The position numbers and the translations under genes are program-made. Shown here piece by piece: positions 1 through 64,000 of a DNA stretch of 64,000 nucleotides (position 1 is its first letter; the number at the start of each line of letters is the position of its first letter). The notes beneath the pieces are model-generated. The model was not told where the DNA came from and made no database searches. It worked only from the letters and a program-made list of their open reading frames with translations. Where the stretch lies: NCBI GenBank assembly GCA_036012755.1, contig DASCPX010000137.1, forward strand, positions 1-64,000. The letters are read 5' to 3'. The stretch comes from Myxococcota bacterium (lineage in GTDB: Bacteria > Myxococcota_A > UBA796 > CAJQPC01).

Positions 1-58
1 GGTCGGTGATCCCGCGGCGGACGACGGCCAGGGCGCCGTGTACCTGTTGAGCCCATGA
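1..58 (+). CDS. 3' end of an FG-GAP-repeat protein (partial), paralog of the next two genes
   Basis: Frame 2 reads VGDPAADDGQGAVYLLSP*, matching the C-termini of the next two genes (GALTVLSP*, GAIYVLSP*). TGA overlaps the next ATG. Confidence 0.8.
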   Translation, partial: VGDPAADDGQGAVYLLSP

Positions 59-1707
59 TCTGGCTCTTGGCCTGCACCGGTGGATCGGTCGATCTCCCTG
101 ACGAGACCGAGCCGATCGACAGCTCGGTGCCCGAGGACAGCGGCTGCGAGGAGACGACGTACTACATGGACGTCGACGGCGACGGCCACGGGGACGAGAA
201 CAACCCAGTCGAGTCCTGCGAGCCCATCACGGGCGCGGTGATCGCCAGCGGCGACTGCGACGACGGCGACTTCGAGATCGGGCCCGACATCGAGGAGGAG
301 TGCGGCGACGGCTTCGACAACGACTGCGACGGGGAGATCGACGAGGCCGCCGAGGGCTGCGAGGAGGAGCCGGACTTCGTGACCTTGTCCTTCGAGGACC
401 CGCTCGCCACCATCCTGAGCGACCTTCCCCTCGCCGAGATCGGCGGGCCGTTCACCTCCGTGGCGGACCAGGACGGCGACGGCGTCAACGACATCGCGCT
501 CTACATCCGGTCCCAGTCCGAGTTCGACGAGCGGGCCTACTTTTTCAGCGGGGCGGATCTGGGCGGCACCACCTACATGTCCGAGTCGAACCACACCTTC
601 GACGCCGAGGGCGACTACGGCAGCGCGCTGTTCATCCCCGACCGGGACGAGGATGGCGAGATGGACCTGTTGATCAGCGAGCGCTGGGTCTACGGAAGCG
701 ACGACACCTACCCGCCGATGCACCTTTCCATGTCCGGTGACTGGGACCAGAGGGAGATCGAGCTGACGACGTCGTCGGTCGGTCGGCCCATCGGCGACTG
801 GGGCGCGGGCCACGGCATGTATTGGATGGCGGTTGGCGGCGACGTCGACGGGGACGGCTCCGAGGAGCTGGCGATCGGCGACATCTACGACCGGGACGCC
901 GGGGTGAATACCGGCGCGATCACGATCTACTTCGAGACGTGGAGTTGGACCGCCCCGGTCACAAAGATCCTCGGCGACTACGACTCGGACTACCGGGTCG
1001 GTGCCAACGGGGCCTTCGGGGACTTCGACGGCGATGGCTACGACGACCTCGTCATCGGCGGGGCCCCCTACGGCAACGGGCTGGGTGCCAACCGCGGGGC
1101 GGTCTGCATCGAGGAGGGTTCGCGCCTGATGCAACACGACGAGAGCTACGAGGGCCTCTTGTTCTGCAACAAGATCCTCGGCGACGAGGACGCGCCCCTC
1201 GATCAGTACATCATCGAGCCGCTGCCGGACCTCGACGGGGATGGCGCCCAGGAGCTCGCCGTCACGAGCGAGGGCGGGGTCTACCTCTTCTCGGGGGCCG
1301 AGGTCACCGAGGGCAACTGGGGCACGCTGACCTTCCTGGCCAACGAGGACCCGGCCATCGAGCCGCGCGATGCGGGCGAGGGCGGCCCATGGAGCGCCTC
1401 GCTCTACCGCCATCCGACGCTGGTCCAGGGTGCGACGGCCGAGGGCAGCATCGACCTGGCCATCGCCGGGTCCTACACGCTGCCAGACGAGGAAGTGCAG
1501 AAGGCGGTCTTCCTGTTCGACGTCGAGTCCATCTGGAACGGCGGCGCGGTGCGGGCACTCGACGCCGACCGGGTCTGGAACAGCGACGAGCACATCACCT
1601 TCATGGCCGACTTCGGCGACTTCGACGGCGATGGGCGGACCGACATCCTCGTGGGCACCGACGACAGCAACGACAGCAGCGGCGCGCTCACGGTGCTCTC
1701 CCCATGA
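55..1707 (+). CDS. Putative lipoprotein with MopE-like putative metal-binding motif and FG-GAP repeats
   Basis: MIWLLAC start; DxDGDGxG...DCDD...DNDCDG motif; repeated GDxDGDGxxDL motifs. Confidence 0.85.
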   Translation: MIWLLACTGGSVDLPDETEPIDSSVPEDSGCEETTYYMDVDGDGHGDENNPVESCEPITGAVIASGDCDDGDFEIGPDIEEECGDGFDNDCDGEIDEAAEGCEEEPDFVTLSFEDPLATILSDLPLAEIGGPFTSVADQDGDGVNDIALYIRSQSEFDERAYFFSGADLGGTTYMSESNHTFDAEGDYGSALFIPDRDEDGEMDLLISERWVYGSDDTYPPMHLSMSGDWDQREIELTTSSVGRPIGDWGAGHGMYWMAVGGDVDGDGSEELAIGDIYDRDAGVNTGAITIYFETWSWTAPVTKILGDYDSDYRVGANGAFGDFDGDGYDDLVIGGAPYGNGLGANRGAVCIEEGSRLMQHDESYEGLLFCNKILGDEDAPLDQYIIEPLPDLDGDGAQELAVTSEGGVYLFSGAEVTEGNWGTLTFLANEDPAIEPRDAGEGGPWSASLYRHPTLVQGATAEGSIDLAIAGSYTLPDEEVQKAVFLFDVESIWNGGAVRALDADRVWNSDEHITFMADFGDFDGDGRTDILVGTDDSNDSSGALTVLSP

Positions 1708-3287
1708 TCTGGCTCTTCGCCTGCACCAAGGGCTCCGTCGAGGTCCCAGACCAGACCGACGACAGCACGCCGGCCGTCGTGGACAGCGAGATCGAGGACA
1801 CCGGGTGTTTGCACACGACCTACTTCCCGGACGAGGACGGCGACGGCTACGGCGACGAGGACCTCCCCACCGAGAGCTGCGAGCCCATCATCGGCGCGGT
1901 GATCGTGGGCGGGGACTGCGACGACGGCGACTTCGAGATCGGACCCGACGTCGAGGAGGAGTGCGGTGACGGCTTCGACAACGACTGCGACGGGGAGATC
2001 GACGAGGCCGCGGAGGGCTGTGAGGAAGCCCCGGAGTTTTCGAGGCACGCGGTCGAGGACGCCGTGGCGACGGTGCTCGGGAGAGAAGGCGACGGATTCG
2101 GCGACCACATCAGCGTGATGGACCAGGACGGCGACGGGGAGTTCGACCTGTTGGGCCTTCAGCTCGAGCTGGGCGATGAGAACCTGGCCCACCTCTTCCA
2201 TGGTCCTTTGAGCGGCACGCGCCCCCTCGGCAGCGCCGACCGGAGCTTCGGCGACGAGCCCGCTTCGTCCGCCATCCTTGTCAGCGATCGAGACGGAGAC
2301 GGACTGGCCGATGTGGTCCTGGGCGACACGAGCGATGCCGACGAGAGCATCTACCTCATCGAGTCCGCCGGCTGGGGTGCCCAGGACCCGGTTCCATCCG
2401 GGCCCGCTCAGTGGGCCGGGCCCGACCAGGAACACAACTACTTCGGGTACGCGCTCTACACCGGCGGCGACTTCGACGGGGATGGGCTCGACGACCTGGC
2501 GGTGGGCGCGCCCTATGACAACGAGGGCGGCTCTCAGGCAGGCGCGGTCTACCTCTGGGTCGGAGACTGGACCTACCTGGACCCCAACATCAAGTTCATC
2601 GGGGAGAGGTGGCCCGACGACTATGCCATCGGGTGGGGCTACGGCACCTTCGGCGACATCGGCGGCGACGGCTACGACGACCTCCTCGTGCCCTCGGCGC
2701 GCTTTTCGAGCGGGTCGTTGCGCGGCCGGGTCTGCATCCAGGAGGGCGGCGTGCTGAGCGAGGCGAGCACCGTCGACTCCAGCCGGTGCCGGGGCATCTA
2801 CGGCGACCCCGACGACCCGCTGGACGACGAGGTCGTGGTCCTCGGCGATCTCGACGGAGACGCCGCAGAGGAGCTGGCCGTGGTCACGGAGAGCGGCGTC
2901 GTGTTGATCTACTCGGGCTTCGACGTGGCCGGCGGCGACACCCGCAACCACTTCGTCGGCGGCGCCGCAGCCCGCATCGAGAGCCGCTATGCGGGCGAGG
3001 GCGGACCGTGGACCCAGCTCGTGGGCGACCGGTTGGGGTCCGACGAGGGCCGCCTGATGGTCTCGGGAGTCTGGGCCGACTCCGACGAGGAAGCCCAACT
3101 CTCGGTCTTCCTCTTCGATGCGCAGACCGTCTACGGGTCCGCCACCTCTCGCCTGGCCGACGCCGAGTCCGCCTGGATCGGTGGCTTCGAGCGGGTCGAC
3201 GACATCGAAGGCTTCGGTGAGCAGGTCGTCGTCGGGGACTCGGACGCCGACGACGGCCGAGGCGCCATCTACGTGCTCTCGCCCTGA
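1704..3287 (+). CDS. Putative lipoprotein with MopE-like motif and FG-GAP repeats (paralog of 55..1707)
   Basis: Start re-called at the ATG overlapping the upstream TGA (MIWLFAC); same domain order as the previous gene. Confidence 0.85.
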   Translation: MIWLFACTKGSVEVPDQTDDSTPAVVDSEIEDTGCLHTTYFPDEDGDGYGDEDLPTESCEPIIGAVIVGGDCDDGDFEIGPDVEEECGDGFDNDCDGEIDEAAEGCEEAPEFSRHAVEDAVATVLGREGDGFGDHISVMDQDGDGEFDLLGLQLELGDENLAHLFHGPLSGTRPLGSADRSFGDEPASSAILVSDRDGDGLADVVLGDTSDADESIYLIESAGWGAQDPVPSGPAQWAGPDQEHNYFGYALYTGGDFDGDGLDDLAVGAPYDNEGGSQAGAVYLWVGDWTYLDPNIKFIGERWPDDYAIGWGYGTFGDIGGDGYDDLLVPSARFSSGSLRGRVCIQEGGVLSEASTVDSSRCRGIYGDPDDPLDDEVVVLGDLDGDAAEELAVVTESGVVLIYSGFDVAGGDTRNHFVGGAAARIESRYAGEGGPWTQLVGDRLGSDEGRLMVSGVWADSDEEAQLSVFLFDAQTVYGSATSRLADAESAWIGGFERVDDIEGFGEQVVVGDSDADDGRGAIYVLSP

Positions 3288-3371
3288 GGCCCACGTCGTG
3301 TCGTCGTCATCGACGAGCCAGGGACCACCCCGCCTCTGTCGTGGCCGAAGACCGCTCCGACTCCCACGACG

Positions 3372-3920
3372 TCAGTAGCAGTCCGCCCACATCCCGATGC
3401 CCTCGTCGTGGGCCTGGACCTCGGCGGACTGGAAGTCCCCCTCGAAGGTCGTGTTGGGCTCGTATGGGAAGGCCCAGGCGTGGCCCTCGCGCACGATCTC
3501 GAGGTTCACGAAGTCCTCTGCCGTCTTCCACAGGTAGGCCAGCGTGCGGTCGTAGGTGTCCTCGCAGGTGGCGTCGAAGGTCATCCAGACCAGCTCGTCG
3601 TCGAGCTTCTGCCGGGCGGCGTCCTTGGCCTCGTCAGCCCAGCAGGAGTCGTCGTAGGTCTCCGGCGTGTCGATGCCGATGAAGCGGACCTTCTCGGTCT
3701 TCCAGGTCTGGTCCGCCCAGGCCACGTAGGCGGTGTCGCCGTCGACGACCTCGGTCACGCGCACCAGGATGGCCTCGCGACAGGGGGAGGGGCCGGCGGG
3801 GATCGTCGAGGGGTCGATGTCCCGGATCGGGTCCCTGTCGCCGCTGTCGACCGTCGAGTCGGTGGCGGAGTCAGAGGAGGAATCGGGTGCCGTTCCGACG
3901 CAGGCGAGGAGCGAGAGCAC
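3372..3920 (-). CDS. Thermonuclease (SNase-family) lipoprotein
   Basis: VVDGDT, VRFIGIDTPE, DTYDRTLAY, NLEIVREGHA and GMW motifs. Confidence 0.9.
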   Translation of the reverse strand: MLSLLACVGTAPDSSSDSATDSTVDSGDRDPIRDIDPSTIPAGPSPCREAILVRVTEVVDGDTAYVAWADQTWKTEKVRFIGIDTPETYDDSCWADEAKDAARQKLDDELVWMTFDATCEDTYDRTLAYLWKTAEDFVNLEIVREGHAWAFPYEPNTTFEGDFQSAEVQAHDEGIGMWADCY

Positions 3921-3948
3921 GCCTGGGTGTAACCCCCGCCGCGCGGGG

Positions 3949-4266
3949 TCAGCGGACCCAGAGGGTGAGGTCGTAGAGGCGCGAGTAGTCGCCGTAGCCG
4001 TCGGAGTCCCCGTCCTCGAACCAGGTCTCGGCGTCAGCGGCGTCGTCCTCGTCGATGTCTCCGTCGCAGTCGTTGTCGTCCTGACCGTTGTAGGGGATCT
4101 CCGTGTTGCCGGGCTTCACCGTGTTGTTGAGGTCGTCGCAGTCCTCGTCCTCTGGGGAGCCGTCCCCGTCCGCGTCGACGACCCCCGGCGGCGAGCTGTC
4201 ATCGACCGAGCTGTCGATGGCGGGGTCCTTGTTGCGACAGGCAAACGAGAGGGCGAGCAGGAGCGT
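3949..4266 (-). pseudogene. Truncated, internally deleted copy of the MopE-like gene at 10745, with ACG where ATG is expected
   Basis: Open frame TLLLALSFACRNKD...DADGDGSPEDEDCDDLNNTVKPGNTEIPYNGQDDNDCDG...YSRLYDLTLWVR*. No ATG/GTG/TTG lies between the upstream in-frame TAG and the signal-like segment. Confidence 0.75.
4075..4179. repeat. 105-bp perfect inverted repeat, left copy (pairs with 10829..10933)
   Basis: Reverse complement is identical to 10829..10933. The adjacent 4020..4078 matches 11449..11507. Confidence 0.9.
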
Positions 4267-4275
4267 GCCCGGACT

Positions 4276-5073
4276 CTACCTGGGACTACGGGCCTCGACG
4301 CGCTCTCGGCGGCGGCTGGCTGCCTCGTCGCTCATGGTCGTCTGGTCGAGCTCGGCGAGGACCTCTTCGAAGCGACCGAGCTGCTCGTGGGAGACCGTCG
4401 CTCCGAGCTGGGCCAGGGCGAGGTCTTCGCCCACCGCGCCGGTCTGGAGCACGCGCTCGTACATTCGGGCTGCGCCTGCGGCGTCTCCGGACTCCAGCCG
4501 CAGGTGACCCATGGCGAGCCAGGCTCGGTGAGACTCACCCGGGAATTCCTTGGCGATGCGCTCGTAGCTCTTGAAGGCGAGGCGAGGGTGGCCGGCTTCG
4601 GCTTGGAGCTCCGCGGCGCGAAGGCTCCACTCTGCGGCGCGCTCTGGATCGGCCTCTGCTGCACGGAGGTAGGCGTGAGCTGCCCGATCCGGGGCGTGGG
4701 CGTCTCGAGCAAGGACCTCGCCGAGGCGGGCGAGGGCGTTGGGAGCGCGTTCGTCCTGCGGGTAGTCGCGAGTAGCGGCGCGCAGCATGCGCACGGCGCG
4801 CTGGTGTTCGCCTTCCACCGCGGCCAGGGTGCCGCCGATGTAGAGCGCGTCAGCGCGGTCGTGGTCGAACAACGTCCACATCGCGTGGGTCTCGTAGCGG
4901 ACCAGGGCCGCCTCGATGTCACCCGAGCCGGCCTCTGCATGAGCGCGGTCGAGCTGGAGCGGACTCCACGGCCCGATGCTGAATACACCCATCGCCAGCG
5001 GGATCAACAACAGCCCCGCCATCGCCCCGAGGGCGTGCTTCCAGTGCAGGAAGTCCGAGATGACGGTGCGCAT
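4276..5073 (-). CDS. TPR-repeat protein with N-terminal membrane anchor
   Basis: Hydrophobic N-terminal segment; TPR-like repeats (DYPQDERAPNALARLG, KEFPGESHRAWLAMG). Start placed at the first ATG after the gyrA stop. Confidence 0.75.
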   Translation of the reverse strand: MRTVISDFLHWKHALGAMAGLLLIPLAMGVFSIGPWSPLQLDRAHAEAGSGDIEAALVRYETHAMWTLFDHDRADALYIGGTLAAVEGEHQRAVRMLRAATRDYPQDERAPNALARLGEVLARDAHAPDRAAHAYLRAAEADPERAAEWSLRAAELQAEAGHPRLAFKSYERIAKEFPGESHRAWLAMGHLRLESGDAAGAARMYERVLQTGAVGEDLALAQLGATVSHEQLGRFEEVLAELDQTTMSDEAASRRRERVEARSPR

Positions 5074-5086
5074 CTGCAGTGTTCTA

Positions 5087-7558
5087 TCACTCCTCGCCAG
5101 CTGAGTCCTCTCCGTCGATCTCGTCCTCATCGACGTCCTCGTCGATTCTGGCGATCGAGACGATGCGTTCGTCGTCCTCGACCCGCATCACCGTGACGCC
5201 CTCTGCAGCGCGCAGGGTGACGCGGATGTTGGCCACGGGCAGCTTGATCACCCGGCCCGAGTCGGTGATGAGCATCAGCTTGTCTTCTGGCTCGACCTGG
5301 ACCGCGCCGACGACCGGGCCGGTCTTCTCGGTCACCTTCAGGTTGATGATGCCGGAGCCCGAGCGGCCTTGGACGCGGTACTTCTCGAGCTCGGTGCGCT
5401 TGCCGAAGCCCTTCTCGCTGATGGTCAGGATGGGCAGATCGTCGCGCAGGGTGATGAGCGTGGCGATCTCGTCGTCGTCCTTGATCGTGATGCCGCGGAC
5501 GCCGCGAGTGACTCGGCCCATGTGGCGTACGTCCTCGCCCGGGAAGCGGATCGACTGACCCTGGCGGGTCGCGATGAAGACCTCGCGGTCGCGGGGGGTG
5601 AGGATGACGCTGAAGAGTTCGTCGCCGTCGGCACAGTCGTAGGCCCGCAGGCCCGTCTTGCGCATGTTCTTGTAGTCGGACAGGCGCGTGCGCTTGACCA
5701 GTCCGTGGAGGCTGCAGAAGAGCAGATCGAGGTCTTCCGAGAACTCGCTGATCGTGAGCACCGCCGCGATGCGGTCGTCCGTCTCCAGGTTCACGAGGTT
5801 CACGATGGGCTTTCCGCGTGCGTAGCGACCGCCCTCCGGGATCTCGTAGACGGGCACGGCGAAGACCTGGCCGTGGGTCGTGAAGACCAGGAGCTTCGCG
5901 TGGGTGTTCGCGATGAAGATCTCGCGCACCTCGTCGGCGTCCTTGGTCTCGATGCCGCGGGTGCCGAAGCCGCCGCGCTTCTGCTCGCGGTAGAGCGCCA
6001 GGTCGGTGCGCTTGATGTAGCCGGCCACCGTCAGCGTGATCGCCTGGTCCTCTTCGGCGATGAGGTCGTAGATGTCGATCTCGCCGAGGGCGTCGACGAT
6101 CTCCGTGCGGCGCGTATCCGCGTAGGTGGCTCGCACGGTGAGCAGCTCGTCCTTGACCACCCCCATCAAGAGCTCGTCAGAGGCCAGCAGGCCCTCGAGG
6201 TGCTCGATGGTGGAGAGCACCTCTGCGTACTCGGTCTCGATCTTCTCGCGCTCGAGTCCGGTCAGGCGCCGCAGCTGCATCTCGAGGATGTTGCGAGCCT
6301 GGATCTCCGAGAGTCCGAAGGTGGCGATGAGGCCCACGCGGGCTTCCTCTGTGGTCTGGCTGGCGCGGATGAGCTTGATGATCTCGTCGATGTGGTCGAG
6401 CGCGATGCGGTAGCCCTCGAGGATGTGGGCTCGCTCCGTGGCGCGGCGCAGCAGGTAGCGGCAGCGGCGGGTGACCACGTCTCGTCGGTGACCGATGTAG
6501 TGGCACAGGGCCTGGCGCAGGGTGAGGACCCGGGGCTGACCCTGCACGATGGCCAGCAGGATGGTGCCGAAGGTCGTCTGCAGATCCGTGTGCTTGTAGA
6601 GCTTGTTGAGCACGATGTCGCTGTAGGCGTCGCGCTTGCACTCGATGACGATGCGGCGCCCGTGGCGGTCGGACTCGTCGCGGATGGCGCTGATGCCGTC
6701 GATGCGCTTCTCGCGGACGAGCCTCGCGATCTGCTCCATCACCCGGTCTGCGCCGACCTGGAAGGGCAGCTCGTCGACGATGATGGCGTCTCGCTCGGAG
6801 CCCTTGATCTCCTCGATGTGGGTGCGGGCGCGGATGACGACCCGGCCGCGGCCGGTGGTGTAGGCGTCCCGGATGCCGACGCGGCCGTAGATGATGCCGC
6901 CGGTCGGGAAGTCGGGGCCGGGCACGATCGCGAGGATGTCTTCGTCCTCGAGGTCCGGGTCGTCGATCAGCGCGACGGTGGCGTCGATGATCTCGCCGAG
7001 GTTGTGGGGCGGGATCTTGGTCGCCATGCCGACGGCGATGCCCTCTGAGCCGTTCACGAGCAGGTTCGGGAAGGCCGCCGGGAGCACCTCTGGCTCGATG
7101 TCGGCGCCGTCGAAGTTCGGGGCGAAGTCGACGGTCTCCTTGTCGATGTCGCGCAGGAGGTCTTCCGCCAGCTTGCGCATGCGGCACTCGGTGTACCGGT
7201 AGGCCGCTGCGCGGTCCCCGTCGGGGCTGCCGAAGTTGCCCTGACCGTCGACCAGGGGGTAGCGCAGGTTCCAGGGCTGGGCCATGCGGACCAGGGCGTC
7301 GTAGACCGCGCCGTCGCCGTGGGGATGGAGCCTCTTGAGCACCTCGCCGACCACGCCGGCGCACTTGCTGTACTTCTTGTTCGCCGTCAGCCCTTCGCCG
7401 TGCATGGCGTAGAGGATCCGCCTGTGGACAGGCTTCAGACCGTCTCGCACGTCGGGCAGCGCGCGCCCGATGATGACGGACATCGAGTAGTCCAGGTAGG
7501 AGGTGCGCATCTCGTCTGCGATGGAGATCTGGACGAGGTGGCGAGCGATGTCTGACAT
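5087..7558 (-). CDS. gyrA: DNA gyrase subunit A
   Basis: [21 protein letters not shown], catalytic AAAYRYTE, GyrA-box-like QKRGGFG, C-terminal pinwheel repeats, acidic tail. Confidence 0.97.
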
Positions 7559-7615
7559 GGGCGGAATCCTGCTGTGCTGACCCGGTTTCCTAACCCCGGT
7601 GTACGCTCCGCGCAG

Positions 7616-8917
7616 ATGTGGATTTCATTGATTTTGCTGGCTTTCGCCCAGGACGCCGCCTCTCACTACGAGGCTGGCGTCGAGGCCCTGCGGCGCAAGG
7701 ACGCCGACATCGCCGTGGTGGAGCTGACGACCTGCCTGAGCCTGGAGCCCGAGCGCGTCGACTGCGCCTGGGAGCTGGGCTGGGCGCACTGGCTCAACGG
7801 GGACTGGGACAAGGTCGTGGCGACCTGGGACGGCCTCGGCCATCCCGAGCGGGACCGCCACCTGCCCACCGCCCGCGGCAACCTCGAGGTCCAGAAGATG
7901 GTGGCCGCCAGCGCCGAGGGGGCGCCTCCCACCCTGGCTCGAGAGGGAGCCGCGTCCTCGGTCCGCCTCCGGGCCGTCGGGGACGTGATGCTCGGGACCG
8001 ACTTCCCGGCCGGCTACATGCCGCCGAACGACGGCGCCGACCTCCTCGATGAGGTCGAGGACCTCTTGCGCGACGCGGACCTGACCTTCGCGAACCTCGA
8101 GGGGCCTCTCTGTGACGGCGGCACGACCACCAAGTGTGGGACCGGCGGCAACTGCTACGCCTTCCGCAGCCCCACCCGCTACGGGGACTATGTCGCCCAG
8201 GCGGGGGTGGACCTCGCCTCGACCGCCAACAACCACGCAGAGGACTTCGGCGTCGAGTGCCGCGTGCAGACCGAGGCGACCCTCGATCAGCTGGGCATCG
8301 CTTACTCCGGGCGGCCCGGCACCATCGCGCGGGTGGAGCACGAGGGCCTTCGGATCGCCATGATCGGCTTCCACACCGCTCCCAGCGGCCATCACCTCAA
8401 CGACCACGACACGGCGATGGCGTTGATCCGCACCATCGCTGCAGAGGTCGACGTGCTCATCGTCAGCTTCCATGGAGGGGCCGAGGGCTCCAAGGCCATC
8501 CACGTCCCGAGGGGGCGCGAGACCTTCTACGGCGAGGACCGCGGCGACCTGCGGGTCTTCGCCCACGGGGCGGTCGACAACGGCGCCGACCTCATCCTTG
8601 GCCACGGCCCGCACGTGCCCCGCGCGATGGAGATCTACGAGGACCGGCTCATCGCCTACTCCCTGGGCAACTTCGCGACATACGGCCGCTTCAACCTTTC
8701 CGGCTACCTCGGCGTCGGTCTCGTGCTCGAGGTCGTTCTCGACGACCAGGGCAGGTTCGTCAGCGGCCGCATCATCCCGACCGAGCAGCTCGGCCAGGGG
8801 GTCCCGGCGCCGGATCCAGAGGGCAGGGCCGTCGACCTCGTGCGCAAGCTCTCGGAGGAGGACTTCCCTTCCACGGGGGTCGTGGTCGCCCAGGACGGTA
8901 CCCTGGGTCCCAGATGA
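7616..8917 (+). CDS. CapA (PGA_cap)-family metallophosphoesterase with N-terminal TPR
   Basis: VGDVMLG, NLEG, ANNH, SFHGG, GHGPHV and YSLGNF motifs. Start re-called at [11 protein letters not shown]. Confidence 0.9.
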
Positions 8918-9381
8918 TCTGGTTCCTCCTGGCCTGCGCGGATCCGCCGAAGCCCGACACCGCCGCGGCTCGCCCCGAGATCGTCGAGGTGAACACCGGG
9001 ATGAGGGCAGAGGACCTCAACGCCGTCCAGGACCGCATGGACGAGCGTCTGTCCGCCATGGAGGAGCGCATCGGCAACCTCGAGCTCCAGGTCGCCGAGC
9101 TCAGCGGGGGCTACGAGTCGAGCGCCGCCCAGATCTCGCTGGACCCCGCGGAGACCACCCTGGACGGAAAGGACGTCCAAGCCGCCATCGTGGAGCTGGC
9201 GGACGCGGTCGACAAGCTCGAGATGGCGGAGATGGGCGACCCCAGCGACGAGCTCTTCCGGATCCCAGAGGGCCAGGGTGACCAGGGCGACCAGGGCAAG
9301 GGTGGAAAGGGCAAGGGGCAGAAGGGTCCACCCGGCCCACCCTCCGGCGGAGAGGGCCAGCCCCCGGGGGGTCAGCGCTGA
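8914..9381 (+). CDS. Putative lipoprotein with coiled coil and Gly/Pro-rich tail
   Basis: ATGA overlap with the upstream stop; MIWFLLAC start. Confidence 0.7.
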   Translation: MIWFLLACADPPKPDTAAARPEIVEVNTGMRAEDLNAVQDRMDERLSAMEERIGNLELQVAELSGGYESSAAQISLDPAETTLDGKDVQAAIVELADAVDKLEMAEMGDPSDELFRIPEGQGDQGDQGKGGKGKGQKGPPGPPSGGEGQPPGGQR

Positions 9382-10619
9382 AGGGTCTGGCTGTCCTGCG
9401 CCAGCAGGGCGTCGGCCTCCTCTTTTCGTCCCTGGCGGGTCAGCAGATCCCACAGGACCGCGTGGACATCGGAGTCCCGAGGATCCAGCTGGATCCCACG
9501 ACGTAGCAGGGCCTCTGCGCTGTCGTCCTCGCCGCGGCTGATGAAGTCCCGGGCCGTGTCCAGCACGAGCTCCGTGTGGGCCGAGAAGCGATGGACCATC
9601 TCCGATGGATCGAGGTCGCTCTTCAGGTCCGCCAGCGTCTGGGCGCTGATCGGGTCTTCGGGCATCTCGGAGATGGCGGTCTCTGCTGCGGCGATGGCGC
9701 CCTCGCGATCACCCAGCTGCAACCGCAGCGAGGCGATGCTGTTCCAGGCCTCGGGCATGACGGTGGCGGCTCGCTCCATGCACTCGATCGCCTCCTCGGG
9801 GCGGTCCTGGATCGTCCGCAAGACCCCGGTCTGGAACCAGCAGACCGGGCGATCCGCCGCCTCCGCCAGGCGCTCCAGCGCGGCGTCACGACTGTTCAGG
9901 AGCAGGCCGATGGAGGCCTTCTCCAGCTCCTCGTCGGTGGCCCCCTTGGCCAGGTCGAGGTCGCCGCCGGTCTCGGCAGCCACCAGCAACAGCATCGAGC
10001 GGTCCTCGTCGGAGCGGCGGCCGAGCACGATGGCGTGGACTCCCATCTGGCTGAAGAACTGCCCGAGGGCAGCCTGCTGTCCGTCGCCGTGCTCCACGAG
10101 CACGACCGTCTCGAGCCGGGTCAGGGTGTTCAGATCCGGCACGGGGTCCGGCTTCACCGTGCCCACGAGCACGCTGACCTCTGGGTGGAGACCGATGGCT
10201 TCGATGCCACAGCCGAGCACGGCCCGGGCCTTTGGCCAGAGGGCCTCGACCGCGCCGCCGTCGATCGGGCGGAGCTCCAGCTCGCCGACAGTGTGTGGGT
10301 CCGAGGTGGACTGGGCTCGGTGATCGAAGAGCTCCTTCACCTTCGCATCGGAGAGGTGGTGCCCCGGGCCCTCGAAGCGGAGGACCAGCGCGACCTCTGC
10401 GGGGGGCGCCGTCGCGAAGAGCGCCGGGTCGGAGATGGGGAAGAGGCAGAGGACCGGCTGCCCTCCGGTCGCCAAGAAGACGCCCCCCCAGCCGGCGGCG
10501 TCGATCATCGAGCCCTTCGGTCCCTCGAGCGGGTCGGGCTGGTCGCCCAGCAGGTCCCGGTTGCGCCACTCGTTCCAGACGGCGAAGGCCAACAGGGCGG
10601 CGGCGAAGGCCCCGAGCAT
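9372..10619 (-). CDS. Membrane-anchored protein with C-terminal TPR repeats (true start may lie ~70 nt upstream)
   Basis: TPR-like C-terminal repeats. The frame stays open and hydrophobic upstream (VIVLTRFLLGLLGLGLVIGAFALDP) without a canonical start. Confidence 0.7.
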   Translation of the reverse strand: MLGAFAAALLAFAVWNEWRNRDLLGDQPDPLEGPKGSMIDAAGWGGVFLATGGQPVLCLFPISDPALFATAPPAEVALVLRFEGPGHHLSDAKVKELFDHRAQSTSDPHTVGELELRPIDGGAVEALWPKARAVLGCGIEAIGLHPEVSVLVGTVKPDPVPDLNTLTRLETVVLVEHGDGQQAALGQFFSQMGVHAIVLGRRSDEDRSMLLLVAAETGGDLDLAKGATDEELEKASIGLLLNSRDAALERLAEAADRPVCWFQTGVLRTIQDRPEEAIECMERAATVMPEAWNSIASLRLQLGDREGAIAAAETAISEMPEDPISAQTLADLKSDLDPSEMVHRFSAHTELVLDTARDFISRGEDDSAEALLRRGIQLDPRDSDVHAVLWDLLTRQGRKEEADALLAQDSQTLQR

Positions 10620-10744
10620 CGGGTCCAGAGCGAAGGCCCCGATGACCAGACCGAGTCCGAGCAGGCCCAGCAGGAACCTGGTCAGGACGATGACTCCAGT
10701 TCGGACATGCGGCGGACGGTAGCATCGCCGCTTCGGAGGCTTCC

Positions 10745-12910
10745 ATGGTCCTTCTCCTCGCCCTCGCCTGCCGCAACAAGGACACCCTGGACTCGGGTGT
10801 CATCGATGACAGCTCGCCGCCAGAGGTGGTCGACGCGGACGGGGACGGCTCCCCAGAGGACGAGGACTGCGACGACCTCAACAACACGGTGAAGCCCGGC
10901 AACACGGAGATCCCCTACAACGGTCAGGACGACGACTGCGACGAGGAGACCCTCGACGACGACCTCGACGGCGACGGCTATCTCGAGGCAGACGACTGCG
11001 ACGACCTCGACGAGGCGGTGAACCCCGGGGCCACAGAGACCTGCAACGGCCTCGACGACGACTGCGACGGAGACATCGACGACGCGGTCGGTGACCTCTG
11101 GTACGCGGACCACGACGGCGACGGCTTCGGCGACGCGGACGTGGAGAGCCAGAGCTGCGACGGAGAGGCCGGCACGGTCGCGGACTCCAGCGACTGCGAC
11201 GACACGGACGACGCCATCTTCCCCGGCGCCGAAGAGGTCTGCGACGAGGACGACAACGACTGCGACGGTGACGTCGACGAGGGGGTGCAGACCACCTTCT
11301 ACGTGGACGCCGACGGAGACGGAGCGGGCTCCAGCGACCTGACGGTGGAGGGCTGTGATGTGCCCACGGGCTTTGCGGAGGGCGACGACGACTGTGACGA
11401 CGACGACGCGGCGGTCTCACCCAACGCCACGGAGCTCTGCGACGAGCTCGACAACGACTGCGACGGAGACATCGACGAGGACGACGCCGCTGACGCCGAG
11501 ACCTGGTACCAGGACGGGGACTCCGACGGCTACGGCGACCCGGATGTGAGCACAGAGAGCTGCTCCGAGCCCAGCGGCTACGTCGACAACGACGACGACT
11601 GCGACGACACGGACGACGAGCTCAACCCCGAGACGACCTGGTACATCGACTACGACGGCGACGGCTACGGGGACGACGCCTACTCCCTGGAGAGCTGCGA
11701 GCAGCCCAGCGGCTACGTCTCGGACACGGACGACTGCGACGACACGGACGAGGACATCAACCCCGACGCGGAAGAGGTCTGCAACGACCTCGACGACGAC
11801 TGCGACGGTGACGTCGACGAGGACGACCTGGACGGTCCCTCCGCGGAGACCTGGTACGCCGACGCAGACGGTGACGGCTACGGCGACGCCTCATCGACGC
11901 TCGAGACCTGCGAGGAAGAGCCCAGCGGCTACGTCGATGACGACACGGACTGCGATGACACCGACGGCGACGTGAGCCCGGCCGGGACAGAGGTCCGGGA
12001 CGGGGTTGACAACGACTGCGACGGGGCTGGCTACGACGGCGACTACAGCGCCTCGAGCGACGCGAGCATCGCCACTGGGGAGTGGGAGTTCACGGACTTC
12101 GAGGTCCAGAGCTCCGTCACCGTGACCGCGAGCGGCAGCGACGCCCTGGAGATCTGGGTCATCGGCACGGCGACGGTCGACGGCACGCTGGATCTCTCCG
12201 GCTCCGATGGGGATGCCCACGGGGCCTTCAAGTACTCGCCCAGCGCTGGCGGGAGCGGTGTCGGCGGCGGCGGCGATGGAGGCGACGGGGCCTCCTACTC
12301 CTCCTACTCACCTGTCGACGGCAGCGGTGACGGCGGCGGCTCCGCAGGGACCGACGGCATGATCGGGGGCGGTGGAGGCGGCGGCGGTCACGCCACGGCG
12401 GGGGACGACGGAGAGGACGGCACCTGCACGACCTCGCGCTGCGGCTCGGAGTACACGGTCGCCGGGGGCTCTGGAGGCGCAGCCAGCGGCTCCTCCACCA
12501 CCGCGGCCCTGGAGGGCGGCTCGGGCGGTGGCGGCGGTGGCTGGGGAGTGGCCGACAACGGTGACGGTGGCGGCGGTGGCGCCGGCGGCGGTGCGCTCTA
12601 CATCTCGGCAGAAGACCTCGACGTCAACGGCACGATCACCTGCTCCGGCGGGGACGGTGGCGGTGACAGCAGCGGCTACGACGGTGGCTCGGGCGGCGGC
12701 GGCAGTGGAGGCACGGCATGGCTGGTGGCCGACACGATGGACATCAGCGGCAGCGTGCTCTGCGGCGGCGGGGTCGGCGGCGAGACGGTGGTCGGCGGCT
12801 CCACAGCCCAGGGTGGCTACGGCGGCGACGGCGCTGACGGCCGGATCTGGATCGACGCCGCCACCCTCAGCGAGACGGGCACGGTGTCCCCGAGCTGGTC
12901 GGCGCCCTGA
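10745..12910 (+). CDS. Putative lipoprotein with many MopE-like repeats and a glycine-rich C-terminal domain
   Basis: MVLLLALAC start, upstream GGAGG, repeated WYxDxDGDGYG/DCDD/DNDCDG, GGGGGG-rich C-terminus. Confidence 0.88.
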   Translation: MVLLLALACRNKDTLDSGVIDDSSPPEVVDADGDGSPEDEDCDDLNNTVKPGNTEIPYNGQDDDCDEETLDDDLDGDGYLEADDCDDLDEAVNPGATETCNGLDDDCDGDIDDAVGDLWYADHDGDGFGDADVESQSCDGEAGTVADSSDCDDTDDAIFPGAEEVCDEDDNDCDGDVDEGVQTTFYVDADGDGAGSSDLTVEGCDVPTGFAEGDDDCDDDDAAVSPNATELCDELDNDCDGDIDEDDAADAETWYQDGDSDGYGDPDVSTESCSEPSGYVDNDDDCDDTDDELNPETTWYIDYDGDGYGDDAYSLESCEQPSGYVSDTDDCDDTDEDINPDAEEVCNDLDDDCDGDVDEDDLDGPSAETWYADADGDGYGDASSTLETCEEEPSGYVDDDTDCDDTDGDVSPAGTEVRDGVDNDCDGAGYDGDYSASSDASIATGEWEFTDFEVQSSVTVTASGSDALEIWVIGTATVDGTLDLSGSDGDAHGAFKYSPSAGGSGVGGGGDGGDGASYSSYSPVDGSGDGGGSAGTDGMIGGGGGGGGHATAGDDGEDGTCTTSRCGSEYTVAGGSGGAASGSSTTAALEGGSGGGGGGWGVADNGDGGGGGAGGGALYISAEDLDVNGTITCSGGDGGGDSSGYDGGSGGGGSGGTAWLVADTMDISGSVLCGGGVGGETVVGGSTAQGGYGGDGADGRIWIDAATLSETGTVSPSWSAP
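10829..10933. repeat. 105-bp perfect inverted repeat, right copy (pairs with 4075..4179)
   Basis: Direct sequence comparison. Confidence 0.9.
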
Positions 12911-13244
12911 GGAAGGCCTCGACGGAGTTCATCCAGCCGCGCACCTGCTCCGCCGAGGGGTGGAGCTCGTAGCCCTTGTGGTGGCAGGCCTGGCTCAGGG
13001 CGTTCCAGGTCCAGGCGATGGACCAGGCGTCCCCGAGGCCGTCCCCCCTCACACGGAGCGTGATCAGCTGGAGGGTGACCGTGCCCTTGCCAGCGCCCGG
13101 AACGAGCACCTCCACGCGCTCGCGCAGCTCCTGTTCCAGGGCCTGTCTCGTCAGCAGGCAGACCGCGCGGACCCAGGCGGGGCCGAGCTCGCCGTGGTCC
13201 TCGTAGATGCCCCACGCTGCGCTCAGGCGTTCGCTGGCTTGCAC
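12867..13244 (-). CDS. Small helical protein, possibly divergent HEPN-like, coupled to the Rad50-like ATPase
   Basis: GTG start overlapping the ATPase end; RAVCLLTRQALE ... WNALSQACHHKGYEL. Confidence 0.65.
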   Translation of the reverse strand: MQASERLSAAWGIYEDHGELGPAWVRAVCLLTRQALEQELRERVEVLVPGAGKGTVTLQLITLRVRGDGLGDAWSIAWTWNALSQACHHKGYELHPSAEQVRGWMNSVEAFLRAPTSSGTPCPSR

Positions 13245-15682
13245 GGGAGCTCCTTCAGGAGGCGGCGCGTGTCCCTGAGCACGCGGGCCGGATCCAGCTC
13301 CAGCTCGCCGTGGGCGCCTCGCACGATGTTGTCGACGACCAGCTCCAGCTCGGGACCGAGGTTGCTGGCGGCGCCATCGAGGTCCTTGCCGTTCCCGCAG
13401 AGGTCCAGGGCCAGGCGGTACCAGGTGCCCCGGGCGTCGTCGAGCATCTCCTCGACCTCTCGGTGGGAGCGCCGCGTGAGCTCCCGGCGCCGGATGCGCT
13501 GGGCCAGGCGAGCGTCCAGGGCGAGGCGGCACAGCCCGGGCACTACAGCCGCGCAGACCTTCGCGTCGACCTTGCCCTTGGCGCTGATGATGCGGTTGGC
13601 CTCTTCGAGGTGTACCTCTACCGGGTCCCTGTACCGCGTGGGCTCCACTCGCCCGCCCGGGTGGCGCTCCACGTTCCAGCAGGTCGCGCCCTCGCCTGCG
13701 CGCTGCACGGCGTCCCAGAGGCGAGGGTCGTGGGTGAAGACCACCACCTGTCGGCTCTCTGCGATGCCGAGCAGCAGCCGCGCGAGGCCGTCGACCTTGT
13801 GGGGGTCCATGGCCTGCACCGGGTCGTCGATCACCACGAAGCGGAAGGGGCTGGAGTCCACCGTCGCCCTCGGCAGGAACAGTGACAGTGACAGCGCGTT
13901 GAGCTCTCCCTGGCTCATCACGGCGAGCGCGTTGGTGTCGGAGCCCTCGACCTTGGCGGGCAGCTTCAGCGCAGGTCGCGCCGTGCCGCTGAGGTCGAGG
14001 GGCTCCAGCGAGACGCCGGAGTCGGTGCGCAGGGTCTCCCAGATCGAGATGGCCTTTTCGCTGATCGGCTCCAGGCGCCGCAGGCGCAGCCTGGTCTGTA
14101 GCTTCTTCACCCACTTCTCGGCGGCATCCACGGGCTTCGCAGCGCGGGCTTGGGGGAAGGAGACTCCAGCCTCCTCCACGAGCTCGTCCAGCTTGACGCG
14201 CAGGCGCAGCCAGGCGCTGTCCAGGGCCTCGAGGCGGGTCCTGGCTTCGCGCTGCAGGGCCTCGAGCAGGGGGCGCAGCGCCTTGGCTGCCGCCTGTCCT
14301 CGGCTGGCCATCAGGCTGGGCTTGGGCTCCTCGCGGACGGCCGCCCAGGTGCCCCAAGCCTCCGCGGCCTCGGTCGGCAGCGCCAACTTCTCGAGCTCTC
14401 CGAGGCAGGCGGGTGGGGCGGCCACGAGCTTCTGGAAGTCGGAGGTCGCCTTCTTAAGCGTCGCCTCGGCGCTCCGGACGGTGCGAGAGGCCTGCTGGGC
14501 CTCCTCCATCCGCGCTCGGGCCCCCGTGACCCACTGGGCCGAGAGCGGGGCTCCGCAGACCGCGCAGTCTTCGGCGTTGGTGCGGTCGTGCAGCGAGAGC
14601 GCCTTCTCCAGCAGCGTCGCGAGCTCGGCGCTCTGGCTGCCGCTGGTCCCAGCGAGCGCGGCCAGCGCCTCCACCGCCTCGAGCACGGCCTCCGCGGCCT
14701 CGTCCACGTCGGCTTCGGTGGGCAGCTGCAGCTGGGCGAGCTGCTTGAGCGTCGCTGGCTCGGAGCCTGGCGGGGTCGGCTGCTCGTCGAGGGTCGCCAG
14801 GTGGGCTCGCAGGGCCTCCAGCTCGTCGCCCTTCCAGTCTCCCAGCGCTTCGATCGCAGCTGTGGCGCGCTCGTCGTCGGGCAAGGCGCGGAGTCCCACG
14901 AGGGCGGCCTCGACATGTTCCTCGAGCTCCTTGCCGAGCTTGCCCACCACCAGGCGATGGTCAGCGAGCACCTTGCGCGCGTCCTCCACCTCGTCCAGCC
15001 CCAGGAGGTGCGCGAGCTGGCGGAAGCGCTTGGTGCCCTTGGCGTTGGGGAGCTGGCTGAGCTCGGAGTAGGTCAGGACCGGGTCGGCGTCCTTGACCCC
15101 CTGGTCCCAACCCAGCTCGGCGCCCATGCCTTCGGGCGACAGGGGGGCGGCCTCCGGGCTCTCGGTCCGCTCGGCCCAGGTCTTCGAGGCGCTGCGCTCG
15201 CCTTCTCCTTCCACCAGCACGCCGGCCTCGACGCGGATCGGCCCCTCCCAGCCGAGGTGAGCCCAGCCCTCTCTCCACTCCTTCTCGTTGTCCCGGTCCT
15301 CCCAGCGCATCGAGCTCCCGCTGAGCAGCACCTCGAGGCCCTCGGCCAGGCTCGACTTGCCGCAGCCGTTGCGCCCCTGGGCGACGGTGAGCCCCGGGCC
15401 GGGCTCGAGCTCCAGGCGGGCCGTCGGCCCGACGCCGCGGAAGCCCTCGACCTCGATGTAGCGGAGCCACGTCTTCGGGCCGTCGACGCTGCTGACGTCC
15501 ACCGGTGGCGGCTCAGGAGCCACTCCGTTGATCGCCTCGGCGACCGCCCCGGGCTGCGCGAAGGCCGCCCTGACGTAGCGCTCGACGTCCTCGGCCAGCT
15601 TGGCGTCGCGGAGCTCATCTTCGATGTCGCGCCAGAGCGTGGCGTCCATCCGCCCTCCAGCCGTCGTTGTATCGCGCTTCAT
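13223..15682 (-). CDS. Rad50/SbcC-like ABC ATPase with coiled coil and zinc hook
   Basis: Walker A GRNGCGKSS, central CAVC, signature MSQGE, Walker B/D-loop VVIDDPVQAMD, H-loop FTHD. Confidence 0.9.
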   Translation of the reverse strand: MKRDTTTAGGRMDATLWRDIEDELRDAKLAEDVERYVRAAFAQPGAVAEAINGVAPEPPPVDVSSVDGPKTWLRYIEVEGFRGVGPTARLELEPGPGLTVAQGRNGCGKSSLAEGLEVLLSGSSMRWEDRDNEKEWREGWAHLGWEGPIRVEAGVLVEGEGERSASKTWAERTESPEAAPLSPEGMGAELGWDQGVKDADPVLTYSELSQLPNAKGTKRFRQLAHLLGLDEVEDARKVLADHRLVVGKLGKELEEHVEAALVGLRALPDDERATAAIEALGDWKGDELEALRAHLATLDEQPTPPGSEPATLKQLAQLQLPTEADVDEAAEAVLEAVEALAALAGTSGSQSAELATLLEKALSLHDRTNAEDCAVCGAPLSAQWVTGARARMEEAQQASRTVRSAEATLKKATSDFQKLVAAPPACLGELEKLALPTEAAEAWGTWAAVREEPKPSLMASRGQAAAKALRPLLEALQREARTRLEALDSAWLRLRVKLDELVEEAGVSFPQARAAKPVDAAEKWVKKLQTRLRLRRLEPISEKAISIWETLRTDSGVSLEPLDLSGTARPALKLPAKVEGSDTNALAVMSQGELNALSLSLFLPRATVDSSPFRFVVIDDPVQAMDPHKVDGLARLLLGIAESRQVVVFTHDPRLWDAVQRAGEGATCWNVERHPGGRVEPTRYRDPVEVHLEEANRIISAKGKVDAKVCAAVVPGLCRLALDARLAQRIRRRELTRRSHREVEEMLDDARGTWYRLALDLCGNGKDLDGAASNLGPELELVVDNIVRGAHGELELDPARVLRDTRRLLKELPCKPANA

Positions 15683-15740
15683 GTCGCCACCAGGCTGCAG
15701 GTTCGATCACCAGAGCCCACTCCTGGTCCTTCTGGACAGC

Positions 15741-17726
15741 TCAGCGAGCGGCGAGCACCTGCGCGAAGAGCTCCGGGTCGGTCGGGACGTAGAGGGGCGG
15801 GGAGCCTGCTGCGAGCAGCTCTTCGACCCGGTCGAGCTCGCAGAGCAGACCGATGACCTCGACGCGCTCGGCGGTGGGAAGGTCCCCGTGGAAGCGCCCC
15901 GGAGACACGCGGGTCGCCAGGATGTCGTGGCTCCGTCGCAGCGCCGCCGTCGCGTGCTCTGGCCCCGGCCATGCGTCGAGGCGGCCCTCGATGAGGCAGG
16001 CGTAGGGGTTCGAGCTCTTGATCCGCGCCCGGCGCATCAGGCCCGAGCCCTCCAACGCGCAGACCAGGAGGGCACCACCGGCGTCACCCAGCCCGTGGAC
16101 CAGCGCCGTGCCTCGAGGTGTCTGGACCCGGACCGGCCAGGGCAGGTCAGCTCCCACGAGGAACGCCCTCGCCAGTGCAGAGGGCATGCGACGCGGAGCC
16201 ACGCGTGCCCAGCGGGGGAGCTCGTCGGTGTCGGCGCTCCGGGTGACCACTCGCTTGGGCTGGGTCACCAGCGGGACGCGTCCCCGACCGCCGATGCCCA
16301 CGCCGGCTGAGAGGTCCTCTACCGTGCCGATGGCCTCGCCGGTGGTGCTGTCGATGACCTCGACCTGGAGGTCTTCGCTCAGGTTGGCGTGGAGGCGACC
16401 GTAGCCCCACTCGCGCTCGGCTCGCGGTCCCAGGCGGTAGCTCCCCGGGATGCGCTCGAGCCAGCCGGCCAGGGCCATGCCCTCCAGGAGGGCCTCCAGG
16501 CGCTCCTCGCTGTGGTGCCTCGGCAGGCGCCGGGCCATGGCCTTCGCGGTGATGGTCTTGTTGGACCTCGCCTGCAGGATCGAGAGGGCCTGCTGGACCA
16601 ACACGCTCGCGCGAAAGACCCGTGGGCCGTCGTGCCAGTGACCGTCTCGCTGGGCCTCGAGCAGCGTGCGAGCCCGCGTGGCGTCGAAGCGGTTGTCCAC
16701 GAGGATCAACAGGGGGTTGGACCGGCCGCGCCGATTGCCCCTTCCGGCCCGCTGGAGCAGCGAGGCCACGCTCGGCGGCACGCCGTGGCAGACGACGATG
16801 TCGATGTCGCCGATGTCGATGCCCAGCTCCAGGGTCGAGGTCGCCACGCAGCAGCCCACCGGCGCGGCGAGGAAGCGGCGCTCCACGTCGAGGCGGCGCG
16901 AGCGCGAGAGGCTGCCGTGGTGGGCGAAGACCGCCGAGTGGAAGGGTGGGCGGTCGCGCAGGAGGCGGACGAGGACCTCGACGTCCCGCCGCCGGTTGCA
17001 GAAGAGCAGGACCTTGCGGCTGCCCTCTCGAGCGTGCTGACAGAGCAGCGCCGCGAGCCCCTCGTCATGGGTGGTGACGACCCTGGCCACGATCGGTCGG
17101 CGGTCCCCGGCGCGGATCACGACCCCGTCCTGCAGCCAGCGTCGGGCGAGGGCCTCTGGCCCGGCGACGGTGGCGCTGGCGGCTACGACCTGGAGAGGGA
17201 GGGGGCCCTGCTCGTCCCTGCGCTCCACGCGCATGCGCTGGACCAGCACGCGGAGGTGGTCGCCGCGCACAGAGCCTTCGAGCACGTGGAGCTCGTCGAG
17301 GACCAGCGCCCTCACGCTGCAGATGGCCTCTGGCGCACGAGACAGGCGGCTGTCGAGGCCCTCTGGCGTCAGCAGGGTGACGGCGTGGAGGCGGCCCCCG
17401 TCGTGGTGATCTCCGGTCCAGCGCCCGACGTCGATCCCCAGCTCTTCCAGGCGTGGCCTGATTCGCCGGTAGAGGTCGTTCACCAGCGCCCGGGTCGGCG
17501 AGACGATCAGCAGGCGCGGCCGGCGGTCACCGGGGACCACGTGTCGCTGGACCAGCGGCGCCAGGTAGGCGAGGGTCTTGCCGCCGGCGGTCGGGGCGAT
17601 GAGCAGCGCTTCCTGTCCCTGCACGAGGGGCTCGATCGCGCGGAGCTGGATGTCGGTCGGGCGCTTGTGACGCGCGAGGAGGGCCCAGCTGGGGCCGAGG
17701 GCATCCCGGCACTCTCGCGGAGTCAA
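15741..17726 (-). CDS. Lhr-like DEAD/DEAH-box (SF2) helicase
   Basis: APTAGGKT, SPTRALVND, TPE, DELH, SAT, HHGSL, TSTLELGIDIG, QRAGRGNR. Start re-called at the TTG overlapping the upstream TGA. Confidence 0.92.
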   Translation of the reverse strand: MTPRECRDALGPSWALLARHKRPTDIQLRAIEPLVQGQEALLIAPTAGGKTLAYLAPLVQRHVVPGDRRPRLLIVSPTRALVNDLYRRIRPRLEELGIDVGRWTGDHHDGGRLHAVTLLTPEGLDSRLSRAPEAICSVRALVLDELHVLEGSVRGDHLRVLVQRMRVERRDEQGPLPLQVVAASATVAGPEALARRWLQDGVVIRAGDRRPIVARVVTTHDEGLAALLCQHAREGSRKVLLFCNRRRDVEVLVRLLRDRPPFHSAVFAHHGSLSRSRRLDVERRFLAAPVGCCVATSTLELGIDIGDIDIVVCHGVPPSVASLLQRAGRGNRRGRSNPLLILVDNRFDATRARTLLEAQRDGHWHDGPRVFRASVLVQQALSILQARSNKTITAKAMARRLPRHHSEERLEALLEGMALAGWLERIPGSYRLGPRAEREWGYGRLHANLSEDLQVEVIDSTTGEAIGTVEDLSAGVGIGGRGRVPLVTQPKRVVTRSADTDELPRWARVAPRRMPSALARAFLVGADLPWPVRVQTPRGTALVHGLGDAGGALLVCALEGSGLMRRARIKSSNPYACLIEGRLDAWPGPEHATAALRRSHDILATRVSPGRFHGDLPTAERVEVIGLLCELDRVEELLAAGSPPLYVPTDPELFAQVLAAR

Positions 17727-19042
17727 CCGTGCCGCCGGGCGTCCCAGATGGCCACCGCGGTCCTCACGACGTCGCGGGCCGACTCCAGCTCTCCCCAGTG
17801 GGCGGCCTGGACCAGGGCCTGGTGGACCTCTGTGGTCTGCTCCTCCGAGGGGTCGAACTCCGGCCAGGCCCGCCGCACGAGGGCGAGGACCCGGGCCCCC
17901 AGGACGCCGGCTTCGCTGCCTCGAGGGGGCTCCAGGTCCAGGACGTGGGAGTCCCCCTCGATCACCCTGGCCAGGACGCGCTCGATCTCCGGGTTCGGCG
18001 TGAAGGTGCAGATGGCGGTCAGGGGCTGATCCGGCCGCCAGCGCGCGGGGATGCGACGGTGGACGGGGTGTCCGCCCCTGCGGACAGAGGCGGGCTCGAA
18101 GGCCAGCTCCTCGCGGCGGAGCGTCGCCATCGCCACGAAGCGCAAGAGGTTCTCTGCCATCTCGCGGGAGACGGAGCCCAGGCGATCGAGGTACTCGGCC
18201 TCGTCGAGGATGACCAGCAAGCCCTGCCAGCCGGCGTCCTTCGCCCAGCCAGCGAGAGCCCCCAGCAGGTTGGCCACGACCTGGCCGTAGGTGCGCCAGT
18301 CGGGCAGCGCGAGCATGGCGGCGCCTCGGTAGCCCCTGCGACACAGCCTCCTGCCGAGCTCGTTGTTGTCTGCTCGCTCCTGGCCTCCGACGAAGGCGAG
18401 GACCTCGTCCGCGAGCTGAGGTGGGGCGTGGTGAGCCGCGAACAGCGCCGCGGACAGCCAGCGCTGGGAGCGCTCTCCGAAGAGGTGGGGACGGTCGGGC
18501 TCCAGCCTCTCCAGCAGGGGCAGGAGTCCTCCGCCGAGGTGGTCGGGGTAGCTGAGGTTGCGGACCAGCTCGCCCCAGAGTCGCACCGGGTGGGCGGGGG
18601 TGATGTCCACTGGATCGAAGGTGGCCCTGGCGACCACCCAGCCGCGCTGCAGGGCTGTCGCCTCGGCGAGGTCTGCCGTGTGGGTCTTGCCGTGGCCGTA
18701 GCCCCCCCTGACGACGCGAAGACCGGTGCCTCGCTCGAGCATCTCCGTGATCGAGGCCAGCTCCCGGCTGCGCCCGACGGTGAGTGTGGTCACGGCCATG
18801 CGGGGCACGACTCCCAGGCGGAGCGCCTCCAGGGCCTGCAGGGCGTCCGCGCGGCTCGCCGTCGTCTCGGGGATCTCCACCGCCACCCTGGTCGCTGCGC
18901 TCCCTCCGAGCTCGTCGACGGACATGGTCCAGGGGGCCGATCGTCCATCGAAGCGGACCTGGCAGCGGCGCCCTCCGTCGAGGACGCGCAGGACCGTGCC
19001 GGCGCCGAGCACGGGGTGGTTCACGCGGTCGAGGTCGTGCAT
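17723..19042 (-). CDS. DUF2791/BrxD-like P-loop ATPase with N-terminal Tudor/SH3-like segment
   Basis: LEALRLGVVP, TVGR, Walker A GGYGHGKTH, Walker B GLLVILDEAE. ATG overlaps the upstream TGA. Confidence 0.85.
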   Translation of the reverse strand: MHDLDRVNHPVLGAGTVLRVLDGGRRCQVRFDGRSAPWTMSVDELGGSAATRVAVEIPETTASRADALQALEALRLGVVPRMAVTTLTVGRSRELASITEMLERGTGLRVVRGGYGHGKTHTADLAEATALQRGWVVARATFDPVDITPAHPVRLWGELVRNLSYPDHLGGGLLPLLERLEPDRPHLFGERSQRWLSAALFAAHHAPPQLADEVLAFVGGQERADNNELGRRLCRRGYRGAAMLALPDWRTYGQVVANLLGALAGWAKDAGWQGLLVILDEAEYLDRLGSVSREMAENLLRFVAMATLRREELAFEPASVRRGGHPVHRRIPARWRPDQPLTAICTFTPNPEIERVLARVIEGDSHVLDLEPPRGSEAGVLGARVLALVRRAWPEFDPSEEQTTEVHQALVQAAHWGELESARDVVRTAVAIWDARRHG

Positions 19043-20319
19043 CAGAACTCCTCCAGGGACGCGCCCCCCGACAAGCAGACGAGGTCGCCGCCTTCTCCGG
19101 TCAGCTCGGCCAGCTCCTCGGCGCTCAGGACGTGCTCGTCGTGGGTCTGGCGGTGCAGGAGGTCCACCGCCGCCTTCGCGAAGTCGCGCCGGTGGCCGAC
19201 CTCGAAGGTGGTCAGGGCGACCTCCTCTGCGAGCATCTCGAGGTTGGTCTCCTGGATGCCCCTGTCGAGCTCGACGTCGCGGGCGACCTCGAAGACCTCG
19301 AGCAGCCGGAGACCGATGGCGGCCAGCAGCGCCTTGGGGCTCGGGCCGAGCTCCTCCAGGTCGATGACGACGGACTGGGGGCTCGCAGCGGCCATCGGAT
19401 GGGGGGCCAGCAGGCGCTTCTGGAGGGCGGGGTACTCGGGGACGACCTGGCGCAGGAACTCCGGGGGCACGGCGTAGAGGCAGAGCACGCCGGGCAGCAC
19501 GCCGGCGCCGCAGTGGTCGACCATCTCGCGCAGGTTGTCGGCGACCGCCCGCCGCCGGCGAGGAGGCAGCGAGATGTTGCGATCCATCTCGTCGAAGGCC
19601 AGCACCAGGCCGCGGCCGCCCAGGGCCTGCAGCACCTGCACGAGGGAGCGCAGCATGCGGAAGCCGTTGACCCGCGTGATCTCCTCGCGGATCCCGAGGT
19701 GGGAGACCTCTCGGCGGGTGACGCGTTCGCCGTGGAGCCAGGAAGCGACGAGGTCCTCTGTCTCCGAGTCCCCGTCGAGGTTGGCTCGAAGGAAGGCGAC
19801 CACGGCCGCCCGGTATGAGCGCGAGTCGATGGGGTGGCGGCGGAGGGTGCCGTCGATCCAGCGGCGAGTCCCCTCTTCGCCGAGCTGCACCAGCAGGGCG
19901 TCGAGGCCGGCACGCAGGGTGTCGTCCACTCCGCGGGTGGGCTCCATCAGCTCGTCCGGCGGGGGCCAGGTCAGGGCCTCGGCCACGCCCTGGTAGACGA
20001 GGAGGTTGTTGTCGAAGGGGCGCTCGGTCGGGCTGAGGCTGACGATCGCAGCGCACATCCCCCGGTTCCATCCTCGCTGCCGGACACAGCGCAAGAACAG
20101 GCTCTTGCCCCCGCCGAAGTAGGCCTGGACCAGCTTGAAGGCAGAGCCACTGGCCGTGGCGGCCATCGGGTCGAGGTACTCGCGCTCGATGATGCGGAGG
20201 ATGCTGTCGAAGCCGACCTGGACGTGATCGGCGCCGAGCTCGGGCGGCACGCCGGACTCGCCGACGCACTGGATGATGCGCGCCGCGACAGGGCGCGGAA
20301 GGGGGCAGCTCTCAGACAT
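19042..20319 (-). CDS. DUF2791/BrxD-like P-loop ATPase
   Basis: SGVPP, Walker A AYFGGGKS, Walker B GLVLAFDE, YPALQKRL. Confidence 0.85.
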   Translation of the reverse strand: MSESCPLPRPVAARIIQCVGESGVPPELGADHVQVGFDSILRIIEREYLDPMAATASGSAFKLVQAYFGGGKSLFLRCVRQRGWNRGMCAAIVSLSPTERPFDNNLLVYQGVAEALTWPPPDELMEPTRGVDDTLRAGLDALLVQLGEEGTRRWIDGTLRRHPIDSRSYRAAVVAFLRANLDGDSETEDLVASWLHGERVTRREVSHLGIREEITRVNGFRMLRSLVQVLQALGGRGLVLAFDEMDRNISLPPRRRRAVADNLREMVDHCGAGVLPGVLCLYAVPPEFLRQVVPEYPALQKRLLAPHPMAAASPQSVVIDLEELGPSPKALLAAIGLRLLEVFEVARDVELDRGIQETNLEMLAEEVALTTFEVGHRRDFAKAAVDLLHRQTHDEHVLSAEELAELTGEGGDLVCLSGGASLEEF

Positions 20320-21106
20320 GGGTGTGGTCCTCTACGAAGCGAAGGCTCAGGTGCCACTGGCCCCTGCCGCGGGGGTCCTCGAGCCAGAAGACGCGGCGCT
20401 TGTCGCGGGTGCTCGAGCCGGTCGCCGGGCCCAGGGACAGGCGCCATCCGTCCACGGAGAAGCAGCGCTCTCTGCGGAGGCGTGCAAGGTCGTAGGCGAA
20501 CTGCACCTTGGGGTAGGGGCGGAAGTTGCGGGCGGTTGGATCGCGCCGGAAGGCATCGGACTGGAGCTGGAGTGCCAGGACCGGGAGGACCTCGATGAGC
20601 TCGGCCCAGCCTCCTTCGCCTCGCTGCCGCCAGGCCTGCAGCAGGTGTCGGAGGAAGCCCTGGGCGGACCAGTCCCCTGGCTCGAGAGCTGCGATCAACT
20701 CTGCATGGGCGGCGAGGATGCGCTCTGCATCGGCGGGCACGCGAGCGAGCTGGAGCTCGGCGAAGCGCAACTCAGCGCGGTTGTTCTCCACGTCGACGTT
20801 GACGGTGAGCGGAGCCACGCGGAGGCGCAGGGGGTCTCGGCTGATGACCTCGCAAGAGCCGGTGAGTCCCTGGACGAGTCGGCGACCGCGGGTGCGCTCC
20901 TCCCAGGACAGCCAGGCCCCCAGCTCCTCGACCAGCGACGAGCCAGGCGGCAGCTGACCGAGGTCCCTGGTGATCCGGCCGATCTCGGCGCTGTCGTCCC
21001 GCTTGCGGTCGGCCAGCTTGAGCAGGAGACGGGCCCTCTTCTTGGAGTGCGCGGCCAGCTCGCGGAGGAGCTCGGAGGAGGGCAGGCGGGGGGTCGATTC
21101 GTTCAT
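20312..21106 (-). CDS. Hypothetical protein coupled to the DUF2791 ATPases
   Basis: Protein-like composition; overlaps the next start by 8 nt. Confidence 0.75.
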   Translation of the reverse strand: MNESTPRLPSSELLRELAAHSKKRARLLLKLADRKRDDSAEIGRITRDLGQLPPGSSLVEELGAWLSWEERTRGRRLVQGLTGSCEVISRDPLRLRVAPLTVNVDVENNRAELRFAELQLARVPADAERILAAHAELIAALEPGDWSAQGFLRHLLQAWRQRGEGGWAELIEVLPVLALQLQSDAFRRDPTARNFRPYPKVQFAYDLARLRRERCFSVDGWRLSLGPATGSSTRDKRRVFWLEDPRGRGQWHLSLRFVEDHTHV

Positions 21107-21107
21107 C

Positions 21108-21392
21108 TCAGGCCTCCGCAGGCTCGATGTCCAGGTGGGCGATCAGGCAATGGGCCTTCCTGGCCCGGATGTGATCCAGCAGCATCTCCGCCTCGTCGCG
21201 CAGGCTCTGGGCGAGCTCGTCGCGGCCGATGGCGCCGAAGGTCGCGGCCCACGCGATCCGGGTCGTGTACTGGCGCTCGGCGTCGAGCACGACCGAGCGG
21301 TTGTCGGGATCGCTCAGCTCCAGGCTCTGGGAGACGTCGTCGACGTCCCGCAGCCAGGCGAGGCTTCCCCTGGTGTCGTCACGTTCGTGCAT
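21108..21392 (-). CDS. Small hypothetical protein
   Basis: Fills the operon gap exactly (0-1 nt spacing on both sides). Confidence 0.6.
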   Translation of the reverse strand: MHERDDTRGSLAWLRDVDDVSQSLELSDPDNRSVVLDAERQYTTRIAWAATFGAIGRDELAQSLRDEAEMLLDHIRARKAHCLIAHLDIEPAEA

Positions 21393-22127
21393 TCAGATCC
21401 TCGTGAGTCCGCACCACGCGGCGCGACCGTTGGTCCGGGCGCGTGCGCGGAGGGCGTCGGGGGCGCCGCGATTCGCGGCGATGGCATGCAGTACGGAGCC
21501 TGCCGTGGAGTTGCAGAGCCGCAGCAGGATTCGGGCGGGGGTGCGAGGGTTGCCGGCGACAGCGGCGCGGACGTGCTCGACGCTGCGATCAGAGGCCAGC
21601 TTCACCAGCAGGGCCGGGTCGATGTCCCGGCGGGCGGCGATCGCTCCGCGGACAGGGGACCAGGAGTCCCGGGCCAGCCTGGGGTGCAGCCGAGGGTCCA
21701 GCCGAGGGTTGGTGGCGAGCGCCCGCCGCACCTCTCTGGCGTGCTTCATGTAGTCGTGGAGCAGCTCGGGCGGGGTGGACGGGTTGCAAGCGGCCCTGGC
21801 TCGGACCGGCACCGGCCGACTCCGGGCCCCAGCGAGGCGACGGATGACCGCTGTGGGAGTCGCGTCGCACCCGGCGAGGCTCATCGCGGTGCGCAGGGGG
21901 AGACGGTCGAGGAAGCCGGGGTCGGCCAGCATCCAGAGGTCCCAGAGGGGGTTCTGGAGGAGCTCTGCGGGGAACTCCTGACCCAGGCGCAGGAGCTCTC
22001 GCTCCGGCACAGAGGGGTTTCGGGCGAGCTGGCGGCCGATCGTCGGGTGGAGGCACGGATCCCCTGCGATCTCGGCGAGCCGCTCGGGCGAGGTCCCGGG
22101 GTCGCGGCACTGGTCGAAGAGGTTCAT
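21393..22127 (-). CDS. Leucine-rich-repeat-variant (LRV/HEAT-like) protein
   Basis: Repeats such as LARNPSVP, AACNPSTPPELL, LATNPRL, VAGNPRTP. TGATG overlap with the upstream gene. Confidence 0.8.
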   Translation of the reverse strand: MNLFDQCRDPGTSPERLAEIAGDPCLHPTIGRQLARNPSVPERELLRLGQEFPAELLQNPLWDLWMLADPGFLDRLPLRTAMSLAGCDATPTAVIRRLAGARSRPVPVRARAACNPSTPPELLHDYMKHAREVRRALATNPRLDPRLHPRLARDSWSPVRGAIAARRDIDPALLVKLASDRSVEHVRAAVAGNPRTPARILLRLCNSTAGSVLHAIAANRGAPDALRARARTNGRAAWCGLTRI

Positions 22128-23230
22128 CAGCTTCTCGTGGGGATGCGGGCGAGCTCGCCCCAGGGCACCGTCGCGACTCCGCCGTCCGGGATGACCCACA
22201 GGACTGGATACGGAGGAGCGGCACTCGGCATGGGGCCGAAGCCGTCAGTGAGGTAGACCGCAACCGGCGGGCCTCCGGACAGCTCGTGATGGGCTTGTTC
22301 GTCCACGGCGCCGAAGAAGGGGCGCAGGTCGGTGCCTCCGCCGCCCATCGGAGAGGGCAGCTCGGACTCGGGGGTGAGCTCGTGGGGCCCATAGAGCCGG
22401 GTGTCGGCGTACCAGAGCAACAGGCGCAGAGCAGGGTGGGATGCGGCGATGCCGCGCAGCTCGGCGACGAAGTCATCGAGCATGGAGCCGGAGACCGAGC
22501 CGGAGGTGTCGATGCAGACCCGCACATCGACGCGCTCTCCGTCGAGGGCGTCGAGGTAGAGCCCCTGGTGGACGAAGCGGCGGTCGAAGCCTCGGTAGTC
22601 GGTCGGAGAGCGGACCAGGTGCCGCCAGAGCAGCGTGCGCCAGTCCAGCGCCGGCTCCAGCACCGCTCCGAGCTCGCGCGAGGCAGCCAGCGCCTGGGTA
22701 CCGTGCACGCGCTGGGCGACCGCGGCCTTGCGCAGGGCGTCCCGCCACCAGGCCTCGTCTTGGGGACTTCCAGGCCTCTCGGCGAGGTCGCGCAGGCCGT
22801 GGCCGATCTTGTCGCCGAACTTCCTGGCTCGACCGGCCAGAACCGTGTGGATGCGTGCGTAGACGTCTTCTGCGCGCAGGTCCTCCAGCGCCCGGTCACG
22901 GACGATGCCGACCGGCGGCTGCAGGCCCGAGGCGATCAGGATTCCGTTGACGACGATGTCGCAGGCGAGGTTCCAGCGCAGTGGGTCGCGGAGACCTCTG
23001 CGGCGAACATGTCTGAGGGCCAGGTGGGCGACCTCGTGGGCGACCACGAAGTCGCGCTCGGAGGGCTCCAGGTCCTCCAGGAAGCGCGGGTTGTAGAGCA
23101 CCGTGCGGCCGTCGGTGGCCGCCGTGGCGATCGTCTCGTCGGGGACCCAGCGAGCGTGCAGGGCGAGCACGGCGAAGAAGGGGGCCCGGCCTCGGAGCCG
23201 CAGCAGACAGCGGGAGACGAGCTTGTTCAC
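22127..23230 (-). CDS. DUF2201-family metallopeptidase-like plus vWA-like protein
   Basis: TAATDG, HEVAH, WNLACD, vWA motif IDTSGS, GGGGTD, YLTDG. GTG start overlaps the upstream TGA. Confidence 0.9.
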   Translation of the reverse strand: MNKLVSRCLLRLRGRAPFFAVLALHARWVPDETIATAATDGRTVLYNPRFLEDLEPSERDFVVAHEVAHLALRHVRRRGLRDPLRWNLACDIVVNGILIASGLQPPVGIVRDRALEDLRAEDVYARIHTVLAGRARKFGDKIGHGLRDLAERPGSPQDEAWWRDALRKAAVAQRVHGTQALAASRELGAVLEPALDWRTLLWRHLVRSPTDYRGFDRRFVHQGLYLDALDGERVDVRVCIDTSGSVSGSMLDDFVAELRGIAASHPALRLLLWYADTRLYGPHELTPESELPSPMGGGGTDLRPFFGAVDEQAHHELSGGPPVAVYLTDGFGPMPSAAPPYPVLWVIPDGGVATVPWGELARIPTRS

Positions 23231-24225
23231 GCTGCATCCCGGGCGAGCTCCCGGACGAGCTTGCTGAGCTGGGGGTGGCTCTTCAGCAGCTGGGCGAGCA
23301 GGCCCAGGCGGCCCCGGCTCCGGAAGCGGGTCACGAGGTCGGCGACGAAGAGCTGGACCCACTCGGCGCCGGCTCGGGCGCTCAGCCAGCGGAAGGCCGC
23401 CAGGGCCTCTTCTTCGTCGGCGACGCGCAGGGCCAGCCCCACGCAGGTGGCGAAGCGCACGCTGAGCTCTTTGGGCCAGCCGATGTCCTCGCCGCGGCCT
23501 CGCAGGACGGGGGACAGGTCGGGCAGGCAGGCGACCGTGTCGAGGTAGACGCGGAACTCGTCCCCGGCGGCCTCGCCGACCGCACAGGAGACCTCGAGGG
23601 CGGCCTCGTGGAGGGTGCTGGCCATCTCCCAGGTCCGCGGCGACGGGAAGGCCGGCCGGTTGCGGTCGAGCTTGTAGAGCAGCTCGGGCCGGAAGGACAG
23701 GAAGGCGATGACGTCGGCGGAGAGCTCCTGACTCATCGCGTAGCGCTTCCAGCTGTCCAGATCGGGCTCGATCTCGACGTGGATGCAGCGGTTGGCGACC
23801 GGCGCCGGCATGGCATGCACGGCCGCGGCGTCTTCACGCCGGTTGGAGGCGCACCAGATGAACCAGCCATCTCCCAGGCGGTGTTCGCCGATGCGTCGGT
23901 CCAGGAGCAGCTCCTGGGCCAGGCCCTGCACGCTCGGCACTGCGTTGGCGAGCTCATCGAGGAAGAGCACACCAGCACCATCAGGCCGAAGGAACTCGGG
24001 CCGGGCGAAGCGGGCGATGCCGTCTGCGACGATGGGCAGACCTCTCAGATCGGTAGGCGCCAGCTGCCCGAGTCGCAGGTCGATGACCTCCAGCCCGTGG
24101 CTCTCTGCGACGGTCCGCACGATCGCGGACTTGCCGACGCCGGGGGGACCCCAGATGACGACGGGCAGCTCGATGCTCAGCTCGACCAGGGTGTCGAGGC
24201 GCTCTCGAAGTTCGTGGGGTCGCAT
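23227..24225 (-). CDS. MoxR-like AAA+ ATPase (DUF2201-associated type)
   Basis: WGPPGVGKS, DLRGLP, LFLDE, ASNR, ANR, FPSPRTWE. Confidence 0.92.
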   Translation of the reverse strand: MRPHELRERLDTLVELSIELPVVIWGPPGVGKSAIVRTVAESHGLEVIDLRLGQLAPTDLRGLPIVADGIARFARPEFLRPDGAGVLFLDELANAVPSVQGLAQELLLDRRIGEHRLGDGWFIWCASNRREDAAAVHAMPAPVANRCIHVEIEPDLDSWKRYAMSQELSADVIAFLSFRPELLYKLDRNRPAFPSPRTWEMASTLHEAALEVSCAVGEAAGDEFRVYLDTVACLPDLSPVLRGRGEDIGWPKELSVRFATCVGLALRVADEEEALAAFRWLSARAGAEWVQLFVADLVTRFRSRGRLGLLAQLLKSHPQLSKLVRELARDAA

Positions 24226-24278
24226 CCAGCTCCTCGGGCTTCGAGGAGGAGAGCGAGGCGGACTCCCTTACGGACAGC

Positions 24279-27200
24279 TCAGAAGGGGATGTCGTCGTCC
24301 GGGGTGGCGAGCTGTCGCTTCACCTCTGCGAGCTCGCCCACCTCCAGCGGCTCGAGGTCCCCGGTCTCGAGGCGTCGCTCGAGCTCCTGCATGGCGCTGC
24401 GGTCGTGCAGCGCCAGCTCCCGCAGCATGCCCTTCGCGGGCTCTCGACGTCGCGGGGGCCGGGCGTCGAGCCAGTGGATCACGGCGCCAAGTCGGGCGGA
24501 TGGACCGCCTAGCGTCCACATGTCTGCGGCGAGCCTGTCCGCCCTCTCGCCCTCTCCGCCCTCTGCGAGCTGGTGCAGCAGCCCCCGCGTAGTGCCGGCG
24601 CCGAGCTCTCTCCCGCTCCGCAAGAGATCCTCGAGGTAGTCCATGGCCACTGGCCGCAGCGCGGAGCAGTCGGGGGGCTCCAGCCCGAGGGCCCGCACGT
24701 CCAGCCACCAGGGCTCCTCCATCCGCCAGGTCGACCGCAGGAGGAAGTAGGGATCGAAGAGGGCGTCTCCGCCGAAGAGCAGCGCGACGGCGAAGTCCAG
24801 GGGGGAGTCGAAGAGGAAGGTGTAGGGCTCGGGATCGTCGAGTGCTTGGGGGTCGAGGATGGGCCATCGACGCTGTCGATCGGCGCCCGCGGCGGCCGAG
24901 AGCGGCATCGTCCCCACCGCGATGGACCGAGCCTCCTCCGGGTCGGCCGACAGGCCGGGGCAGCCAGCCGCCAGCCGCATGGCCAGAGCCCGGGCGATCC
25001 CGTCGTCGTTCTCTGCCAGGGCCCTCAGCCTCTCCGCCGCCTCTGGCCTGGGCTCCACGCCGAAGCCATGGAGCTGGCGGATGAGGAGGCGAGCGGCGAC
25101 CTCCTGGTCCTCCTCCGCGAGGTCCTCGAGCCACTCCACGGCCAGCTCCGGAGCTCCGGTGGGGAGTGTCTCGGTGACCCCGATCGCCGCCTGGTCCAGG
25201 ACCCGGTGAGCCCAGCGCTCCCGGGCCGAGGCCACCCCGGCGAGCCCGGCGAGGTGGAGCCAGTGGAGGATGCCGCGATCGTCCTCGATGTCTCCCCGGT
25301 CGTGGGCTCCGGCCAGGGCGGCGGAGGCGCTGGCCCTGCCTGCCTCGCTCGCTTGCAGCAAGAGCTCCTTGGTCTCCTCCGGACCGATCTCGCCGCACAC
25401 CGACAGGGCGTGCAGGCCGAGGGCCTCTGCGGCCTCTGCGTCTCCTTCGTCGATCGCCCGGCGGAGCCAGCGCTCCCCCTCCTCGACGTGGACGATGCGA
25501 CGCATCGGACCTACGCTCGAGCTCACGCCAGAGGTCTCGAGCCACCGGTTCGGGTGCTCGAAGGCCTCGTCGGGCTCCAGCCCTCCGGCGTGGAAACCAG
25601 CGGAGCGAAGCAGGGCAACCCCCAGCACCCGTGCGGCCGCCGGGTCGTCGACCGCTGCCTCGCGCGCGGCCTGCAGCACCTCGTCCGCTCGGACCCACTC
25701 GTCGAGGAGCTCCTCTGCGAACTGCACGACGGCGCCTGGTCCCTTGAGGGTGGGCTCCTCGTAGAACCAGGACTTCGAGGTCGTGCCGTCGATGCGCAGC
25801 AGGCCAGGCGAGAAGTGCGCGTAGAAGCACCGGCTCCGCAGGCTCACGGCGATGTGGTGCTTGTGGATCTTGACGTGCAGCAGGTGGAGCCGCCGTCGCT
25901 TGAGTACCGCCTGGCCCCGACCTCGGGCGCTCCAGGTGTCGGTGTCCTGGAGTCGGCCGTGGAGTCGCTCCTGGAGGAGTGACAACAGCGCCGGGCCGGT
26001 GGTCTCTCCGCTGGGATCGGGGAAGTCCCAGGCGATGATCTCCGGGTCGTCGCCAAAGTCGTCGATGTCTTTGCGCCAGCGCTCCAGCTCGTCGGGTACT
26101 CCGGCGCCGAGCTCGGGCAGGGCGTCCGGGAGATCGAAGGACCTCGAGTCGAAGAGGTACTCGTCGTCCAGGGCGATGGCGGATCCAGCAGGAGTGCCGC
26201 CGATGCGCTCGGTGAGCCAGGCGGGGGTGGGCACCGGGTCGTAGCCGCCGAGGACCTTCGCCAGGTAGGCGCCATGCAGGCCGTCCGGGGGCCGCCCCGC
26301 GATGTTCCGCGGCACCCTCTCGCGGTCGACCTCTTCCTCGCCGGGGAAGGGCCAGTGGTGGGCACAGTCGCGGCAGACCAGGTAGCGATGCAGGGTCGGC
26401 TCGTAGCGGATCTTCTGGGACTGGAAGGAGAGGCTCTTGCCAGCGACGGAGAACTCGGCCTCGTCGGTGGCCTCCTCCACGAGGAAGATGGAGGGCCCGC
26501 CCTCGACGAAGACCCGACCGGCGCTGACGCGGATGCCGTCACAGTCCGGGCAGCGCGCCCACTCCGGCGGCTCGATGCCGTTGAGTCGCGCCCGGACGAG
26601 GCCGACGAGGCTCAGGATCTCGAGCTGGTCGTCTTCGTGGGCCGCTTCGTCGAACCATGCCCTTGGGTCATCGAGCTCGCGGAGTCCATCGGAGCGCACC
26701 TCGTGAAGGCGTGGAGGGTCGCCCTGCACGAGCACCGCCGCGCGGATGTGGCGCCGGAGCCTCGGCCGAACCAGGGGCGCAGCCAGTGAGAGGGCGCGGC
26801 GGTGGACCGGAGCAAGCGGGATCTTGTGGGACAGCCCACGCTTGATGTCGAGGGCGACGACGCCCATGGTGGGGTGGAGCAGCACTGCGTCGAGCTCGAA
26901 GCGGTCACCGCCCAGGACCTCCCAGCCCTCGGGACAGACGGCGTCGATGTGCGCCAGGGCTTCGGGTCCCAGCCCAGAGGCCAGCAGCCTCATCTGCTGC
27001 TCGAACCACTGCCCCAGGACGCCGAGGTCCGCCGCGAAGACCAGCTCCATGGTGCGCAGGGCCGGACCGAAGAGCTGGCCGAGCACGTCACCGTGGTCGG
27101 GGTGCACCGGCAGGGGAGGAGGCGGGTTCATCTCCGGCGGGTCGGGCAGCCTGGCGTCCGGACGGCTGGCGGCTTGCCGTGCGCCGATGGCCAGGTGCTC

Positions 27201-28841
27201 GAAGGACTGCCAGGCGTCCAGGAAGCTCAGGTCATGGCGCTTCGCAGGCATGAGCGCGGGCTCGGACAACGCCGAGGCCAGCTGCGCTGCGACCTCGCGG
27301 ATGCGGTTGCTCCAAGACGACAGGGGCCTCCCCGGCAGCTGGTTGCGCAGGCTGAAGAGCCAGCGGTCGACGTCGTCGAATGGAGTGCGCGCGGGGGTCG
27401 TCGCCCGATGTCGAGCCGGTCGCAAGAGCTCCGGGTCGTAGTCCCAGCCCGCCGCGTCCAGCACGTTGCAGAGGGCGCTGAGAACCCCGGAGTCCCAGGC
27501 GGCGCCTCCCTCGTCGAGGCGGTCCTCGCGGATCCGGATGAGCAGGTCCACGGGGACGCGCAGGTCGCTGGGGAAGTCCTCGGCCTGGCCGGCCTCGATC
27601 ACCCACTCCAGGACCTCGGCGATGCGCTCCGGACGCAGGAAGGAGCGCAGGCTGGCCTTTGCATCCTCGTCGGCGAAGACCAGGAGCGGCTCCGGCCGAT
27701 CGCCGAGCTCCACCCGGCGCAGCATGCCCGAGGTGATGGCCTCTGCGATGTGGAGGCGGGTGAGTCGGGCTTCGCCGACCAGGCGGGTTCCCAGGGCAAC
27801 CAGCAGCGAGTGGTCGATGGCGGCGCCGGGCACAGAGGCGGCCAGGGCCAACAACTCCAGGGACTCCGGACTGGCCCCCCGAGCGAAGCGGTGGGCGTGC
27901 TCCACCCAGTCGAGGATCGGCTCTCGTTCTCTCCGCGGCCGCTCCCTCCGCGGCAGTCTCCGGGCCAGCAGGGAGCCTGCTCCACGACCGTGCGCCCAGG
28001 ACTCGAGCGGGCGAATGCCCTCTGGAGAGAGCTCCACCAGCGGCAGGCGAATCTCTGAGGGGTCGACCTGGCCGGGCCTGAGCCTGCCGAGGCGAAGTCG
28101 GTCGGCCGGGGTCCTTCGCCACGCCCCCCGGGTCCAGGGGTGGAGCCATGCGATGCGGGTGCCGGAGGGCAGCTCGGCCAGTGCCTGCGCCAGAGCGCCG
28201 CCTCGGATCACGTGGCTCACTCCATCGGAGACCAGCAACACGAGGTTGTCGAGCCCCGGACGCACCAGCCGCCGGAGCTCCAGCTCGCTCCCGCCACCGA
28301 TACGGCCACGGGAGACGCCGGCGAAGCTGCCGACCTCTTGGGCGAGCTCGACGACCCGGTCGCAGAGGTCCCGCCAGGGAGTCATCGAGGCGCTGCGGTC
28401 CTCGACGATGACGAGGTGGATCCCGGGCTCCCGTCTCGGCCGCAGCTCCAGGCGGATGTCGTCTGCGGCGGCGCTGGCCCTCACCGTCGCCTCGACGTCG
28501 AGCTCCTGGTGGCTCGGGCTCTCCCGGGTGCTCGCGAGTCGGTGGAGCCCTCGAGCCAGCGCTCTCCGGTCGCGCAGCGGCAGTGGCCTCGGCAGGGACA
28601 GGCGCAGTCGCTCGGCGCCGCCGCCCGGCGTGGTCTCCTCTGCGCCGATGCCTGCCTCTACCTGGCTCGTGGCGTCGGGCTCGGTCTTCGGGGCCCTTTG
28701 GCGGGGTGGAGAGGGCGACGTCCTGGCAGGCGGATCCTCGCAGAGGTCCTCTCGCGTGGGCTCGCTGGCGGAGGGCTCCACCGGTCCTCGCAAGCGACGC
28801 AGCCACAGGACCTCCGCGATCTCCCGGGGCGAGAGCGTCAC
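24279..28841 (-). CDS. SAV_2336-type vWA-like protein with NERD/PD-(D/E)xK-like, zinc-ribbon and Sel1-like regions
   Basis: EIAEVLWL, LDVEATV, EDRSASMTPW, LLVSDGVS, HPW..AWRRT; ELDAVLLHPTMGVVALDIK; CPDC/CRDC; Sel1-like helices; C-terminus DDDIPF. Confidence 0.82.
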   Translation of the reverse strand: MTLSPREIAEVLWLRRLRGPVEPSASEPTREDLCEDPPARTSPSPPRQRAPKTEPDATSQVEAGIGAEETTPGGGAERLRLSLPRPLPLRDRRALARGLHRLASTRESPSHQELDVEATVRASAAADDIRLELRPRREPGIHLVIVEDRSASMTPWRDLCDRVVELAQEVGSFAGVSRGRIGGGSELELRRLVRPGLDNLVLLVSDGVSHVIRGGALAQALAELPSGTRIAWLHPWTRGAWRRTPADRLRLGRLRPGQVDPSEIRLPLVELSPEGIRPLESWAHGRGAGSLLARRLPRRERPRREREPILDWVEHAHRFARGASPESLELLALAASVPGAAIDHSLLVALGTRLVGEARLTRLHIAEAITSGMLRRVELGDRPEPLLVFADEDAKASLRSFLRPERIAEVLEWVIEAGQAEDFPSDLRVPVDLLIRIREDRLDEGGAAWDSGVLSALCNVLDAAGWDYDPELLRPARHRATTPARTPFDDVDRWLFSLRNQLPGRPLSSWSNRIREVAAQLASALSEPALMPAKRHDLSFLDAWQSFEHLAIGARQAASRPDARLPDPPEMNPPPPLPVHPDHGDVLGQLFGPALRTMELVFAADLGVLGQWFEQQMRLLASGLGPEALAHIDAVCPEGWEVLGGDRFELDAVLLHPTMGVVALDIKRGLSHKIPLAPVHRRALSLAAPLVRPRLRRHIRAAVLVQGDPPRLHEVRSDGLRELDDPRAWFDEAAHEDDQLEILSLVGLVRARLNGIEPPEWARCPDCDGIRVSAGRVFVEGGPSIFLVEEATDEAEFSVAGKSLSFQSQKIRYEPTLHRYLVCRDCAHHWPFPGEEEVDRERVPRNIAGRPPDGLHGAYLAKVLGGYDPVPTPAWLTERIGGTPAGSAIALDDEYLFDSRSFDLPDALPELGAGVPDELERWRKDIDDFGDDPEIIAWDFPDPSGETTGPALLSLLQERLHGRLQDTDTWSARGRGQAVLKRRRLHLLHVKIHKHHIAVSLRSRCFYAHFSPGLLRIDGTTSKSWFYEEPTLKGPGAVVQFAEELLDEWVRADEVLQAAREAAVDDPAAARVLGVALLRSAGFHAGGLEPDEAFEHPNRWLETSGVSSSVGPMRRIVHVEEGERWLRRAIDEGDAEAAEALGLHALSVCGEIGPEETKELLLQASEAGRASASAALAGAHDRGDIEDDRGILHWLHLAGLAGVASARERWAHRVLDQAAIGVTETLPTGAPELAVEWLEDLAEEDQEVAARLLIRQLHGFGVEPRPEAAERLRALAENDDGIARALAMRLAAGCPGLSADPEEARSIAVGTMPLSAAAGADRQRRWPILDPQALDDPEPYTFLFDSPLDFAVALLFGGDALFDPYFLLRSTWRMEEPWWLDVRALGLEPPDCSALRPVAMDYLEDLLRSGRELGAGTTRGLLHQLAEGGEGERADRLAADMWTLGGPSARLGAVIHWLDARPPRRREPAKGMLRELALHDRSAMQELERRLETGDLEPLEVGELAEVKRQLATPDDDIPF

Positions 28842-29803
28842 CTCCGGTCGCGCTTCAGGCTCTGCATCGCGTCCTCGACCGGCGCCCCGTGGCCCGCGTT
28901 CAGGAAGAGGGCCTGAAGGAAGACGTCGGTGGCCTGGTCCGGGTGCTCGTGAAGTAGCGAGGCGATCTCCTCTTCGGAGACCACGTCGCCGAGCTGCTGC
29001 TGCACGATGCGGTGGAGGTGGGCGCCGGTGGGTCGGCGCAGCTCGAGCTGGACGCAGCGACGCAGGAAGGCCGGCGGGAACTCCCGCTCCTTGTTCGAGG
29101 TGATGACCACCACGGGGTGGTGGTGGGTCCGCACCCGCCCACCGGAGATCGGCACCCGATCCGACTCTCCGCCACAGTCGCTGGGCCAGACGAGCTCGGT
29201 GCCGTCGGAGCGCGCCAGCTCGTCGACGCGGAAGGCCCCCTCTTCGAAGACGTGGAGCAGGTCATTGGGCAGGTCGTAGCTGGACTTGTCGAGCTCGTCG
29301 ACGAGCAGCACGCGCGGCTCGGCTGTCGGCAGGAGCGCCGTTCCGAGGGGGCCCAGGTGGATGAAGTCAGCGATCCCGGATTCGCCCTGTTCCTTGATGG
29401 CGCGGAGGTGATCGACGGCGTCGTAGCTGTAGAGCCCGTCTGCCAGCGTCGTGCGCGAGTTGATCTCCCAGCGCAGCACGGCCCCGAGGCGGAGCACGTG
29501 TGCCAGGTGGTAGGCCAGGGAGGACTTGCCGATGCCCGGGTCGCCGGTCACCAGCAGCGGTCGGCGCACCAACAGCGCGATGTTGATGCGGTCGGCTTCG
29601 TCGGGCCCCTCCTCCCCCTCCTGGCGGAAGAGCGAAGACGACACGTAGTTGCGTCCCCGTTGTTCATGGGGTTTCGGCGCTGGGACCTCTCGTTCGACGT
29701 TTGGCACCGCCTGTGGGCATCGCCACGGCGGAGCCTTCTTCAGCCAGCGCTGCCGACTCTCGTCGGACACCGGGTTTCGAGGGTCGTAGATCCTCCAGCT
29801 CAT
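28838..29803 (-). CDS. MoxR AAA+ ATPase of the vWA-MoxR-VMAP ternary type
   Basis: MSWRIY start, RRPLLVTGDPGIGKSS, LGPLGTALLP, LLVDELDKS.DLPNDLL, ITSN.EREFP.AFLRRC. Confidence 0.92.
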   Translation of the reverse strand: MSWRIYDPRNPVSDESRQRWLKKAPPWRCPQAVPNVEREVPAPKPHEQRGRNYVSSSLFRQEGEEGPDEADRINIALLVRRPLLVTGDPGIGKSSLAYHLAHVLRLGAVLRWEINSRTTLADGLYSYDAVDHLRAIKEQGESGIADFIHLGPLGTALLPTAEPRVLLVDELDKSSYDLPNDLLHVFEEGAFRVDELARSDGTELVWPSDCGGESDRVPISGGRVRTHHHPVVVITSNKEREFPPAFLRRCVQLELRRPTGAHLHRIVQQQLGDVVSEEEIASLLHEHPDQATDVFLQALFLNAGHGAPVEDAMQSLKRDRR

Positions 29804-31278
29804 CACAACTCCACGGCTTCCCAGGGGATGTAGGTGCGGTCGTCCCAGGCAGCGGTCACGCGTGTTGTCGCGTTGTTCCGGATGCGAGTGACCGCGTCGA
29901 AGATCTCTCCGAGGGGGCGGGCGTCTCGCCCTTCGAAGAGGGCCTCGTGGCCGCCCTCGCCCAGGATGAAGGTCGCCACGCAGCCCTCTGCGCGCTCCAG
30001 CAGTGCGCAGATCTCCTCCGGACAGCCCGCGGCGGAAGGAAGGGCGATGACACACTTGATGTCGGGATCCGGCCCGGCGGCGCGAGCCTCGTCGAGGCAG
30101 GTGACCACGCGGACGTTGGCGTCCGGCGCTGGGGGCAGGATGGCCGGCTTGCGGAGCTCCGTGCGCTCCGGCTCTTCCTCCGGAACGGGCTGCACGACCA
30201 GGCAGCGGAAGTAGGTCCCCAAGACCCGGTCCCTGTGGGAGTAGGTCTCATAGGGCGTCGCAGCCTCCTCGCTCGCCACGCTCAGCTGCAGCACGTAGTC
30301 CACGCGGGGGGCCGCCCTGAGCCGGTTGGCCACCTTCTTCGCCAGGGCGATGTAGTCCCTGGGCTCACGCAGCGGTCTGTCGAAGACGAGGCTCTCCAGG
30401 CCATCCGCTTCGTGTTCCGGCCACAGGACCTTCGCCGAGTGGAAGAGCACATCGTCCCCGTCGTGGTCGAGGCGCAACCACACGGTCCGGATGCGCCTGG
30501 CGTGGCCACGGCCCGAGCGGCGGTTGACCGCCAGCCACTGGCGCAGATCTTCGGCGAGGGCGCCCTCCGAGAGATCGTGGAGCTGACTGGCAAGCTCCAG
30601 CAGGTGCCCCTGACCGGCCTGCCGGCGCTTGGCGAAGCCCTTGGCGACGAACTCGAGGGCCTGCTTGTCGCTCTTGTGGGCCAGGAACTCCATGCCCCGG
30701 TCGCCTGCGAGCACCCGCCCGGCGAGGGCCTCCAGGGCTTCTCTGCCGGCTCCCAGGGCGCGCGCATCCACCCTCGAGATCAGGGTCGTCGCCATCAGCA
30801 GCGACCGGTCGCTCTTCTGGGTGTGTTCGAAGACCGAGACGAAGTCCGCTCCGAGCAGCTCCGCGGTCGTCCGGAACGCTCCGCTGCAGATCCGCAGCAT
30901 CTCCTCGATCTCTTCGTAGGTGATCCGGAGCTCGTTGGGGTGGGCGGCGGTGTGTCGGATCCCGTACGCCGTCTGCCAGTAGGTGAGGGTCGGGGGCAGC
31001 GGCCTGCCCTCGTTCCGCGCCCAGTTGACGAGGGACTCGAAGGTCCCCGCCGTCGGCGCCCCGAGGTGTTCGCAGAGTGCGTCGTAGAGGTCCTCTGCGA
31101 ACTTGCCGATCTCCACCGCCGCGTAGCCGGGATGGCCAGCGTTCTGGCATCGCTCAGAGAGCGCGGGCAGCAGGGCGTCGACCATCTCCGGGGGGCCCTC
31201 GACGAGCTTCGGAGGGTAGCAGACGCTCGCAGCGGGGTTCAGCGCCAGGAGGTGGTAGCGAGTCGGTGCTGTTCGCAT
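29803..31278 (-). CDS. VMAP-like protein with putative N-terminal HEPN-like domain
   Basis: Directly upstream of MoxR; C-terminal AAWDD..YIP resembles VMAP-C ends; N-terminal RHTAAH (Rx4H). Confidence 0.7.
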   Translation of the reverse strand: MRTAPTRYHLLALNPAASVCYPPKLVEGPPEMVDALLPALSERCQNAGHPGYAAVEIGKFAEDLYDALCEHLGAPTAGTFESLVNWARNEGRPLPPTLTYWQTAYGIRHTAAHPNELRITYEEIEEMLRICSGAFRTTAELLGADFVSVFEHTQKSDRSLLMATTLISRVDARALGAGREALEALAGRVLAGDRGMEFLAHKSDKQALEFVAKGFAKRRQAGQGHLLELASQLHDLSEGALAEDLRQWLAVNRRSGRGHARRIRTVWLRLDHDGDDVLFHSAKVLWPEHEADGLESLVFDRPLREPRDYIALAKKVANRLRAAPRVDYVLQLSVASEEAATPYETYSHRDRVLGTYFRCLVVQPVPEEEPERTELRKPAILPPAPDANVRVVTCLDEARAAGPDPDIKCVIALPSAAGCPEEICALLERAEGCVATFILGEGGHEALFEGRDARPLGEIFDAVTRIRNNATTRVTAAWDDRTYIPWEAVEL

Positions 31279-31279
31279 G

Positions 31280-31993
31280 TCATCGGAGAGCCCCCTCCGT
31301 GAGCCTCCGGACAGTCCAGGCCCTGACGCCGAGCTCGTCGACGAGGAAGCTCCGGTAGTGAGGGGGCTGGCGCTCCGCGAGGGTGGTCATGACCTGGTAC
31401 AGCCGGGTCCCTCGTGGGTGGCTCGCCAGCACATGAGCCAGCGCGATCTGCACCAGGGCCTCCTCGCTGCGCTTGCCCGCGGCTCCGGTGCTCGCGACCC
31501 CGTGGGCAGCGTGGAGGAGCTCGTGCATCCAGACGAGCTCCGCGACATCGGCGAGCTCCCACTGCTCGGGCAGATCGATCGACAGCTCCCAGATCTGCTC
31601 CAACCGAGCGGGACAGAGCGCGACCACGGGGGCCCCGGCGAAGGGTGGGAGCTCGGGGAAGTGGTGCTGCAGGCCGGCGGTCCGCCCCAGCCGAGTGAAG
31701 ACCCCTGCCGCCGCGAAGCGCCGCAGATCGGGCAGGAGTTCCCTGAGCACGTTGTCCCGCTCCAGGGGGTCGATCGGGAGGTCCATCTCGCCCGAGGCCA
31801 TGAGCCGAGGCGGGTAGAGCCGGTCCATGAGCTGCTCGTCGACCAGCCAGGTGACGGGGAAGGGGCGAGGCAGCAGGTGGCGCTCGCAGAGGACCTCACG
31901 GAGCTCCGGCGAGCGCTTGTCGAGCTCGGTGACGAGGTGCGCGGCGAGGGCGTCTCCACGCAGCGAAGCCTGGGTGATCATCAGACCCACCAC
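31280..31993 (-). CDS. Putative zincin-like metallopeptidase
   Basis: HELLH (HExxH) followed by SEEALVQ. Exact start uncertain. Confidence 0.65.
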   Translation of the reverse strand: MVGLMITQASLRGDALAAHLVTELDKRSPELREVLCERHLLPRPFPVTWLVDEQLMDRLYPPRLMASGEMDLPIDPLERDNVLRELLPDLRRFAAAGVFTRLGRTAGLQHHFPELPPFAGAPVVALCPARLEQIWELSIDLPEQWELADVAELVWMHELLHAAHGVASTGAAGKRSEEALVQIALAHVLASHPRGTRLYQVMTTLAERQPPHYRSFLVDELGVRAWTVRRLTEGALR

Positions 31994-32748
31994 GGCCTCC
32001 GTCGGTTGGGGTCCTCGCGCTTGCCGGTGAGCCAGGGGAGGTCCTCGGTCGTCAGCGGGGGCAGGTCGCCGAACCAGGGCATGCCGGGGACCTCGGCTCG
32101 CGAGTCCAGGTCGTAGTAGCGAAGGCGCAGGTTCTTTGCGATGTTCCAGGCGAGGTCGTTGCGCCGGATCAGCTCGGCGAGCTCCTCGTCGACGTCGTCG
32201 TAGTACTGACCCCAGGACCCCTCCTCACGGAGCTCCGGCAACAGATCGGCTGCCTCGTGGGTCACGGCTCTGCACTCGTTGCGCAGGCGGATGACCTCTG
32301 CGAGCTCCTCGATGTCGTCCTCGGGCACGAGCGGAAGGACCCAGGGGCGCTCCTCGGCGACCGACACCAGCTCCTGGGTGCGGCCACGGATGTTCCTCTC
32401 GGTGAGCTGGTGGTGGAGCAGGCCCACGAGCTCGTCGGGGTCGAGCAGGCCCTCGAGGGTCTCTGTCTGCAGCAGCTCCTCCCACCTCCTCCCAGAGTCC
32501 TGGAGTCGATGGAGGATCCTCCTGCGCTCCGCATCGTCGGTCCAGCGGGTCAGCGCCGAGCGAGCAACGGCCAGGCTCTGGCGCACGTAGCTGCGTTCTC
32601 TGAGTACACCCCAGAGGGCCGCGCTTCGCCGAAGTCCGGGCCGGCCGTAGGCGAACCAGCACCAGCGCTTGCGAAGGCTCGCGAGCTCTCCGAGGTCCGC
32701 CAGGGCCAGGCCGAGCTGGTGCTCGTGCTTGCGCGTCAGTCGCGCCAT
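31981..32748 (-). CDS. Hypothetical helical protein
   Basis: AGGAGG upstream of ATG at 32748; overlaps both neighbours. Confidence 0.7.
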   Translation of the reverse strand: MARLTRKHEHQLGLALADLGELASLRKRWCWFAYGRPGLRRSAALWGVLRERSYVRQSLAVARSALTRWTDDAERRRILHRLQDSGRRWEELLQTETLEGLLDPDELVGLLHHQLTERNIRGRTQELVSVAEERPWVLPLVPEDDIEELAEVIRLRNECRAVTHEAADLLPELREEGSWGQYYDDVDEELAELIRRNDLAWNIAKNLRLRYYDLDSRAEVPGMPWFGDLPPLTTEDLPWLTGKREDPNRRRPWWV

Positions 32749-33749
32749 GTGTCCTCCTGGTGGTAGACCTCGACGCCGGGCTCGGGGTGTCGTCCCAGCC
32801 ACTTCGCGAAGTCGTCGATGGCGGCGGTCACTGCGAGGGGGTTGTAGGTGCGGCGGCGCTCATCGGCCTCGAGCCGCTTCTCCAGGGCTCCCACCCCCTG
32901 GACGGGGCGGTAGCAGGTCCGGAGCTGGAAGAGGCGTCGCTTCTCCGGTGACAGGGACAGGGTGACGCCGTCGTCGTCGATGTAGCACTCGTTCTGGAGG
33001 CGACCGCGGGATCGCAACGAGTAGACGCAGTGTCGAGGTCGGAGCCCGGCTTGTTCCGCGGCTCGCCAGATCCGGTCTTCGTAGGCGGCGATGACAGCTG
33101 TCCCCGCCAGGCGGGCCTCGATGTGATCGAGCCAGCCTTCGATCCAGAGGCCGCGAGGTGGACTCTGCATGAAGCGGAAGGCCCTGCCCAGGGAGCGCCT
33201 CGCCGACTGGGACAGGCTGCGGTCGATCCAGGCGCAGAGTTCCATGAAGCGGGGGTCAGCAGCGGCCTCCTCGGTCAGGGCTCGGTCGCGGCGCAGAGCC
33301 TCTCGCACGTGCTCCCAGAGCCCTTCCCGGCAGAGCAGTCGCGCTCGCCTGCGCGCGGCCTTCGGCAGGCCAGCGGTGTTCCCCAGGATGTGCAAGCGCG
33401 CGTCATCGTTGGGGGATTCGTCCAGGAAGGCCAGGGTCACGTCGTCGAGGTCCAGCGGATGGCGGGCCAGCAGGACCTGGTGCGTGAAGAGCAGCTCGGG
33501 CTGTTGGCTGAGGGCCACGGCGCGCTCGTGGGCCTCCAGCACGTCTTGTGTGCAGGAGGTCCAGGTTCGCATCGTGTCGACCCAGCTCCGATCCAGCGTC
33601 GGCAGGTTCATCTCCAGGACCTCGCCCCAGTCCTCGCTGTCGCGCAGGACGTGCTTCAAGACGTGTCCCAGGAGCGCGGACCGGGGCATGGGCTGGACGT
33701 GGCGGAGGCTCAGCCGACCATCAGCCGTGCGACGGGGGAAGTCCTTCAC
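32736..33749 (-). CDS. Hypothetical protein, candidate toxin RNase
   Basis: GTGA overlap with the upstream gene; HVLKH near the N-terminus and LRTCYRP near the C-terminus. Confidence 0.65.
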   Translation of the reverse strand: MKDFPRRTADGRLSLRHVQPMPRSALLGHVLKHVLRDSEDWGEVLEMNLPTLDRSWVDTMRTWTSCTQDVLEAHERAVALSQQPELLFTHQVLLARHPLDLDDVTLAFLDESPNDDARLHILGNTAGLPKAARRRARLLCREGLWEHVREALRRDRALTEEAAADPRFMELCAWIDRSLSQSARRSLGRAFRFMQSPPRGLWIEGWLDHIEARLAGTAVIAAYEDRIWRAAEQAGLRPRHCVYSLRSRGRLQNECYIDDDGVTLSLSPEKRRLFQLRTCYRPVQGVGALEKRLEADERRRTYNPLAVTAAIDDFAKWLGRHPEPGVEVYHQEDTWRD

Positions 33750-34273
33750 GAGGCTCCCCACCAGGCACCCTCTGCCTTCTTCGCGGCGAGGAGTCGTGGA
33801 TGTTCCAGGTCGAAACGCCGGGCCTGCAGTCGTCGGTCGAGGTCGTGGAAGCATGGAGCCGAGGCGCCGACATTGCGCAGCGCCACCGCCAGGCTCTCGA
33901 GCTCGTCTCGGCGCAGCAGGGCAGCGGGGTCCTCTGTATCCAGGGCCTCGGCTCGCTCGCCCACCTCGGCCACGAGGGCCGCGCGTTGCCGCTGGTCGAG
34001 GCGAGCCCACCAGTCGACGAGCTCGTTTCGCGAGGGCATGCCCTGGCCGGCGAGGAGTTGTCGCAGGCGGTCTCGGCGGCCCTCGGGGCTGGTCGCCCTG
34101 TCGAAGCGCTCGGCATGGCCCAGGGCCAGCAGGCCTCCGACCATGGTGCCTTCGGATAAAGCGACCTCGAGCTCGGCGTTGAGCCAGGTGGGAGCGTCCG
34201 GACAGAGCAGGTCCGGCCCGCGGAGTCCATTGGGCTCGGCGGGCTGGGAGTGCAGGCGGTCTATGTCAGTCAT
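33746..34273 (-). CDS. Hypothetical protein, candidate anti-sigma partner
   Basis: Overlaps the sigma-like gene; helical, RRDELES ... WW. Function inferred from position only. Confidence 0.65.
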   Translation of the reverse strand: MTDIDRLHSQPAEPNGLRGPDLLCPDAPTWLNAELEVALSEGTMVGGLLALGHAERFDRATSPEGRRDRLRQLLAGQGMPSRNELVDWWARLDQRQRAALVAEVGERAEALDTEDPAALLRRDELESLAVALRNVGASAPCFHDLDRRLQARRFDLEHPRLLAAKKAEGAWWGAS

Positions 34274-35438
34274 TTCGGGTCTCCAGTACCCCGGCGACCA
34301 CGGCGTGGACCGTGTCGACCGGGTCTTCGTCTTCCTGCACGGACCGAGCCCGGAACCTGGTGTGGAGGAGGTAGGTGGCCAGCAGGCGCCAGGCCTGCTC
34401 TGCGTCGCGGTCCATGACGCGCTCTCGCCAGCTCGCCAGCACGGGCACCAGCTCTGCGCCTCCGGCGATCGCGAGCACGATCCGAGCTGCTTCGGTCCAG
34501 CGGAAGCCTCGTCGGACCAGCTCCAGCAGCAGGCTGGAGGGTGCCTCGACCAGGGGGGCCATGAGCAGCTCGATGGCGCTCTCCCGTGCCCGGCGGTCCG
34601 TGCGGTTCAGCGGGTCTCCCCGGCGCACGCGCTCGGAGAGGGCGGAGAGGGCTCTCCACTGACCCCTGGCCCGGGGGCGGGTCTTGGCAGCCTCTCGGAG
34701 GAAGGGGCCGATCAGCCAGGTCTCCACTGCGTCCTCGAGCGTGGTCGAGCCGAGGCTCGCCAGGATCTCCAGCTGCGCGCGCTCGTTCCAGCGGGCCTCG
34801 AGCTCTGAGTCGGGAGAGGAGGACGATGAGCAGGTCATGGCCTCCTCGCGCTCGCGGTCGGTGTGGTCCCGGGCGGCGATCTCCAGCGAGCCGGGGCCCG
34901 ACATCCTGTCGGTCAGCTGCTCGCTTCCGCCGCCCTTGGCTCGCCAGGCTCGGCTGAGCTCCTTCTGGATCGCGGTCCGGTAGTAGGACCGCAGGCGACC
35001 CGGGGTCGCTCCGTTGTGTCCGTGGCTGGTGGGGCAGCCCGGCACGCCGTCGAGGTAGCACGACGTCAGCAGCGCCTCGTGCGGCTCGCTGTCGTGGACG
35101 CAGGCCAGCACGTCGTCCAGGGGCACCTGGCGCAGTCCAGCGGAGGCCACGTCCTCGAGCACCTTGTCGCTCGGCCAGGCTTCTCCTTCCTTCGGCGTGG
35201 CGTTGGCCAGGCGGCCCAGGACCATCTGGCGCGTTCGGAAGAGGTTCAGCTGCGCCGTCTGGACGGCGTCCTCGAGGTCCACCCCCATGCTGATCGCTTC
35301 CGCCTTCAGCGAGGCTCCCAGCCTGCGGAACTCCGTGTCGATCGTCGCCCACGCTCCCAGGCGGTCGCGGCGGGCGTCGAAGTCGGGCTTCGACACCTCT
35401 CGCAGAGCGGTGACGAGGTCCAGGGTGGTTGCGTTCAA
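34266..35438 (-). CDS. Divergent ECF sigma-70-like protein
   Basis: GGAGGTG RBS plus TTG; region-2-like DLEDAVQTAQLNLF and LRSYYRTAIQKELSRAWR, separated by an insertion. Confidence 0.6.
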   Translation of the reverse strand: MNATTLDLVTALREVSKPDFDARRDRLGAWATIDTEFRRLGASLKAEAISMGVDLEDAVQTAQLNLFRTRQMVLGRLANATPKEGEAWPSDKVLEDVASAGLRQVPLDDVLACVHDSEPHEALLTSCYLDGVPGCPTSHGHNGATPGRLRSYYRTAIQKELSRAWRAKGGGSEQLTDRMSGPGSLEIAARDHTDREREEAMTCSSSSSPDSELEARWNERAQLEILASLGSTTLEDAVETWLIGPFLREAAKTRPRARGQWRALSALSERVRRGDPLNRTDRRARESAIELLMAPLVEAPSSLLLELVRRGFRWTEAARIVLAIAGGAELVPVLASWRERVMDRDAEQAWRLLATYLLHTRFRARSVQEDEDPVDTVHAVVAGVLETRND

Positions 35439-35464
35439 GACACCTCCGAGAGGGATGAGGGGAG

Positions 35465-35500
35465 CCCTTCGTCCACCGGACAGTTCGTGGGGACGAAGGG
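35465..35500. promoter_or_regulatory. Hairpin in the 5' leader of the sigma-like gene
   Basis: CCCTTCGTCC (35465-35474) pairs with GGACGAAGGG (35491-35500). Confidence 0.5.
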
Positions 35501-35532
35501 GGAGGCGTGACCTCCGACCTCTCAGGGGGTGT

Positions 35533-35564
35533 GGGCTCCAGGATCCGGATGAAAAAAACTGGAC
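35533..35564 (-). promoter_or_regulatory. Conserved upstream motif A (candidate ECF promoter)
   Basis: 27/32 identical to 37966..37997; intergenic; ~100 nt upstream of the 35438 start. Confidence 0.7.
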
Positions 35565-35581
35565 TCAGCTGTGAACCCGCC

Positions 35582-37675
35582 TCAGTAGCCGATCTGTGAG
35601 GCCATCTCGGACAGGCCGTCGGCCTCGGACTCGACCGCCTCGATCCAGGCGGCGAGGACCTCGTCGATCCTGGTTGCGAATGACGGCAGGTCCCCTCGGT
35701 AGCGCCGCGCTGCCTGGAGGAAGCCCTTCTTCTTCTTCGGGCGGCGACCCAGCAGCAGGTCCGCTCGTGGATGGTGGGCCGCGACCTCCAGCCACGCGGC
35801 GAGGCCCACGAGCTCGAGCACGGTCGTGCTCGGGAGCTTCAAGAGGGCCGTGAGCGTGCGCTCCGCAGCCGCGGGGTCTCCGGTCTCGGCCTGCAGCGCC
35901 GCCAGCTGCCGGCGGATGCCATGGGCCGGGTAGCCGAGCCCGGCCTCTGTGACCCAGGAGTCCCCGGCGCAGCGAAGGCCGAGGGGGTCCCTGGCGATGC
36001 GGGTCAGGCGCAGGAAGTGCAGCAGCGCGAAGCCCCGGGGAAAGCCTGGCAGTCCCTCGATGTGGTCCAGGATCATCTCCCGGGTCGCGGTGGGCTCCAT
36101 GCCGATGCCTCGAGCCAACCAGGCTCCGGCCTCGTCGAGGTTTCCGGCCCAGGTCTCGAGCTGGGCCCGGTACTGGCACTGGCGCTGGATCTGCGTCGGC
36201 TCGCCGAACTCGGAGAGCGCCTGCTCGGAGAGCGCCCGGGCCTTCTCGAAGCGCGAGGGGTCCCGCAGGCCAGCGTACATCTCGGCCTGCAGCTGGGTCC
36301 CCAGGGCCTTCGCCCGCTGGGCGGAGTGCTGCACGACTCCCTCGACGAGATCCGCTGCGAAGGCGGCGAGTCCCTCGTGGTGGGCCTGGAGGTTGGACAT
36401 CGCCGTCGACGCCACGTCGTGCTCCAGGCAGTCCGTGTGGTGAACGGCCTTGGCGACCAGGGCCTCGCTCACGAGCTCGAGGTGCTCCTGCCGAGCCAGG
36501 ACCGAGGGCAACAGCGCCTCCACGCGGTGGACGTGGCCCCGTGCGTCCTCGAGGCGGCCGTCGTGGTTCGCCGCCGTCAGGCGCCAGCGGCACAGTGCCA
36601 GCTCGAAGGCTGGAAGGCTCGGGCCCTCGACCCGCCCTTGGAGGCCCTCGACCAGGGTCCGACTCAGCCAGGTGGCGACTCGCTCTCCGACCACCAGGTC
36701 CCGTTGGGTCTCGATGATCGTGTCGAGCCAGTGCTCGAGCTGCTGGAGCTGCACGGCCCTGGCGGGTCCGCCCATCTGTGCGAGTCGCGCCAGGGCAGGC
36801 TCGATTCGTCTTTGCGCTGCCCTGCGGAAGCCCTCGGTCGTGCTCTCGGCCACGAGCATCGGCGTGAGGAGCTGCAGCGCTCGGGCGACGGCCCCATCGG
36901 CCAGGGCCTCGTCGGCCTGCTCCACGAGCGGTCGCACCTCCAGGCTCCAGTCGGTCTCGCCGAAGGCCCTGCGCAGGGCCTCCTCTGCCCTGGGCTGTAA
37001 GGGGGAGAAGTCGTCGTGGCTGCCGTGGCTCAGGAAGTCGGCCAGCTGTAGGCCCCGGTCCTTCACAGAGCGGAGCTGCACGCGAACCGACCAGCCAGCG
37101 GCCTCTTCCGCCAGTCCGCGTCGGATTGCCGTGAAGCCCAGGTGCTCCCGCACTCGGCGCTGGAAGTCCTCTTCCTTCATCAGCTCGGGGATGTCGAGCT
37201 CCTCGTCGACGGTTCCGATGCGCACGTTCCCGCAGATCACTCGCAGCTCGACGCGCTCGGCTCCCTTGCGCCGGTGGTGATCCAGCAGGCGCACGACGAG
37301 CTCGGCGACGGCGTTGGTCTGGTTGGCGACCCGGTCTCCCCAGCTCACTCCTTCCAGGTTCGCCAGCCGCACCGCTCTCCAGCCTCGCACCTCCAGGGCC
37401 GCCTCCAGCTTCGGGAACGCGGCCTGGTAGCGGCCAGGATCCTTCTGCTTGAGGTCCACGGCGTGCGCGATCGCCGGGAGCTGGCCGCCGAGGATCTGTC
37501 GGAGCACCTGCTCGGCGTCGCGCTTGAGCTCGCCTGCCGGGGCGCAGACCCCCGCCAGCTGCGAGGGAAAGCGCCGCCGGGACAGATCGGCGCTCAGCTT
37601 TTCTCGAGGTTCCGTCGAGGTCTCTGAGAACTGTCCGCTCTCGTCGAGGAACAGCTCCAGCTTCAAGACGGCCAC
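35582..37675 (-). CDS. DUF3800-like (RNase H-fold) domain fused to a TPR-like helical region
   Basis: N-terminal LFLDESG and later LQLADFLSH; helical-repeat C-terminal two-thirds. Start uncertain (GTG 37675 chosen). Confidence 0.72.
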   Translation of the reverse strand: MAVLKLELFLDESGQFSETSTEPREKLSADLSRRRFPSQLAGVCAPAGELKRDAEQVLRQILGGQLPAIAHAVDLKQKDPGRYQAAFPKLEAALEVRGWRAVRLANLEGVSWGDRVANQTNAVAELVVRLLDHHRRKGAERVELRVICGNVRIGTVDEELDIPELMKEEDFQRRVREHLGFTAIRRGLAEEAAGWSVRVQLRSVKDRGLQLADFLSHGSHDDFSPLQPRAEEALRRAFGETDWSLEVRPLVEQADEALADGAVARALQLLTPMLVAESTTEGFRRAAQRRIEPALARLAQMGGPARAVQLQQLEHWLDTIIETQRDLVVGERVATWLSRTLVEGLQGRVEGPSLPAFELALCRWRLTAANHDGRLEDARGHVHRVEALLPSVLARQEHLELVSEALVAKAVHHTDCLEHDVASTAMSNLQAHHEGLAAFAADLVEGVVQHSAQRAKALGTQLQAEMYAGLRDPSRFEKARALSEQALSEFGEPTQIQRQCQYRAQLETWAGNLDEAGAWLARGIGMEPTATREMILDHIEGLPGFPRGFALLHFLRLTRIARDPLGLRCAGDSWVTEAGLGYPAHGIRRQLAALQAETGDPAAAERTLTALLKLPSTTVLELVGLAAWLEVAAHHPRADLLLGRRPKKKKGFLQAARRYRGDLPSFATRIDEVLAAWIEAVESEADGLSEMASQIGY

Positions 37676-37704
37676 GGGGTGGAGACTACCGCCCCGCCCT
37701 TCGC

Positions 37705-37902
37705 TCAGGGGTTCACGTCGATGTCGAAACATCCGGGCTGCTCCGGGCACTCGTCCCAGTTCTCCGTGTCCCCGTGGAGGGGGCGGAGGGCGCCGAGGAT
37801 GACTCCGTCCTCTTCCATGGCTCGCGCGGCCTCGACCAGGTCCAGCTGGCGGTAGCCGTTGGCGCGGTTGAGGCGGAGCACGATCTTGGATTCGAGGTCC
37901 AT
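37705..37902 (-). CDS. Small protein (65 aa)
   Basis: AAGGAGA RBS just upstream of ATG; first gene downstream of motif B. Confidence 0.7.
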   Translation of the reverse strand: MDLESKIVLRLNRANGYRQLDLVEAARAMEEDGVILGALRPLHGDTENWDECPEQPGCFDIDVNP

Positions 37903-37965
37903 GTCTTCTCCTTTTGGGTGTGTCGGCAGCGGCCCATCCGTTGCTTCCACCCTTTCTGGAGGAGC

Positions 37966-37997
37966 GGGCTCCGGGATCCGGACAAAGAAATCTGGAC
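37966..37997 (-). promoter_or_regulatory. Conserved upstream motif B (candidate ECF promoter)
   Basis: Repeat of motif A, in the divergent intergenic region. Confidence 0.7.
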
Positions 37998-38018
37998 GAC
38001 CCGTGTTTTCATTGGCCG

Positions 38019-38843
38019 GTGCCTGTCGATCTGGCCACGCTCGCGCCGCTGTTGCGGGGGACCTATGGGGGTCGAGATGCGGCCGCGGCGGTGATCTGGG
38101 AGCACGGCCTCCCCACGATCCAGCGCATCGCGAGGAGGCTGCACCAGAAGAGCCCTGGTTTCTTCTCGCGGCATGTCGGCAACGCCGAGGCCCTGGGCAT
38201 GGAAGCGGTGTCGGAGCTCATCCGCCGGGCCGAGGAGGAGCAGGGCCTGCCGCTCGACAACAACTGGGCTCGCGGCGACAGCTACCTCGCGCGCGCGACC
38301 CTGGACACCATCCGGGCCCTCGCGAAGCGGTACCGCCTCCAGGAAAAGCGGGAGTCCAGCGCGGCTGGCGAGCCCGAGCTCGAGCTCGACCGACCCTGGT
38401 TCGACCGCGTGGGCACGCACGATCGGTTGCGGTCGAGGCTGCACACCGACGAGCCCTTGAGCCGGGACCGGGCCCTGGGCCTGCTGGTCGAGGTCCTTGC
38501 CGCAGTGAAGGGCTTCAAGGCCCTGGCATACCTGCTGGACCGCTTCCCCCCTGGCGTGGATCGCCCCCTGGTCTCGCGGGCCTCGTCGGACTCCACCGCC
38601 ACCCGGGGCCTGGCCCGCCCGGAGCCCGAGACCTGGGAGCTCCTGGTGGACTGGCGCGAGCGCCATGGGCGGCTCACCGTCTTCGCCGCAAACCGAGGTG
38701 TCGCCTGGGTCCTTCGCACATCCGATCAGACGAACGCCGAGACCTTCTACCTCAAGCACCGGGCGGCCATGACCACCGCCATGGACGCGGTCCTGTGCTG
38801 GCGCAGGGACGTCGAGGCCCGGCTTGGGGAGGCGCTGTCGTGA
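38019..38843 (+). CDS. Divergent ECF sigma-70-like protein
   Basis: Region-2-like IQRIARRL..NAEALGMEAVSELI..SYLARATLDTIRALAKRYR; degenerate region-4-like ETFYLKHRAAM. Start uncertain. Confidence 0.55.
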   Translation: MPVDLATLAPLLRGTYGGRDAAAAVIWEHGLPTIQRIARRLHQKSPGFFSRHVGNAEALGMEAVSELIRRAEEEQGLPLDNNWARGDSYLARATLDTIRALAKRYRLQEKRESSAAGEPELELDRPWFDRVGTHDRLRSRLHTDEPLSRDRALGLLVEVLAAVKGFKALAYLLDRFPPGVDRPLVSRASSDSTATRGLARPEPETWELLVDWRERHGRLTVFAANRGVAWVLRTSDQTNAETFYLKHRAAMTTAMDAVLCWRRDVEARLGEALS

Positions 38844-38876
38844 TCTTCTGTCCGGATTCGCCGGCTCGGTGCTCCT
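38842..38876 (+). promoter_or_regulatory. Conserved upstream motif C (candidate ECF promoter)
   Basis: CTTCTGTCCGGAT-N14-CTCC, followed by AGGAGG and ATG at 38896. Confidence 0.55.
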
Positions 38877-38895
38877 ACGTCACCAGGAGGCTCCG

Positions 38896-39858
38896 ATGAT
38901 CGACCGAGCAGACCTCGTCCAGCGTCTTCGCAGCCGCGGCGCCCTGGCGCTGCAGGGCCTGCGTGGCGCGCCGACCGTCGAAGCCCTGCGCGTCGCCGGC
39001 GTGGCCGAGCTCCTCGGCGAGGCCGACTGTCCGAGCGATCTGCGCACCCTCCACGCCGAGCTCAGGGCCGCGCCCCTGCCCGACCGCCCTGCCCTGATGC
39101 CCTTGAGCTTCCAGCTTCGGGACGGGGATCTTCGTGAGGACGACCTGCTCGACTTCCTGGTGCTCAGCGCCCTCGCGCCGCGCCTGCCTCCCTGGGCAGC
39201 GGAGCGAGCCCAGGACGCGCTCGACGACGTGCTCATCGAGGCCGAGGACCACAGGGATCTGCTCGCCAGGGCAGAGGAGCTCCGCGTCCAGCTCGGGCCT
39301 GCCTCGGGCACGCCGCTGGCTGACCTGCTGCAGGACCTCGACGCCCTGCGGCGAGACACGGCGCTGGTGCCCACGGAGCTGCTCGCCGCGGCGTTCCAGC
39401 CTCGAGGTCTCGGCGCCTGGGCTGCCGTGCTGCGTGCCTCGATGGCGGACCTCGCAGAGGAGTTGCGCGAGCGGGCCGCCGAGTTCGCCGACGAGCTCGC
39501 CCAGCTCGGCGCTCAGCCCCAGCTCGTCACCGCGGACGAAGGCCTCGGTCTGCCCAGCGCTGACGTGCTCGTCTACTGCGATGGGGACAACGAGGTCTTC
39601 CTCGCGTGCTCCCGCCAGCGGCTCTACCTGGAGGTCCGGGGTCCCTGGGCTGCCGATCTCACGGTGCGGATCGGCGTGATCACCCTTGACCAGGTCCCGC
39701 CCTTGTCGCCCGACGACGAGGACGTCGTGACCTGGGCGCTGCCAGATGACCCGGGAACCCCGATGGCTCCTGACATCGGCCACGGTGGAGCTTCCACGCA
39801 CAAGCTCTTCCTCGACATCCCGGACGAGGGCAGCATCGCGCTCCCGATCCGCCTGTGA
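38896..39858 (+). CDS. Hypothetical protein, candidate anti-sigma / protease substrate
   Basis: AGGAGG RBS; helical N-terminal part, linker, beta-rich C-terminal part; lies between the sigma-like and protease genes. Confidence 0.7.
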   Translation: MIDRADLVQRLRSRGALALQGLRGAPTVEALRVAGVAELLGEADCPSDLRTLHAELRAAPLPDRPALMPLSFQLRDGDLREDDLLDFLVLSALAPRLPPWAAERAQDALDDVLIEAEDHRDLLARAEELRVQLGPASGTPLADLLQDLDALRRDTALVPTELLAAAFQPRGLGAWAAVLRASMADLAEELRERAAEFADELAQLGAQPQLVTADEGLGLPSADVLVYCDGDNEVFLACSRQRLYLEVRGPWAADLTVRIGVITLDQVPPLSPDDEDVVTWALPDDPGTPMAPDIGHGGASTHKLFLDIPDEGSIALPIRL

Positions 39859-41423
39859 ACCCGACCGAGCTCGAGCGCTGGTGGAGACATGCCCCCGGTG
39901 CCTGTCTGCGCGTCGCCGAGAAGCTGGCCTGCGGCAACTCCAGTGAGCGCGCCCGGGGCCGGCACCTGAGCTCTCGGATCGCGCTGCTGGACCTCAGGCC
40001 TCGAGTCGGTGTGGCCTGGTTCCCGGTCGTCCACCAGCCCGGTGGGGCCGTCGAGGGCTTCCTCGTCCAGGTCGTCGTCGGCGGCGGTCGGCCGATAGAG
40101 GGCGCAGAAGCCCTGGCCGCCTGGTTCGGGGGCCTCCTCCCCGAAGCCGAGGCCGAGGTCCGCGCACTCTCCATCGGCATCGAGGGACTGCCCGAGGGCT
40201 TCGAGGTGCGAGGTCACTCCTTGCAACTCGCGGCCGCGGAGGCCCTCGTCTCCCACTTCCTGCAGCGGCCTGCTGCCTCGGCCCGAGTCAGCTCGGGCGG
40301 CCTGGGAGCTGACTTCTGCGCGCTGTCCCCCATCGACCAGGTCGCGGTGAAGCGCCGCATCTGCGCCCTGGAGGCTCCCGGAGCGGTAGCCACGGTCGTC
40401 GAGGCGTCCGCCCACCTGGAGCTCTCTTCGGCCTTCGGGAGCGCCTGGCGGGGAGAGCTCGCGGCGGCGCTCGGGGCCTCTGCGAGCGCCCTGTCTCGCG
40501 ACGCCCGTCGGGCCTACCTCGATAGGAAATACCCACGGGCCGAGAGGCTCGCGGAGCTCGCCCTGGACACGGAGGATCTACCCCTCGCCCGCTGGGTGCG
40601 CGGGGCCTGCAGGGTCCACCGGGGCGAGCAGGGACTCGAGGATCTCGAGCTGGCCTTCGAGGCGCTCCGCCACAGCGAAGAGGAGGCCTGGCTCGGCGAG
40701 GAGCTCGAGGCCTTCCTGGGCATCGCGCTGTTGGACGAGCTGCGCCCCGTCGAGGCGAGGCCCCGGCTGGAGCGGGCGCTCGCGCGCCTCGAGGACGCTC
40801 GACGAGACCGGCGCTTCAGGGAGGTCGCGGTCCAGGTCGCCGGCACCCTCCGACGAGTCCTGCAGCTCCTGGGCGAGGTCGAGGACGCCCTGCAGGTCCA
40901 CCAGACCTGGGTCCTCGGCCATGCCCACCAGGACCACGAGCACAGCCGCGCCCTGATCGAGAGCGCCGCCCTGGAGCTCGCCCTGGAGCGACCCGGTGTC
41001 GAGCGGACCCTGGAGCTGGCGGAGCGACAGCTCGCTCACTGTTCCTCTGACGAGCGAGCGGTCACCCGTCGGTACATCGAGGTGCAGCGGGTCCGAGCCG
41101 GGCTCTCCAGCTCGGCTCGCAAGGGCGAGCCGCCGGACTGGTCGGACTTCCCCCAGCCCCTGGAGGCCCTGGCCGGGCTCTGTACCGAGGAGCTGGAGAG
41201 CTGGCTCGACGACTACGTCGATCTCGCCACCCTTGGATGCGCCATGCACCTGGTATTGCTCGGCGCAGCAGCCCGATCGGGGCCCGTTCGCCAGGCTCCC
41301 GAGCTCGTGATCTGCTTCAGGGAGCGGACGGGCCCGGAGCGGCTCGGCGCAGCAGCATGGAGCGCGCTCGCTGCGCTGGAGGCCGGAGATTGCGCCCCCT
41401 GGAGGCGGCTGGCCCCCTACTGA
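39855..41423 (+). CDS. Lon-type (S16-like) Ser-Lys protease domain fused to TPR-like repeats
   Basis: VRGHSLQLAAA ... SSGGL ... LSPIDQVAVK with Lys 44 residues after Ser; no AAA module; GTGA overlap with the upstream gene. Confidence 0.7.
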   Translation: MNPTELERWWRHAPGACLRVAEKLACGNSSERARGRHLSSRIALLDLRPRVGVAWFPVVHQPGGAVEGFLVQVVVGGGRPIEGAEALAAWFGGLLPEAEAEVRALSIGIEGLPEGFEVRGHSLQLAAAEALVSHFLQRPAASARVSSGGLGADFCALSPIDQVAVKRRICALEAPGAVATVVEASAHLELSSAFGSAWRGELAAALGASASALSRDARRAYLDRKYPRAERLAELALDTEDLPLARWVRGACRVHRGEQGLEDLELAFEALRHSEEEAWLGEELEAFLGIALLDELRPVEARPRLERALARLEDARRDRRFREVAVQVAGTLRRVLQLLGEVEDALQVHQTWVLGHAHQDHEHSRALIESAALELALERPGVERTLELAERQLAHCSSDERAVTRRYIEVQRVRAGLSSSARKGEPPDWSDFPQPLEALAGLCTEELESWLDDYVDLATLGCAMHLVLLGAAARSGPVRQAPELVICFRERTGPERLGAAAWSALAALEAGDCAPWRRLAPY

Positions 41424-43010
41424 TCAGGGCTCGAGCTCGCCCGCCTCGATGGTCCAGGAGGCCAACTCGACGCCGTCCACGTCGTGCAGGGTGGCCACCA
41501 GCTGATCGCTGGAGACGACCATGCCGATGAAGAACACGCCCTCGTCCTCGCAGACCGTCCAGCTCTCCTCCTGGCAGGGACTGTTCCAGGTCGCCAGCGG
41601 AGACGAGGTCAGCTCTGGCAGGTCGTAGCTGGCTCCGGGCAGCAGCCGGAACTCCGAGCGGTGGACGTCGCCCGAGAGCAGGACCAGCCCGGGCACATCC
41701 GCCGTGGCCTCCAGCAGCGCAGTCCAGTCCTCTGGGAAGTTGGCCCAGGAGTCCTCCGAGCCTTCCTGGGTGAACTGGCTGCCGCTGGCGACGAGCTTCC
41801 AGGTCGCGGAGCTGTCGTGGAGCGCCCCGACGAGCCAGGCGGTCTGCTCCCCGCCGAGCATGCTGTCGTCCTCGCCGCGGTGGCTGCGGTCGTCGAGGAG
41901 GAAGAACTCGACCTCTCCGACGACGTGGCGGGAGGGGATGGTGTTGGCCCAGTACTCGTCGAAGACGCGCTTGGCGACGTCGCCTCCGGGGTCGCTCGCG
42001 TCGGTGTTGTTGCCGACGTAGTCGTGGTCGTCCCAGGTCGCGACGATCGAGGTCTCGGCCAGCATCTCCCGGCGCTCGTCCCGCTCGTGGGCCCAGCGGT
42101 ACCACTGACGTAGAGCACCAAGATCGTTCGTGTTTGCGTAGTGGTTGTCCCCGATGAACAGGAAGACGTCAGGCTCGTACGCGCGAATCGCCGAGAAGAT
42201 GGGCTGGTCGTCGTCCTTGCTGCAGGAGCCGAAGGCGATGCGCAGCTGCTCCGCTGGCTCCTCCACGGTCCACGGTCCCAGCGTCTGTCCCTCGATCTCC
42301 AGGGAGTACTCGAAGGGAGGGGCGATGCCCTCGAGCACGACCTCCTCCGCGAAGTCGTCCGCGGCCAGGGGGTAGCCGATGTGTCGCAGGCGCCCGTCCA
42401 CGCTGAGCTTCACCTGTCGGGTCGCGTCCGTGCGGTACCAGATCCGCACGCCCTCCGCGGTGACCGGGCCGACCAGGGGGCCGTGGGTGAGGGGGGTCTC
42501 CCAGCAGCCCAGGCAGTCGAGCACGGCGGCCTCTGAGAGGCTGGCGACCTCGTCCTCGTCGTCGGTGCCGAGCTTCACCTCGTAGTCGCTCTTGCAGTGG
42601 ATGGGCTCGCCGTCGAAGCTCACCGCGATGCATCCGGGCCGGTACTGGTCGCCGCCGTCGTCGATCGACCAGGTGAGATCCTGGACATCCGCCCGGGACA
42701 GCCCGAAGTCCTCTTCGACGTGCACGTCGACGATGCCGTGCTCGTTGTCGTTCCAGTCGGGCTTCGCCAGCTCCAGGCAGTGCTCCTCGCCGAGGCAGAG
42801 GGTGAGCACGTCGTCGGTGCCGCTGTACTCGCTGGTGTCAGAGGGCAGCATCGTCACGTGGAGGACATCGATGACCTCTGGGAACTCGGGCATGCCGGGG
42901 TCGGGCACGCCCTCGCTGTCGGGGCTGTCGCCCTCGCTCTCGACCACGACGCTCTCGTCGGGGGGCACGCCCGAGGGGGCACAGGTGCAGGACCAGAACA
43001 ACGCGAGCAT
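41424..43010 (-). CDS. PhoD-family alkaline phosphatase with N-terminal extension
   Basis: IAFGSC, FIGDNHY, TWDDHD, LLDDRSHR, LLSGDVH. Start re-called at MLALFWSC. Confidence 0.9.
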   Translation of the reverse strand: MLALFWSCTCAPSGVPPDESVVVESEGDSPDSEGVPDPGMPEFPEVIDVLHVTMLPSDTSEYSGTDDVLTLCLGEEHCLELAKPDWNDNEHGIVDVHVEEDFGLSRADVQDLTWSIDDGGDQYRPGCIAVSFDGEPIHCKSDYEVKLGTDDEDEVASLSEAAVLDCLGCWETPLTHGPLVGPVTAEGVRIWYRTDATRQVKLSVDGRLRHIGYPLAADDFAEEVVLEGIAPPFEYSLEIEGQTLGPWTVEEPAEQLRIAFGSCSKDDDQPIFSAIRAYEPDVFLFIGDNHYANTNDLGALRQWYRWAHERDERREMLAETSIVATWDDHDYVGNNTDASDPGGDVAKRVFDEYWANTIPSRHVVGEVEFFLLDDRSHRGEDDSMLGGEQTAWLVGALHDSSATWKLVASGSQFTQEGSEDSWANFPEDWTALLEATADVPGLVLLSGDVHRSEFRLLPGASYDLPELTSSPLATWNSPCQEESWTVCEDEGVFFIGMVVSSDQLVATLHDVDGVELASWTIEAGELEP

Positions 43011-43018
43011 CCGAGTCC

Positions 43019-43786
43019 CTAACGGGCCAGGGCTGCCTCGATGGCATCGCGCACAGCGTCGGCGTTGTATTGGCGCGCCATGTAGACGATCCGCCCCTGT
43101 CGATCGACGAGGATCTGGAGCGGGAAGGGCGCGTAGCCGCCGAGCGCGCTCGTGTCGTAGGATCGGTAGACCGAGCCGTCCGCGTCGAGCAGCACGGGGG
43201 ATGTGAGCCGGTTCAGGTCCGAGTCCATGACCACGAGCCCCTCGTCCAGCGCGCCGAGCAGCACGACGCCGCCGTCGGCCGAGATGTCCTCGTGGAAGCC
43301 CTCCGTCACCCATCCGGGGAGATCGACCGGGGTCGGGGTGTCGGTCGAGACGTCCACGACCACGATCCGGTCGGCCCTGGTGGCGAAGAAGGCCCGCTGG
43401 GTGTCCCTGTCCACGGCGACGCGGTAGGTCCGCCCGGAGCTGTGCTCGGCCAGCCGCACGTGGTTCTCCAGGTCGTACCAGGCCCACCCGGAGACCCCGG
43501 CGACGATGGCCCGGGTCTTGTCGATGACGACGGCGTCCAGCCACTCGACGTATGGCTCCAGCTCTCCGTCGACGGTCTCGATGGGGTCGCCGAGGACGAG
43601 GGGGAGCTCTACCTCCGGCTCGTCCGTGTCGGGGGAGCTGTCGTATGTGGGCGACCCGCTGTCGCAGGTCGGGTCGGAGGCCACCGGGTGGCAGGCGCCG
43701 TCCGCGGCTCGAGCGAAGCCACGGAGGCAGGGCTCGCGGCAGGCGAAGCTCAGGATGCCCAGGAACACCTCTGCAGGATGCTCCAT
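43019..43786 (-). CDS. Hypothetical protein: partial beta-propeller joined to a redoxin-like C-terminal fragment
   Basis: Beta-repeat segments, then PVLLDADG..PFPLQILVDRQGRIVY with no redoxin N-terminal half. Confidence 0.6.
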   Translation of the reverse strand: MEHPAEVFLGILSFACREPCLRGFARAADGACHPVASDPTCDSGSPTYDSSPDTDEPEVELPLVLGDPIETVDGELEPYVEWLDAVVIDKTRAIVAGVSGWAWYDLENHVRLAEHSSGRTYRVAVDRDTQRAFFATRADRIVVVDVSTDTPTPVDLPGWVTEGFHEDISADGGVVLLGALDEGLVVMDSDLNRLTSPVLLDADGSVYRSYDTSALGGYAPFPLQILVDRQGRIVYMARQYNADAVRDAIEAALAR

Positions 43787-44523
43787 GACGGCCCCGGTTT
43801 CGGCAGCTGGTCAGCGGTCGGCACGCGCAGGCAGCGCAGCACGGCGTCGAGGTCTTCGTCCGGTCGCATCCGGAGCGCGCGACGGACCGAGGCCGTGCGC
43901 AGCTTCAGGACTCCGGCCAGGAGCTCGGGGTGATCCCAGCCCTGGTGAGCAGCGGCCTGGATCGCCATGCGACGGACCATCGGCGAGGTGCCCAGCTCCT
44001 CTGGATGGGAGCGGGTGGCGGCGCAGACGGCTCGGAGCAGGTCCGCGAAGGTCGGCCTGCGGTGGCGCGCGCGGCCGACCGGCTGGACCCGAGCGGGCCC
44101 CTCGGCGGTCACCCAGGGGCGACAGACGAGGCCGGCTGCGTCTCGCCAGGAGCTGAACTCCCAGTGGAGCGGATGCGCCACGAGACCACGCTTCACCGGG
44201 ATCACGGCCAGGCTGGCCGGGCTGGTGATCGCGAGGGGGTGGGTGGGGATGCGCCAGAGGCCGGCGTGGCGCAGGGAGGCACACACGCTGGCGATGCGGC
44301 GGCGGGGCCTGTTCGAGTCTGGGGCGACCAGGACGTGCAGCTCGTGTGGGAGGAGGAGGGCGGCCCGGACGTCCCGGCCAAGGCTCTTCCGCATGCTGCG
44401 CCAGAGGGCGAGCGCTGCGGCGCGGTGTGGGAGGGGTGCTTCGTTGATGAGGTGGAGATGGAGCACGGCGACCTCGCGCTGGGGGTTCGCCTGTGCCCAT
44501 CGCAACGGCCGTGCCGCGCCCAA
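43750..44523 (-). mobile_element. Degenerate Y1/RAYT-like (HUH) transposase homolog
   Basis: LLLPHELHVLV resembles MPNHxH; PVKRGLVAHPLHWEFSSW resembles NPVxAGLVxxPxxWxWSS. Start uncertain. Confidence 0.55.
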
Positions 44524-44536
44524 GTGGCTGAAACCC

Positions 44537-44578
44537 GGGGGGTCGGCAGCCAGACTGCCCGAGGCTCCGACAACCCCC
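44537..44578. repeat. Imperfect palindrome (REP-like) upstream of the RAYT-like gene
   Basis: GGGGGGTCGGCAGCC ... GGCTCCGACAACCCCC. Confidence 0.4.
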
Positions 44579-44586
44579 TGTCGAGA

Positions 44587-45648
44587 TCACTCCACCTCGT
44601 CGGCCGTCCACTCCGCCTCGTCGGCCATCCATCCGCTCCAGCGCATCGCGAGCCCGACGAACACCCAGACCAGCACGCCGCAGACCGCGCCGACGTAGCC
44701 GTCCACGGCGTAGTGCCAGCCCAGGTGCACGCTCCCGACCAGGATGATCGCGGCGAAGCAGCCCAGCGCGACGCCCAGGACCCGGTGTCGGGCCCAGCCC
44801 AGCAGGGCGAACAGCACGCTCGTCGCCACGTGCATGCTCGGCATGGCCGAGATGCCTGCGACGGTCTCGACCGTGCCGCGCTCGTAGGCAGCCCAGAGCT
44901 GCTCCTGCACGTCGACGGCCCAGAGGTGGTGGACCTCGTGCAGCATGTGGAGCTCGGCCATGAGCCCCGCGTAGGGGTCTGGCTCGCCGGGGTAGAGCTC
45001 TGCCCAGAAGCAGGGGCCGACGCTGGAGGTCAGGGTCGCCAGGAGGGTCCCCGCCAGGATCCAGAGCAGCACGAAGCTCAGGAGGAAGCGGGCCCGCAGG
45101 CGCCGGTGCATGGAGAAGGCCTGCCAGATCAGGATGCCGAAGAACAGGAAGATCCAGGCGTTGTAGGCGACGTTGATGGCCACTGTGACCAAGGGGGCTG
45201 TCGGGTGCAGCCACTCGAAGGGCGGGCCGCCGTGCAGGGCGACGTCCCAGTCGTGGAAGAGCCGGTCGTACTCGAAGGGCACCATCCGGGGGATGGCCAC
45301 CTTCAAGCTCCCGAAGGTCGACATGAACAGGGGCAACAGCGCGTAGACGATGGCGAAGCCCGCGAGGCGGCGGGGCTGGAGCCAGCTGGTCTTGAGGTCC
45401 TCCCAGATGAAGCGGAAGGCCGAGACCCCGTCTGGCACCCGGGGCAGGCTGCGCAGGGCGTGGCCGCCGAGGAACAGCACGACGAAGAGCACGGCCACCG
45501 CCTCGACCGCCGGGTAGCGCAGGCTGAGCACCATCACGTCGCCCAGGGCCGCGTCCACCGCGTAGCCCCCGGCGAGGTAGAGCCCGACGAGGACAGCCAG
45601 TGGCGCGTGCTCGCGCCAGAGGGTCAGCGGCAGCCGCTCTGATCGCAC
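44587..45648 (-). CDS. PAP2-superfamily membrane protein (Aur1/Ipt1-like)
   Basis: Several TM segments; SVGP, AMPSMHV, LGWHYAVDG. Confidence 0.88.
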   Translation of the reverse strand: MRSERLPLTLWREHAPLAVLVGLYLAGGYAVDAALGDVMVLSLRYPAVEAVAVLFVVLFLGGHALRSLPRVPDGVSAFRFIWEDLKTSWLQPRRLAGFAIVYALLPLFMSTFGSLKVAIPRMVPFEYDRLFHDWDVALHGGPPFEWLHPTAPLVTVAINVAYNAWIFLFFGILIWQAFSMHRRLRARFLLSFVLLWILAGTLLATLTSSVGPCFWAELYPGEPDPYAGLMAELHMLHEVHHLWAVDVQEQLWAAYERGTVETVAGISAMPSMHVATSVLFALLGWARHRVLGVALGCFAAIILVGSVHLGWHYAVDGYVGAVCGVLVWVFVGLAMRWSGWMADEAEWTADEVE

Positions 45649-46670
45649 AGGAGGCTCTCGATCTTCTCGAGGTCCGAGCGGATGCAGCCGCCGTAGAGAG
45701 AGATGTCGCAGGGGTCGTTGTCGAGGTCCTCTGCGCCGAAGTCGCTCTGCTCGATCAGCACGAGGCTGGCTGGTCCGACGGGGTAGAGCGCCAGCGCCCC
45801 CTCCCCCCCGACGTTGTCGGTGAGCTCCAGGCGACTCAGGGTGGCGCTGCCGAAGAGCGTGAGCGCGCCGGTCCAGGTGGAGCGGTGGTCGGTGATCACG
45901 AGGTCGCTGGCCTCCAGGCTCTCCGCCGCGCCCAGGGCTGGCCCGTTGGACTGGTTGGTGGCGAAGCGGGAGTCTTCGATGCTGAGGTCCTTGTAGGCCG
46001 TCATCAGCGCCCGTCCGGGTTCGTTCATCAGGACGATCGTGTCCTCGACGAGCAGCCCGGCGATGCTGGCCTCGCCGCGGAGCTCGATGTGCGCGCCGAG
46101 CACCGAGCGGCTCTCCCGGTAGTCGAGGTCCGCGATCGTGATTGTCTCGCCCTCGAGCCGCAGGGCCACGTCGTCGACCTGGATGGCGCTGACGGAGAGG
46201 CCGTCGATGACCAGCTCCTCCTCGACCTTCGCGCTCAGCGCCGGCGTCTCCTCGGCGGTGAGGGTGAAGCCGCCGAGCTCGACGTCACGCAGGGTGATGC
46301 TGTCGGCTGTGAGCTCCAACGGCAGCTCGAAGCGCAGGCCCTGGAAGACCACAGGCTGATGGGTGAGGAGCTTCAACGGCGTGGCCTCGGCCCCGGTGTC
46401 CTCGAGCACTGGCACCAGCACGACGCCCTCCTCGCCGATCCAGCTCACCTGGCCAGGCAGCGTCTCGTCGGTCTTGTCCATATCCAGGCTGGTCGAGTAG
46501 CTGCCGGCGCCCAGGCACAGGGTCACCCAGCCAGCCGTGCCCTTCATCATGAGGTCGATGTCGGTGCCGATCTCGCCGGTCTCCAGCCGAAGGATCTCCC
46601 CGTCGGCGGGGGGACACGAAGGACCGGGACTCTCCTTGGTCCCGGTGCAGGCCACGACCCACCAGAGCAT
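45624..46670 (-). CDS. Putative lipoprotein with beta-helix (pectin-lyase-like) repeats
   Basis: MLWWVVAC start; LCLGAGSY; S.FATN / TDNVGG repeats. Confidence 0.7.
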   Translation of the reverse strand: MLWWVVACTGTKESPGPSCPPADGEILRLETGEIGTDIDLMMKGTAGWVTLCLGAGSYSTSLDMDKTDETLPGQVSWIGEEGVVLVPVLEDTGAEATPLKLLTHQPVVFQGLRFELPLELTADSITLRDVELGGFTLTAEETPALSAKVEEELVIDGLSVSAIQVDDVALRLEGETITIADLDYRESRSVLGAHIELRGEASIAGLLVEDTIVLMNEPGRALMTAYKDLSIEDSRFATNQSNGPALGAAESLEASDLVITDHRSTWTGALTLFGSATLSRLELTDNVGGEGALALYPVGPASLVLIEQSDFGAEDLDNDPCDISLYGGCIRSDLEKIESLLCDQSGCR

Positions 46671-46714
46671 GCCGGCAGTCTACGCGACCTCTTTCTCTGT
46701 CGCTGAGTCGGCGC

Positions 46715-47677
46715 TCAGGTCGGAGCGGAGACCTTCTGCCCGAGCTCCTCGCTCAGGTGAGCGCGGATCCGCTCGTGTTCGGCGGCCTCGACCGGATCGT
46801 CGAGCAGGCGGGCCAGCGCCGCTCGGGCGAGCATCTCTCCGCGGCGTAGCTCCAGCGGATGAGCGAGGGTCAGCGCCTGGCGGTAGGCCTCGATGGCGCC
46901 CTCGGTGTTGCCGAGGTGCTCCATGCACTCACCCAGCTTCGTGTACTCCTGCATCTGGCCGTCGAGGTAGCCCATCTCGCCCATCATCCGGATGGCCGTC
47001 GCGAGCATCGGAATGCCGCGGTCTGGATCGTCCAGGAGGCAGTACAGCTTGCCGATGTTGCCCAGGTTCGTCGCGGTCCCTGCGACCGGGGTCGTGCGCT
47101 CGTACTGCATCGCGGCCAGCTCGAACCAGGCCAGCGCCTGCTCCAGGTCCCCGTCCAGCGCGTACACGACGCCGATGTTGCCGAGCACGACGGCCGCCTT
47201 TCGCGGGGGCGTCTTGCCGTCCAGCTGGTCGCGGCAGCGGTGGTAGTGGGTGAGCGCGGCCTTCCGGTCGCCCAGGGCGTTGAGCACGTTGCCGAGGTGG
47301 TTGTGGATCAGCCAGGCGCTCTCGAAGCCAGGGGGTGCGAGGTTCCTCGCCTCGCCGAAGAGGCGGCGGGCGCCGATGAGGTCTCCGCCGCGTTCGGCCA
47401 CCTATCCCAGACCCAGTCGGGCGTGGGTCGCCGCCGTGCTGTCGCCGAGCGCCTCGGCCAGCTCCAGGCTCGTCTCGTAGGCCGCCTGAGCGCTCGCGAA
47501 GTCGCTGTCGTAGAGCCGCATGTGGCCCAGGATGCGCCAGGCTCGGGTCGCGGTCTCAGGGAAGCGTCCCTCCGCCACCCCGAGCACCGTCAAGCAGAGG
47601 CCGACGCCCCGATCTCGCTCGACCTGGAGCTCCTTGGCCTCGTCGAGGAGGGCCTCCAAGAGCTCGCGCTGTTCCAT
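46715..47677 (-). pseudogene. TPR protein interrupted by an in-frame TAG at 47402-47404
   Basis: ORFs 47402..47677 and 46715..47401 are in frame and the TPR continues across HARLGLG*VAERGGD. Confidence 0.75.
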
Positions 47678-47768
47678 CGGGCCGTCCTCGGAAGCGCACA
47701 GCCTCTCACGGTCGGGGCTTGCGGCCAAGCCTGGAGTGGGCGATAGGGCCGTTTCGAAGGGAGTCTCC

Positions 47769-48575
47769 ATGGTCTTGTTGCTCGCGGCGTGCAGCGTAGA
47801 GCGTGCAAACCCAGAGTTCGACGACGCTGCGGTCCTGGCCCTGCTCGAGTTCACCGCAGAGGACCCCGTGAGCCTCGCCTACGCCGTTCGCCAGATCGAG
47901 GCCGACGTGCGCACCTACCCGCTGGATGGCCAGCTCGCCGACCGCTCCTTCGAGCCCGCGGAGCTCACAGAGGCCGACGTCGCCACCTTCGAGGGCGTGC
48001 CCGACCGCGACCCGGCGCTCTGCCTCCCGGTTGCTGTCGGTCACCTCTCGCCCTTTGGAGTCGACGACCACGCTCGGGTGCAGCTCCTCGAGGACCAGAC
48101 CCCCATCGAGCCCGCGAGCCCTGACAAGTACGACCGCGTCATCATCTCGGGCGAGGACTGCTGGGCGTCGCGCGACTGCGATCTCCTGGTGACGGAGAAT
48201 CCGCTCATCAAGGAGAACACCGCGATGACCATCGACTACACCCTGTTCAAGGACCTGCGGTGGGTGGACCTCGGCCTGCCTGACCCGGCGGACGTGCCCG
48301 AGGGAGAGACCGCGGTCAACGAGGGTGACCCGCGGTGGGCCATCGTCGCCCGTAGCTGGATCTCCGAGCCCGCCATCGCCGACGAGGGCACCTCGATCAT
48401 GCAGTCCTACAGCCTAGAGGTCTGGGTGCCCGACAGCGACGGCACGGTGCGCATGATGGCGCTGTGGTCCGAGACCGACTCCTCCTTCAGCGAGGACGTC
48501 ATCGCTGGCACCACCCGCAGCGGCATCAGCGGCATCTTCGACGCGGCCGACGACTGGATCGAGGAGAACCCCTGA
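47769..48575 (+). CDS. Putative lipoprotein
   Basis: AAGGGAG RBS; MVLLLAAC start. Confidence 0.75.
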   Translation: MVLLLAACSVERANPEFDDAAVLALLEFTAEDPVSLAYAVRQIEADVRTYPLDGQLADRSFEPAELTEADVATFEGVPDRDPALCLPVAVGHLSPFGVDDHARVQLLEDQTPIEPASPDKYDRVIISGEDCWASRDCDLLVTENPLIKENTAMTIDYTLFKDLRWVDLGLPDPADVPEGETAVNEGDPRWAIVARSWISEPAIADEGTSIMQSYSLEVWVPDSDGTVRMMALWSETDSSFSEDVIAGTTRSGISGIFDAADDWIEENP

Positions 48576-50005
48576 TCTGGTTCCTGGCCTGCACGGGGGC
48601 TCCCGACGTCGAGCCCGCACCGGTCGGTCGGGTCGCCGAAGCCGCGGGCATGAGCGTGCTGAGCCGCGCCGCGGTCGAGCCCGTGTTCGGGGCCCCGATT
48701 CCCTACGAGGGCTACACCGTCACCCCGCTCACCCTGCAGGTCTTCGAGGACTTCAGGCTCCCAGCGGCCCTCTGGGTCCCCAGCGGCGACGGGCCTCATC
48801 CGGCGGTCATCGTCGCCCACGGCCACTTCGGTCAGGGCAAGTCCTCTGGCGAGGTCCAGGGCCCCGCCCACGCCCTCGCCGCCAACGGCTACGTGGTGCT
48901 CGCTGTCGACACCCCCGGGGTCGAGGAGGGCTATCGCAGCGACCGCTGGATCCACCTCGCCGAGGGGGCCCACAACCGCCACCTCCTCGCGGCCGCCGGG
49001 ACCTCGGCGATGGCGCTGCAGCTCCACGGCCTCCAGGCCGGGCTCGACTACCTGCAAGAGCGAGGAGACATCGAGAAGATCGGCGCCACCGGCGCCAGCG
49101 GCGGAGCGGTCCAGTCCTACTACCTCTCCTTCGTGGACCCGCGGATCGAGGCGGTGGTCCTCGCCAGCTACGTGCCCATGCCCCACGAGGCTCGGGCCGG
49201 CGGCTGCACCTGCGACGCCCTGCCCGGGTGGCCCGGCCCTGACCCGGCGCTGCTCGCGGCCTCGCCCAAGCCAGCCCTGTGGCTCTCCGAGCTGGACCAA
49301 CCCGCGCCGGGGGGCCTGCCGCGCTCGGCCTCCTTCGAGGCGATCCCAGGTCCCCACGGCTACTCCGACGCGATGGTGCAGGAGATGCTCGACTTCTTCG
49401 AGGACCACCTCGGCGGGGACGACCGGTTGGTCACGGGCGTGCACACGGGACAGGGGCCCCTCACCAGCGAGGACGTCGGCGAGGCCGGCATTGATGACCT
49501 CGTCCGTTCCTTGGAGGTCGGCGCTCTGCGCAACGCCCCCCTCGAGGCTGGGGAGTTCACGGTCTCGTGCTCCGGGCACGGGGCGACCGTGCTCCTCGCC
49601 GGCGAGGTGGACTCCAAGACGGTCCAGGCCGCCGGCTTCCGGGCCTGCGAGGTCGACGTCCCCCTCACCGAGGTCGACCTCGCGGAGACCCTCATCCGGC
49701 GCCAGCCTGCGCTGGACATCGTCGCTGGCGGGCTGTGGGCAGCCTACGAAAAGCGAGGCGCCACCTTGGTGATCGCTCATCGGACTTGGGGCTACGCCGC
49801 GGAGCGCGCCGGTCTCCCCTACCTCTGGCTGGAGCCGGTCGAGGACCTCGACGACGTCCTGTCCGAGGACCCCCTGTGGGTCCATGCGCCGGGGATGTGG
49901 TGGAACTCGCGGGGCCTGCAGGCCCAGGCTCGAGGCGGAGACCTCAGCCTGCTCCTCGACGCCACTCGGCCACATCCTCCGGAGGCCCCTCCTTCGCCAC
50001 CTTGA
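48572..50005 (+). CDS. Alpha/beta hydrolase (acetylxylan-esterase-like) lipoprotein, probable CTG start
   Basis: PAVIVAHGH, GYVVLAVD, nucleophile GASGG. CTG-ATC-TGG-TTC-CTG-GCC-TGC overlaps the upstream TGA. Confidence 0.82.
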   Translation: MIWFLACTGAPDVEPAPVGRVAEAAGMSVLSRAAVEPVFGAPIPYEGYTVTPLTLQVFEDFRLPAALWVPSGDGPHPAVIVAHGHFGQGKSSGEVQGPAHALAANGYVVLAVDTPGVEEGYRSDRWIHLAEGAHNRHLLAAAGTSAMALQLHGLQAGLDYLQERGDIEKIGATGASGGAVQSYYLSFVDPRIEAVVLASYVPMPHEARAGGCTCDALPGWPGPDPALLAASPKPALWLSELDQPAPGGLPRSASFEAIPGPHGYSDAMVQEMLDFFEDHLGGDDRLVTGVHTGQGPLTSEDVGEAGIDDLVRSLEVGALRNAPLEAGEFTVSCSGHGATVLLAGEVDSKTVQAAGFRACEVDVPLTEVDLAETLIRRQPALDIVAGGLWAAYEKRGATLVIAHRTWGYAAERAGLPYLWLEPVEDLDDVLSEDPLWVHAPGMWWNSRGLQAQARGGDLSLLLDATRPHPPEAPPSPP

Positions 50006-50771
50006 CCCCCCAGGCGATGTAGACCAGCGCGATCACGAAGCAGATGAGCCCCCAGCCCGGTACGTCGATGGGCAGCAGGTCCTCGACCATGTCCAGCCAG
50101 AGCACTGTCGTGATGGCCATCGCAGCGATGCGCATGCCAGCGCCGAAGGGGACCTTGCCGAAGCCACCCATGCCCCAGCCGATGGCGCCGTAGCCGACCG
50201 CCTGCAGGCACCTCCAGGTCACCGATACGAGGAAGGCGCACAGGTAGAACAGGATCGGGAAGTAGAGCCGGGCGTCCTGCAGCATCAAGAGCAGGAGGTG
50301 CTCGTCCATCACGAAGAAGGGCACGGCGCCCAGCGGGGTCTCCCTCTCCATGCCGCCGGCGTTGCGGACGAAGAGCGTGTCGCGGGTCAACAGGAAGCGC
50401 TCGGCTCGCCCGTCCAGGCTGGTCACCTGCCCGGTCGTGTCGACCACGAACAGCGGCTGGCCCGTGTCGGGGTCGTTCCACGTGTAGGGCTGGCTGCGCA
50501 CGTCGGTGTAGACGGTGCCAGCCTCGATGTAGAAGCCCGGGAAGCCCTCTACCCACTCGGCGGCGTCGTCCTCCACGAAGCGCATGAGCCTCCACTCGAG
50601 CTCGGCGGTGATCGGGAGCCAGACGATGACGACCACGAGGTGGAGGTAGAGGATCCCCCACCCTCGCCAGCGAAAGATGACGTCTTGCCAGAAGGGGCGC
50701 TGCAGCAAGGGTGCCCGCCAGAGCGCCACCCAGATGGAGAAGTGCGGCTCTGGGGGCGGCTTCGTCTGCAT
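49944..50771 (-). CDS. Membrane protein (DUF1189-like)
   Basis: N-terminal TM, soluble loop, several C-terminal TMs. Confidence 0.7.
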   Translation of the reverse strand: MQTKPPPEPHFSIWVALWRAPLLQRPFWQDVIFRWRGWGILYLHLVVVIVWLPITAELEWRLMRFVEDDAAEWVEGFPGFYIEAGTVYTDVRSQPYTWNDPDTGQPLFVVDTTGQVTSLDGRAERFLLTRDTLFVRNAGGMERETPLGAVPFFVMDEHLLLLMLQDARLYFPILFYLCAFLVSVTWRCLQAVGYGAIGWGMGGFGKVPFGAGMRIAAMAITTVLWLDMVEDLLPIDVPGWGLICFVIALVYIAWGVKVAKEGPPEDVAEWRRGAG

Positions 50772-50815
50772 GCGGTGGATTCAAGCACAGAGCGGACGAA
50801 GCGACGCTCCAGGCC

Positions 50816-51490
50816 CTACTTCACCATCGTGATGCAGATCCCGGTGCCGTAGTAGTGGACGGAGTTGACGTTGCTGGAGTCGCACTGGGCTTCGCCTTCG
50901 ATGTGGAAGGTCGGGCAGTTTCCGGAGCGGTACAGCGGGCAGTAGTGGTGCATGACCAGGTCGTTGTCGCCCTCGTCCAGCCAGAAGGTGCCGATGTAGA
51001 TACGCGATCCGCCCGGGAAGCCGTCGTTGTCGGCGTCCTGGACGATCCACTCGTAGCCGCAGTTCGCCCAGCGCGGCACGCCGCTGGGGTTGGAGGCGTT
51101 CTCCACCCGGAAGAAAGCGGACTCGTTGCGCTGAGAGCCGCCGGACTCGGCGATGGAGTCGCTGTAGATGTGGTACCAGCCCTCCGCCGGGGCGGTGATG
51201 CTGCCCTCCATCTCCGTGGGGTCCCAGGACAGGACGTAGATCGTGTCCTCGCTGACCGACTCGATGCCCTCGTCGCAGTCGCCGAAGCGGTCCGGCGGGT
51301 CCCCGTCCGGTGGGTCGTCGTAGTCGTCCCAGGGGTCGGGGCTGGGATCGCCTCCGCCGCCGCCCGAGTCGTCGCCGCCCGAGTCGTCGCCGACACCGGG
51401 ATTGCCGCCGGAGTCCCACGGCTCGGTGGCGTCGTTCTTGTTGAAGTAGGAGTAATCGCTACAGGAGAGCGAAAGACCGAGGATCAGCAT
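50816..51490 (-). CDS. Putative lipoprotein
   Basis: MLILGLSLSC start; low-complexity linker; Cys-containing C-terminal domain. Confidence 0.75.
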   Translation of the reverse strand: MLILGLSLSCSDYSYFNKNDATEPWDSGGNPGVGDDSGGDDSGGGGGDPSPDPWDDYDDPPDGDPPDRFGDCDEGIESVSEDTIYVLSWDPTEMEGSITAPAEGWYHIYSDSIAESGGSQRNESAFFRVENASNPSGVPRWANCGYEWIVQDADNDGFPGGSRIYIGTFWLDEGDNDLVMHHYCPLYRSGNCPTFHIEGEAQCDSSNVNSVHYYGTGICITMVK

Positions 51491-51527
51491 GGTCCGGACT
51501 TTCAGTGCCGCGGGGACCTTAACGCAA

Positions 51528-53009
51528 CTACAGGATGAAGGGGTAGTAGTACGTCGCCGCTTCGCTCCCTTCCCACGGTGGGAAGGTGATCTGCGTGATG
51601 GCGCTTCCGAGGCAGGAATCCAGCGAGGTGCCCGAATACTGGCCGCCGTCGATGCGGGCGCTCGACGCCCGACCGCTGGGCTGGATCGCCAGCTTCACGG
51701 TGATCCTGCCACTCGGCAGGCTTCCTGTCTCCTGGCGGTAGAGGCCGAAGCAGCGCTTCACGCCCTTGTTCGACTTGAGCATGGTGTCCAGCACCGTGAC
51801 CGGCACGCCGACATTGCCGGAGCTTGCAGCCGAGGTGCTCTTCGTGCTCGAGCCAGACGACTTGGTGGAGCCCGAAGACGACTTGGTCGAGCCCGAGGAC
51901 GACCTGGTCGAGCCCGAGGACGACTTGGTCGAGCCAGAGGACTTCGATGAGCTCTTCGGCGCCACGTCCGCGGCGGTCTTGCGCTTGACCGTGGTCTTGG
52001 GAGCGGTGACCGTCGGAGCGTCCTCCTCCGGCTCGTCGAGCTCGGTTATGCCGTCGGCGCTGTCCTGGTCCTCTGCCTTCTCCATCTCCGCCAGCGCGGC
52101 GGCGAGGGCGTCGGCCCGATCCTCGATGGTCGGCTCGTCGGCTTCGTCCGCTGCGACGGCGTCGTTGAAGGCGCCCTCGGGGATCTCGGTCCCGCCGAGG
52201 GTCACCTTCTCCTCTGGCCCCTCCGTGAGCTGCACTTCTCCGGCCTCGAAACCGATGCCGGTGAACTTGACCGCGGCGGCTGCTCCGCCGGCGAGGAAGA
52301 GGCCCAGGAACATCGACAGGACGATGCTGGCTTCCTTGCGACCGCGGCTGCCAGTGGCGAGCACGAGCAAGGATGTGATGCTGCTGGCGAGCGCGATGGC
52401 GAGGCCGATGACCTCGAGGGCGTGGTCGCTGGTGACCGCCATCAGCGAGGCACCGGCCATCGCACCGAGGCTGCACATCATGACCAGCGCCATGTCGCCG
52501 GAGGGGTCGTGCCCTTGTGGAGCGAGCTCCTTGATCGGCACTCCGCTGGGGCCGGCAGAGGCCGTCGTCGGCGGGGGGGCCTTGGTCGTCGGCTTCGGAG
52601 CCGGCAGCGGAGGAGGGGGGGGCGGGGGCGGGGCCAGCGTCGGGTTCGCCGGGGGTTTCTGGTGCTTCTCGGCCAGGCCCGGCCGCGGCACGGTCTCGTC
52701 TCCAGGAGGGTCGATCACCGTGGGCGGGATGTCCTCCGAGTGCTCCTCCTCGTCGAAGCCGAAGGTGCTGTAGCTGCCGGAGGCGTGGGCCTGTGCCTGG
52801 GCGCGGGCCCGAGCCTCGATCTCCTCCTGAGAGGTGATCTGCGTGCTCTCTGCGTCAGGGGAGGGGGCGACGCTCTGGTAGCCGGCCCCCGACTTGCGGA
52901 TGATGATCCCGTGGCCGCAGCGTCGGCAGGTCGCCTTGTTGACCTCCCGAACGAGCTTGTGCTCGGGGATCTTGTAGGTGGCGGCGCAGTTGTCGCAGAC
53001 GACTCGCAT
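51528..53009 (-). CDS. Zinc-ribbon plus AgmX/PglI-type C-terminal domain membrane protein
   Basis: CDNC..CRRC N-terminus; Pro-rich linker; TMs; VKRCF..GRITVKLAI..LDSCL..FP..YYYPFIL. Confidence 0.8.
   Translation of the reverse strand: MRVVCDNCAATYKIPEHKLVREVNKATCRRCGHGIIIRKSGAGYQSVAPSPDAESTQITSQEEIEARARAQAQAHASGSYSTFGFDEEEHSEDIPPTVIDPPGDETVPRPGLAEKHQKPPANPTLAPPPPPPPPLPAPKPTTKAPPPTTASAGPSGVPIKELAPQGHDPSGDMALVMMCSLGAMAGASLMAVTSDHALEVIGLAIALASSITSLLVLATGSRGRKEASIVLSMFLGLFLAGGAAAAVKFTGIGFEAGEVQLTEGPEEKVTLGGTEIPEGAFNDAVAADEADEPTIEDRADALAAALAEMEKAEDQDSADGITELDEPEEDAPTVTAPKTTVKRKTAADVAPKSSSKSSGSTKSSSGSTRSSSGSTKSSSGSTKSSGSSTKSTSAASSGNVGVPVTVLDTMLKSNKGVKRCFGLYRQETGSLPSGRITVKLAIQPSGRASSARIDGGQYSGTSLDSCLGSAITQITFPPWEGSEAATYYYPFIL
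51847..51945. repeat. 21-bp coding tandem repeat (SSGSTKS units)
   Basis: About 4-5 imperfect copies of GAGCCCGAGGACGACTTGGTC. Confidence 0.7.
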
Positions 53010-53094
53010 CTGGGTCCTCAGACCGGAAAGCGCTGAAACATGGCTTGTTCCGGCCAACACGTCAAGCCATGCCCGGCGGTCTCACAAATCGCTG

Positions 53095-54171
53095 TCAAGG
53101 GCCCTCCACCACGACGGTGTAGGTGGCCACACTGCCCTGGACACTGTCCGGCTCCTCTGTGTTCCCGTCCGAGGTGTTCCAATAGACGAGTCCGGCGACC
53201 CCTCCAGCGATCGCGACGCCGCCCATTGTCCAGAACCACCACTCCTCGGTGATGCGCTTGTCCCGCTGCCTTCCGCGAGGGGCTCGGCTCTTCGTCCCGG
53301 AGATCGTGCCGACCTCCTCCTCGTCTGGCTCGCGGGAGAAGATCGTCTTCTTCGAGGTCCCGATCGGGCCCGAGCCGGCGATGGAGAAGAACTCCTCTTC
53401 CGGCTCGACAACGGGCTCCGATCCGAGCTCGAGGGCTCCGCCCATCATCTCCTCGACCATCTCGAGGTAGATCGGCTCTCCCGGGTAGGGCGGCACCACC
53501 ATCATCGAGCGGCTGGACTCCCCGACGACCTCTCCGCCCTGGGTCATGCGAGCGAAGAGCGTGCCGTCGAGATCGACGTAGCCGGTGACCAGGAACTCGG
53601 CGTCGAGGGCCACGGAGAGGCGCTCGAGGTCGCCGCTGAGCGTCATGCGTGGCTCGCTCTCGTCCAGGAAGTGTGCGGCCTCGGAGAGCGCGCTCTCGAT
53701 GGCTGGGGTCATTGTCGGGGCGCGGGTCTCGCCATAGCCAGGGAAGAGGTAGAGGGCCTCGACGAAGCTGGCGATAGCCTCTGTCCTGCGCCCCTTCTTG
53801 ATCAGCGCCGCGCCGATGAAGTAGTGGACATCGGCCAGCTCGGATCGACGCGCCCAGGCCGAGTCGGCGTCCTCGTGCAGCTCGAGGGCCTGGTTCAGCA
53901 GGGACAGCGCCGAGCTGGGCTCCCCCTTGTCGAGCGATGTCCGGGCCTGCGCGACCAGGCGGCGGGCCTCTGCGATGTCGTCTTGCCGGCCGGTCGAGAG
54001 CCGGTTCGTGACGTCGTACTCGGACAGCGGGAAGTAGCCGCCCTCCTCCAACAGCGCGTCCCGGAAGCCCTGGGGCGCCATCTGGACCTCGTCGTAGGGC
54101 ACGCCGTAGCCGTCGAAGGGCAACACGGCGACGTCCTGGGCAGAGGCCATGGAGAGGAACAACAGCGTCAT
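53095..54171 (-). CDS. Exported TPR-containing protein with C-terminal membrane anchor
   Basis: Signal-like N-terminus, VAVLPF, TPR-like helices, EEWWFW plus TM. Confidence 0.75.
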   Translation of the reverse strand: MTLLFLSMASAQDVAVLPFDGYGVPYDEVQMAPQGFRDALLEEGGYFPLSEYDVTNRLSTGRQDDIAEARRLVAQARTSLDKGEPSSALSLLNQALELHEDADSAWARRSELADVHYFIGAALIKKGRRTEAIASFVEALYLFPGYGETRAPTMTPAIESALSEAAHFLDESEPRMTLSGDLERLSVALDAEFLVTGYVDLDGTLFARMTQGGEVVGESSRSMMVVPPYPGEPIYLEMVEEMMGGALELGSEPVVEPEEEFFSIAGSGPIGTSKKTIFSREPDEEEVGTISGTKSRAPRGRQRDKRITEEWWFWTMGGVAIAGGVAGLVYWNTSDGNTEEPDSVQGSVATYTVVVEGP

Positions 54172-54205
54172 GTCTAGAGGCTACCGGAGGATTCGCGGCT
54201 GTGTT

Positions 54206-57139
54206 TCAGGGGGCTTCCACGATCCAGAAGCGGCCGTAGTAGTGGTCGTAGGCCGGCGCCGCGAGGATCAGGTCGTCGTTGCCGTCGCCGCTCCAGTCGT
54301 AGCTCGACATCGCAATCCCGAGGAGGTCGCCGGTGGCGGTCCCGTCGAAGCTAGCGTTGGCGTCGGTGTCGGTGTAGCTGCCGGTTGTGCCGAGATCGGC
54401 CCCGCTGAAGAGGAACACCGTGCCGGCGTCGTCCGCGTAGTAGTAGCTGTAGTAGGTGCTCGTGTAGTCCGGGGCGGCGATGGCGAGGTCGCTGTAGCCG
54501 TCGCCGTCGTAGTCGCCGGCGGTGAGGTTGATGCCGAAGTAGTCCGGGGCCGAGGCGCTGATCGTGATGTCCGCGGAGTCCGCCCTGATCTTGCCGGAGA
54601 GCGCGCTCACGTCGAGGAAGACATAGGCCGTCTGGTCCGTGTACGAGGCGGCGGCGACATCCACCGTTCCGTCGTCGTCGAAGTCGCCGATCACCGGATC
54701 GGTCACGTGGCTGAAGTAGGAGGAGATCCCCTCGCCATAGAGCGTGAGGCTGGCGGCGCTGTCGGCCGTGCCCGCTGCCGAGACGGTCGCGGCGCCGTAG
54801 ATCAGGTAGAGCGAGCCGGAGTTGGTCGTGCCCTGGTCTCCGTACCCGGCTGACATGAAGAGGTCGTCGTAGCCGTCGCCGTCGACGTCCCCGCCCGAGA
54901 GCCCGCTGCCCATGTAGTCCTTGCCGTCGTCGCCGTACCAGTAGGTGTCGGCGTCCGTGAGCAGGTCGTACTCGCTGCCGCTGGCGATCGACGCGCCCAG
55001 GAAGAGGTAGACGTAGCCTTCGTAGGTGTTGTAGTTGCCGTAGTCTCCGTGGACCACGTCGTCCTGGCCGTCCCCGTCGAAGTCGACGCTGGAGAGCACC
55101 TCTGTGTAGCCATAGGACTGGCTGCCAGACCAGAGGACGTCCGCGTCGGCGATGTCGTAGGTCCCGCCCATGGAGCCGCCGTAGAACAGGGCCGCGGCGT
55201 AGTTCCCGCTCCCGTCGCCGTAGTAGTAGTCGTTGGCGCCGACGTAGAGGTCGTCCGAGCCGTCCCCGTCCTGGTCCCCGCTGACCGGGTCCATGTGGCC
55301 GAAGTAGTTGTAGTAGGTGCCGCCGTCGATGTAGGCGTAGTCGTTGTCGGAGACCTGGCCTGCGTAGCCGGCGTAGGGGGCGCCATCGACGAGGTAGAGC
55401 CCGCCCTGGTAGTCGCTGTTGCCCGTGTAGAGGCCACCGAGGGCCATGTCGTCCTGGCCGTCCCCGTCCCAGTCTCCCACGCTGATGCCTTCGGGCCAGG
55501 CGATGTAGTCGCCATAGTCGCCCGTGAGGTGGGCGGTCGCGGCGTCGCTGACGCTCATGTTGTCGACGTAGTCGTCGCAGTCGTTGTCGACCTCGTCCCA
55601 CACCTCTTCGCCGTCCGGGCTGATGCTGCTGTCGGTCTCGTCGCAGTCCCCGTCGTCGCGGGAGTAGCCGTCGCCGTCGTAGTCGTTGCCGGTGCACTCG
55701 ATGTTCGCGTCGCCCGGGGTGCCGGCGTCGCCGTCGCCGAAGACGTCCTCTGAGCTGCACCAGTAGTCGGGCTCGTTCGTGTACGCGGCCTCGAGGTAGT
55801 CGGCGTCGAGGTTCAGGCTGGCGCCCTCCGGGACCGTCCAGTCGGAGGTGACGCGGGCCCGGTTCAGCCAGTTCTCGCCGAGGTAGAGGAAGATGCTGTC
55901 GGTGCCCTGGTCGAAGCTGAAGTCGGCGAAGTCGTACTCGTAGTCCAGGCTGAGCCCGCCGTTTTGGGTGGCGTCGGAGTTCACTCCGAAGACCGCGTAG
56001 TCCCCAGCCGCGACGACGAGGCTGGAGTCCACCTCGAACTCGTCTCCGTCGTTGGCCTTGATCTCCCAGCCGACCATGTCGATGTCGTTGCTGGTCGTGT
56101 TGTAGACCTCGAACCACTCGCCGTCGGTGTCGTCGACGGTCGACGAGTCGATCATCAGCTCGCTGAGGATGATGGCGCCGAAGATGATGTAGTCCTCGTC
56201 GACGAGGCCATCGCAGTCGTCGTCGGCGAGGTCCTGGGCGGTCTCTCCGGAGTCGTAGTAGACGCTCGCGTCGGTGTCGTCGCAGTCGTCGCCGCCGTGG
56301 TCATCGCTGTCCGCGCCGTCACCGTCCTGGTCGTAGTCGGACAGCTCGTCGCAGTTTTGATCGACACCGTCGTACCAGGTCTCCTCTGCGCTGGGTGAGA
56401 TCGACGCGTCGGTGTCGTCGCAGTCGTCGCCGCCGTAGTCGGGGTGATCGTGGCCGTCTCCGTCCGCGTCGTAGTCGGAGAGCCTGTCACAGTCGGTGTC
56501 CTCGCCGTCGTAGGGCGTGTCCTCCGCGCCCGGGTTGATGTCCGCGTCCTCGTCGTCGCAGTCGAGGCCCCCGCCGTCGGGGTGGGTGTAGCCGTCACCG
56601 TCCTGGTCGTAGTCGTCCTCGCCGTCACAGTTGCTGTCGATGCCGTCGTACCAGTCGTCTTCGGCTCCCGGGTAGACGGAGGCGTCGGTGTCGTCGCAGT
56701 CCTCTCCGCCGGCCTCCTCCGAGTCGAAGCTGTCGCCGTCAGCGTCCGCAACGGCGTTGCCGGAGAGCGCCGTGAGGCCATCGCCGCCGTCGCTGGTCCA
56801 CGCGATCTCCGCGGTCTGGGGATCGAAGTCGCTGGGGTTGAAGGTGACCTCGAGGGTGTGGGTGCTGCCTGGCTCGAGGACCGGTATGGAGAGTTCGGCG
56901 TCGAAGGCGCTCGAGCCGGAGATGGCACCGTTGGTCGTGAGGCTGGCGCTCCCCACGCAGAGGTTCGTGACCGTGATCTCGCCGGTCTGGGTCGAGTAGG
57001 GCACGTCCGTGAAGCTGAGCTCGCTGTCCACGTGGAGGACGGGGCAGGCGTCCGGGGCGGCGCTGTCGTCGGTGACGCTGCTGTCGATGGGCAGCTTGTC
57101 CTTGTCGCGGCAGGCGAGGGCGAGGATGAACCAGATCAT
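54206..57139 (-). CDS. Large lipoprotein: Ig-like, MopE-like repeats, lamin-tail domain, FG-GAP repeats
   Basis: MIWFILALAC; WYDGIDSNCDG repeats; ILSELM..GEWFEVYN..GTPG; GDxDGDGxxD repeats. Confidence 0.88.
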   Translation of the reverse strand: MIWFILALACRDKDKLPIDSSVTDDSAAPDACPVLHVDSELSFTDVPYSTQTGEITVTNLCVGSASLTTNGAISGSSAFDAELSIPVLEPGSTHTLEVTFNPSDFDPQTAEIAWTSDGGDGLTALSGNAVADADGDSFDSEEAGGEDCDDTDASVYPGAEDDWYDGIDSNCDGEDDYDQDGDGYTHPDGGGLDCDDEDADINPGAEDTPYDGEDTDCDRLSDYDADGDGHDHPDYGGDDCDDTDASISPSAEETWYDGVDQNCDELSDYDQDGDGADSDDHGGDDCDDTDASVYYDSGETAQDLADDDCDGLVDEDYIIFGAIILSELMIDSSTVDDTDGEWFEVYNTTSNDIDMVGWEIKANDGDEFEVDSSLVVAAGDYAVFGVNSDATQNGGLSLDYEYDFADFSFDQGTDSIFLYLGENWLNRARVTSDWTVPEGASLNLDADYLEAAYTNEPDYWCSSEDVFGDGDAGTPGDANIECTGNDYDGDGYSRDDGDCDETDSSISPDGEEVWDEVDNDCDDYVDNMSVSDAATAHLTGDYGDYIAWPEGISVGDWDGDGQDDMALGGLYTGNSDYQGGLYLVDGAPYAGYAGQVSDNDYAYIDGGTYYNYFGHMDPVSGDQDGDGSDDLYVGANDYYYGDGSGNYAAALFYGGSMGGTYDIADADVLWSGSQSYGYTEVLSSVDFDGDGQDDVVHGDYGNYNTYEGYVYLFLGASIASGSEYDLLTDADTYWYGDDGKDYMGSGLSGGDVDGDGYDDLFMSAGYGDQGTTNSGSLYLIYGAATVSAAGTADSAASLTLYGEGISSYFSHVTDPVIGDFDDDGTVDVAAASYTDQTAYVFLDVSALSGKIRADSADITISASAPDYFGINLTAGDYDGDGYSDLAIAAPDYTSTYYSYYYADDAGTVFLFSGADLGTTGSYTDTDANASFDGTATGDLLGIAMSSYDWSGDGNDDLILAAPAYDHYYGRFWIVEAP

Positions 57140-57262
57140 GGGAATCTCCGAGCGAAGGGCGAGAGCATAGTCAAGCTGTCGCCCAGAGCGCGACTTTCAG
57201 GCTTTTCCTGGCAGATTGGCGGTTTCCAGCCGCGTTCTGGTTCGGCTCGACCTGGGCCTGAG

Positions 57263-58222
57263 TCAGGGCTCGGGGCGTGCCTTGGACCGGATGGCCGCCA
57301 GGCGCCGGGCCTCCTGGCGCGCTGCGTCGACCTCGTCCGCGGAGGCCCCGTGGCGGTCGTCGACCGCGAGCAGGTAGTCGCACAGCCACTCGAGGTCCTC
57401 GTCCGGGTGATCGCCGGCGGCGACGCTGAAGCGCGTCGAGCCGATGAAGGCGAGGTGGAGCTCTGTGCCGCGGACGACCTCGACGGCCTTCAGCTCGTCC
57501 CAGCTGAGCCGCTCGGTGCCGACAGCCAGCCCGTGGACATCGACCTCGAGCACGGTCACGCCGTCCTCTCCGAAGAGCTCGAAGCGCGCGGACTGCTCGG
57601 AGACCTGCGCGCGGAAGCTGCCGGGGGCTCCGGTCTCTGCGCCGATCTCGTGGGGGTCTGCGAGGCTCAGCGGGATGTGCTCGTCCAACTCGTAGTCGGT
57701 GCCACCGACCGCGAGGCGCAGGGCCCTCCGAGCGCCGACCAGCGCATGCGAGAAGGCCGCGACCCCCAGGAACCAGGCGAAGCCCAGGAAGAAGGGGGCG
57801 TGGATGGCGGTGAAGAGCTTGACGAACCCGTGCACGGAGGCGTCCACCTCGATGAGCGTCCCGCCTCCGGCGCCGCGCAGCTTGCCGCTCAGCACCGGCC
57901 GCCAGCTGTTCCTTCCGCGTGTCGGGTGGTGCAAGGTGAAGGTGTGCCCCTCGATGGTGCCTTTCAGATCGCCCGATTCCACGGACCTGGAGCTTCTCGC
58001 TTCGGTCCACAGGTGCCCCTCGATGGTGCCCTTCAGATCGCCCGATTTCAGCGCCGAGTGCAGCGCGTCTTTGGTGGCCTCGGGCTCCGCGGGTGTCCAG
58101 CAACGGTAGCGGTGTCGCAGTCGCCAGCGCAGGGGCGTTCCCCGGACGTGGAGGACGAGCAGGGCGACGAGCATCCCTGCCGGGAAGAGGAAGAAGAGGA
58201 GGACCACTGCGGGCTCGTCCAT
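57263..58222 (-). CDS. Hypothetical membrane protein
   Basis: Start re-called at MDEPAVV; hydrophobic segments; internal duplication SGDLKGTIEGH x2. Confidence 0.7.
   Translation of the reverse strand: MDEPAVVLLFFLFPAGMLVALLVLHVRGTPLRWRLRHRYRCWTPAEPEATKDALHSALKSGDLKGTIEGHLWTEARSSRSVESGDLKGTIEGHTFTLHHPTRGRNSWRPVLSGKLRGAGGGTLIEVDASVHGFVKLFTAIHAPFFLGFAWFLGVAAFSHALVGARRALRLAVGGTDYELDEHIPLSLADPHEIGAETGAPGSFRAQVSEQSARFELFGEDGVTVLEVDVHGLAVGTERLSWDELKAVEVVRGTELHLAFIGSTRFSVAAGDHPDEDLEWLCDYLLAVDDRHGASADEVDAARQEARRLAAIRSKARPEP
57944..58047. repeat. Two 35-bp direct repeats around a 34-bp hairpin-forming spacer
   Basis: 57944-57978 and 58013-58047 differ at one position. Confidence 0.85.
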
Positions 58223-58226
58223 CGAT

Positions 58227-59356
58227 CTACAGGCAGTCGCCGTCGAGGTACTCGAAGCTGACGGTGCCGGCCATGTCCTCGCAGCCGTGGATGAGCCCGA
58301 CGTCGTTGTCGCTCGCCTCAAGGTCCTCGACGACGAGGTGGGCGTCGTAGGTTAGCACGATGGCCGTCCCGAACTCCAAGCCGTCGGGGGAGCGGCTGCC
58401 CGTCACGGAGCCGCCGGAGATCGCCATCTCCCCGCCCTCGCGCGCGGCGAGCTCGTAGGTCGCGCCGAATGACGCCGTGTTGTCTTCGGCGTCGACGTCC
58501 TCGAGCCGCACGACGCCCTCCCCGTCGGTGACGTACAGCCAGATGGCGCCGCCAGAGCTGGCCTCGTTGCCGACGAAGCTCGAGCGCACCAGCTCGACGG
58601 TGAAGTCTCGAGCGAGGTCGAAGAGCGCGAGCCCACCCCCGGTGCCGCCCTGGTTGCCCTCGAAGCGGCTGTCTTCGATGAGCACGCGCTCTGCGTCCTC
58701 GACGCGCAGGCCTCCGCCCTGGGTGGACCCCTCCCCGCTGTCGAGGAAGGCCGAGCTGCGCACGGTCACCTCTCCGGGGGTCTCGATGGACAGCCCGCTG
58801 GCGTCGCCCTGCTGGCCCGGGCCCGGCCGGAAGGTGCAGCCCTCCACCAGCACGACGGCGTCGCCGTGGGTGGCCGCGATCGTGGCCCCCTGGTCGCTCT
58901 CCACGACGAGGTTGCGCAGGGTCACACCGTCCTCGCCCCGCTGGGCATCGAGGGGGGACTCGCCCGCCTCCGCGCCGAGCGTGACGTCCGGCAGGCCGGT
59001 CACCGTCTCGATCACCAGGTCGCCGTCGTGGCGCGTCCCGAAGGAGATGGGCTCCGAGTAGCTGCCCGTGCAGATGCGCAGTCGCCCCCCAGCAGCACGG
59101 CCTCGGCGGCCTCTGTGAGCGAGTCGTACTGGACGTCGCCGACCCAGGCCACGCCGCCGGGGAGGTCCTCGTCCCCCGAGCAGTCGTCATCGATCCCGTT
59201 GCAGCCGATCTCCGCCTGGCCCGGGTTGACCCCTGCGTCCTCGTCGTCGCAGTCGCAGGGTTGTTCTGCCTCCTCGCAGGGGGCGTAGCCGTCGCCGTCG
59301 GCGTCGGTGATCGGGTCCTCGCCGAGGGGTCCGCCAGAGCACCCGAGCAGGATCAT
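58227..59356 (-). pseudogene. MopE-like/beta-helix lipoprotein gene frameshifted at or near a G6 run
   Basis: The MILLGC..AVLLGG frame ends at 59012, while the alternative frame LRICTGSYSEPISF..DLVIETVTG runs into 58227..59015. G6 at 59085-59090. Confidence 0.72.
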
Positions 59357-59411
59357 GAACACTGGAGCTCTCCTTTGGCGGGCCACATCGTAGCGAAGCC
59401 AGGAGATCGGC

Positions 59412-60020
59412 TCAGAGGAAGCGCTCGATCTCGCGGCGGAACTCGACCTGGTCCACCAGGTTCGTCAGGTAGTCGAGGCGTCCACCCTCCCAGACGAGCA
59501 CCGGCGAGGCCGTGTAGCCGGCGATCCACTCCTCGTAGAGGTCGTTGAGGCGGCGGATGTAGCGGGTCGGGATCTTCTGCTCGCTGGGGCGCCCCCGCTT
59601 CTTGATGCGCTTCTTGATGCCGCGAACGTCGCACTGCAGGTAGATCAAGAGGTCCGGGGGTTGCAGCGCCGCCCGCATGGAGTCGTAGAGCTCCATGTAG
59701 GTGCCGTAGTCGCGCTTGTTGATGAAGCGGCCGCGGTGGAGGTTGGTCGCGAAGATCTCTGCGTCCTCGTAGATCGTGCGGTCCATCACGAAGGCGCCGC
59801 CCTTGTCCGAGAGCTCCAGGTGCAGGCGGAACTTGTGGGTCAGGAAGTAGAGCTGGCTGTGGAAGGCCCAGGACTTCATGTCGGCGTAGAAGTCGTCGAG
59901 GTATGGGTTCGTGGCGAAGGGCTCGTAGACCGGATCGAACTCGTACCTGGAGCAGAGGAACTGGGTCAGCGAGGTCTTTCCGGCGCCGATGTTGCCGGCG
60001 ATCGCCAGGAACTTCTTCAT
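59412..60020 (-). CDS. Deoxynucleoside kinase
   Basis: IAGNIGAGKTS, YEP..NPYL..FY, DRTIYED, PDLLIYL, RGRPSE. Confidence 0.95.
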   Translation of the reverse strand: MKKFLAIAGNIGAGKTSLTQFLCSRYEFDPVYEPFATNPYLDDFYADMKSWAFHSQLYFLTHKFRLHLELSDKGGAFVMDRTIYEDAEIFATNLHRGRFINKRDYGTYMELYDSMRAALQPPDLLIYLQCDVRGIKKRIKKRGRPSEQKIPTRYIRRLNDLYEEWIAGYTASPVLVWEGGRLDYLTNLVDQVEFRREIERFL

Positions 60021-62500
60021 TCCAGGGAGCGCTGCCCGAGGTTCCCGTAGCTGTCGGTGAGCGTCACGGTCGTGGCGCCGCCGGGCACATCTGCCGGGAT
60101 CCAGGCCTTGCCGCCGCTGACCGTGTCGACCTCGACCGTGCTGCTGTCGCCTGTGTCGAAGCTGACCTCGACCTCTCCGCCGAGCGGGTTCGCGCCGGTG
60201 CTCGTGCCATCGATGTCCACCAGGCGCCAGCCCTCCGCGGGGCCATCGATCCAGGCCCAGAAGCCGCCGTCCGCCTCCTCGATCTGGATCTCGGCCACGG
60301 TGACCTCGAAGACGTCGCTGGTCATCTCGTAGGGGCCCGAGCTCCACGGCCAGCGCTCCTCCATGCCGGTCCAGACCTCGCCCTCGACGGCCAGCCGATA
60401 GTCCCCGGCTTCGAGGCCCATGCGGTCATGGTAGTGGCCGACAGCCTGCCAGGCGGCCCACCACATGTGGTCCTGGTCGACGTCCACCGGGTAGAGCGGG
60501 TCCGGGGTCCAGGCCAGGAGGATGTCGTGGCCGGACTCGTCGATGAGGCGGCCCGACAGGGAGGTCACGTCGACCCAGTCGCTGCCTTCCAGTCGCTGGA
60601 GCCGCACGCTGGGAAGGTCCACCGCGGGGTCGCCGCCCTGCCAGGCGAGCTGGACGACGCAGCTCACGCGCGGGCAGCGCTCTGGCACGTCGAGGTCGAG
60701 CTCGAAGCCCGGAGGCAGCCAGAAGTCCTCTGGCACCTCGGTGAGCAGGGTGCCGGCCGAGGGGGTCGTGTCAGGAGTGAACTCGGCGAGCGCCTTGTCC
60801 TCGTACTCGGTGGGCGCCCACCAGCCGAGGGGGTCCGGATCCTCGCGCTCTGGAGTCAGGAGCACGTCCTCGGCCAGCTGCAGCGCCCCCTCCATCACGT
60901 GCTCGCCCTGGAGCGGGCCCCAGAGGTTGATGTTGGGCTCGTAGCCGCCGACGAGCCAGTCCTCTGGGATGAGGAAGTAGCCCTCGTGGTCCTGGGCGTA
61001 GCCGATGAGGCCGGGGATCTCGATTCCGAGCTCGTCGACGGCGCGTCTCCGCCACTGCTCGGTGAACATGCTGGCGGGCTCGGCGGGGAAGGTGCCGATG
61101 AGCAGCGTCGTGTCGCTGACGGCGCCGCTGGTCCCCCGCACGGGCATGCCGTCGATGGCGATGCCGGTCGTGCCGGCCTTCATGGACTCGACCATCGGGA
61201 GCTCGAACTCCTCGACGATCATGCCGAAGGTGCCGCTGATCAAGCCGGACAGGAGCCCGATGTCCATGCAGGAGGTGTAGGGGTAGACGTCCGCTTGGGT
61301 CTCGACCTTGAGCAGCGGGTCCTCCGAGCCGCAGAAGGCCGCGCCGAACTCGAAGACCGCGAACTCGTCGAAGGGGGAGCTGAGGCTGCCGTCGTCTGCG
61401 TAGATCTCGTCGTCGGCCTGGTAGCCCTCCTCGAAGGGCGGGTAGTACCAGTCGACCGTGCCGTCCCGGGTGACGCGGATGTCGTCCCGGTGGCTGGGGA
61501 TGTGGCGGGAGGCGACCTCCAGGTCGATGTCGTCGCTGGTGGTCGGCGTCTCCTCCCAGCCGTCCATCAGCGCATCGACCGCGTAGACGCCGATGGTCTC
61601 GGTCCTGGCGAGGTCGTCGTCCGAGCCGGCAGGGCTGGCATCTCCGCCCGCGCCCTGGAGATGCATGACGACCACGTCCGGGTCGTCGAACTGCTCCTCC
61701 AGCGCCACCTCGACGCCGCCGGTGGAGTCGTGCGACCACATCGAGCTGTCGCCGCCGAGGATGGTGCCGTGCATGCCGAAGACCACCGCCATGGCCAGCG
61801 GGTCCCCCGCGGCGTTGTCGACCCGCAGGATGAGCGCGTGCTGGTCCTTGCTGCGGCCGATCTCCTGGTCCTCCCACACCTGGAGCGTGTCGTTCTCTTC
61901 GCGCCGGTCCCGATAGACCCGGTCGTCGGGGTCCCACTCGTAGAGCCAGTTGGCCCCGATGGCCGCTGGCTCCTTGCGATCGTGAGCCAACAGCGCCGCC
62001 TCGGTCATGCCGGCGGCGTAGCGCTCGAAGACCTCGCGGTTGTACATGTCTCCGCCCAGGTAGAAGTGGACCTGGTCGGAGAAGTTCGCCGGCATCGCGT
62101 GGGAGTGGGAGGCCGCGAGCACGACCTTGCCGGAGAGATTCCGCCCGAGCTCTTCGGAGAGCCTCCGCTCGATCTCGCTCACGAGCCCGTCGTAGCTGTA
62201 GATGGCGTCGAACTTGAGCAGGACGAGAACGTCGTCGCCGTTGTCGAGCCAGATGGCCTTGACCTTGGGTCGCGTGTGGAGCCCGGCGGACTGGGCGAAG
62301 GCGACCGTGTAGGGCGACAGGCGCTTGTCGGGCTTGGACTCGTGGCCGAGGATCTTGCAGCGGCTCGAGTAGCCACCCATCGGGGCGCCCATCGGGGCGT
62401 CGAGCACCACCTCGGCGGCTCCTGCCTCCGGCGGTCCGGGCACCTTGTCGGGATGGTTGTACGTGGGCTTGCCACACGCGAGCGACAGGGCGAGCAGCAT
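60017..62500 (-). CDS. Neutral/alkaline ceramidase-like lipoprotein
   Basis: PMGGY, ASHSHA, FGMHGT, QGAGGD.SP, PAEP, GYAQDHEGY, GGYE. Confidence 0.85.
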   Translation of the reverse strand: MLLALSLACGKPTYNHPDKVPGPPEAGAAEVVLDAPMGAPMGGYSSRCKILGHESKPDKRLSPYTVAFAQSAGLHTRPKVKAIWLDNGDDVLVLLKFDAIYSYDGLVSEIERRLSEELGRNLSGKVVLAASHSHAMPANFSDQVHFYLGGDMYNREVFERYAAGMTEAALLAHDRKEPAAIGANWLYEWDPDDRVYRDRREENDTLQVWEDQEIGRSKDQHALILRVDNAAGDPLAMAVVFGMHGTILGGDSSMWSHDSTGGVEVALEEQFDDPDVVVMHLQGAGGDASPAGSDDDLARTETIGVYAVDALMDGWEETPTTSDDIDLEVASRHIPSHRDDIRVTRDGTVDWYYPPFEEGYQADDEIYADDGSLSSPFDEFAVFEFGAAFCGSEDPLLKVETQADVYPYTSCMDIGLLSGLISGTFGMIVEEFELPMVESMKAGTTGIAIDGMPVRGTSGAVSDTTLLIGTFPAEPASMFTEQWRRRAVDELGIEIPGLIGYAQDHEGYFLIPEDWLVGGYEPNINLWGPLQGEHVMEGALQLAEDVLLTPEREDPDPLGWWAPTEYEDKALAEFTPDTTPSAGTLLTEVPEDFWLPPGFELDLDVPERCPRVSCVVQLAWQGGDPAVDLPSVRLQRLEGSDWVDVTSLSGRLIDESGHDILLAWTPDPLYPVDVDQDHMWWAAWQAVGHYHDRMGLEAGDYRLAVEGEVWTGMEERWPWSSGPYEMTSDVFEVTVAEIQIEEADGGFWAWIDGPAEGWRLVDIDGTSTGANPLGGEVEVSFDTGDSSTVEVDTVSGGKAWIPADVPGGATTVTLTDSYGNLGQRSLE

Positions 62501-62645
62501 GGGACCTCCGGGCCGTGGAAGATAACGGCTCTCGGCGCTACCTCGTCGGTGGCAATGATGATGGGAGGAGCAGCACCATGCGAACTGCCCTCAACGCTGC
62601 CCTCCTGCGCTCGAAGCCCGGCAACGCGCGGGAGCGGGTGATCCG

Positions 62646-63206
62646 TTGAGCGGAAGGCACACCACCGGCGTCGACTCTCGCTGCAGCGGCTGTGGCCTCG
62701 TCCCGCGTCTTTGCCTGTGCGCGGAGGTGCGGTCGGTCCACAACGAACTGCCGGTCATCGTCGTCCGCCACGTCCGTGAGCGCACCCGCGGCTCGAACAC
62801 CGGGCGGCTGGTGCTGCTCACCCTGGAAAACGCCGAGCTCGTCGAGATCGGCGCTCCAGACGCTCCCCCGGTGGACCCCACCCGCTTCGAGGGCATGGGG
62901 GTCCTGTGGCCCGACGGCCCGGCCTCTGTCGAGGACGTCTCGGGGCTGGTGGTCGTCGATGCCACCTGGCGCCAAGCCTACAAGATGCGCTTGCGCGTCC
63001 CCGGCCTTGCCGCCTTGCCGCGGGTAGGGCTCGTCGGTGGAGAGCGCCCCCGCATGCGCAGGCAGAACGCTCCCGGACGCATGGCCACCGCAGAGGCCGT
63101 CGCCATGGCCCTGGGCTGCGAGGAGCTCGAGCGGGTCTTCGCCATGCACGTCGAGCGCATGGCGCGCTCCCGGGGGAAGGGCGGTCGCGGGGCGACCGAG
63201 CGCTGA
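62646..63206 (+). CDS. DTW-domain protein (tRNA-uridine aminocarboxypropyltransferase-like)
   Basis: CSGC..CLC, SNTGRL, VVDATW, TAEA. Confidence 0.88.
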   Translation: MSGRHTTGVDSRCSGCGLVPRLCLCAEVRSVHNELPVIVVRHVRERTRGSNTGRLVLLTLENAELVEIGAPDAPPVDPTRFEGMGVLWPDGPASVEDVSGLVVVDATWRQAYKMRLRVPGLAALPRVGLVGGERPRMRRQNAPGRMATAEAVAMALGCEELERVFAMHVERMARSRGKGGRGATER

Positions 63207-63358
63207 CTCTCGCGTCGCGGGCTGTCGTGCCTGTGGCACTCTCTGGGCAGGAGGCGGGATGCTCCAGTCGCCGTGCAGAACCCTCCGCTGAAGAGGGACT
63301 GAGCCGCAGCGACGCGAGCCCGCTGCGTTCGTGCCTTGGCGGTAGTCTGGGGACGGAG

Positions 63359-64000
63359 GTCCCCGTCCTCGCTCTCTTCGCCCTCGCCTTTGCCGAGCCC
63401 GCTCCCAGCGTGGAGCGAGGGCTCTACGACGAGCCGTTTCCCGTCGAAGCCGAGGGCGACCTGCTCTACAGCACGGACGGCTCGACGCCGAGCCTGACCT
63501 GGCCGGGCTCGCTGGAGGTCGAGGGCACAACCACCCTGAGGCTCCAGGATCCAGCCGAGGACCTCGTCGTCACCCACACCTACCTCTTCATCGAGGACAT
63601 CCTCCCCACCCTGGACGCCGGCGTCGTCGACGACGCGGAGTACGGCCCGGCCATCGAGCGCACCCTCCGCGAGCTGCCGACCATCGTCCTGACCCACTCC
63701 TCGGCCCTGTCGCTGACCGAGCAGGAGGCGGCGTTCGAGTGGATCGACGGCGTCGAGGACACCCAGATCGACTGCGGCCTGCGCATCGTCGGTGGCCACT
63801 CGATCTACTACGAGAAGAACAGCTTCCGGCTGAACTTCCGCTCCGAGTACGGCAGCTCCAGGCTGCGCCTCGACCTGTACCAGGACTTCGCCACCGGCGT
63901 GCCCCCTGCGGACGACTTCGACGCGCTCACCCTGCGCTCCGGCAGCCACGACTCGGTCTTCTACCTCGGCGCCAGGGGCCAGTACCTGCGCAACCGCTGG
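63359..64000 (+). CDS. CotH-kinase-family protein with N-terminal Fn3-like segment (partial; start uncertain)
   Basis: Frame reads LALFALAFAEP..YSTDGSTP..THTYLF..CGLRIVGGHS..KNSFRLNFRSEYG..FDALTLRSGSHD and runs off the window. Confidence 0.82.

Follow-up and report, generated by a model that had tools for sequence, protein, structure and literature searches.

Organization of the island

The analysed DNA (the window) is a 64,000-nucleotide stretch of contig DASCPX010000137.1 from a Myxococcota bacterium and carries a 28-kb defence island, whose genes and promoter-like sites are listed in Table 1. The nine island proteins at 31280-41423 were not named by Pfam, NCBIfam or PADLOC beyond a weak TPR match. 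Related loci are designated by L numbers.

Table 1. Genes and promoter-like sites of the island, in order of position in the window
Feature	Position	Strand	Context or basis
Two BrxD-like ATPases, BrxHI-like helicase, SMC/LmuB-like ATPase	13223..20319	-	Profile matches
Site G (9/10 match), CTGTCCA-N17-CTCT	15712..15738	-	Directly past helicase stop, 29 nt ahead of SMC-like ATPase ATG
AAA ATPase and DUF2201 metallopeptidase-vWA	22127..24225	-	Profile matches
Site F, CTGTCCG-N17-CTCT	24250..24276	-	Directly past vWA stop, 24 nt ahead of AAA ATPase ATG
491-aa orphan, MoxR-type AAA, SAV_2336-type vWA protein	24279..31278	-	Profile matches
Four orphan genes (175, 337, about 256, 237 aa)	31280..34273	-	ORFs
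Site E, CTGTCCG-N17-CTCT	31287..31313	-	8 nt ahead of ATG of 491-aa gene heading MoxR/vWA block
Second sigma-like gene, 390 aa, orphan	34266..35438	-	Sigma status weak
Site C, CTGTCCG-N17-CTCA	35456..35482	-	17 nt ahead of TTG start of second sigma-like gene
Copy 1, degenerate CATCCG-N17-CCCC	35525..35564	-	Duplicate of site B region
Terminator-like hairpin and T tract	35553..35578	-	Directly past DESG-TPR stop, overlaps copy 1
DESG...QLxD N domain and TPR-like repeats, about 700 aa	35582..37690	-	Start approximate
Site D (uncertain), CTGTCCG-N17-CTCC	37632..37658	+	Antisense within DESG-TPR gene
65-aa acidic orphan gene	37705..37902	-	ORF
Site B, TGTCCG-N17-CTCC	37958..37984	-	55 nt ahead of 65-aa gene/DESG-TPR gene
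Sigma factor 1, 274 aa, sigma2 and sigma4 with insertions	38019..38843	+	Fold match; likely reader of sites
Site A, TGTCCG-N17-CTCC	38849..38875	+	Before putative anti-sigma gene
Putative anti-sigma, 320 aa	38896..39858	+	Family match E=8e-14; function inferred
Lon-type protease domain and TPR-like helices, 522 aa	39855..41423	+	PDB Lon E=5.6e-6

The sigma2 and sigma4 fold of sigma factor 1 (sigma 1) backs an earlier note on this DNA, which had read a repeated motif as -35/-10 elements of an island sigma. In the model (pLDDT 76.8), residues 6-117 align to sigma2 structures and residues 143-274 to sigma4 structures with Z scores of 5-7 (5uxx, sigma2: Z 6.9, rmsd 3.3, 83 aligned residues; 2h27, sigma4: Z 6.3, rmsd 1.8, 64 aligned residues), and named sigma entries made up 13 of the first 14 matches of a fold search, none reaching Z 8. 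Sigma 1 has sigma2 and sigma4 domains only, as ECF sigma factors do, with insertions that make it longer than usual. It had no Pfam or NCBIfam match and did not pass the curated ECF profile cut-off; its best relative scored E=3.7e-5 against TIGR02937 (23.4 bits, below the cut-off of 42.9).

The model of the 320-aa protein consists of a helical N domain, a low-confidence linker and a beta C domain. Profile searches revealed no resemblance to known anti-sigma factors and no CHAT match, a PDB profile search gave designed TPR proteins only, and fold searches with the model stayed at background level, reaching at most Z 6.3 and yielding nothing at E<=0.001. The genes for this protein and the Lon-type protein are fused in two related genomes (L128 and L129). 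In the 522-aa protein, the Lon Ser-Lys dyad (S122, K166) is invariant (10/10) and there is no AAA module; the C part of its profile matches TPR proteins. It had no ATPase or SAVED match, or any Pfam match at all, and a genome-wide SAVED search gave no match, as did its control.

Among the remaining genes, the 65-aa gene had no homolog in the related loci examined except the identical record L070. We take the DESG...QLxD domain to be RNase H-like; homologs of this DESG-TPR gene occur in defence-rich contexts, and the gene is mobile on its own. Weak similarity to gene X of related operons was seen for the 337-aa protein (E=0.0017 in a set of 15 proteins), and 181 further genomes of the class contained no homologs of it. 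The 175-aa gene was considered as a second anti-sigma gene, but a profile that excluded its own sequence gave no support (E=0.088).

A repeated bipartite motif precedes island genes

The earlier note had described three copies of a T-rich-TCCGGAT-N14-CYCC motif, read towards the downstream gene, ahead of the second sigma-like gene, the 65-aa gene and the putative anti-sigma/protease pair. We recovered the repeat itself (35533-35564 and 37966-37997, identical at 27/32 positions in a single register) and the third core, TGTCCGGAT, at 38849-38857 on the + strand. Each copy fits TCCGGAT-N14-CYCC, but the part conserved in the family of related loci is (C/T)TGTCCG-N17-second box, and the T run of copy 1 belongs to a terminator-like hairpin (35578-35561), whose tail it forms. 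Such hairpins number 4 in the region against 1.5 expected, which is modest support. Scanned across the 6.73-Mb genome, the 32-base repeat was unmatched above 24/32 (next-best ungapped match: copy 1, 24/32; copy 2, 23/32), but the 11-base pattern alone was not rare, with 16 sites, 3 of them inside these 3.3 kb.

Similarity between copies 1 and 2 runs 27 bases further downstream (17/27, P about 2.5e-4), and 9/30 bases are alike upstream. Because the likeness persists past the motif, copies 1 and 2 represent, judged by sequence, a duplication of about 60 bp. Copy 1, which reads CATCCG...CCCC, is the poorest of the sites and possibly a relic; the site at 35482 is better. The regulon would be wider than three units: the original description had caught 2/6 exact CTC-type sites, so that the other four, together with a 9/10 site, are additions to it.

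Exact TGTCCG-N17-CTC sites occur 6 times in 12.9-41.5 kb compared to 0.46 expected, and 5/6 lie <=55 nt from a gene start. The blocks directly behind these five are anti-sigma/Lon, the RNase-H-like TPR gene, the second sigma-like gene, MoxR-vWA and AAA-DUF2201. The associated P=9e-6 is optimistic, as the CTC pattern was picked after the sites had been seen. In an unbiased check of the triplet 17 nt past TGTCCG, CTC was the commonest in the island (6/21), compared to 170/5439 in the genome. The spacers of the six sites otherwise have nothing in common. With a spacer of 15, CTC gave 3 matches against 0.16 expected, every one within genes. The CGT form showed no excess at spacer 17 across this genome, and no sigma70 consensus promoter was found at 35350-41600.

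The sites differ in their surroundings. Site A starts 6 nt past the sigma 1 stop and 20 nt ahead of the putative anti-sigma start, a position matched in 10/17 related loci, and divergent sites occupy the position equivalent to site B in L126, L145, L130 and L127. An RBS (GGAGGT) lies between site C and the TTG codon of the second sigma-like gene. Site D points at the sigma 1 gene, about 360 nt off, and is an uncertain candidate for an autoregulatory promoter of that gene; sites upstream of the sigma gene are also present in L128, L129 and L131. Site E would yield a nearly leaderless mRNA, with no space for a leader. The TGTCCA variant of site G is also present in L124.

The motif is conserved with the sigma gene in related loci

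The module of sigma, putative anti-sigma and Lon-protease-TPR genes is conserved in 12/153 other genomes of the order. An exact TGTCCG-N17-CGT[CA] site lies <=250 nt upstream of the anti gene in 10/17 related loci (12/17 at a match of >=9/10), compared to 2, 0, 0, 0, 0 and 0 of 17 loci for exact matches at spacers of 14, 15, 16, 18, 19 and 20. Three of the five loci without an anti-gene site have an exact site 150-280 nt upstream of sigma. The exact site falls inside gene X in five loci and inside the sigma 3' end in one; where the hexamer lies within coding sequence, it uses the minority Cys codon TGT in 5/5 cases (11-43% of Cys codons there). Across 25 related loci, CGT is the commonest triplet 17 nt past TGTCCG (29/237; next 10), and the hexamer is present in 22/24 listed family sites. 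These loci are not all independent, as L006/L007/L020, L123/L124 and L126/L145 are close kin. No site was found in L146 or L148, which have sigma and anti-like genes, and the locus DNA examined around the sigma homologs L125-L127, L130 and L145 contained no anti or Lon gene. A genome-wide regulon was not seen in five relatives, in which the family pattern occurred 7-12 times versus 4-13 for a reversed control.

A bipartite motif with a fixed spacer near a sigma gene is the arrangement of ECF promoters. The earlier reading of the motif as -35/-10 elements for an island sigma is supported by the hexamer, the 17-nt spacer and the position before the anti-sigma gene common to related loci, and judging from these sequences we are highly confident that the repeats represent promoters of a sigma factor.

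Sigma 1 as the probable reader of the sites

Sigma 1 is very likely to be the factor that reads them. With the same hexamer and spacer, the second box of the family is CGT(C/A) and that of this island is CTC. In the column equivalent to RpoE Asn84, a position that sets the -13/-12 bases (PMC7776599), Asp is present in 21/24 relatives and Ala in sigma 1. The box change is likely to be paired with this Asp-to-Ala change in region 2.4, a residue-to-box link that comes from one genome and is suggestive only, since L021 (Ser) and L129 (Thr) lack the Asp and still have CGTC sites.

A different origin for the repeat deserves consideration. The 27/32 repeat could be the scar of a duplication or of insertion of a cassette carrying the 65-aa and DESG-TPR genes, with the other sites being chance or decayed and CTC representing dead CGT boxes. 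Copies 1 and 2 are alike over about 60 bp including the spacer and flank an independently mobile gene, and 0/42 DESG-TPR homolog loci carry a site (genes were called in 48/66 loci, from which an identical record and five loci lacking a parsed start were excluded). Such a scar probably explains copy 1. As an account of the whole set it is unlikely, as decay is not expected to give an identical CTC at six sites with otherwise unlike spacers, and site A lies at the orthologous position of the family sites.

It is also improbable that the 390-aa protein reads the CTC sites, with sigma 1 inactive here or without targets. The CGT-to-CTC change does coincide with the only locus having the 390-aa gene, and two candidate sites precede that gene. 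Region 2.4 of sigma 1 has diverged, and 31-41.5 kb retains no CGT-type site. The hexamer and 17-nt spacer, however, are features of the sigma 1 family, seen in loci without a 390-aa homolog, and the 390-aa protein shows no link to that family (E=1.1). Its sigma status comes from a weak lead in the Atlas, where Sigma70_r2 is assigned to 31% of a cluster nearby; no homologs were found in 153 other genomes of the order, and a protein database gave self-like matches only. The product of the 38019 gene is thus most likely the cognate factor.

Control by a host DNA-damage regulator, with the sites as its half-sites, is conceivable because the palindrome CGGWCAG-N3-CTGWCCG, which precedes recA, ssb and recC here and is present in 5/5 relatives searched, contains the same hexamer, and the host ssb and recC sites also show CTC 17 nt downstream; it is nevertheless highly improbable, given that the left half of the palindrome is matched at 1-3/7 bases at four island sites and 0-4/7 at 24 family sites, that TAnnnT 10 nt downstream marks the recA, ssb and recC sites and 0/31 sigma-type sites, and that the family motif tracks the sigma gene across families with a fixed second box. 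LexA was rejected as the reader of the palindrome, which is absent from the lexA upstream region.

A proposed switch for the island

Taken together, we consider it likely that (C/T)TGTCCG-17 nt-CTC promoters, read by the island's own ECF-like sigma 1, turn on most blocks of the island simultaneously. In the resting state, the 320-aa protein would be bound to sigma 1. Sensing of a signal by the TPR part would activate the ATP-independent Lon domain, which would cleave the 320-aa protein and release sigma 1. We lean slightly towards this route of release. Free sigma 1 would then drive transcription of the RNase-H-like TPR gene, the second sigma-like block, the MoxR-vWA block and the AAA-DUF2201 block, and possibly also the SMC-like gene. 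As site A lies past the sigma 1 stop, it would raise anti-sigma and protease levels without extra sigma 1, resetting the switch. The earlier proposal of effector induction with feedback through the putative anti-sigma is supported by the comparative evidence, including the Lon Ser-Lys dyad in 39855-41423.

A broader and rather doubtful possibility is a CRISPR-independent immune switch, in which a TPR-gated, ATP-independent Lon protease frees a sigma factor of an unclassified family. This family would serve as a portable master regulator and recruit nearby defence genes via short promoters. Here, a change of one sigma residue would have re-keyed the whole island from CGT to CTC, and the switch would set off a further, sigma-like tier of control and might extend to ssb and recC of the host.

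Comparison with known systems

A mostly open-access literature search for the sigma/anti-sigma/Lon-TPR module found only CRISPR-linked and DdvS systems, and the accessible parts of PMC12839542 and PMC8103513 contained nothing on it.

PafBC promoters, tGTCgg(N10)tA(N3)T (PMC8635444), have a hexamer similar to TGTCCG, but their layout fits the host recA/ssb/recC sites, whereas the island and family sites lack TAnnnT at N10 (0/31). ECF41 promoters, TGTCACA-n16-CGTC (PMC3426412), share the TGTCxx-N17-CGTC geometry and local targets only. ECF41 sigmas carry a fused C-terminal regulatory (SnoaL-like) domain and control COE genes; here the hexamer is TGTCCG rather than TGTCAC, sigma4 extends to the C terminus, and the neighbours are anti/Lon genes.

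In the DdvS-DdvA system of Myxococcus xanthus (PMC6061681, PMC11506125), as proposed here, one ECF sigma serves several promoters confined to a defence island, the four DdvS promoters (GTAAn16CGT) having been found by a motif scan of the island. The -35 box differs from that of the TGTCCG-N17-CGT/CTC motif. The anti-sigma DdvA sits in the membrane and carries a periplasmic TPR-CHAT domain, in contrast to the separate Lon-TPR protein here, which has no membrane anti-sigma beside it, and the DdvS island holds CBASS and type III-B CRISPR rather than MoxR-vWA, BREX-like and RNase-H-like cargo.

CalpL-CalpT-CalpS (bioRxiv 10.1101/2024.05.08.593097) likewise places a stand-alone Lon domain, an anti-sigma and an ECF-like sigma in three adjacent genes. 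CalpL senses cA4 via SAVED and serves type III CRISPR; TPR-like helices take the place of SAVED here, the 320-aa protein had no profile match to the solved CalpT, and no Cas genes were seen in this island. There was no Cas10-like gene among the island proteins scanned, and TIGR02577, the sole Cas10 model used, was unmatched in the 96% complete genome. The type III-E Csx29-Csx30-CASP-sigma system (PMC10028731) resembles this one in its TPR-bearing protease, an anti-sigma with two domains and a flexible linker, three sigma motifs within the locus and an additional small conserved gene as the fourth member (Csx31 in that system; in this one gene X, present in at least 6 related loci). Csx29 belongs to the CHAT cysteine proteases and is activated when Cas7-11 binds RNA, whereas the protease here is Lon-type, and neither CHAT nor Cas7-11 was matched among the island proteins scanned.

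Protease/anti-sigma/sigma relays in immunity are already known from CRISPR-linked systems. The locus family described here would be a relay of only three genes that has no CRISPR in its vicinity, and it offers a defined promoter, named target blocks and a variant of specificity that arose naturally. Sigma specificity, feedback and the trigger of the Lon-TPR protease thereby become directly testable in E. coli, and the relay would tie MoxR-vWA, DUF2201, BREX-like and an uncharacterised RNase-H-like TPR gene to one inducible programme.

The repeats and the promoter-like sites

The bipartite repeat reported in the earlier note is real: we counted the claimed 27 matching positions between the two 32-mer copies, found the third core in its place, and saw at most 24/32 matches to either copy at the best further place in the 6.73-Mb genome. 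The proposed consensus, TCCGGAT-N14-CYCC, is not rare (16 occurrences genome-wide), although three of these lie here. The similarity of copies 1 and 2 extends 27 bases further downstream (17/27) but not upstream (9/30), suggesting a duplicated segment. The weakest of the sites is copy 1 (CATCCG...CCCC); its T run is the tail of a terminator-like hairpin 3' of the 700-aa gene, and site C, an exact match, lies 69 nt nearer the 390-aa sigma-like gene. A strong GC hairpin in that gene's leader overlaps site C and could affect promoter access or read-through. Duplication as the origin of the sites accounts for copy 1 but not for six sites with unrelated spacers.

The sites lie within a 28-kb island. 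YTGTCCG-N17-CTC, a post hoc pattern, occurs six times in 12.9-41.5 kb versus 0.46 expected; five are 8-55 nt ahead of a start codon opening a gene block, and the sixth is antisense within the DESG-TPR (700-aa) gene, directed at the sigma gene. With the box not chosen beforehand, the commonest triplet 17 nt past TGTCCG was CTC in the island (6/21; genome background 170/5439) and CGT in 25 related loci (29/237). Spacer 15 gave three matches, all within genes, a 9/10 site precedes the SMC-like gene by 29 nt, and, of 12 relaxed matches across the 194-kb contig, seven are located at 15.7-38.9 kb. No CGT-type site is left in 31-41.5 kb. As the family site's positional ortholog, site A has CTCC in exactly the place that CGTC takes elsewhere.

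The motif accompanies a sigma family

Flanks of genes related to the 274-aa sigma gene carry TGTCCG, 17 free bases and then CGTC or CGTA. Across 14,028 flanking bases from 23 loci, the exact motif occurred nine times at spacer 17, whereas none of the other spacers between 10 and 25 gave more than three. It lay no more than 250 nt ahead of the anti gene (encoding the putative anti-sigma) at 10/17 loci, or 12/17 at 9/10 or better, a count that leaves out L051, whose coordinate is the Lon start, and the Lon loci in which no anti start could be recognised (L014, L019, L023, L025 and L027); it preceded 7/157 other called genes of the same loci. These loci are kin and the counts not independent, with several sigma-tree branches covered. 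In three of the five loci that lack it there (L128, L129 and L131), an exact site precedes the sigma gene; the other two, L146 and L148, carry no site. Site position is kept in intergenic DNA, in the sigma gene 3' end or in the coding sequence of gene X (optional, between sigma and anti genes), where the minority TGT codon is used in 5/5 exact cases. Genome-wide in five relatives, the pattern was no commoner than a reversed control, so the family's regulon appears to be local. The ECF41 promoter (TGTCACA-n16-CGTC; PMC3426412) has the same geometry.

In a sigma subfamily without anti/Lon neighbours, TGTCCGGATTC-type sites are oriented towards a conserved gene of 145-165 aa that may encode an alternative anti-sigma or an effector; L127 has two paralogs with one site each, and the L126/L145 site has 18 bases identical to site A.

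An improbable alternative is that the sites relate to a host palindrome, CGGWCAG-N3-CTGWCCG, which sits before recA, ssb and recC, has the same hexamer and is present in 5/5 relatives searched. The sigma-type sites lack its left half, and TAnnnT lies 10 nt past the palindrome at recA, ssb and recC versus 0/31 sigma-type sites. PafBC promoters have a like layout (PMC8635444); the genome has two WYL genes, no palindrome was found before lexA, and the palindrome is a candidate PafBC/WYL-type DNA-damage activator site.

Hexamer and spacer accompany the 274-aa family in loci without the 390-aa gene, whose product shows no match to this family (E=1.1) and for which no homologs were found; we consider it quite improbable that the 390-aa protein reads the sites. 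For the 274-aa sigma as reader, a region 2.4 column holds Asp in 21/24 relatives and Ala in the window protein; it aligns with an Asp of M. tuberculosis SigE and presumably corresponds to E. coli RpoE Asn84. CGTC sites also occur in L021 and L129, where the Asp is missing, which speaks against a strict residue-box link. Substitutions at the Asn84 position alter -13/-12 specificity (PMC7776599).

A sigma, putative anti-sigma and Lon-TPR module

Homologs of the 522-aa Lon-TPR protein occur in 12/153 other genomes of the order and 0/21 of the host's own family, and those of the 274-aa protein in 19/153 and in 15/400 genomes drawn from the phylum. A profile built from ten homologs of the 522-aa protein hit both the catalytic domain of Lon (best E=5.6e-6) and TPR proteins; residues S122 and K166 are the same in all ten. 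The 274-aa model aligns with sigma2 and sigma4 structures (named sigma entries fill 13 of the top 14 rows; Z <8 throughout). Relatives commonly have the order sigma, optional gene X, 300-aa gene, Lon-TPR, with the last two fused in two genomes, one of them (G430) a single contig.

Modeled, the 320-aa protein has a helical N domain, low-confidence linker and beta C domain, a layout like that of Csx30, described as two domains joined by a flexible linker (PMC10028731). Profile and fold searches matched it to no known anti-sigma; from position, fusion and analogy we infer that it may be one.

Gene X (~185 aa) has conserved SHxxKH and TAYRP-like motifs, which we take to be typical of BECR-fold RNases, has no match in Pfam, NCBIfam or PADLOC, and weakly resembles a 337-aa window gene. 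L130 has a second, apparently broken sigma copy.

Locations of island features and related loci
Feature	Location	Strand
Copy 1; copy 2; third core	35533-35564; 37966-37997; 38849-38857	
Site A	38849..38875	+
Site C	35456..35482	-
GC hairpin	35460-35500	
Coupled sigma, anti and Lon-TPR genes	38019-38843, 38896-39858, 39855-41423	+
65-aa gene, 700-aa DESG-TPR gene, 390-aa sigma-like gene, four orphans		-
491-aa orphan with MoxR and SAV_2336-type vWA gene; AAA and DUF2201		-
Two BrxD-like ATPases, BrxHI-like helicase, SMC-like ATPase		-
BrxD-BrxD-BrxHI-like trio and 264-aa gene	15741-21106	
337-aa gene resembling gene X	32736-33749	
ORF near island's right end	43750-44523	
Host palindrome: recA; ssb; recC	C149:32839; C18:582; C31:12054	
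Host palindrome, further	C19:26930, C176:1207, C18:30536, C85:30537	
145-165 aa gene	L126:8327-8821, L145:9359-9853, L130:1999-2439, L127:534-1016 and 5839-6261	
Gene X	L006:1013-1588, L007:9372-9947; L008, L020, L021, L122, L128, L129	
Putative anti-sigma/Lon-TPR as single polypeptide	L128:5608-8592, L129:10476-13139	
Two tandem sigma-family genes ahead of anti-like gene	L132:1132-4937	
~55 bp direct repeat, leader upstream of sigma gene	L129:8840-9000	
Ser/Thr kinase genes after Lon-TPR gene	L006:4648-6276, L007:12771-14987, L021:18000-20000	

Island cargo

DESG-TPR homologs are spread over many phyla, and the neighbours scanned include Csm6-HEPN, restriction, GmrSD, Cas_NE0113, MukBE and kinase genes. 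A sigma-type site was found at 0/42 homolog loci examined, suggesting that the gene was recruited under this putative promoter in this island; in L051 it directly follows a Lon-TPR homolog. Its DESG/QLxD motifs, invariant among the sequences compared, presumably indicate an RNase H-like protein. The Brx-like trio, with Pgl genes absent from the scanned part, is a candidate BREX-related or SngBC-like module. The ORF near the right end has no Pfam match, and we take its LLPHELHVLV motif to indicate a REP-associated tyrosine transposase-like protein.

Comparison with known systems

These sites likely form a set of promoters specific to a protease-linked sigma family not described before; the literature searched contained no account of the module. 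DdvS has four promoters within a defence island, CASP-sigma three motifs within its locus, and CalpS a Lon, anti-sigma and sigma, and these share their regulatory logic with this island's putative relay. The island matches none of the three as a whole: SAVED-Lon or TPR-CHAT is replaced by Lon-TPR, the scan of island proteins revealed no Cas genes, and the motif differs.

Follow-up and report, generated by a model that had tools for sequence, protein, structure and literature searches.

The locus considered here raises the question of whether three adjacent genes, provisionally read as a sigma factor, a partner protein, and a protease, could form a transcription switch in which proteolysis sets the sigma factor free, and whether such a switch would work outside CRISPR immunity. 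Two tripartite cascades of protease, anti-sigma factor, and sigma factor have been described, CalpL-CalpT-CalpS and, as the second such system, Craspase, and the available text of the source (bioRxiv 10.1101/2024.05.08.593097) presents both as wired to type III CRISPR signals. A literature search for the present cassette found no published description of it. The genes, here called g1, g2, and g3, lie in a 64,000-nt stretch of DNA from a Myxococcota bacterium that was analysed as a whole (the window), and the features referred to below are the following:

37951..38018, no strand assigned: short region 5' of g1, shared with divergent minus-strand genes; presumed operon promoter
38019..38843, + strand: g1, 274 aa, candidate divergent ECF-like sigma factor
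38885..38890, + strand: Shine-Dalgarno-like AGGAGG, 6 nt 5' of the g2 ATG, read directly in the sequence
38896..39858, + strand: g2, 320 aa, acidic cytosolic partner; candidate anti-sigma factor and protease substrate or adaptor
39855..41423, + strand: g3 as a whole, 522 aa
39855..40454, + strand: putative Lon-type (S16) protease domain of g3, N-terminal, residues ~1–200
40467..41423, + strand: TPR array of g3, C-terminal, residues ~205–522, with a conserved ...PY tail

As the first-pass annotation had stated, g1, g2, and g3 are co-directional: all three ORFs are on the + strand, span 38019–41423, and are of coding-type composition with a GC3 of 0.85–0.86, which is in the usual range for genes in the window. 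The g2 stop and the g3 start overlap in the window as GTGA, and among the g3 relatives this junction has ATGA overlaps together with other short start/stop overlaps. No sigma-70-type promoter match was present within 37500–41800, the upstream regions of 10 loci compared by eye had no two-block motif in common, and across the cassette loci neither a conserved target gene nor a common promoter motif was found. A 9-mer common to the window and one other locus was dropped, as it occurs 12 times in the window (with at most one mismatch) against 11.9 occurrences expected.

Taken singly, the three window proteins had no match in Pfam, NCBIfam, or PADLOC, and g3 alone specifically had no significant Pfam match for Lon_C or TPR. 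It does contain the string RGHSLQLAAA...SSGGL...PIDQVAVK, in which the catalytic-dyad candidates S122 (40218–40220) and K166 (40350–40352) are, as claimed, 44 residues apart. An exhaustive HMMER search brought the g3 family to at least 87 representatives (E ≤1e-3), of which 58 reach E ≤1e-30, and because S122 and K166 are invariant in 60/60 aligned members, the motif is more than a chance resemblance. A word search with g3 returned one close relative (P0002; 35% identical, E 1e-35), which carries the NCBI name 'S16 family serine protease' and exceeds the Pfam Lon_C cut-off (24.3 bits vs 21.1), and Lon_C was matched in 3 of the 60 family members. In a PDB search with the protease-domain profile, 50 of 51 matches were Lon-family proteins, the best being E. 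coli Lon (E 1.3e-7), and hhalign of g3 against canonical Lon gave E 2.3e-5. In these alignments, the g3 Ser falls on the Ser of GPSAG and the g3 Lys on the last K of KEK in Lon, positions that we take to be S679 and K722 of the E. coli enzyme. The nearest Atlas clusters to g3 were unnamed or had Lon_C in 24% of their members. No AAA+ module (E ≤0.01) and no SAVED domain or other nucleotide sensor was detected in window g3 or in the 60 family members scanned. Thus, at the level of sequence comparison, the proposal of a Lon-type Ser-Lys protease holds (profile E ~1e-7, an invariant dyad, and positions aligned with those of Lon), as does the proposed absence of both AAA+ and SAVED, and g3 would be expected to be proteolytically active.

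Among known enzymes, g3 belongs to the same protease-domain family as canonical Lon (LonA/LonB, MEROPS S16) and BrxL, with its Ser and Lys in aligned positions. LonA and LonB have a fused AAA+ module, whereas the protease domain of g3 starts from near residue 1 and is followed by a TPR tail in a protein of 522 aa. The Lon domain of BrxL is described in the accessible part of the report as lacking the dyad (PMC12839542), in contrast to the invariant dyad of the g3 family.

The claim of a TPR-like C-terminus stands at the family level, where TPR_12 was matched in 32 of the 60 members and the family profile matched designed TPR proteins at E 4e-28, but not for the window protein alone, which stays below Pfam significance. 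In the TPR region, two residues, G330 and R365, are invariant, three more (H255, R414, and the C-terminal Y522) show at least 90% conservation, and the C-terminus reads PY or PYG in 47/60 family members. Because the TPR region matches the protease core in its degree of conservation, it is a poor fit to a fast-diversifying sensor of a phage protein. We infer that the TPR domain may be the signal receiver of the system.

For g1, the AF2 model (pLDDT 83.8) has a region-2-like domain at residues ~1–115, an 18-residue disordered linker at 117–134 (pLDDT <50), and a region-4-like domain with extra helices at ~143–274. A wide VIA-align search matched the N-terminal domain to sigma region 2 (Z 6–6.7, rmsd ~3 Å over 83–100 residues) and the C-terminal domain to sigma region 4 (Z 5–6.3, rmsd 1.8–2.2 Å over 61–68 residues), with all Z values for g1 at or below 7.3 and thus under the tool's caution line of 8 (~13 for helical proteins). 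Specifically, residues 1–115 matched region 2 of SigE, RpoE, SigW, and sigmaE with Z 6.5–6.7, and residues 143–274 matched region 4 of DNA-bound sigmaE (Z 6.3, rmsd 2.0 Å, 65/69 residues) as well as that of SigL, SigC, and SigR (Z 5–5.8); the region-4 match covers about half of the 130-residue C-terminal domain. All five PDB matches of the g1-family profile were ECF sigma factors, over region 2 and with E 0.03–0.6. Sigma70_r2 was matched in 3 of 9 g1-family members (best E 2.5e-4), with no Pfam match to Sigma70_r4 among them, and one relative is annotated by JGI as a sigma-24 family protein. A word-index search with g1 itself returned no relatives, and a profile word-index search returned three further ones. 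In a Foldseek search, one of the checks proposed in the first-pass annotation, neither the g1 nor the g2 model had a match at E ≤1e-3. The individual region-2 scores are modest and we make the sigma call because the methods agree; with region-2-like and region-4-like folds in order and weak ECF profile matches, g1 appears to be a divergent ECF-type sigma factor, as first suggested.

The assignment of g2 as an anti-sigma factor had been made from position and architecture only. Its AF2 model (pLDDT 75) consists of a helical-repeat domain (~1–205), a low-confidence linker (207–220), and a beta-sandwich (~224–318); the protein is acidic (D+E 56 vs K+R 28) and has no TM-like stretch. An HMM built from seven relatives recovered window g2 at E 3.3e-8, with the next window ORF at 0.2. 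By fold or sequence, g2 had no likeness to a known anti-sigma domain, to CalpT, or to Csx30: there was no PDB sequence match and no anti-sigma Pfam match, the wide VIA search found nothing beyond generic matches to helical repeats and Ig-like folds (Z ≤6.3), and Atlas gave no score above 0.85, its sub-threshold leads being zf-HC2 clusters (score 0.76; TM 0.30). Judged by sequence and model, g2 is a new protein family that combines a helical-repeat domain with a beta-sandwich.

We then turned to the g1–g2 pair, for which the first-pass annotation had proposed a complex prediction. The predicted complex had an ipSAE of 0.86 (runs 0.89, 0.84, and 0.86) while the best of three controls had 0.00; among solved complexes 116 of 157 attained this mark, and among mismatched pairs 2 of 215. 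The runs agreed in at least 74% of contacts, with partner pLDDT of at least 71. On the g1 side, the predicted interface comprises residues 36–41 and 80–95 of sigma-2 and residues 149–179 and 220–273 of sigma-4, and on the g2 side residues 102–167, so that g2 is predicted to bind both domains of g1. Burial of both sigma domains is the manner of class I anti-sigma factors. In terms of conservation, the g2 interface did not clearly stand out from the rest of the protein in alignment A5 (mean 0.495 vs 0.434; 485 of 10,000 random subsets as high), and there was no excess for g2 in A7 and none for g1. The g2 HMM also covers the N-terminal ~250–345 residues of the long g3-family proteins (E 1e-29 to 2e-11), i.e. 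g2 is fused N-terminally to the protease in 12/12 of the long members tested. Hence, the anti-sigma call now goes beyond position in that it has the predicted binding to both sigma domains and the protease fusions on its side.

These same observations allow a reading of opposite polarity, in which g2 is an adaptor that regulates the protease or delivers its substrate as one of its subunits, whereas g1 is the protein that is cut, for instance in the linker between sigma2 and sigma4, so that the sigma factor is switched off or kept low. The fusion of g2 to the protease in every long member is what would be expected of a protease subunit, an adaptor would likewise bind g1 as predicted, and the g1 linker would be open to an ATP-independent protease. 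However, both domains of the sigma factor are buried in the predicted complex, g2 too has a low-confidence linker, and in both known tripartite systems, as far as the accessible text goes, it is the partner and not the sigma factor that is cut (bioRxiv 10.1101/2024.05.08.593097). We regard this polarity as unlikely and suggest that g2, rather than g1, would be the cleaved protein.

Our preferred reading is release of the sigma factor. Specifically, the helical domain of g2 would wedge against sigma-2 and sigma-4 of g1 and hold it, and because this clamp engages both sigma domains, g1 would be kept off RNA polymerase. g2 would be the constant companion of g3, to which it is joined as an N-terminal portion in certain lineages, and the TPR domain would serve as the regulatory or input module. 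On a cue, g3 would cut an exposed segment, the likeliest target being the g2 linker at ~207–220, and cleavage would free g1 and redirect transcription, which we take as the presumable output of the cassette. Taken jointly, we consider it probable that g3 works without ATP as a Lon-type Ser-Lys protease with the candidate dyad S122/K166, that g1, g2, and g3 form one operon encoding a protease-gated transcription switch, and that this protease-gated sigma release is the best explanation of the locus as a whole.

Other genomes also carry the gene set, a point that the first-pass annotation had put up for checking: of 13 sources, 10 have the genes in the order g1-(gx)-g2-g3, amid neighbourhoods that are otherwise unrelated, and in two of the three sources where g1 was not found upstream of g3 the sequence ends at a contig boundary. 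The additional conserved gene, gx, lies between g1 and g2 in six loci; it had no Pfam or PDB match, the genome of the window lacks a copy, and it could be the actual sigma regulator in these six loci. One locus from another class has gx, g2, and g3; the ORF upstream of gx in this locus was left uncounted as a g1 candidate (hhalign E 0.006, probability 6%, no HMMER match).

Of 182 genomes in the class, 17 have a g3 homologue, but none of the 21 further genomes from the family to which the window belongs has one, and beyond the cassette no neighbourhood gene was conserved across loci. Near the cassette at other loci there are genes for HipA, a NACHT-like NTPase, a DNA methylase, or Ser/Thr kinases, and in the window LmuB-like, BrxHI/SngC-like, and BrxD/SngB-like genes are present 18–25 kb upstream of the cassette. 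The patchy distribution, the unconserved neighbourhoods, and the recurring defence-type neighbours together point to an accessory, mobile cassette, and the best explanation is that it moves as a self-contained unit, often next to defence-type genes. They also argue against a housekeeping stress or developmental module that has no link to phage or conflict and in which the TPR domain merely scaffolds g1, g2, and g3. The high conservation of the TPR domain, with its two invariant residues, would suit such a constant binding partner, several cassette neighbourhoods consist of ordinary metabolic genes, and PADLOC gave no match, but weighed against the three former observations we find a housekeeping role very unlikely. 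A role in stress alarm or against phage would be plausible.

The first-pass annotation had described the set as being without CRISPR. This is correct for the window, which has no CRISPR array in its 64,000 nt, and no Cmr3 was found in its genome (95.95% complete); it does not extend to all relatives. In one genome, G165, a four-gene form of the cassette adjoins a complete type III-B locus: it begins ~320 bp away from a cmr operon of seven genes that runs divergently (Cmr3 E 1e-63, Cas10/Cmr2 E 4e-34) and has a 37-nt-repeat array at its distal end. A weak Cas10-palm2-like match on another contig of the window's own genome (E 1.3e-6) was rejected as a sign of a type III system because the control for this family also matches in E. 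coli. The G165 arrangement raises the alternative that the cassette serves type III CRISPR-Cas as a regulator or an accessory arm, with the sigma factor driving cas genes or Cmr activating the protease, and that the window copy is orphan or rewired. Control of a type III-B locus by an ECF sigma/anti-sigma pair is indeed in print: the available parts of two reports place DdvS/DdvA of Myxococcus xanthus next to a type III-B CRISPR-Cas/CBASS island that the pair controls (PMC6061681, PMC11506125), a setting paralleled by the G165 cassette, although DdvA is a transmembrane anti-sigma factor while g2 is soluble and paired with a dedicated cytosolic protease. Nonetheless, only 1 of 10 complete cassette loci adjoins cas genes, Cmr3 was found in 3 of 10 cassette-bearing genomes, and neither an array in the window nor a nucleotide-sensor domain in g3 was detected; a CRISPR arm is therefore distinctly unlikely in our view.

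Comparison with CalpL-CalpT-CalpS helps to place the preferred sigma-release reading. Both sets have three parts, namely a Lon-type Ser-Lys protease that lacks an ATPase and carries a fused non-catalytic domain, a soluble sigma-binding partner, and a sigma factor of the ECF-like type, and the dyad spacing is similar, 44 residues in g3 and 41 in CalpL (S152–K193 and S154–K195 in the accessible text of bioRxiv 10.1101/2024.05.08.593097). The fused domain is SAVED in CalpL and TPR in g3, and CalpT, from what the source makes available, combines a MazF-like domain with DUF2080 whereas g2 combines a helical repeat with a beta-sandwich. The order of genes, sigma-partner-protease, also differs from that of CalpL-CalpT-CalpS, and the CalpL system is tied to type III CRISPR while most copies of the g3 cassette lie away from CRISPR. 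CalpT-type Pfam families were matched in 0/10 g2 members at E ≤1, and CalpT was absent among the fold matches of the g2 model, results that remain compatible with distant kinship, and for the g3 protease domain canonical Lon is the closer match (E 1e-7) and CalpL the more remote one (E 0.04). Because no g2–CalpT kinship was detected and the protease domain is nearer to canonical Lon, we interpret the cassette as an analogue. Accordingly, of the earlier suggestion of a CalpL analogue in which TPRs replace SAVED, the analogous set and the TPR domain are retained, but not a derivation from CalpL by exchange of the sensor. Craspase (TPR-CHAT Csx29, Csx30, and CASP-sigma/RpoE, type III-E) is alike in having a TPR-bearing protease that cuts a sigma-bound partner, but its protease is a caspase-like CHAT activated by the RNA-bound Cas7-11 complex, while g3 is Lon-type and usually has no Cas partner. 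The cassette is most likely a proteolytic sigma-release switch of the CalpL/T/S kind assembled from different proteins.

A bolder version of sigma release, which we offer as possible though on balance doubtful when taken as a whole, is that the cassette is an autonomous cytosolic alarm. Here, the TPR domain and PY tail would detect a conserved cue of infection or damage, g2 would be cut, and the private sigma factor would activate nearby defence genes; in some lineages its target would be the type III-B CRISPR-Cas operon, and the portable cassette would predate or parallel CalpL and Craspase and work without a nucleotide second messenger.

In either version of sigma release, the three genes look like a transcription switch that is operated by a protease, mostly independent of CRISPR, and so far undescribed. 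It repeats the logic of the described cascades with parts of its own: the sensor domain is another one, the sigma-binding protein belongs to a new family, and the sigma factor is very divergent. If so, proteolytic release of a dedicated sigma factor would be a general and portable design of bacterial signalling rather than a speciality of CRISPR systems. It would also be a compact three-gene system whose input (the TPR ligand) and output (the regulon) are accessible by ordinary genetics and biochemistry, and the cassette copy beside the cmr operon offers a concrete candidate for that regulon.

The three genes of the triad are tightly linked on the forward strand:

38019-38843, +, g1, sigma-like gene (ORF, 274 aa)
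38896-39858, +, g2, partner gene (ORF, 320 aa)
39855-41423, +, g3, gene of the candidate Lon-TPR protease (ORF, 522 aa)

An AGGAGG motif is located 6 nt 5' of the g2 ATG, g3 begins with a GTG that is overlapped by the g2 stop codon, and the GC3 of the three genes (0.85-0.86) resembles that of the remaining genes of the window (G+C content ~70%). Because g1, g2 and g3 taken singly had no match in Pfam, NCBIfam or PADLOC and phmmer searches of their products against solved structures returned nothing informative, the family assignments depend on relatives.

For g3, a word-index search yielded a sole relative, P0002 (35% identity, E 1e-35), which NCBI names an S16 family serine protease and which scores above the Pfam Lon_C cut-off (24.3 bits vs 21.1) with weak TPR matches. 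Using g3 and P0002 together as the query of an exhaustive HMMER search, we recovered a family with 87 representatives at E<=1e-3, and 58 members of this set reach E<=1e-30. Four columns are invariant in a 60-member alignment, S122, K166, G330 and R365; the first two belong to the string that the first-pass annotation had read as a Lon-type Ser-Lys pair, and this string is present in g3 with a spacing of 44 residues (S122 at 40218-40220, K166 at 40350-40352). Restricting the profile to the N-terminal ~200 residues gave 51 PDB matches, 50 of which are Lon-family proteins (LonA, LonB, LonC, mitochondrial Lon, the RadA Lon-like domain and CalpL), with E. coli Lon at the top (E 1.3e-7) and CalpL at E 0.04. 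In the profile alignment, the invariant Ser pairs with the Ser of the Lon GPSAG motif and the invariant Lys with the final Lys of KEK, and hhalign against a canonical Lon of a related genome gave the identical register (E 2.3e-5). The g3 family profile also matched dozens of Lon proteases over positions 66-190 (E about 1e-7) and designed TPR proteins over positions 216-290 (E 4e-28). When the 60 members were scanned individually, 32 matched TPR_12 and three Lon_C, while an AAA+ or SAVED family was found in none. Judged by these sequence comparisons, g3 combines a Lon-type protease domain, which has a candidate Ser-Lys dyad, with a TPR tail. The Lon-type domain, the absence of an AAA+ module and the TPR-like C-terminus, all claimed from the window sequence, are borne out at the family level.

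The product of g1 had been proposed to be a sigma factor. Nine homologues from related loci align with it over the full length, three of which match Pfam Sigma70_r2 (best E 2.5e-4), and one more relative is a sigma-24 family protein in JGI naming. The five PDB matches of the family profile are all ECF sigma factors (SigE, SigK, CnrH), with weak E-values of 0.03-0.6. In the AlphaFold2 model (11 rows; pLDDT 83.8), a disordered linker at 117-134 connects two helical domains. Foldseek returned nothing at E<=1e-3 for this model, although sigma factors crowd the list; in VIA-align, which is independent of Foldseek, the top ranks are almost exclusively sigma factors. Specifically, residues 1-115 resemble region 2 of several ECF sigma factors (Z 6.5-6.7, rmsd ~3 Å, 83-100 residues), and residues 143-274 resemble region 4 of sigmaE on -35 DNA (Z 6.3, rmsd 2.0 Å, 65/69 residues) and of SigL (Z 5.8, rmsd 1.8 Å), all of these Z-scores being below the caution line of VIA-align. 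Because the two modeled domains match both sigma domains in the correct order and the sequence hints point the same way, we conclude that g1 is, by fold prediction and family profile, a divergent sigma factor, in line with the earlier proposal albeit with modest scores.

tblastn with g2 gave no match in the relatives; a similar-sized gene nevertheless occupies its position in each relative locus. An HMM built from seven such genes matched window g2 over nearly its whole length (E 3.3e-8), the next best among 342 other window ORFs being at E 0.2. This HMM also recognized the N-terminal ~250-345 residues in 12/12 tested long members of the g3 family (595-994 aa), with E-values from 1e-29 to 2e-11, and therefore g2 is also found fused to the N-terminus of the protease. 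The acidic g2 product lacks membrane-like segments; in its model (22 rows; pLDDT 75), a low-confidence linker (207-220) connects a helical-repeat domain (1-205) with a beta-sandwich (224-318), and Foldseek and VIA-align returned only generic helical-repeat and Ig-like folds for it. No consistent Pfam family was found among ten g2 members, and the g2 profile had no match among solved structures. A complex of the g1 and g2 products was predicted with an ipSAE of 0.86 (runs 0.89, 0.84 and 0.86); 116/157 solved complexes attain this mark, as do 2/215 mismatched pairs, and the best of three controls reached 0.00. Contacts agreed by at least 74% between runs and the pLDDT of the partner was at least 71. 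The predicted interface involves residues 102-167 of g2 and, in g1, both the sigma-2 part (36-41, 80-95) and the sigma-4 part (149-179, 220-273). This supports g1-g2 binding in terms of the confidence of the predictor, as opposed to a measurement. The anti-sigma function suggested for g2 thus gains a predicted contact with g1, while conservation of the interface residues is not clearly higher than that of the rest. From the fusions and the modeled complex, g2 appears to be a partner protein of a new kind, linked to each of its two neighbours.

Conservation of the triad elsewhere, which the first-pass annotation had set as a check, is patchy across genomes, with a conserved gene order. Full-length g3 homologues occur in 4/41 genomes of relatives, the window's own included, and a match at E<=1e-10 in 17/182 genomes of the class; the window's own family, represented by 21 further genomes, yielded no other match. 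By tblastn, 10 of the 13 sources examined (the window plus 12 loci) have g1 upstream of g3; L012 and L037 are near-identical and represent a single lineage. Among the three sources lacking an upstream g1, contig ends cut loci L034 and L022, in both of which g2 is still present. In a 41% G+C genome (L036; G147:C12, 3713-8656, - strand), a g3 homologue of 543 aa follows three unrelated genes, one of which encodes a P-loop protein of 473 aa while the other two are unknowns, and neither g1 nor g2 was found at this locus; therefore, the Lon-TPR protease can pair with other modules. In six loci, a well-conserved gene of ~180 aa, gx, sits between g1 and g2:

L011 1013-1588, gx
L010 6755-7300, gx
L031 5914-6456, gx
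L032 5372-5947, gx
L033 3206-3757, -, gx
L035 5858-6412, gx

The gx product has the N-terminal motif EHLGLSHTLKHYLRPQEMW and no Pfam or PDB match, and gx is absent from the whole genome of the window, which together with L012/L037 and L038 has the three-gene form. Start/stop overlaps of 4-11 bases run through the operons. g2 was found in 7 genomes of a 401-genome sample of the phylum; one of these belongs to another class and has clear gx, g2 and g3 genes, with the upstream ORF as a weak g1 candidate. Outside the cassette, no shared gene family was found except between close relatives. Near-identical DNA of the locus (37900-41500; >=92% of sampled words) is present in two runs from which the window DNA may itself derive and, in addition, in four runs of marine metagenomes from a second study; therefore, the locus recurs in independent samples.

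The window surroundings of the triad and the CRISPR-bearing locus of genome G165 comprise the following features:

13223-15682, -, LmuB-like SMC ATPase (E 1e-19)
15741-18344, -, BrxHI/SngC-like helicase (E 2e-73)
19042-20319, -, BrxD/SngB-like ATPase (PADLOC E 4e-29; Pfam BrxC_BrxD E 4e-37)
24279-34010, -, large genes without known family between the defence-type run and the triad: 1520 aa (sub-threshold VWA_CoxE), then 491, 237, 273 and 424 aa
35582-37750, -, 722-aa protein divergent from g1 (weak DUF3800-like N-terminus, E 0.31; TPR_19, E 2e-4)
37705-37950, -, 81-aa ORF divergent from g1 (GC3 0.82, coding-type composition, without family)
41424-43544, -, PhoD-like phosphatase convergent with g3 (E 2e-12), its stop directly abutting the g3 stop
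L039 (G165:C75) 49-9767, CRISPR array and cmr operon, divergent from and directly adjoining a four-gene cassette (g1-gx-g2-g3)

The first three genes, 18-25 kb upstream of the triad, may form a Shango-like or BREX-related module. A candidate for local control by the sigma factor is the 722-aa protein, which is not kept beside the cassette at other loci; the 81-aa ORF was not seen at the remaining loci. In G165, a type III-B cmr operon of seven genes (Cmr3 E 1e-63, Cas10/Cmr2 E 4e-34) runs divergently from the four-gene cassette, the start of which is about 320 bp away. At the distal end of this operon lies a CRISPR array with the 37-nt repeat GTCTCAGTCCCCCTAAAGCGGGGAGGGGGTGTGCGAC (positions 49-1069; no more than 9.5 copies in any Tandem Repeats Finder row). 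Cmr3 is present in 3/10 cassette-bearing genomes, adjacent to the cassette only in G165, and none was found in the window's genome. Among the other loci, some have as neighbours a NACHT-like NTPase of 1603 aa together with a DNA methylase, HipA, or Ser/Thr kinases, and some have ordinary metabolic genes. This pattern is consistent with a mobile accessory cassette that may favour conflict genes as neighbours.

By analogy, the cassette is best read as a protease-gated sigma switch with putative cleavage and release. The g2 protein would sequester g1 while staying attached to g3, a cue would reach g3 through the TPR domain, g3 would cut g2 (g1 being the less likely target), and cleavage would change transcription. 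This working principle resembles those of CalpL-CalpT-CalpS and of Craspase-Csx30-CASP-sigma (bioRxiv 10.1101/2024.05.08.593097, PMC11229360). Nonetheless, the cassette belongs to neither system, because g3 has neither the SAVED domain of the former nor the CHAT domain of Craspase, g2 showed no similarity to CalpT by sequence or fold, and the Lon domain matches canonical Lon (E 1.3e-7) more closely than CalpL (E 0.04). In full-text searches of the open literature, we found no published account of a Lon-TPR/partner/sigma cassette.

The mean top-residue frequency in the TPR region of the g3 family (0.41-0.46) compares with 0.42 in the protease core, polar residues H255, R365 and R414 of this region are invariant or near-invariant, and 47 of 60 members carry PY or PYG at the C-terminus (window 41415-41423), the terminal Tyr being 95% conserved. 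Because the TPR region is conserved like the protease core and has these polar residues and the PY end, its ligand is probably constant, as opposed to a diversifying phage protein. Either the TPR groove or the active site could be where the PY tail docks.
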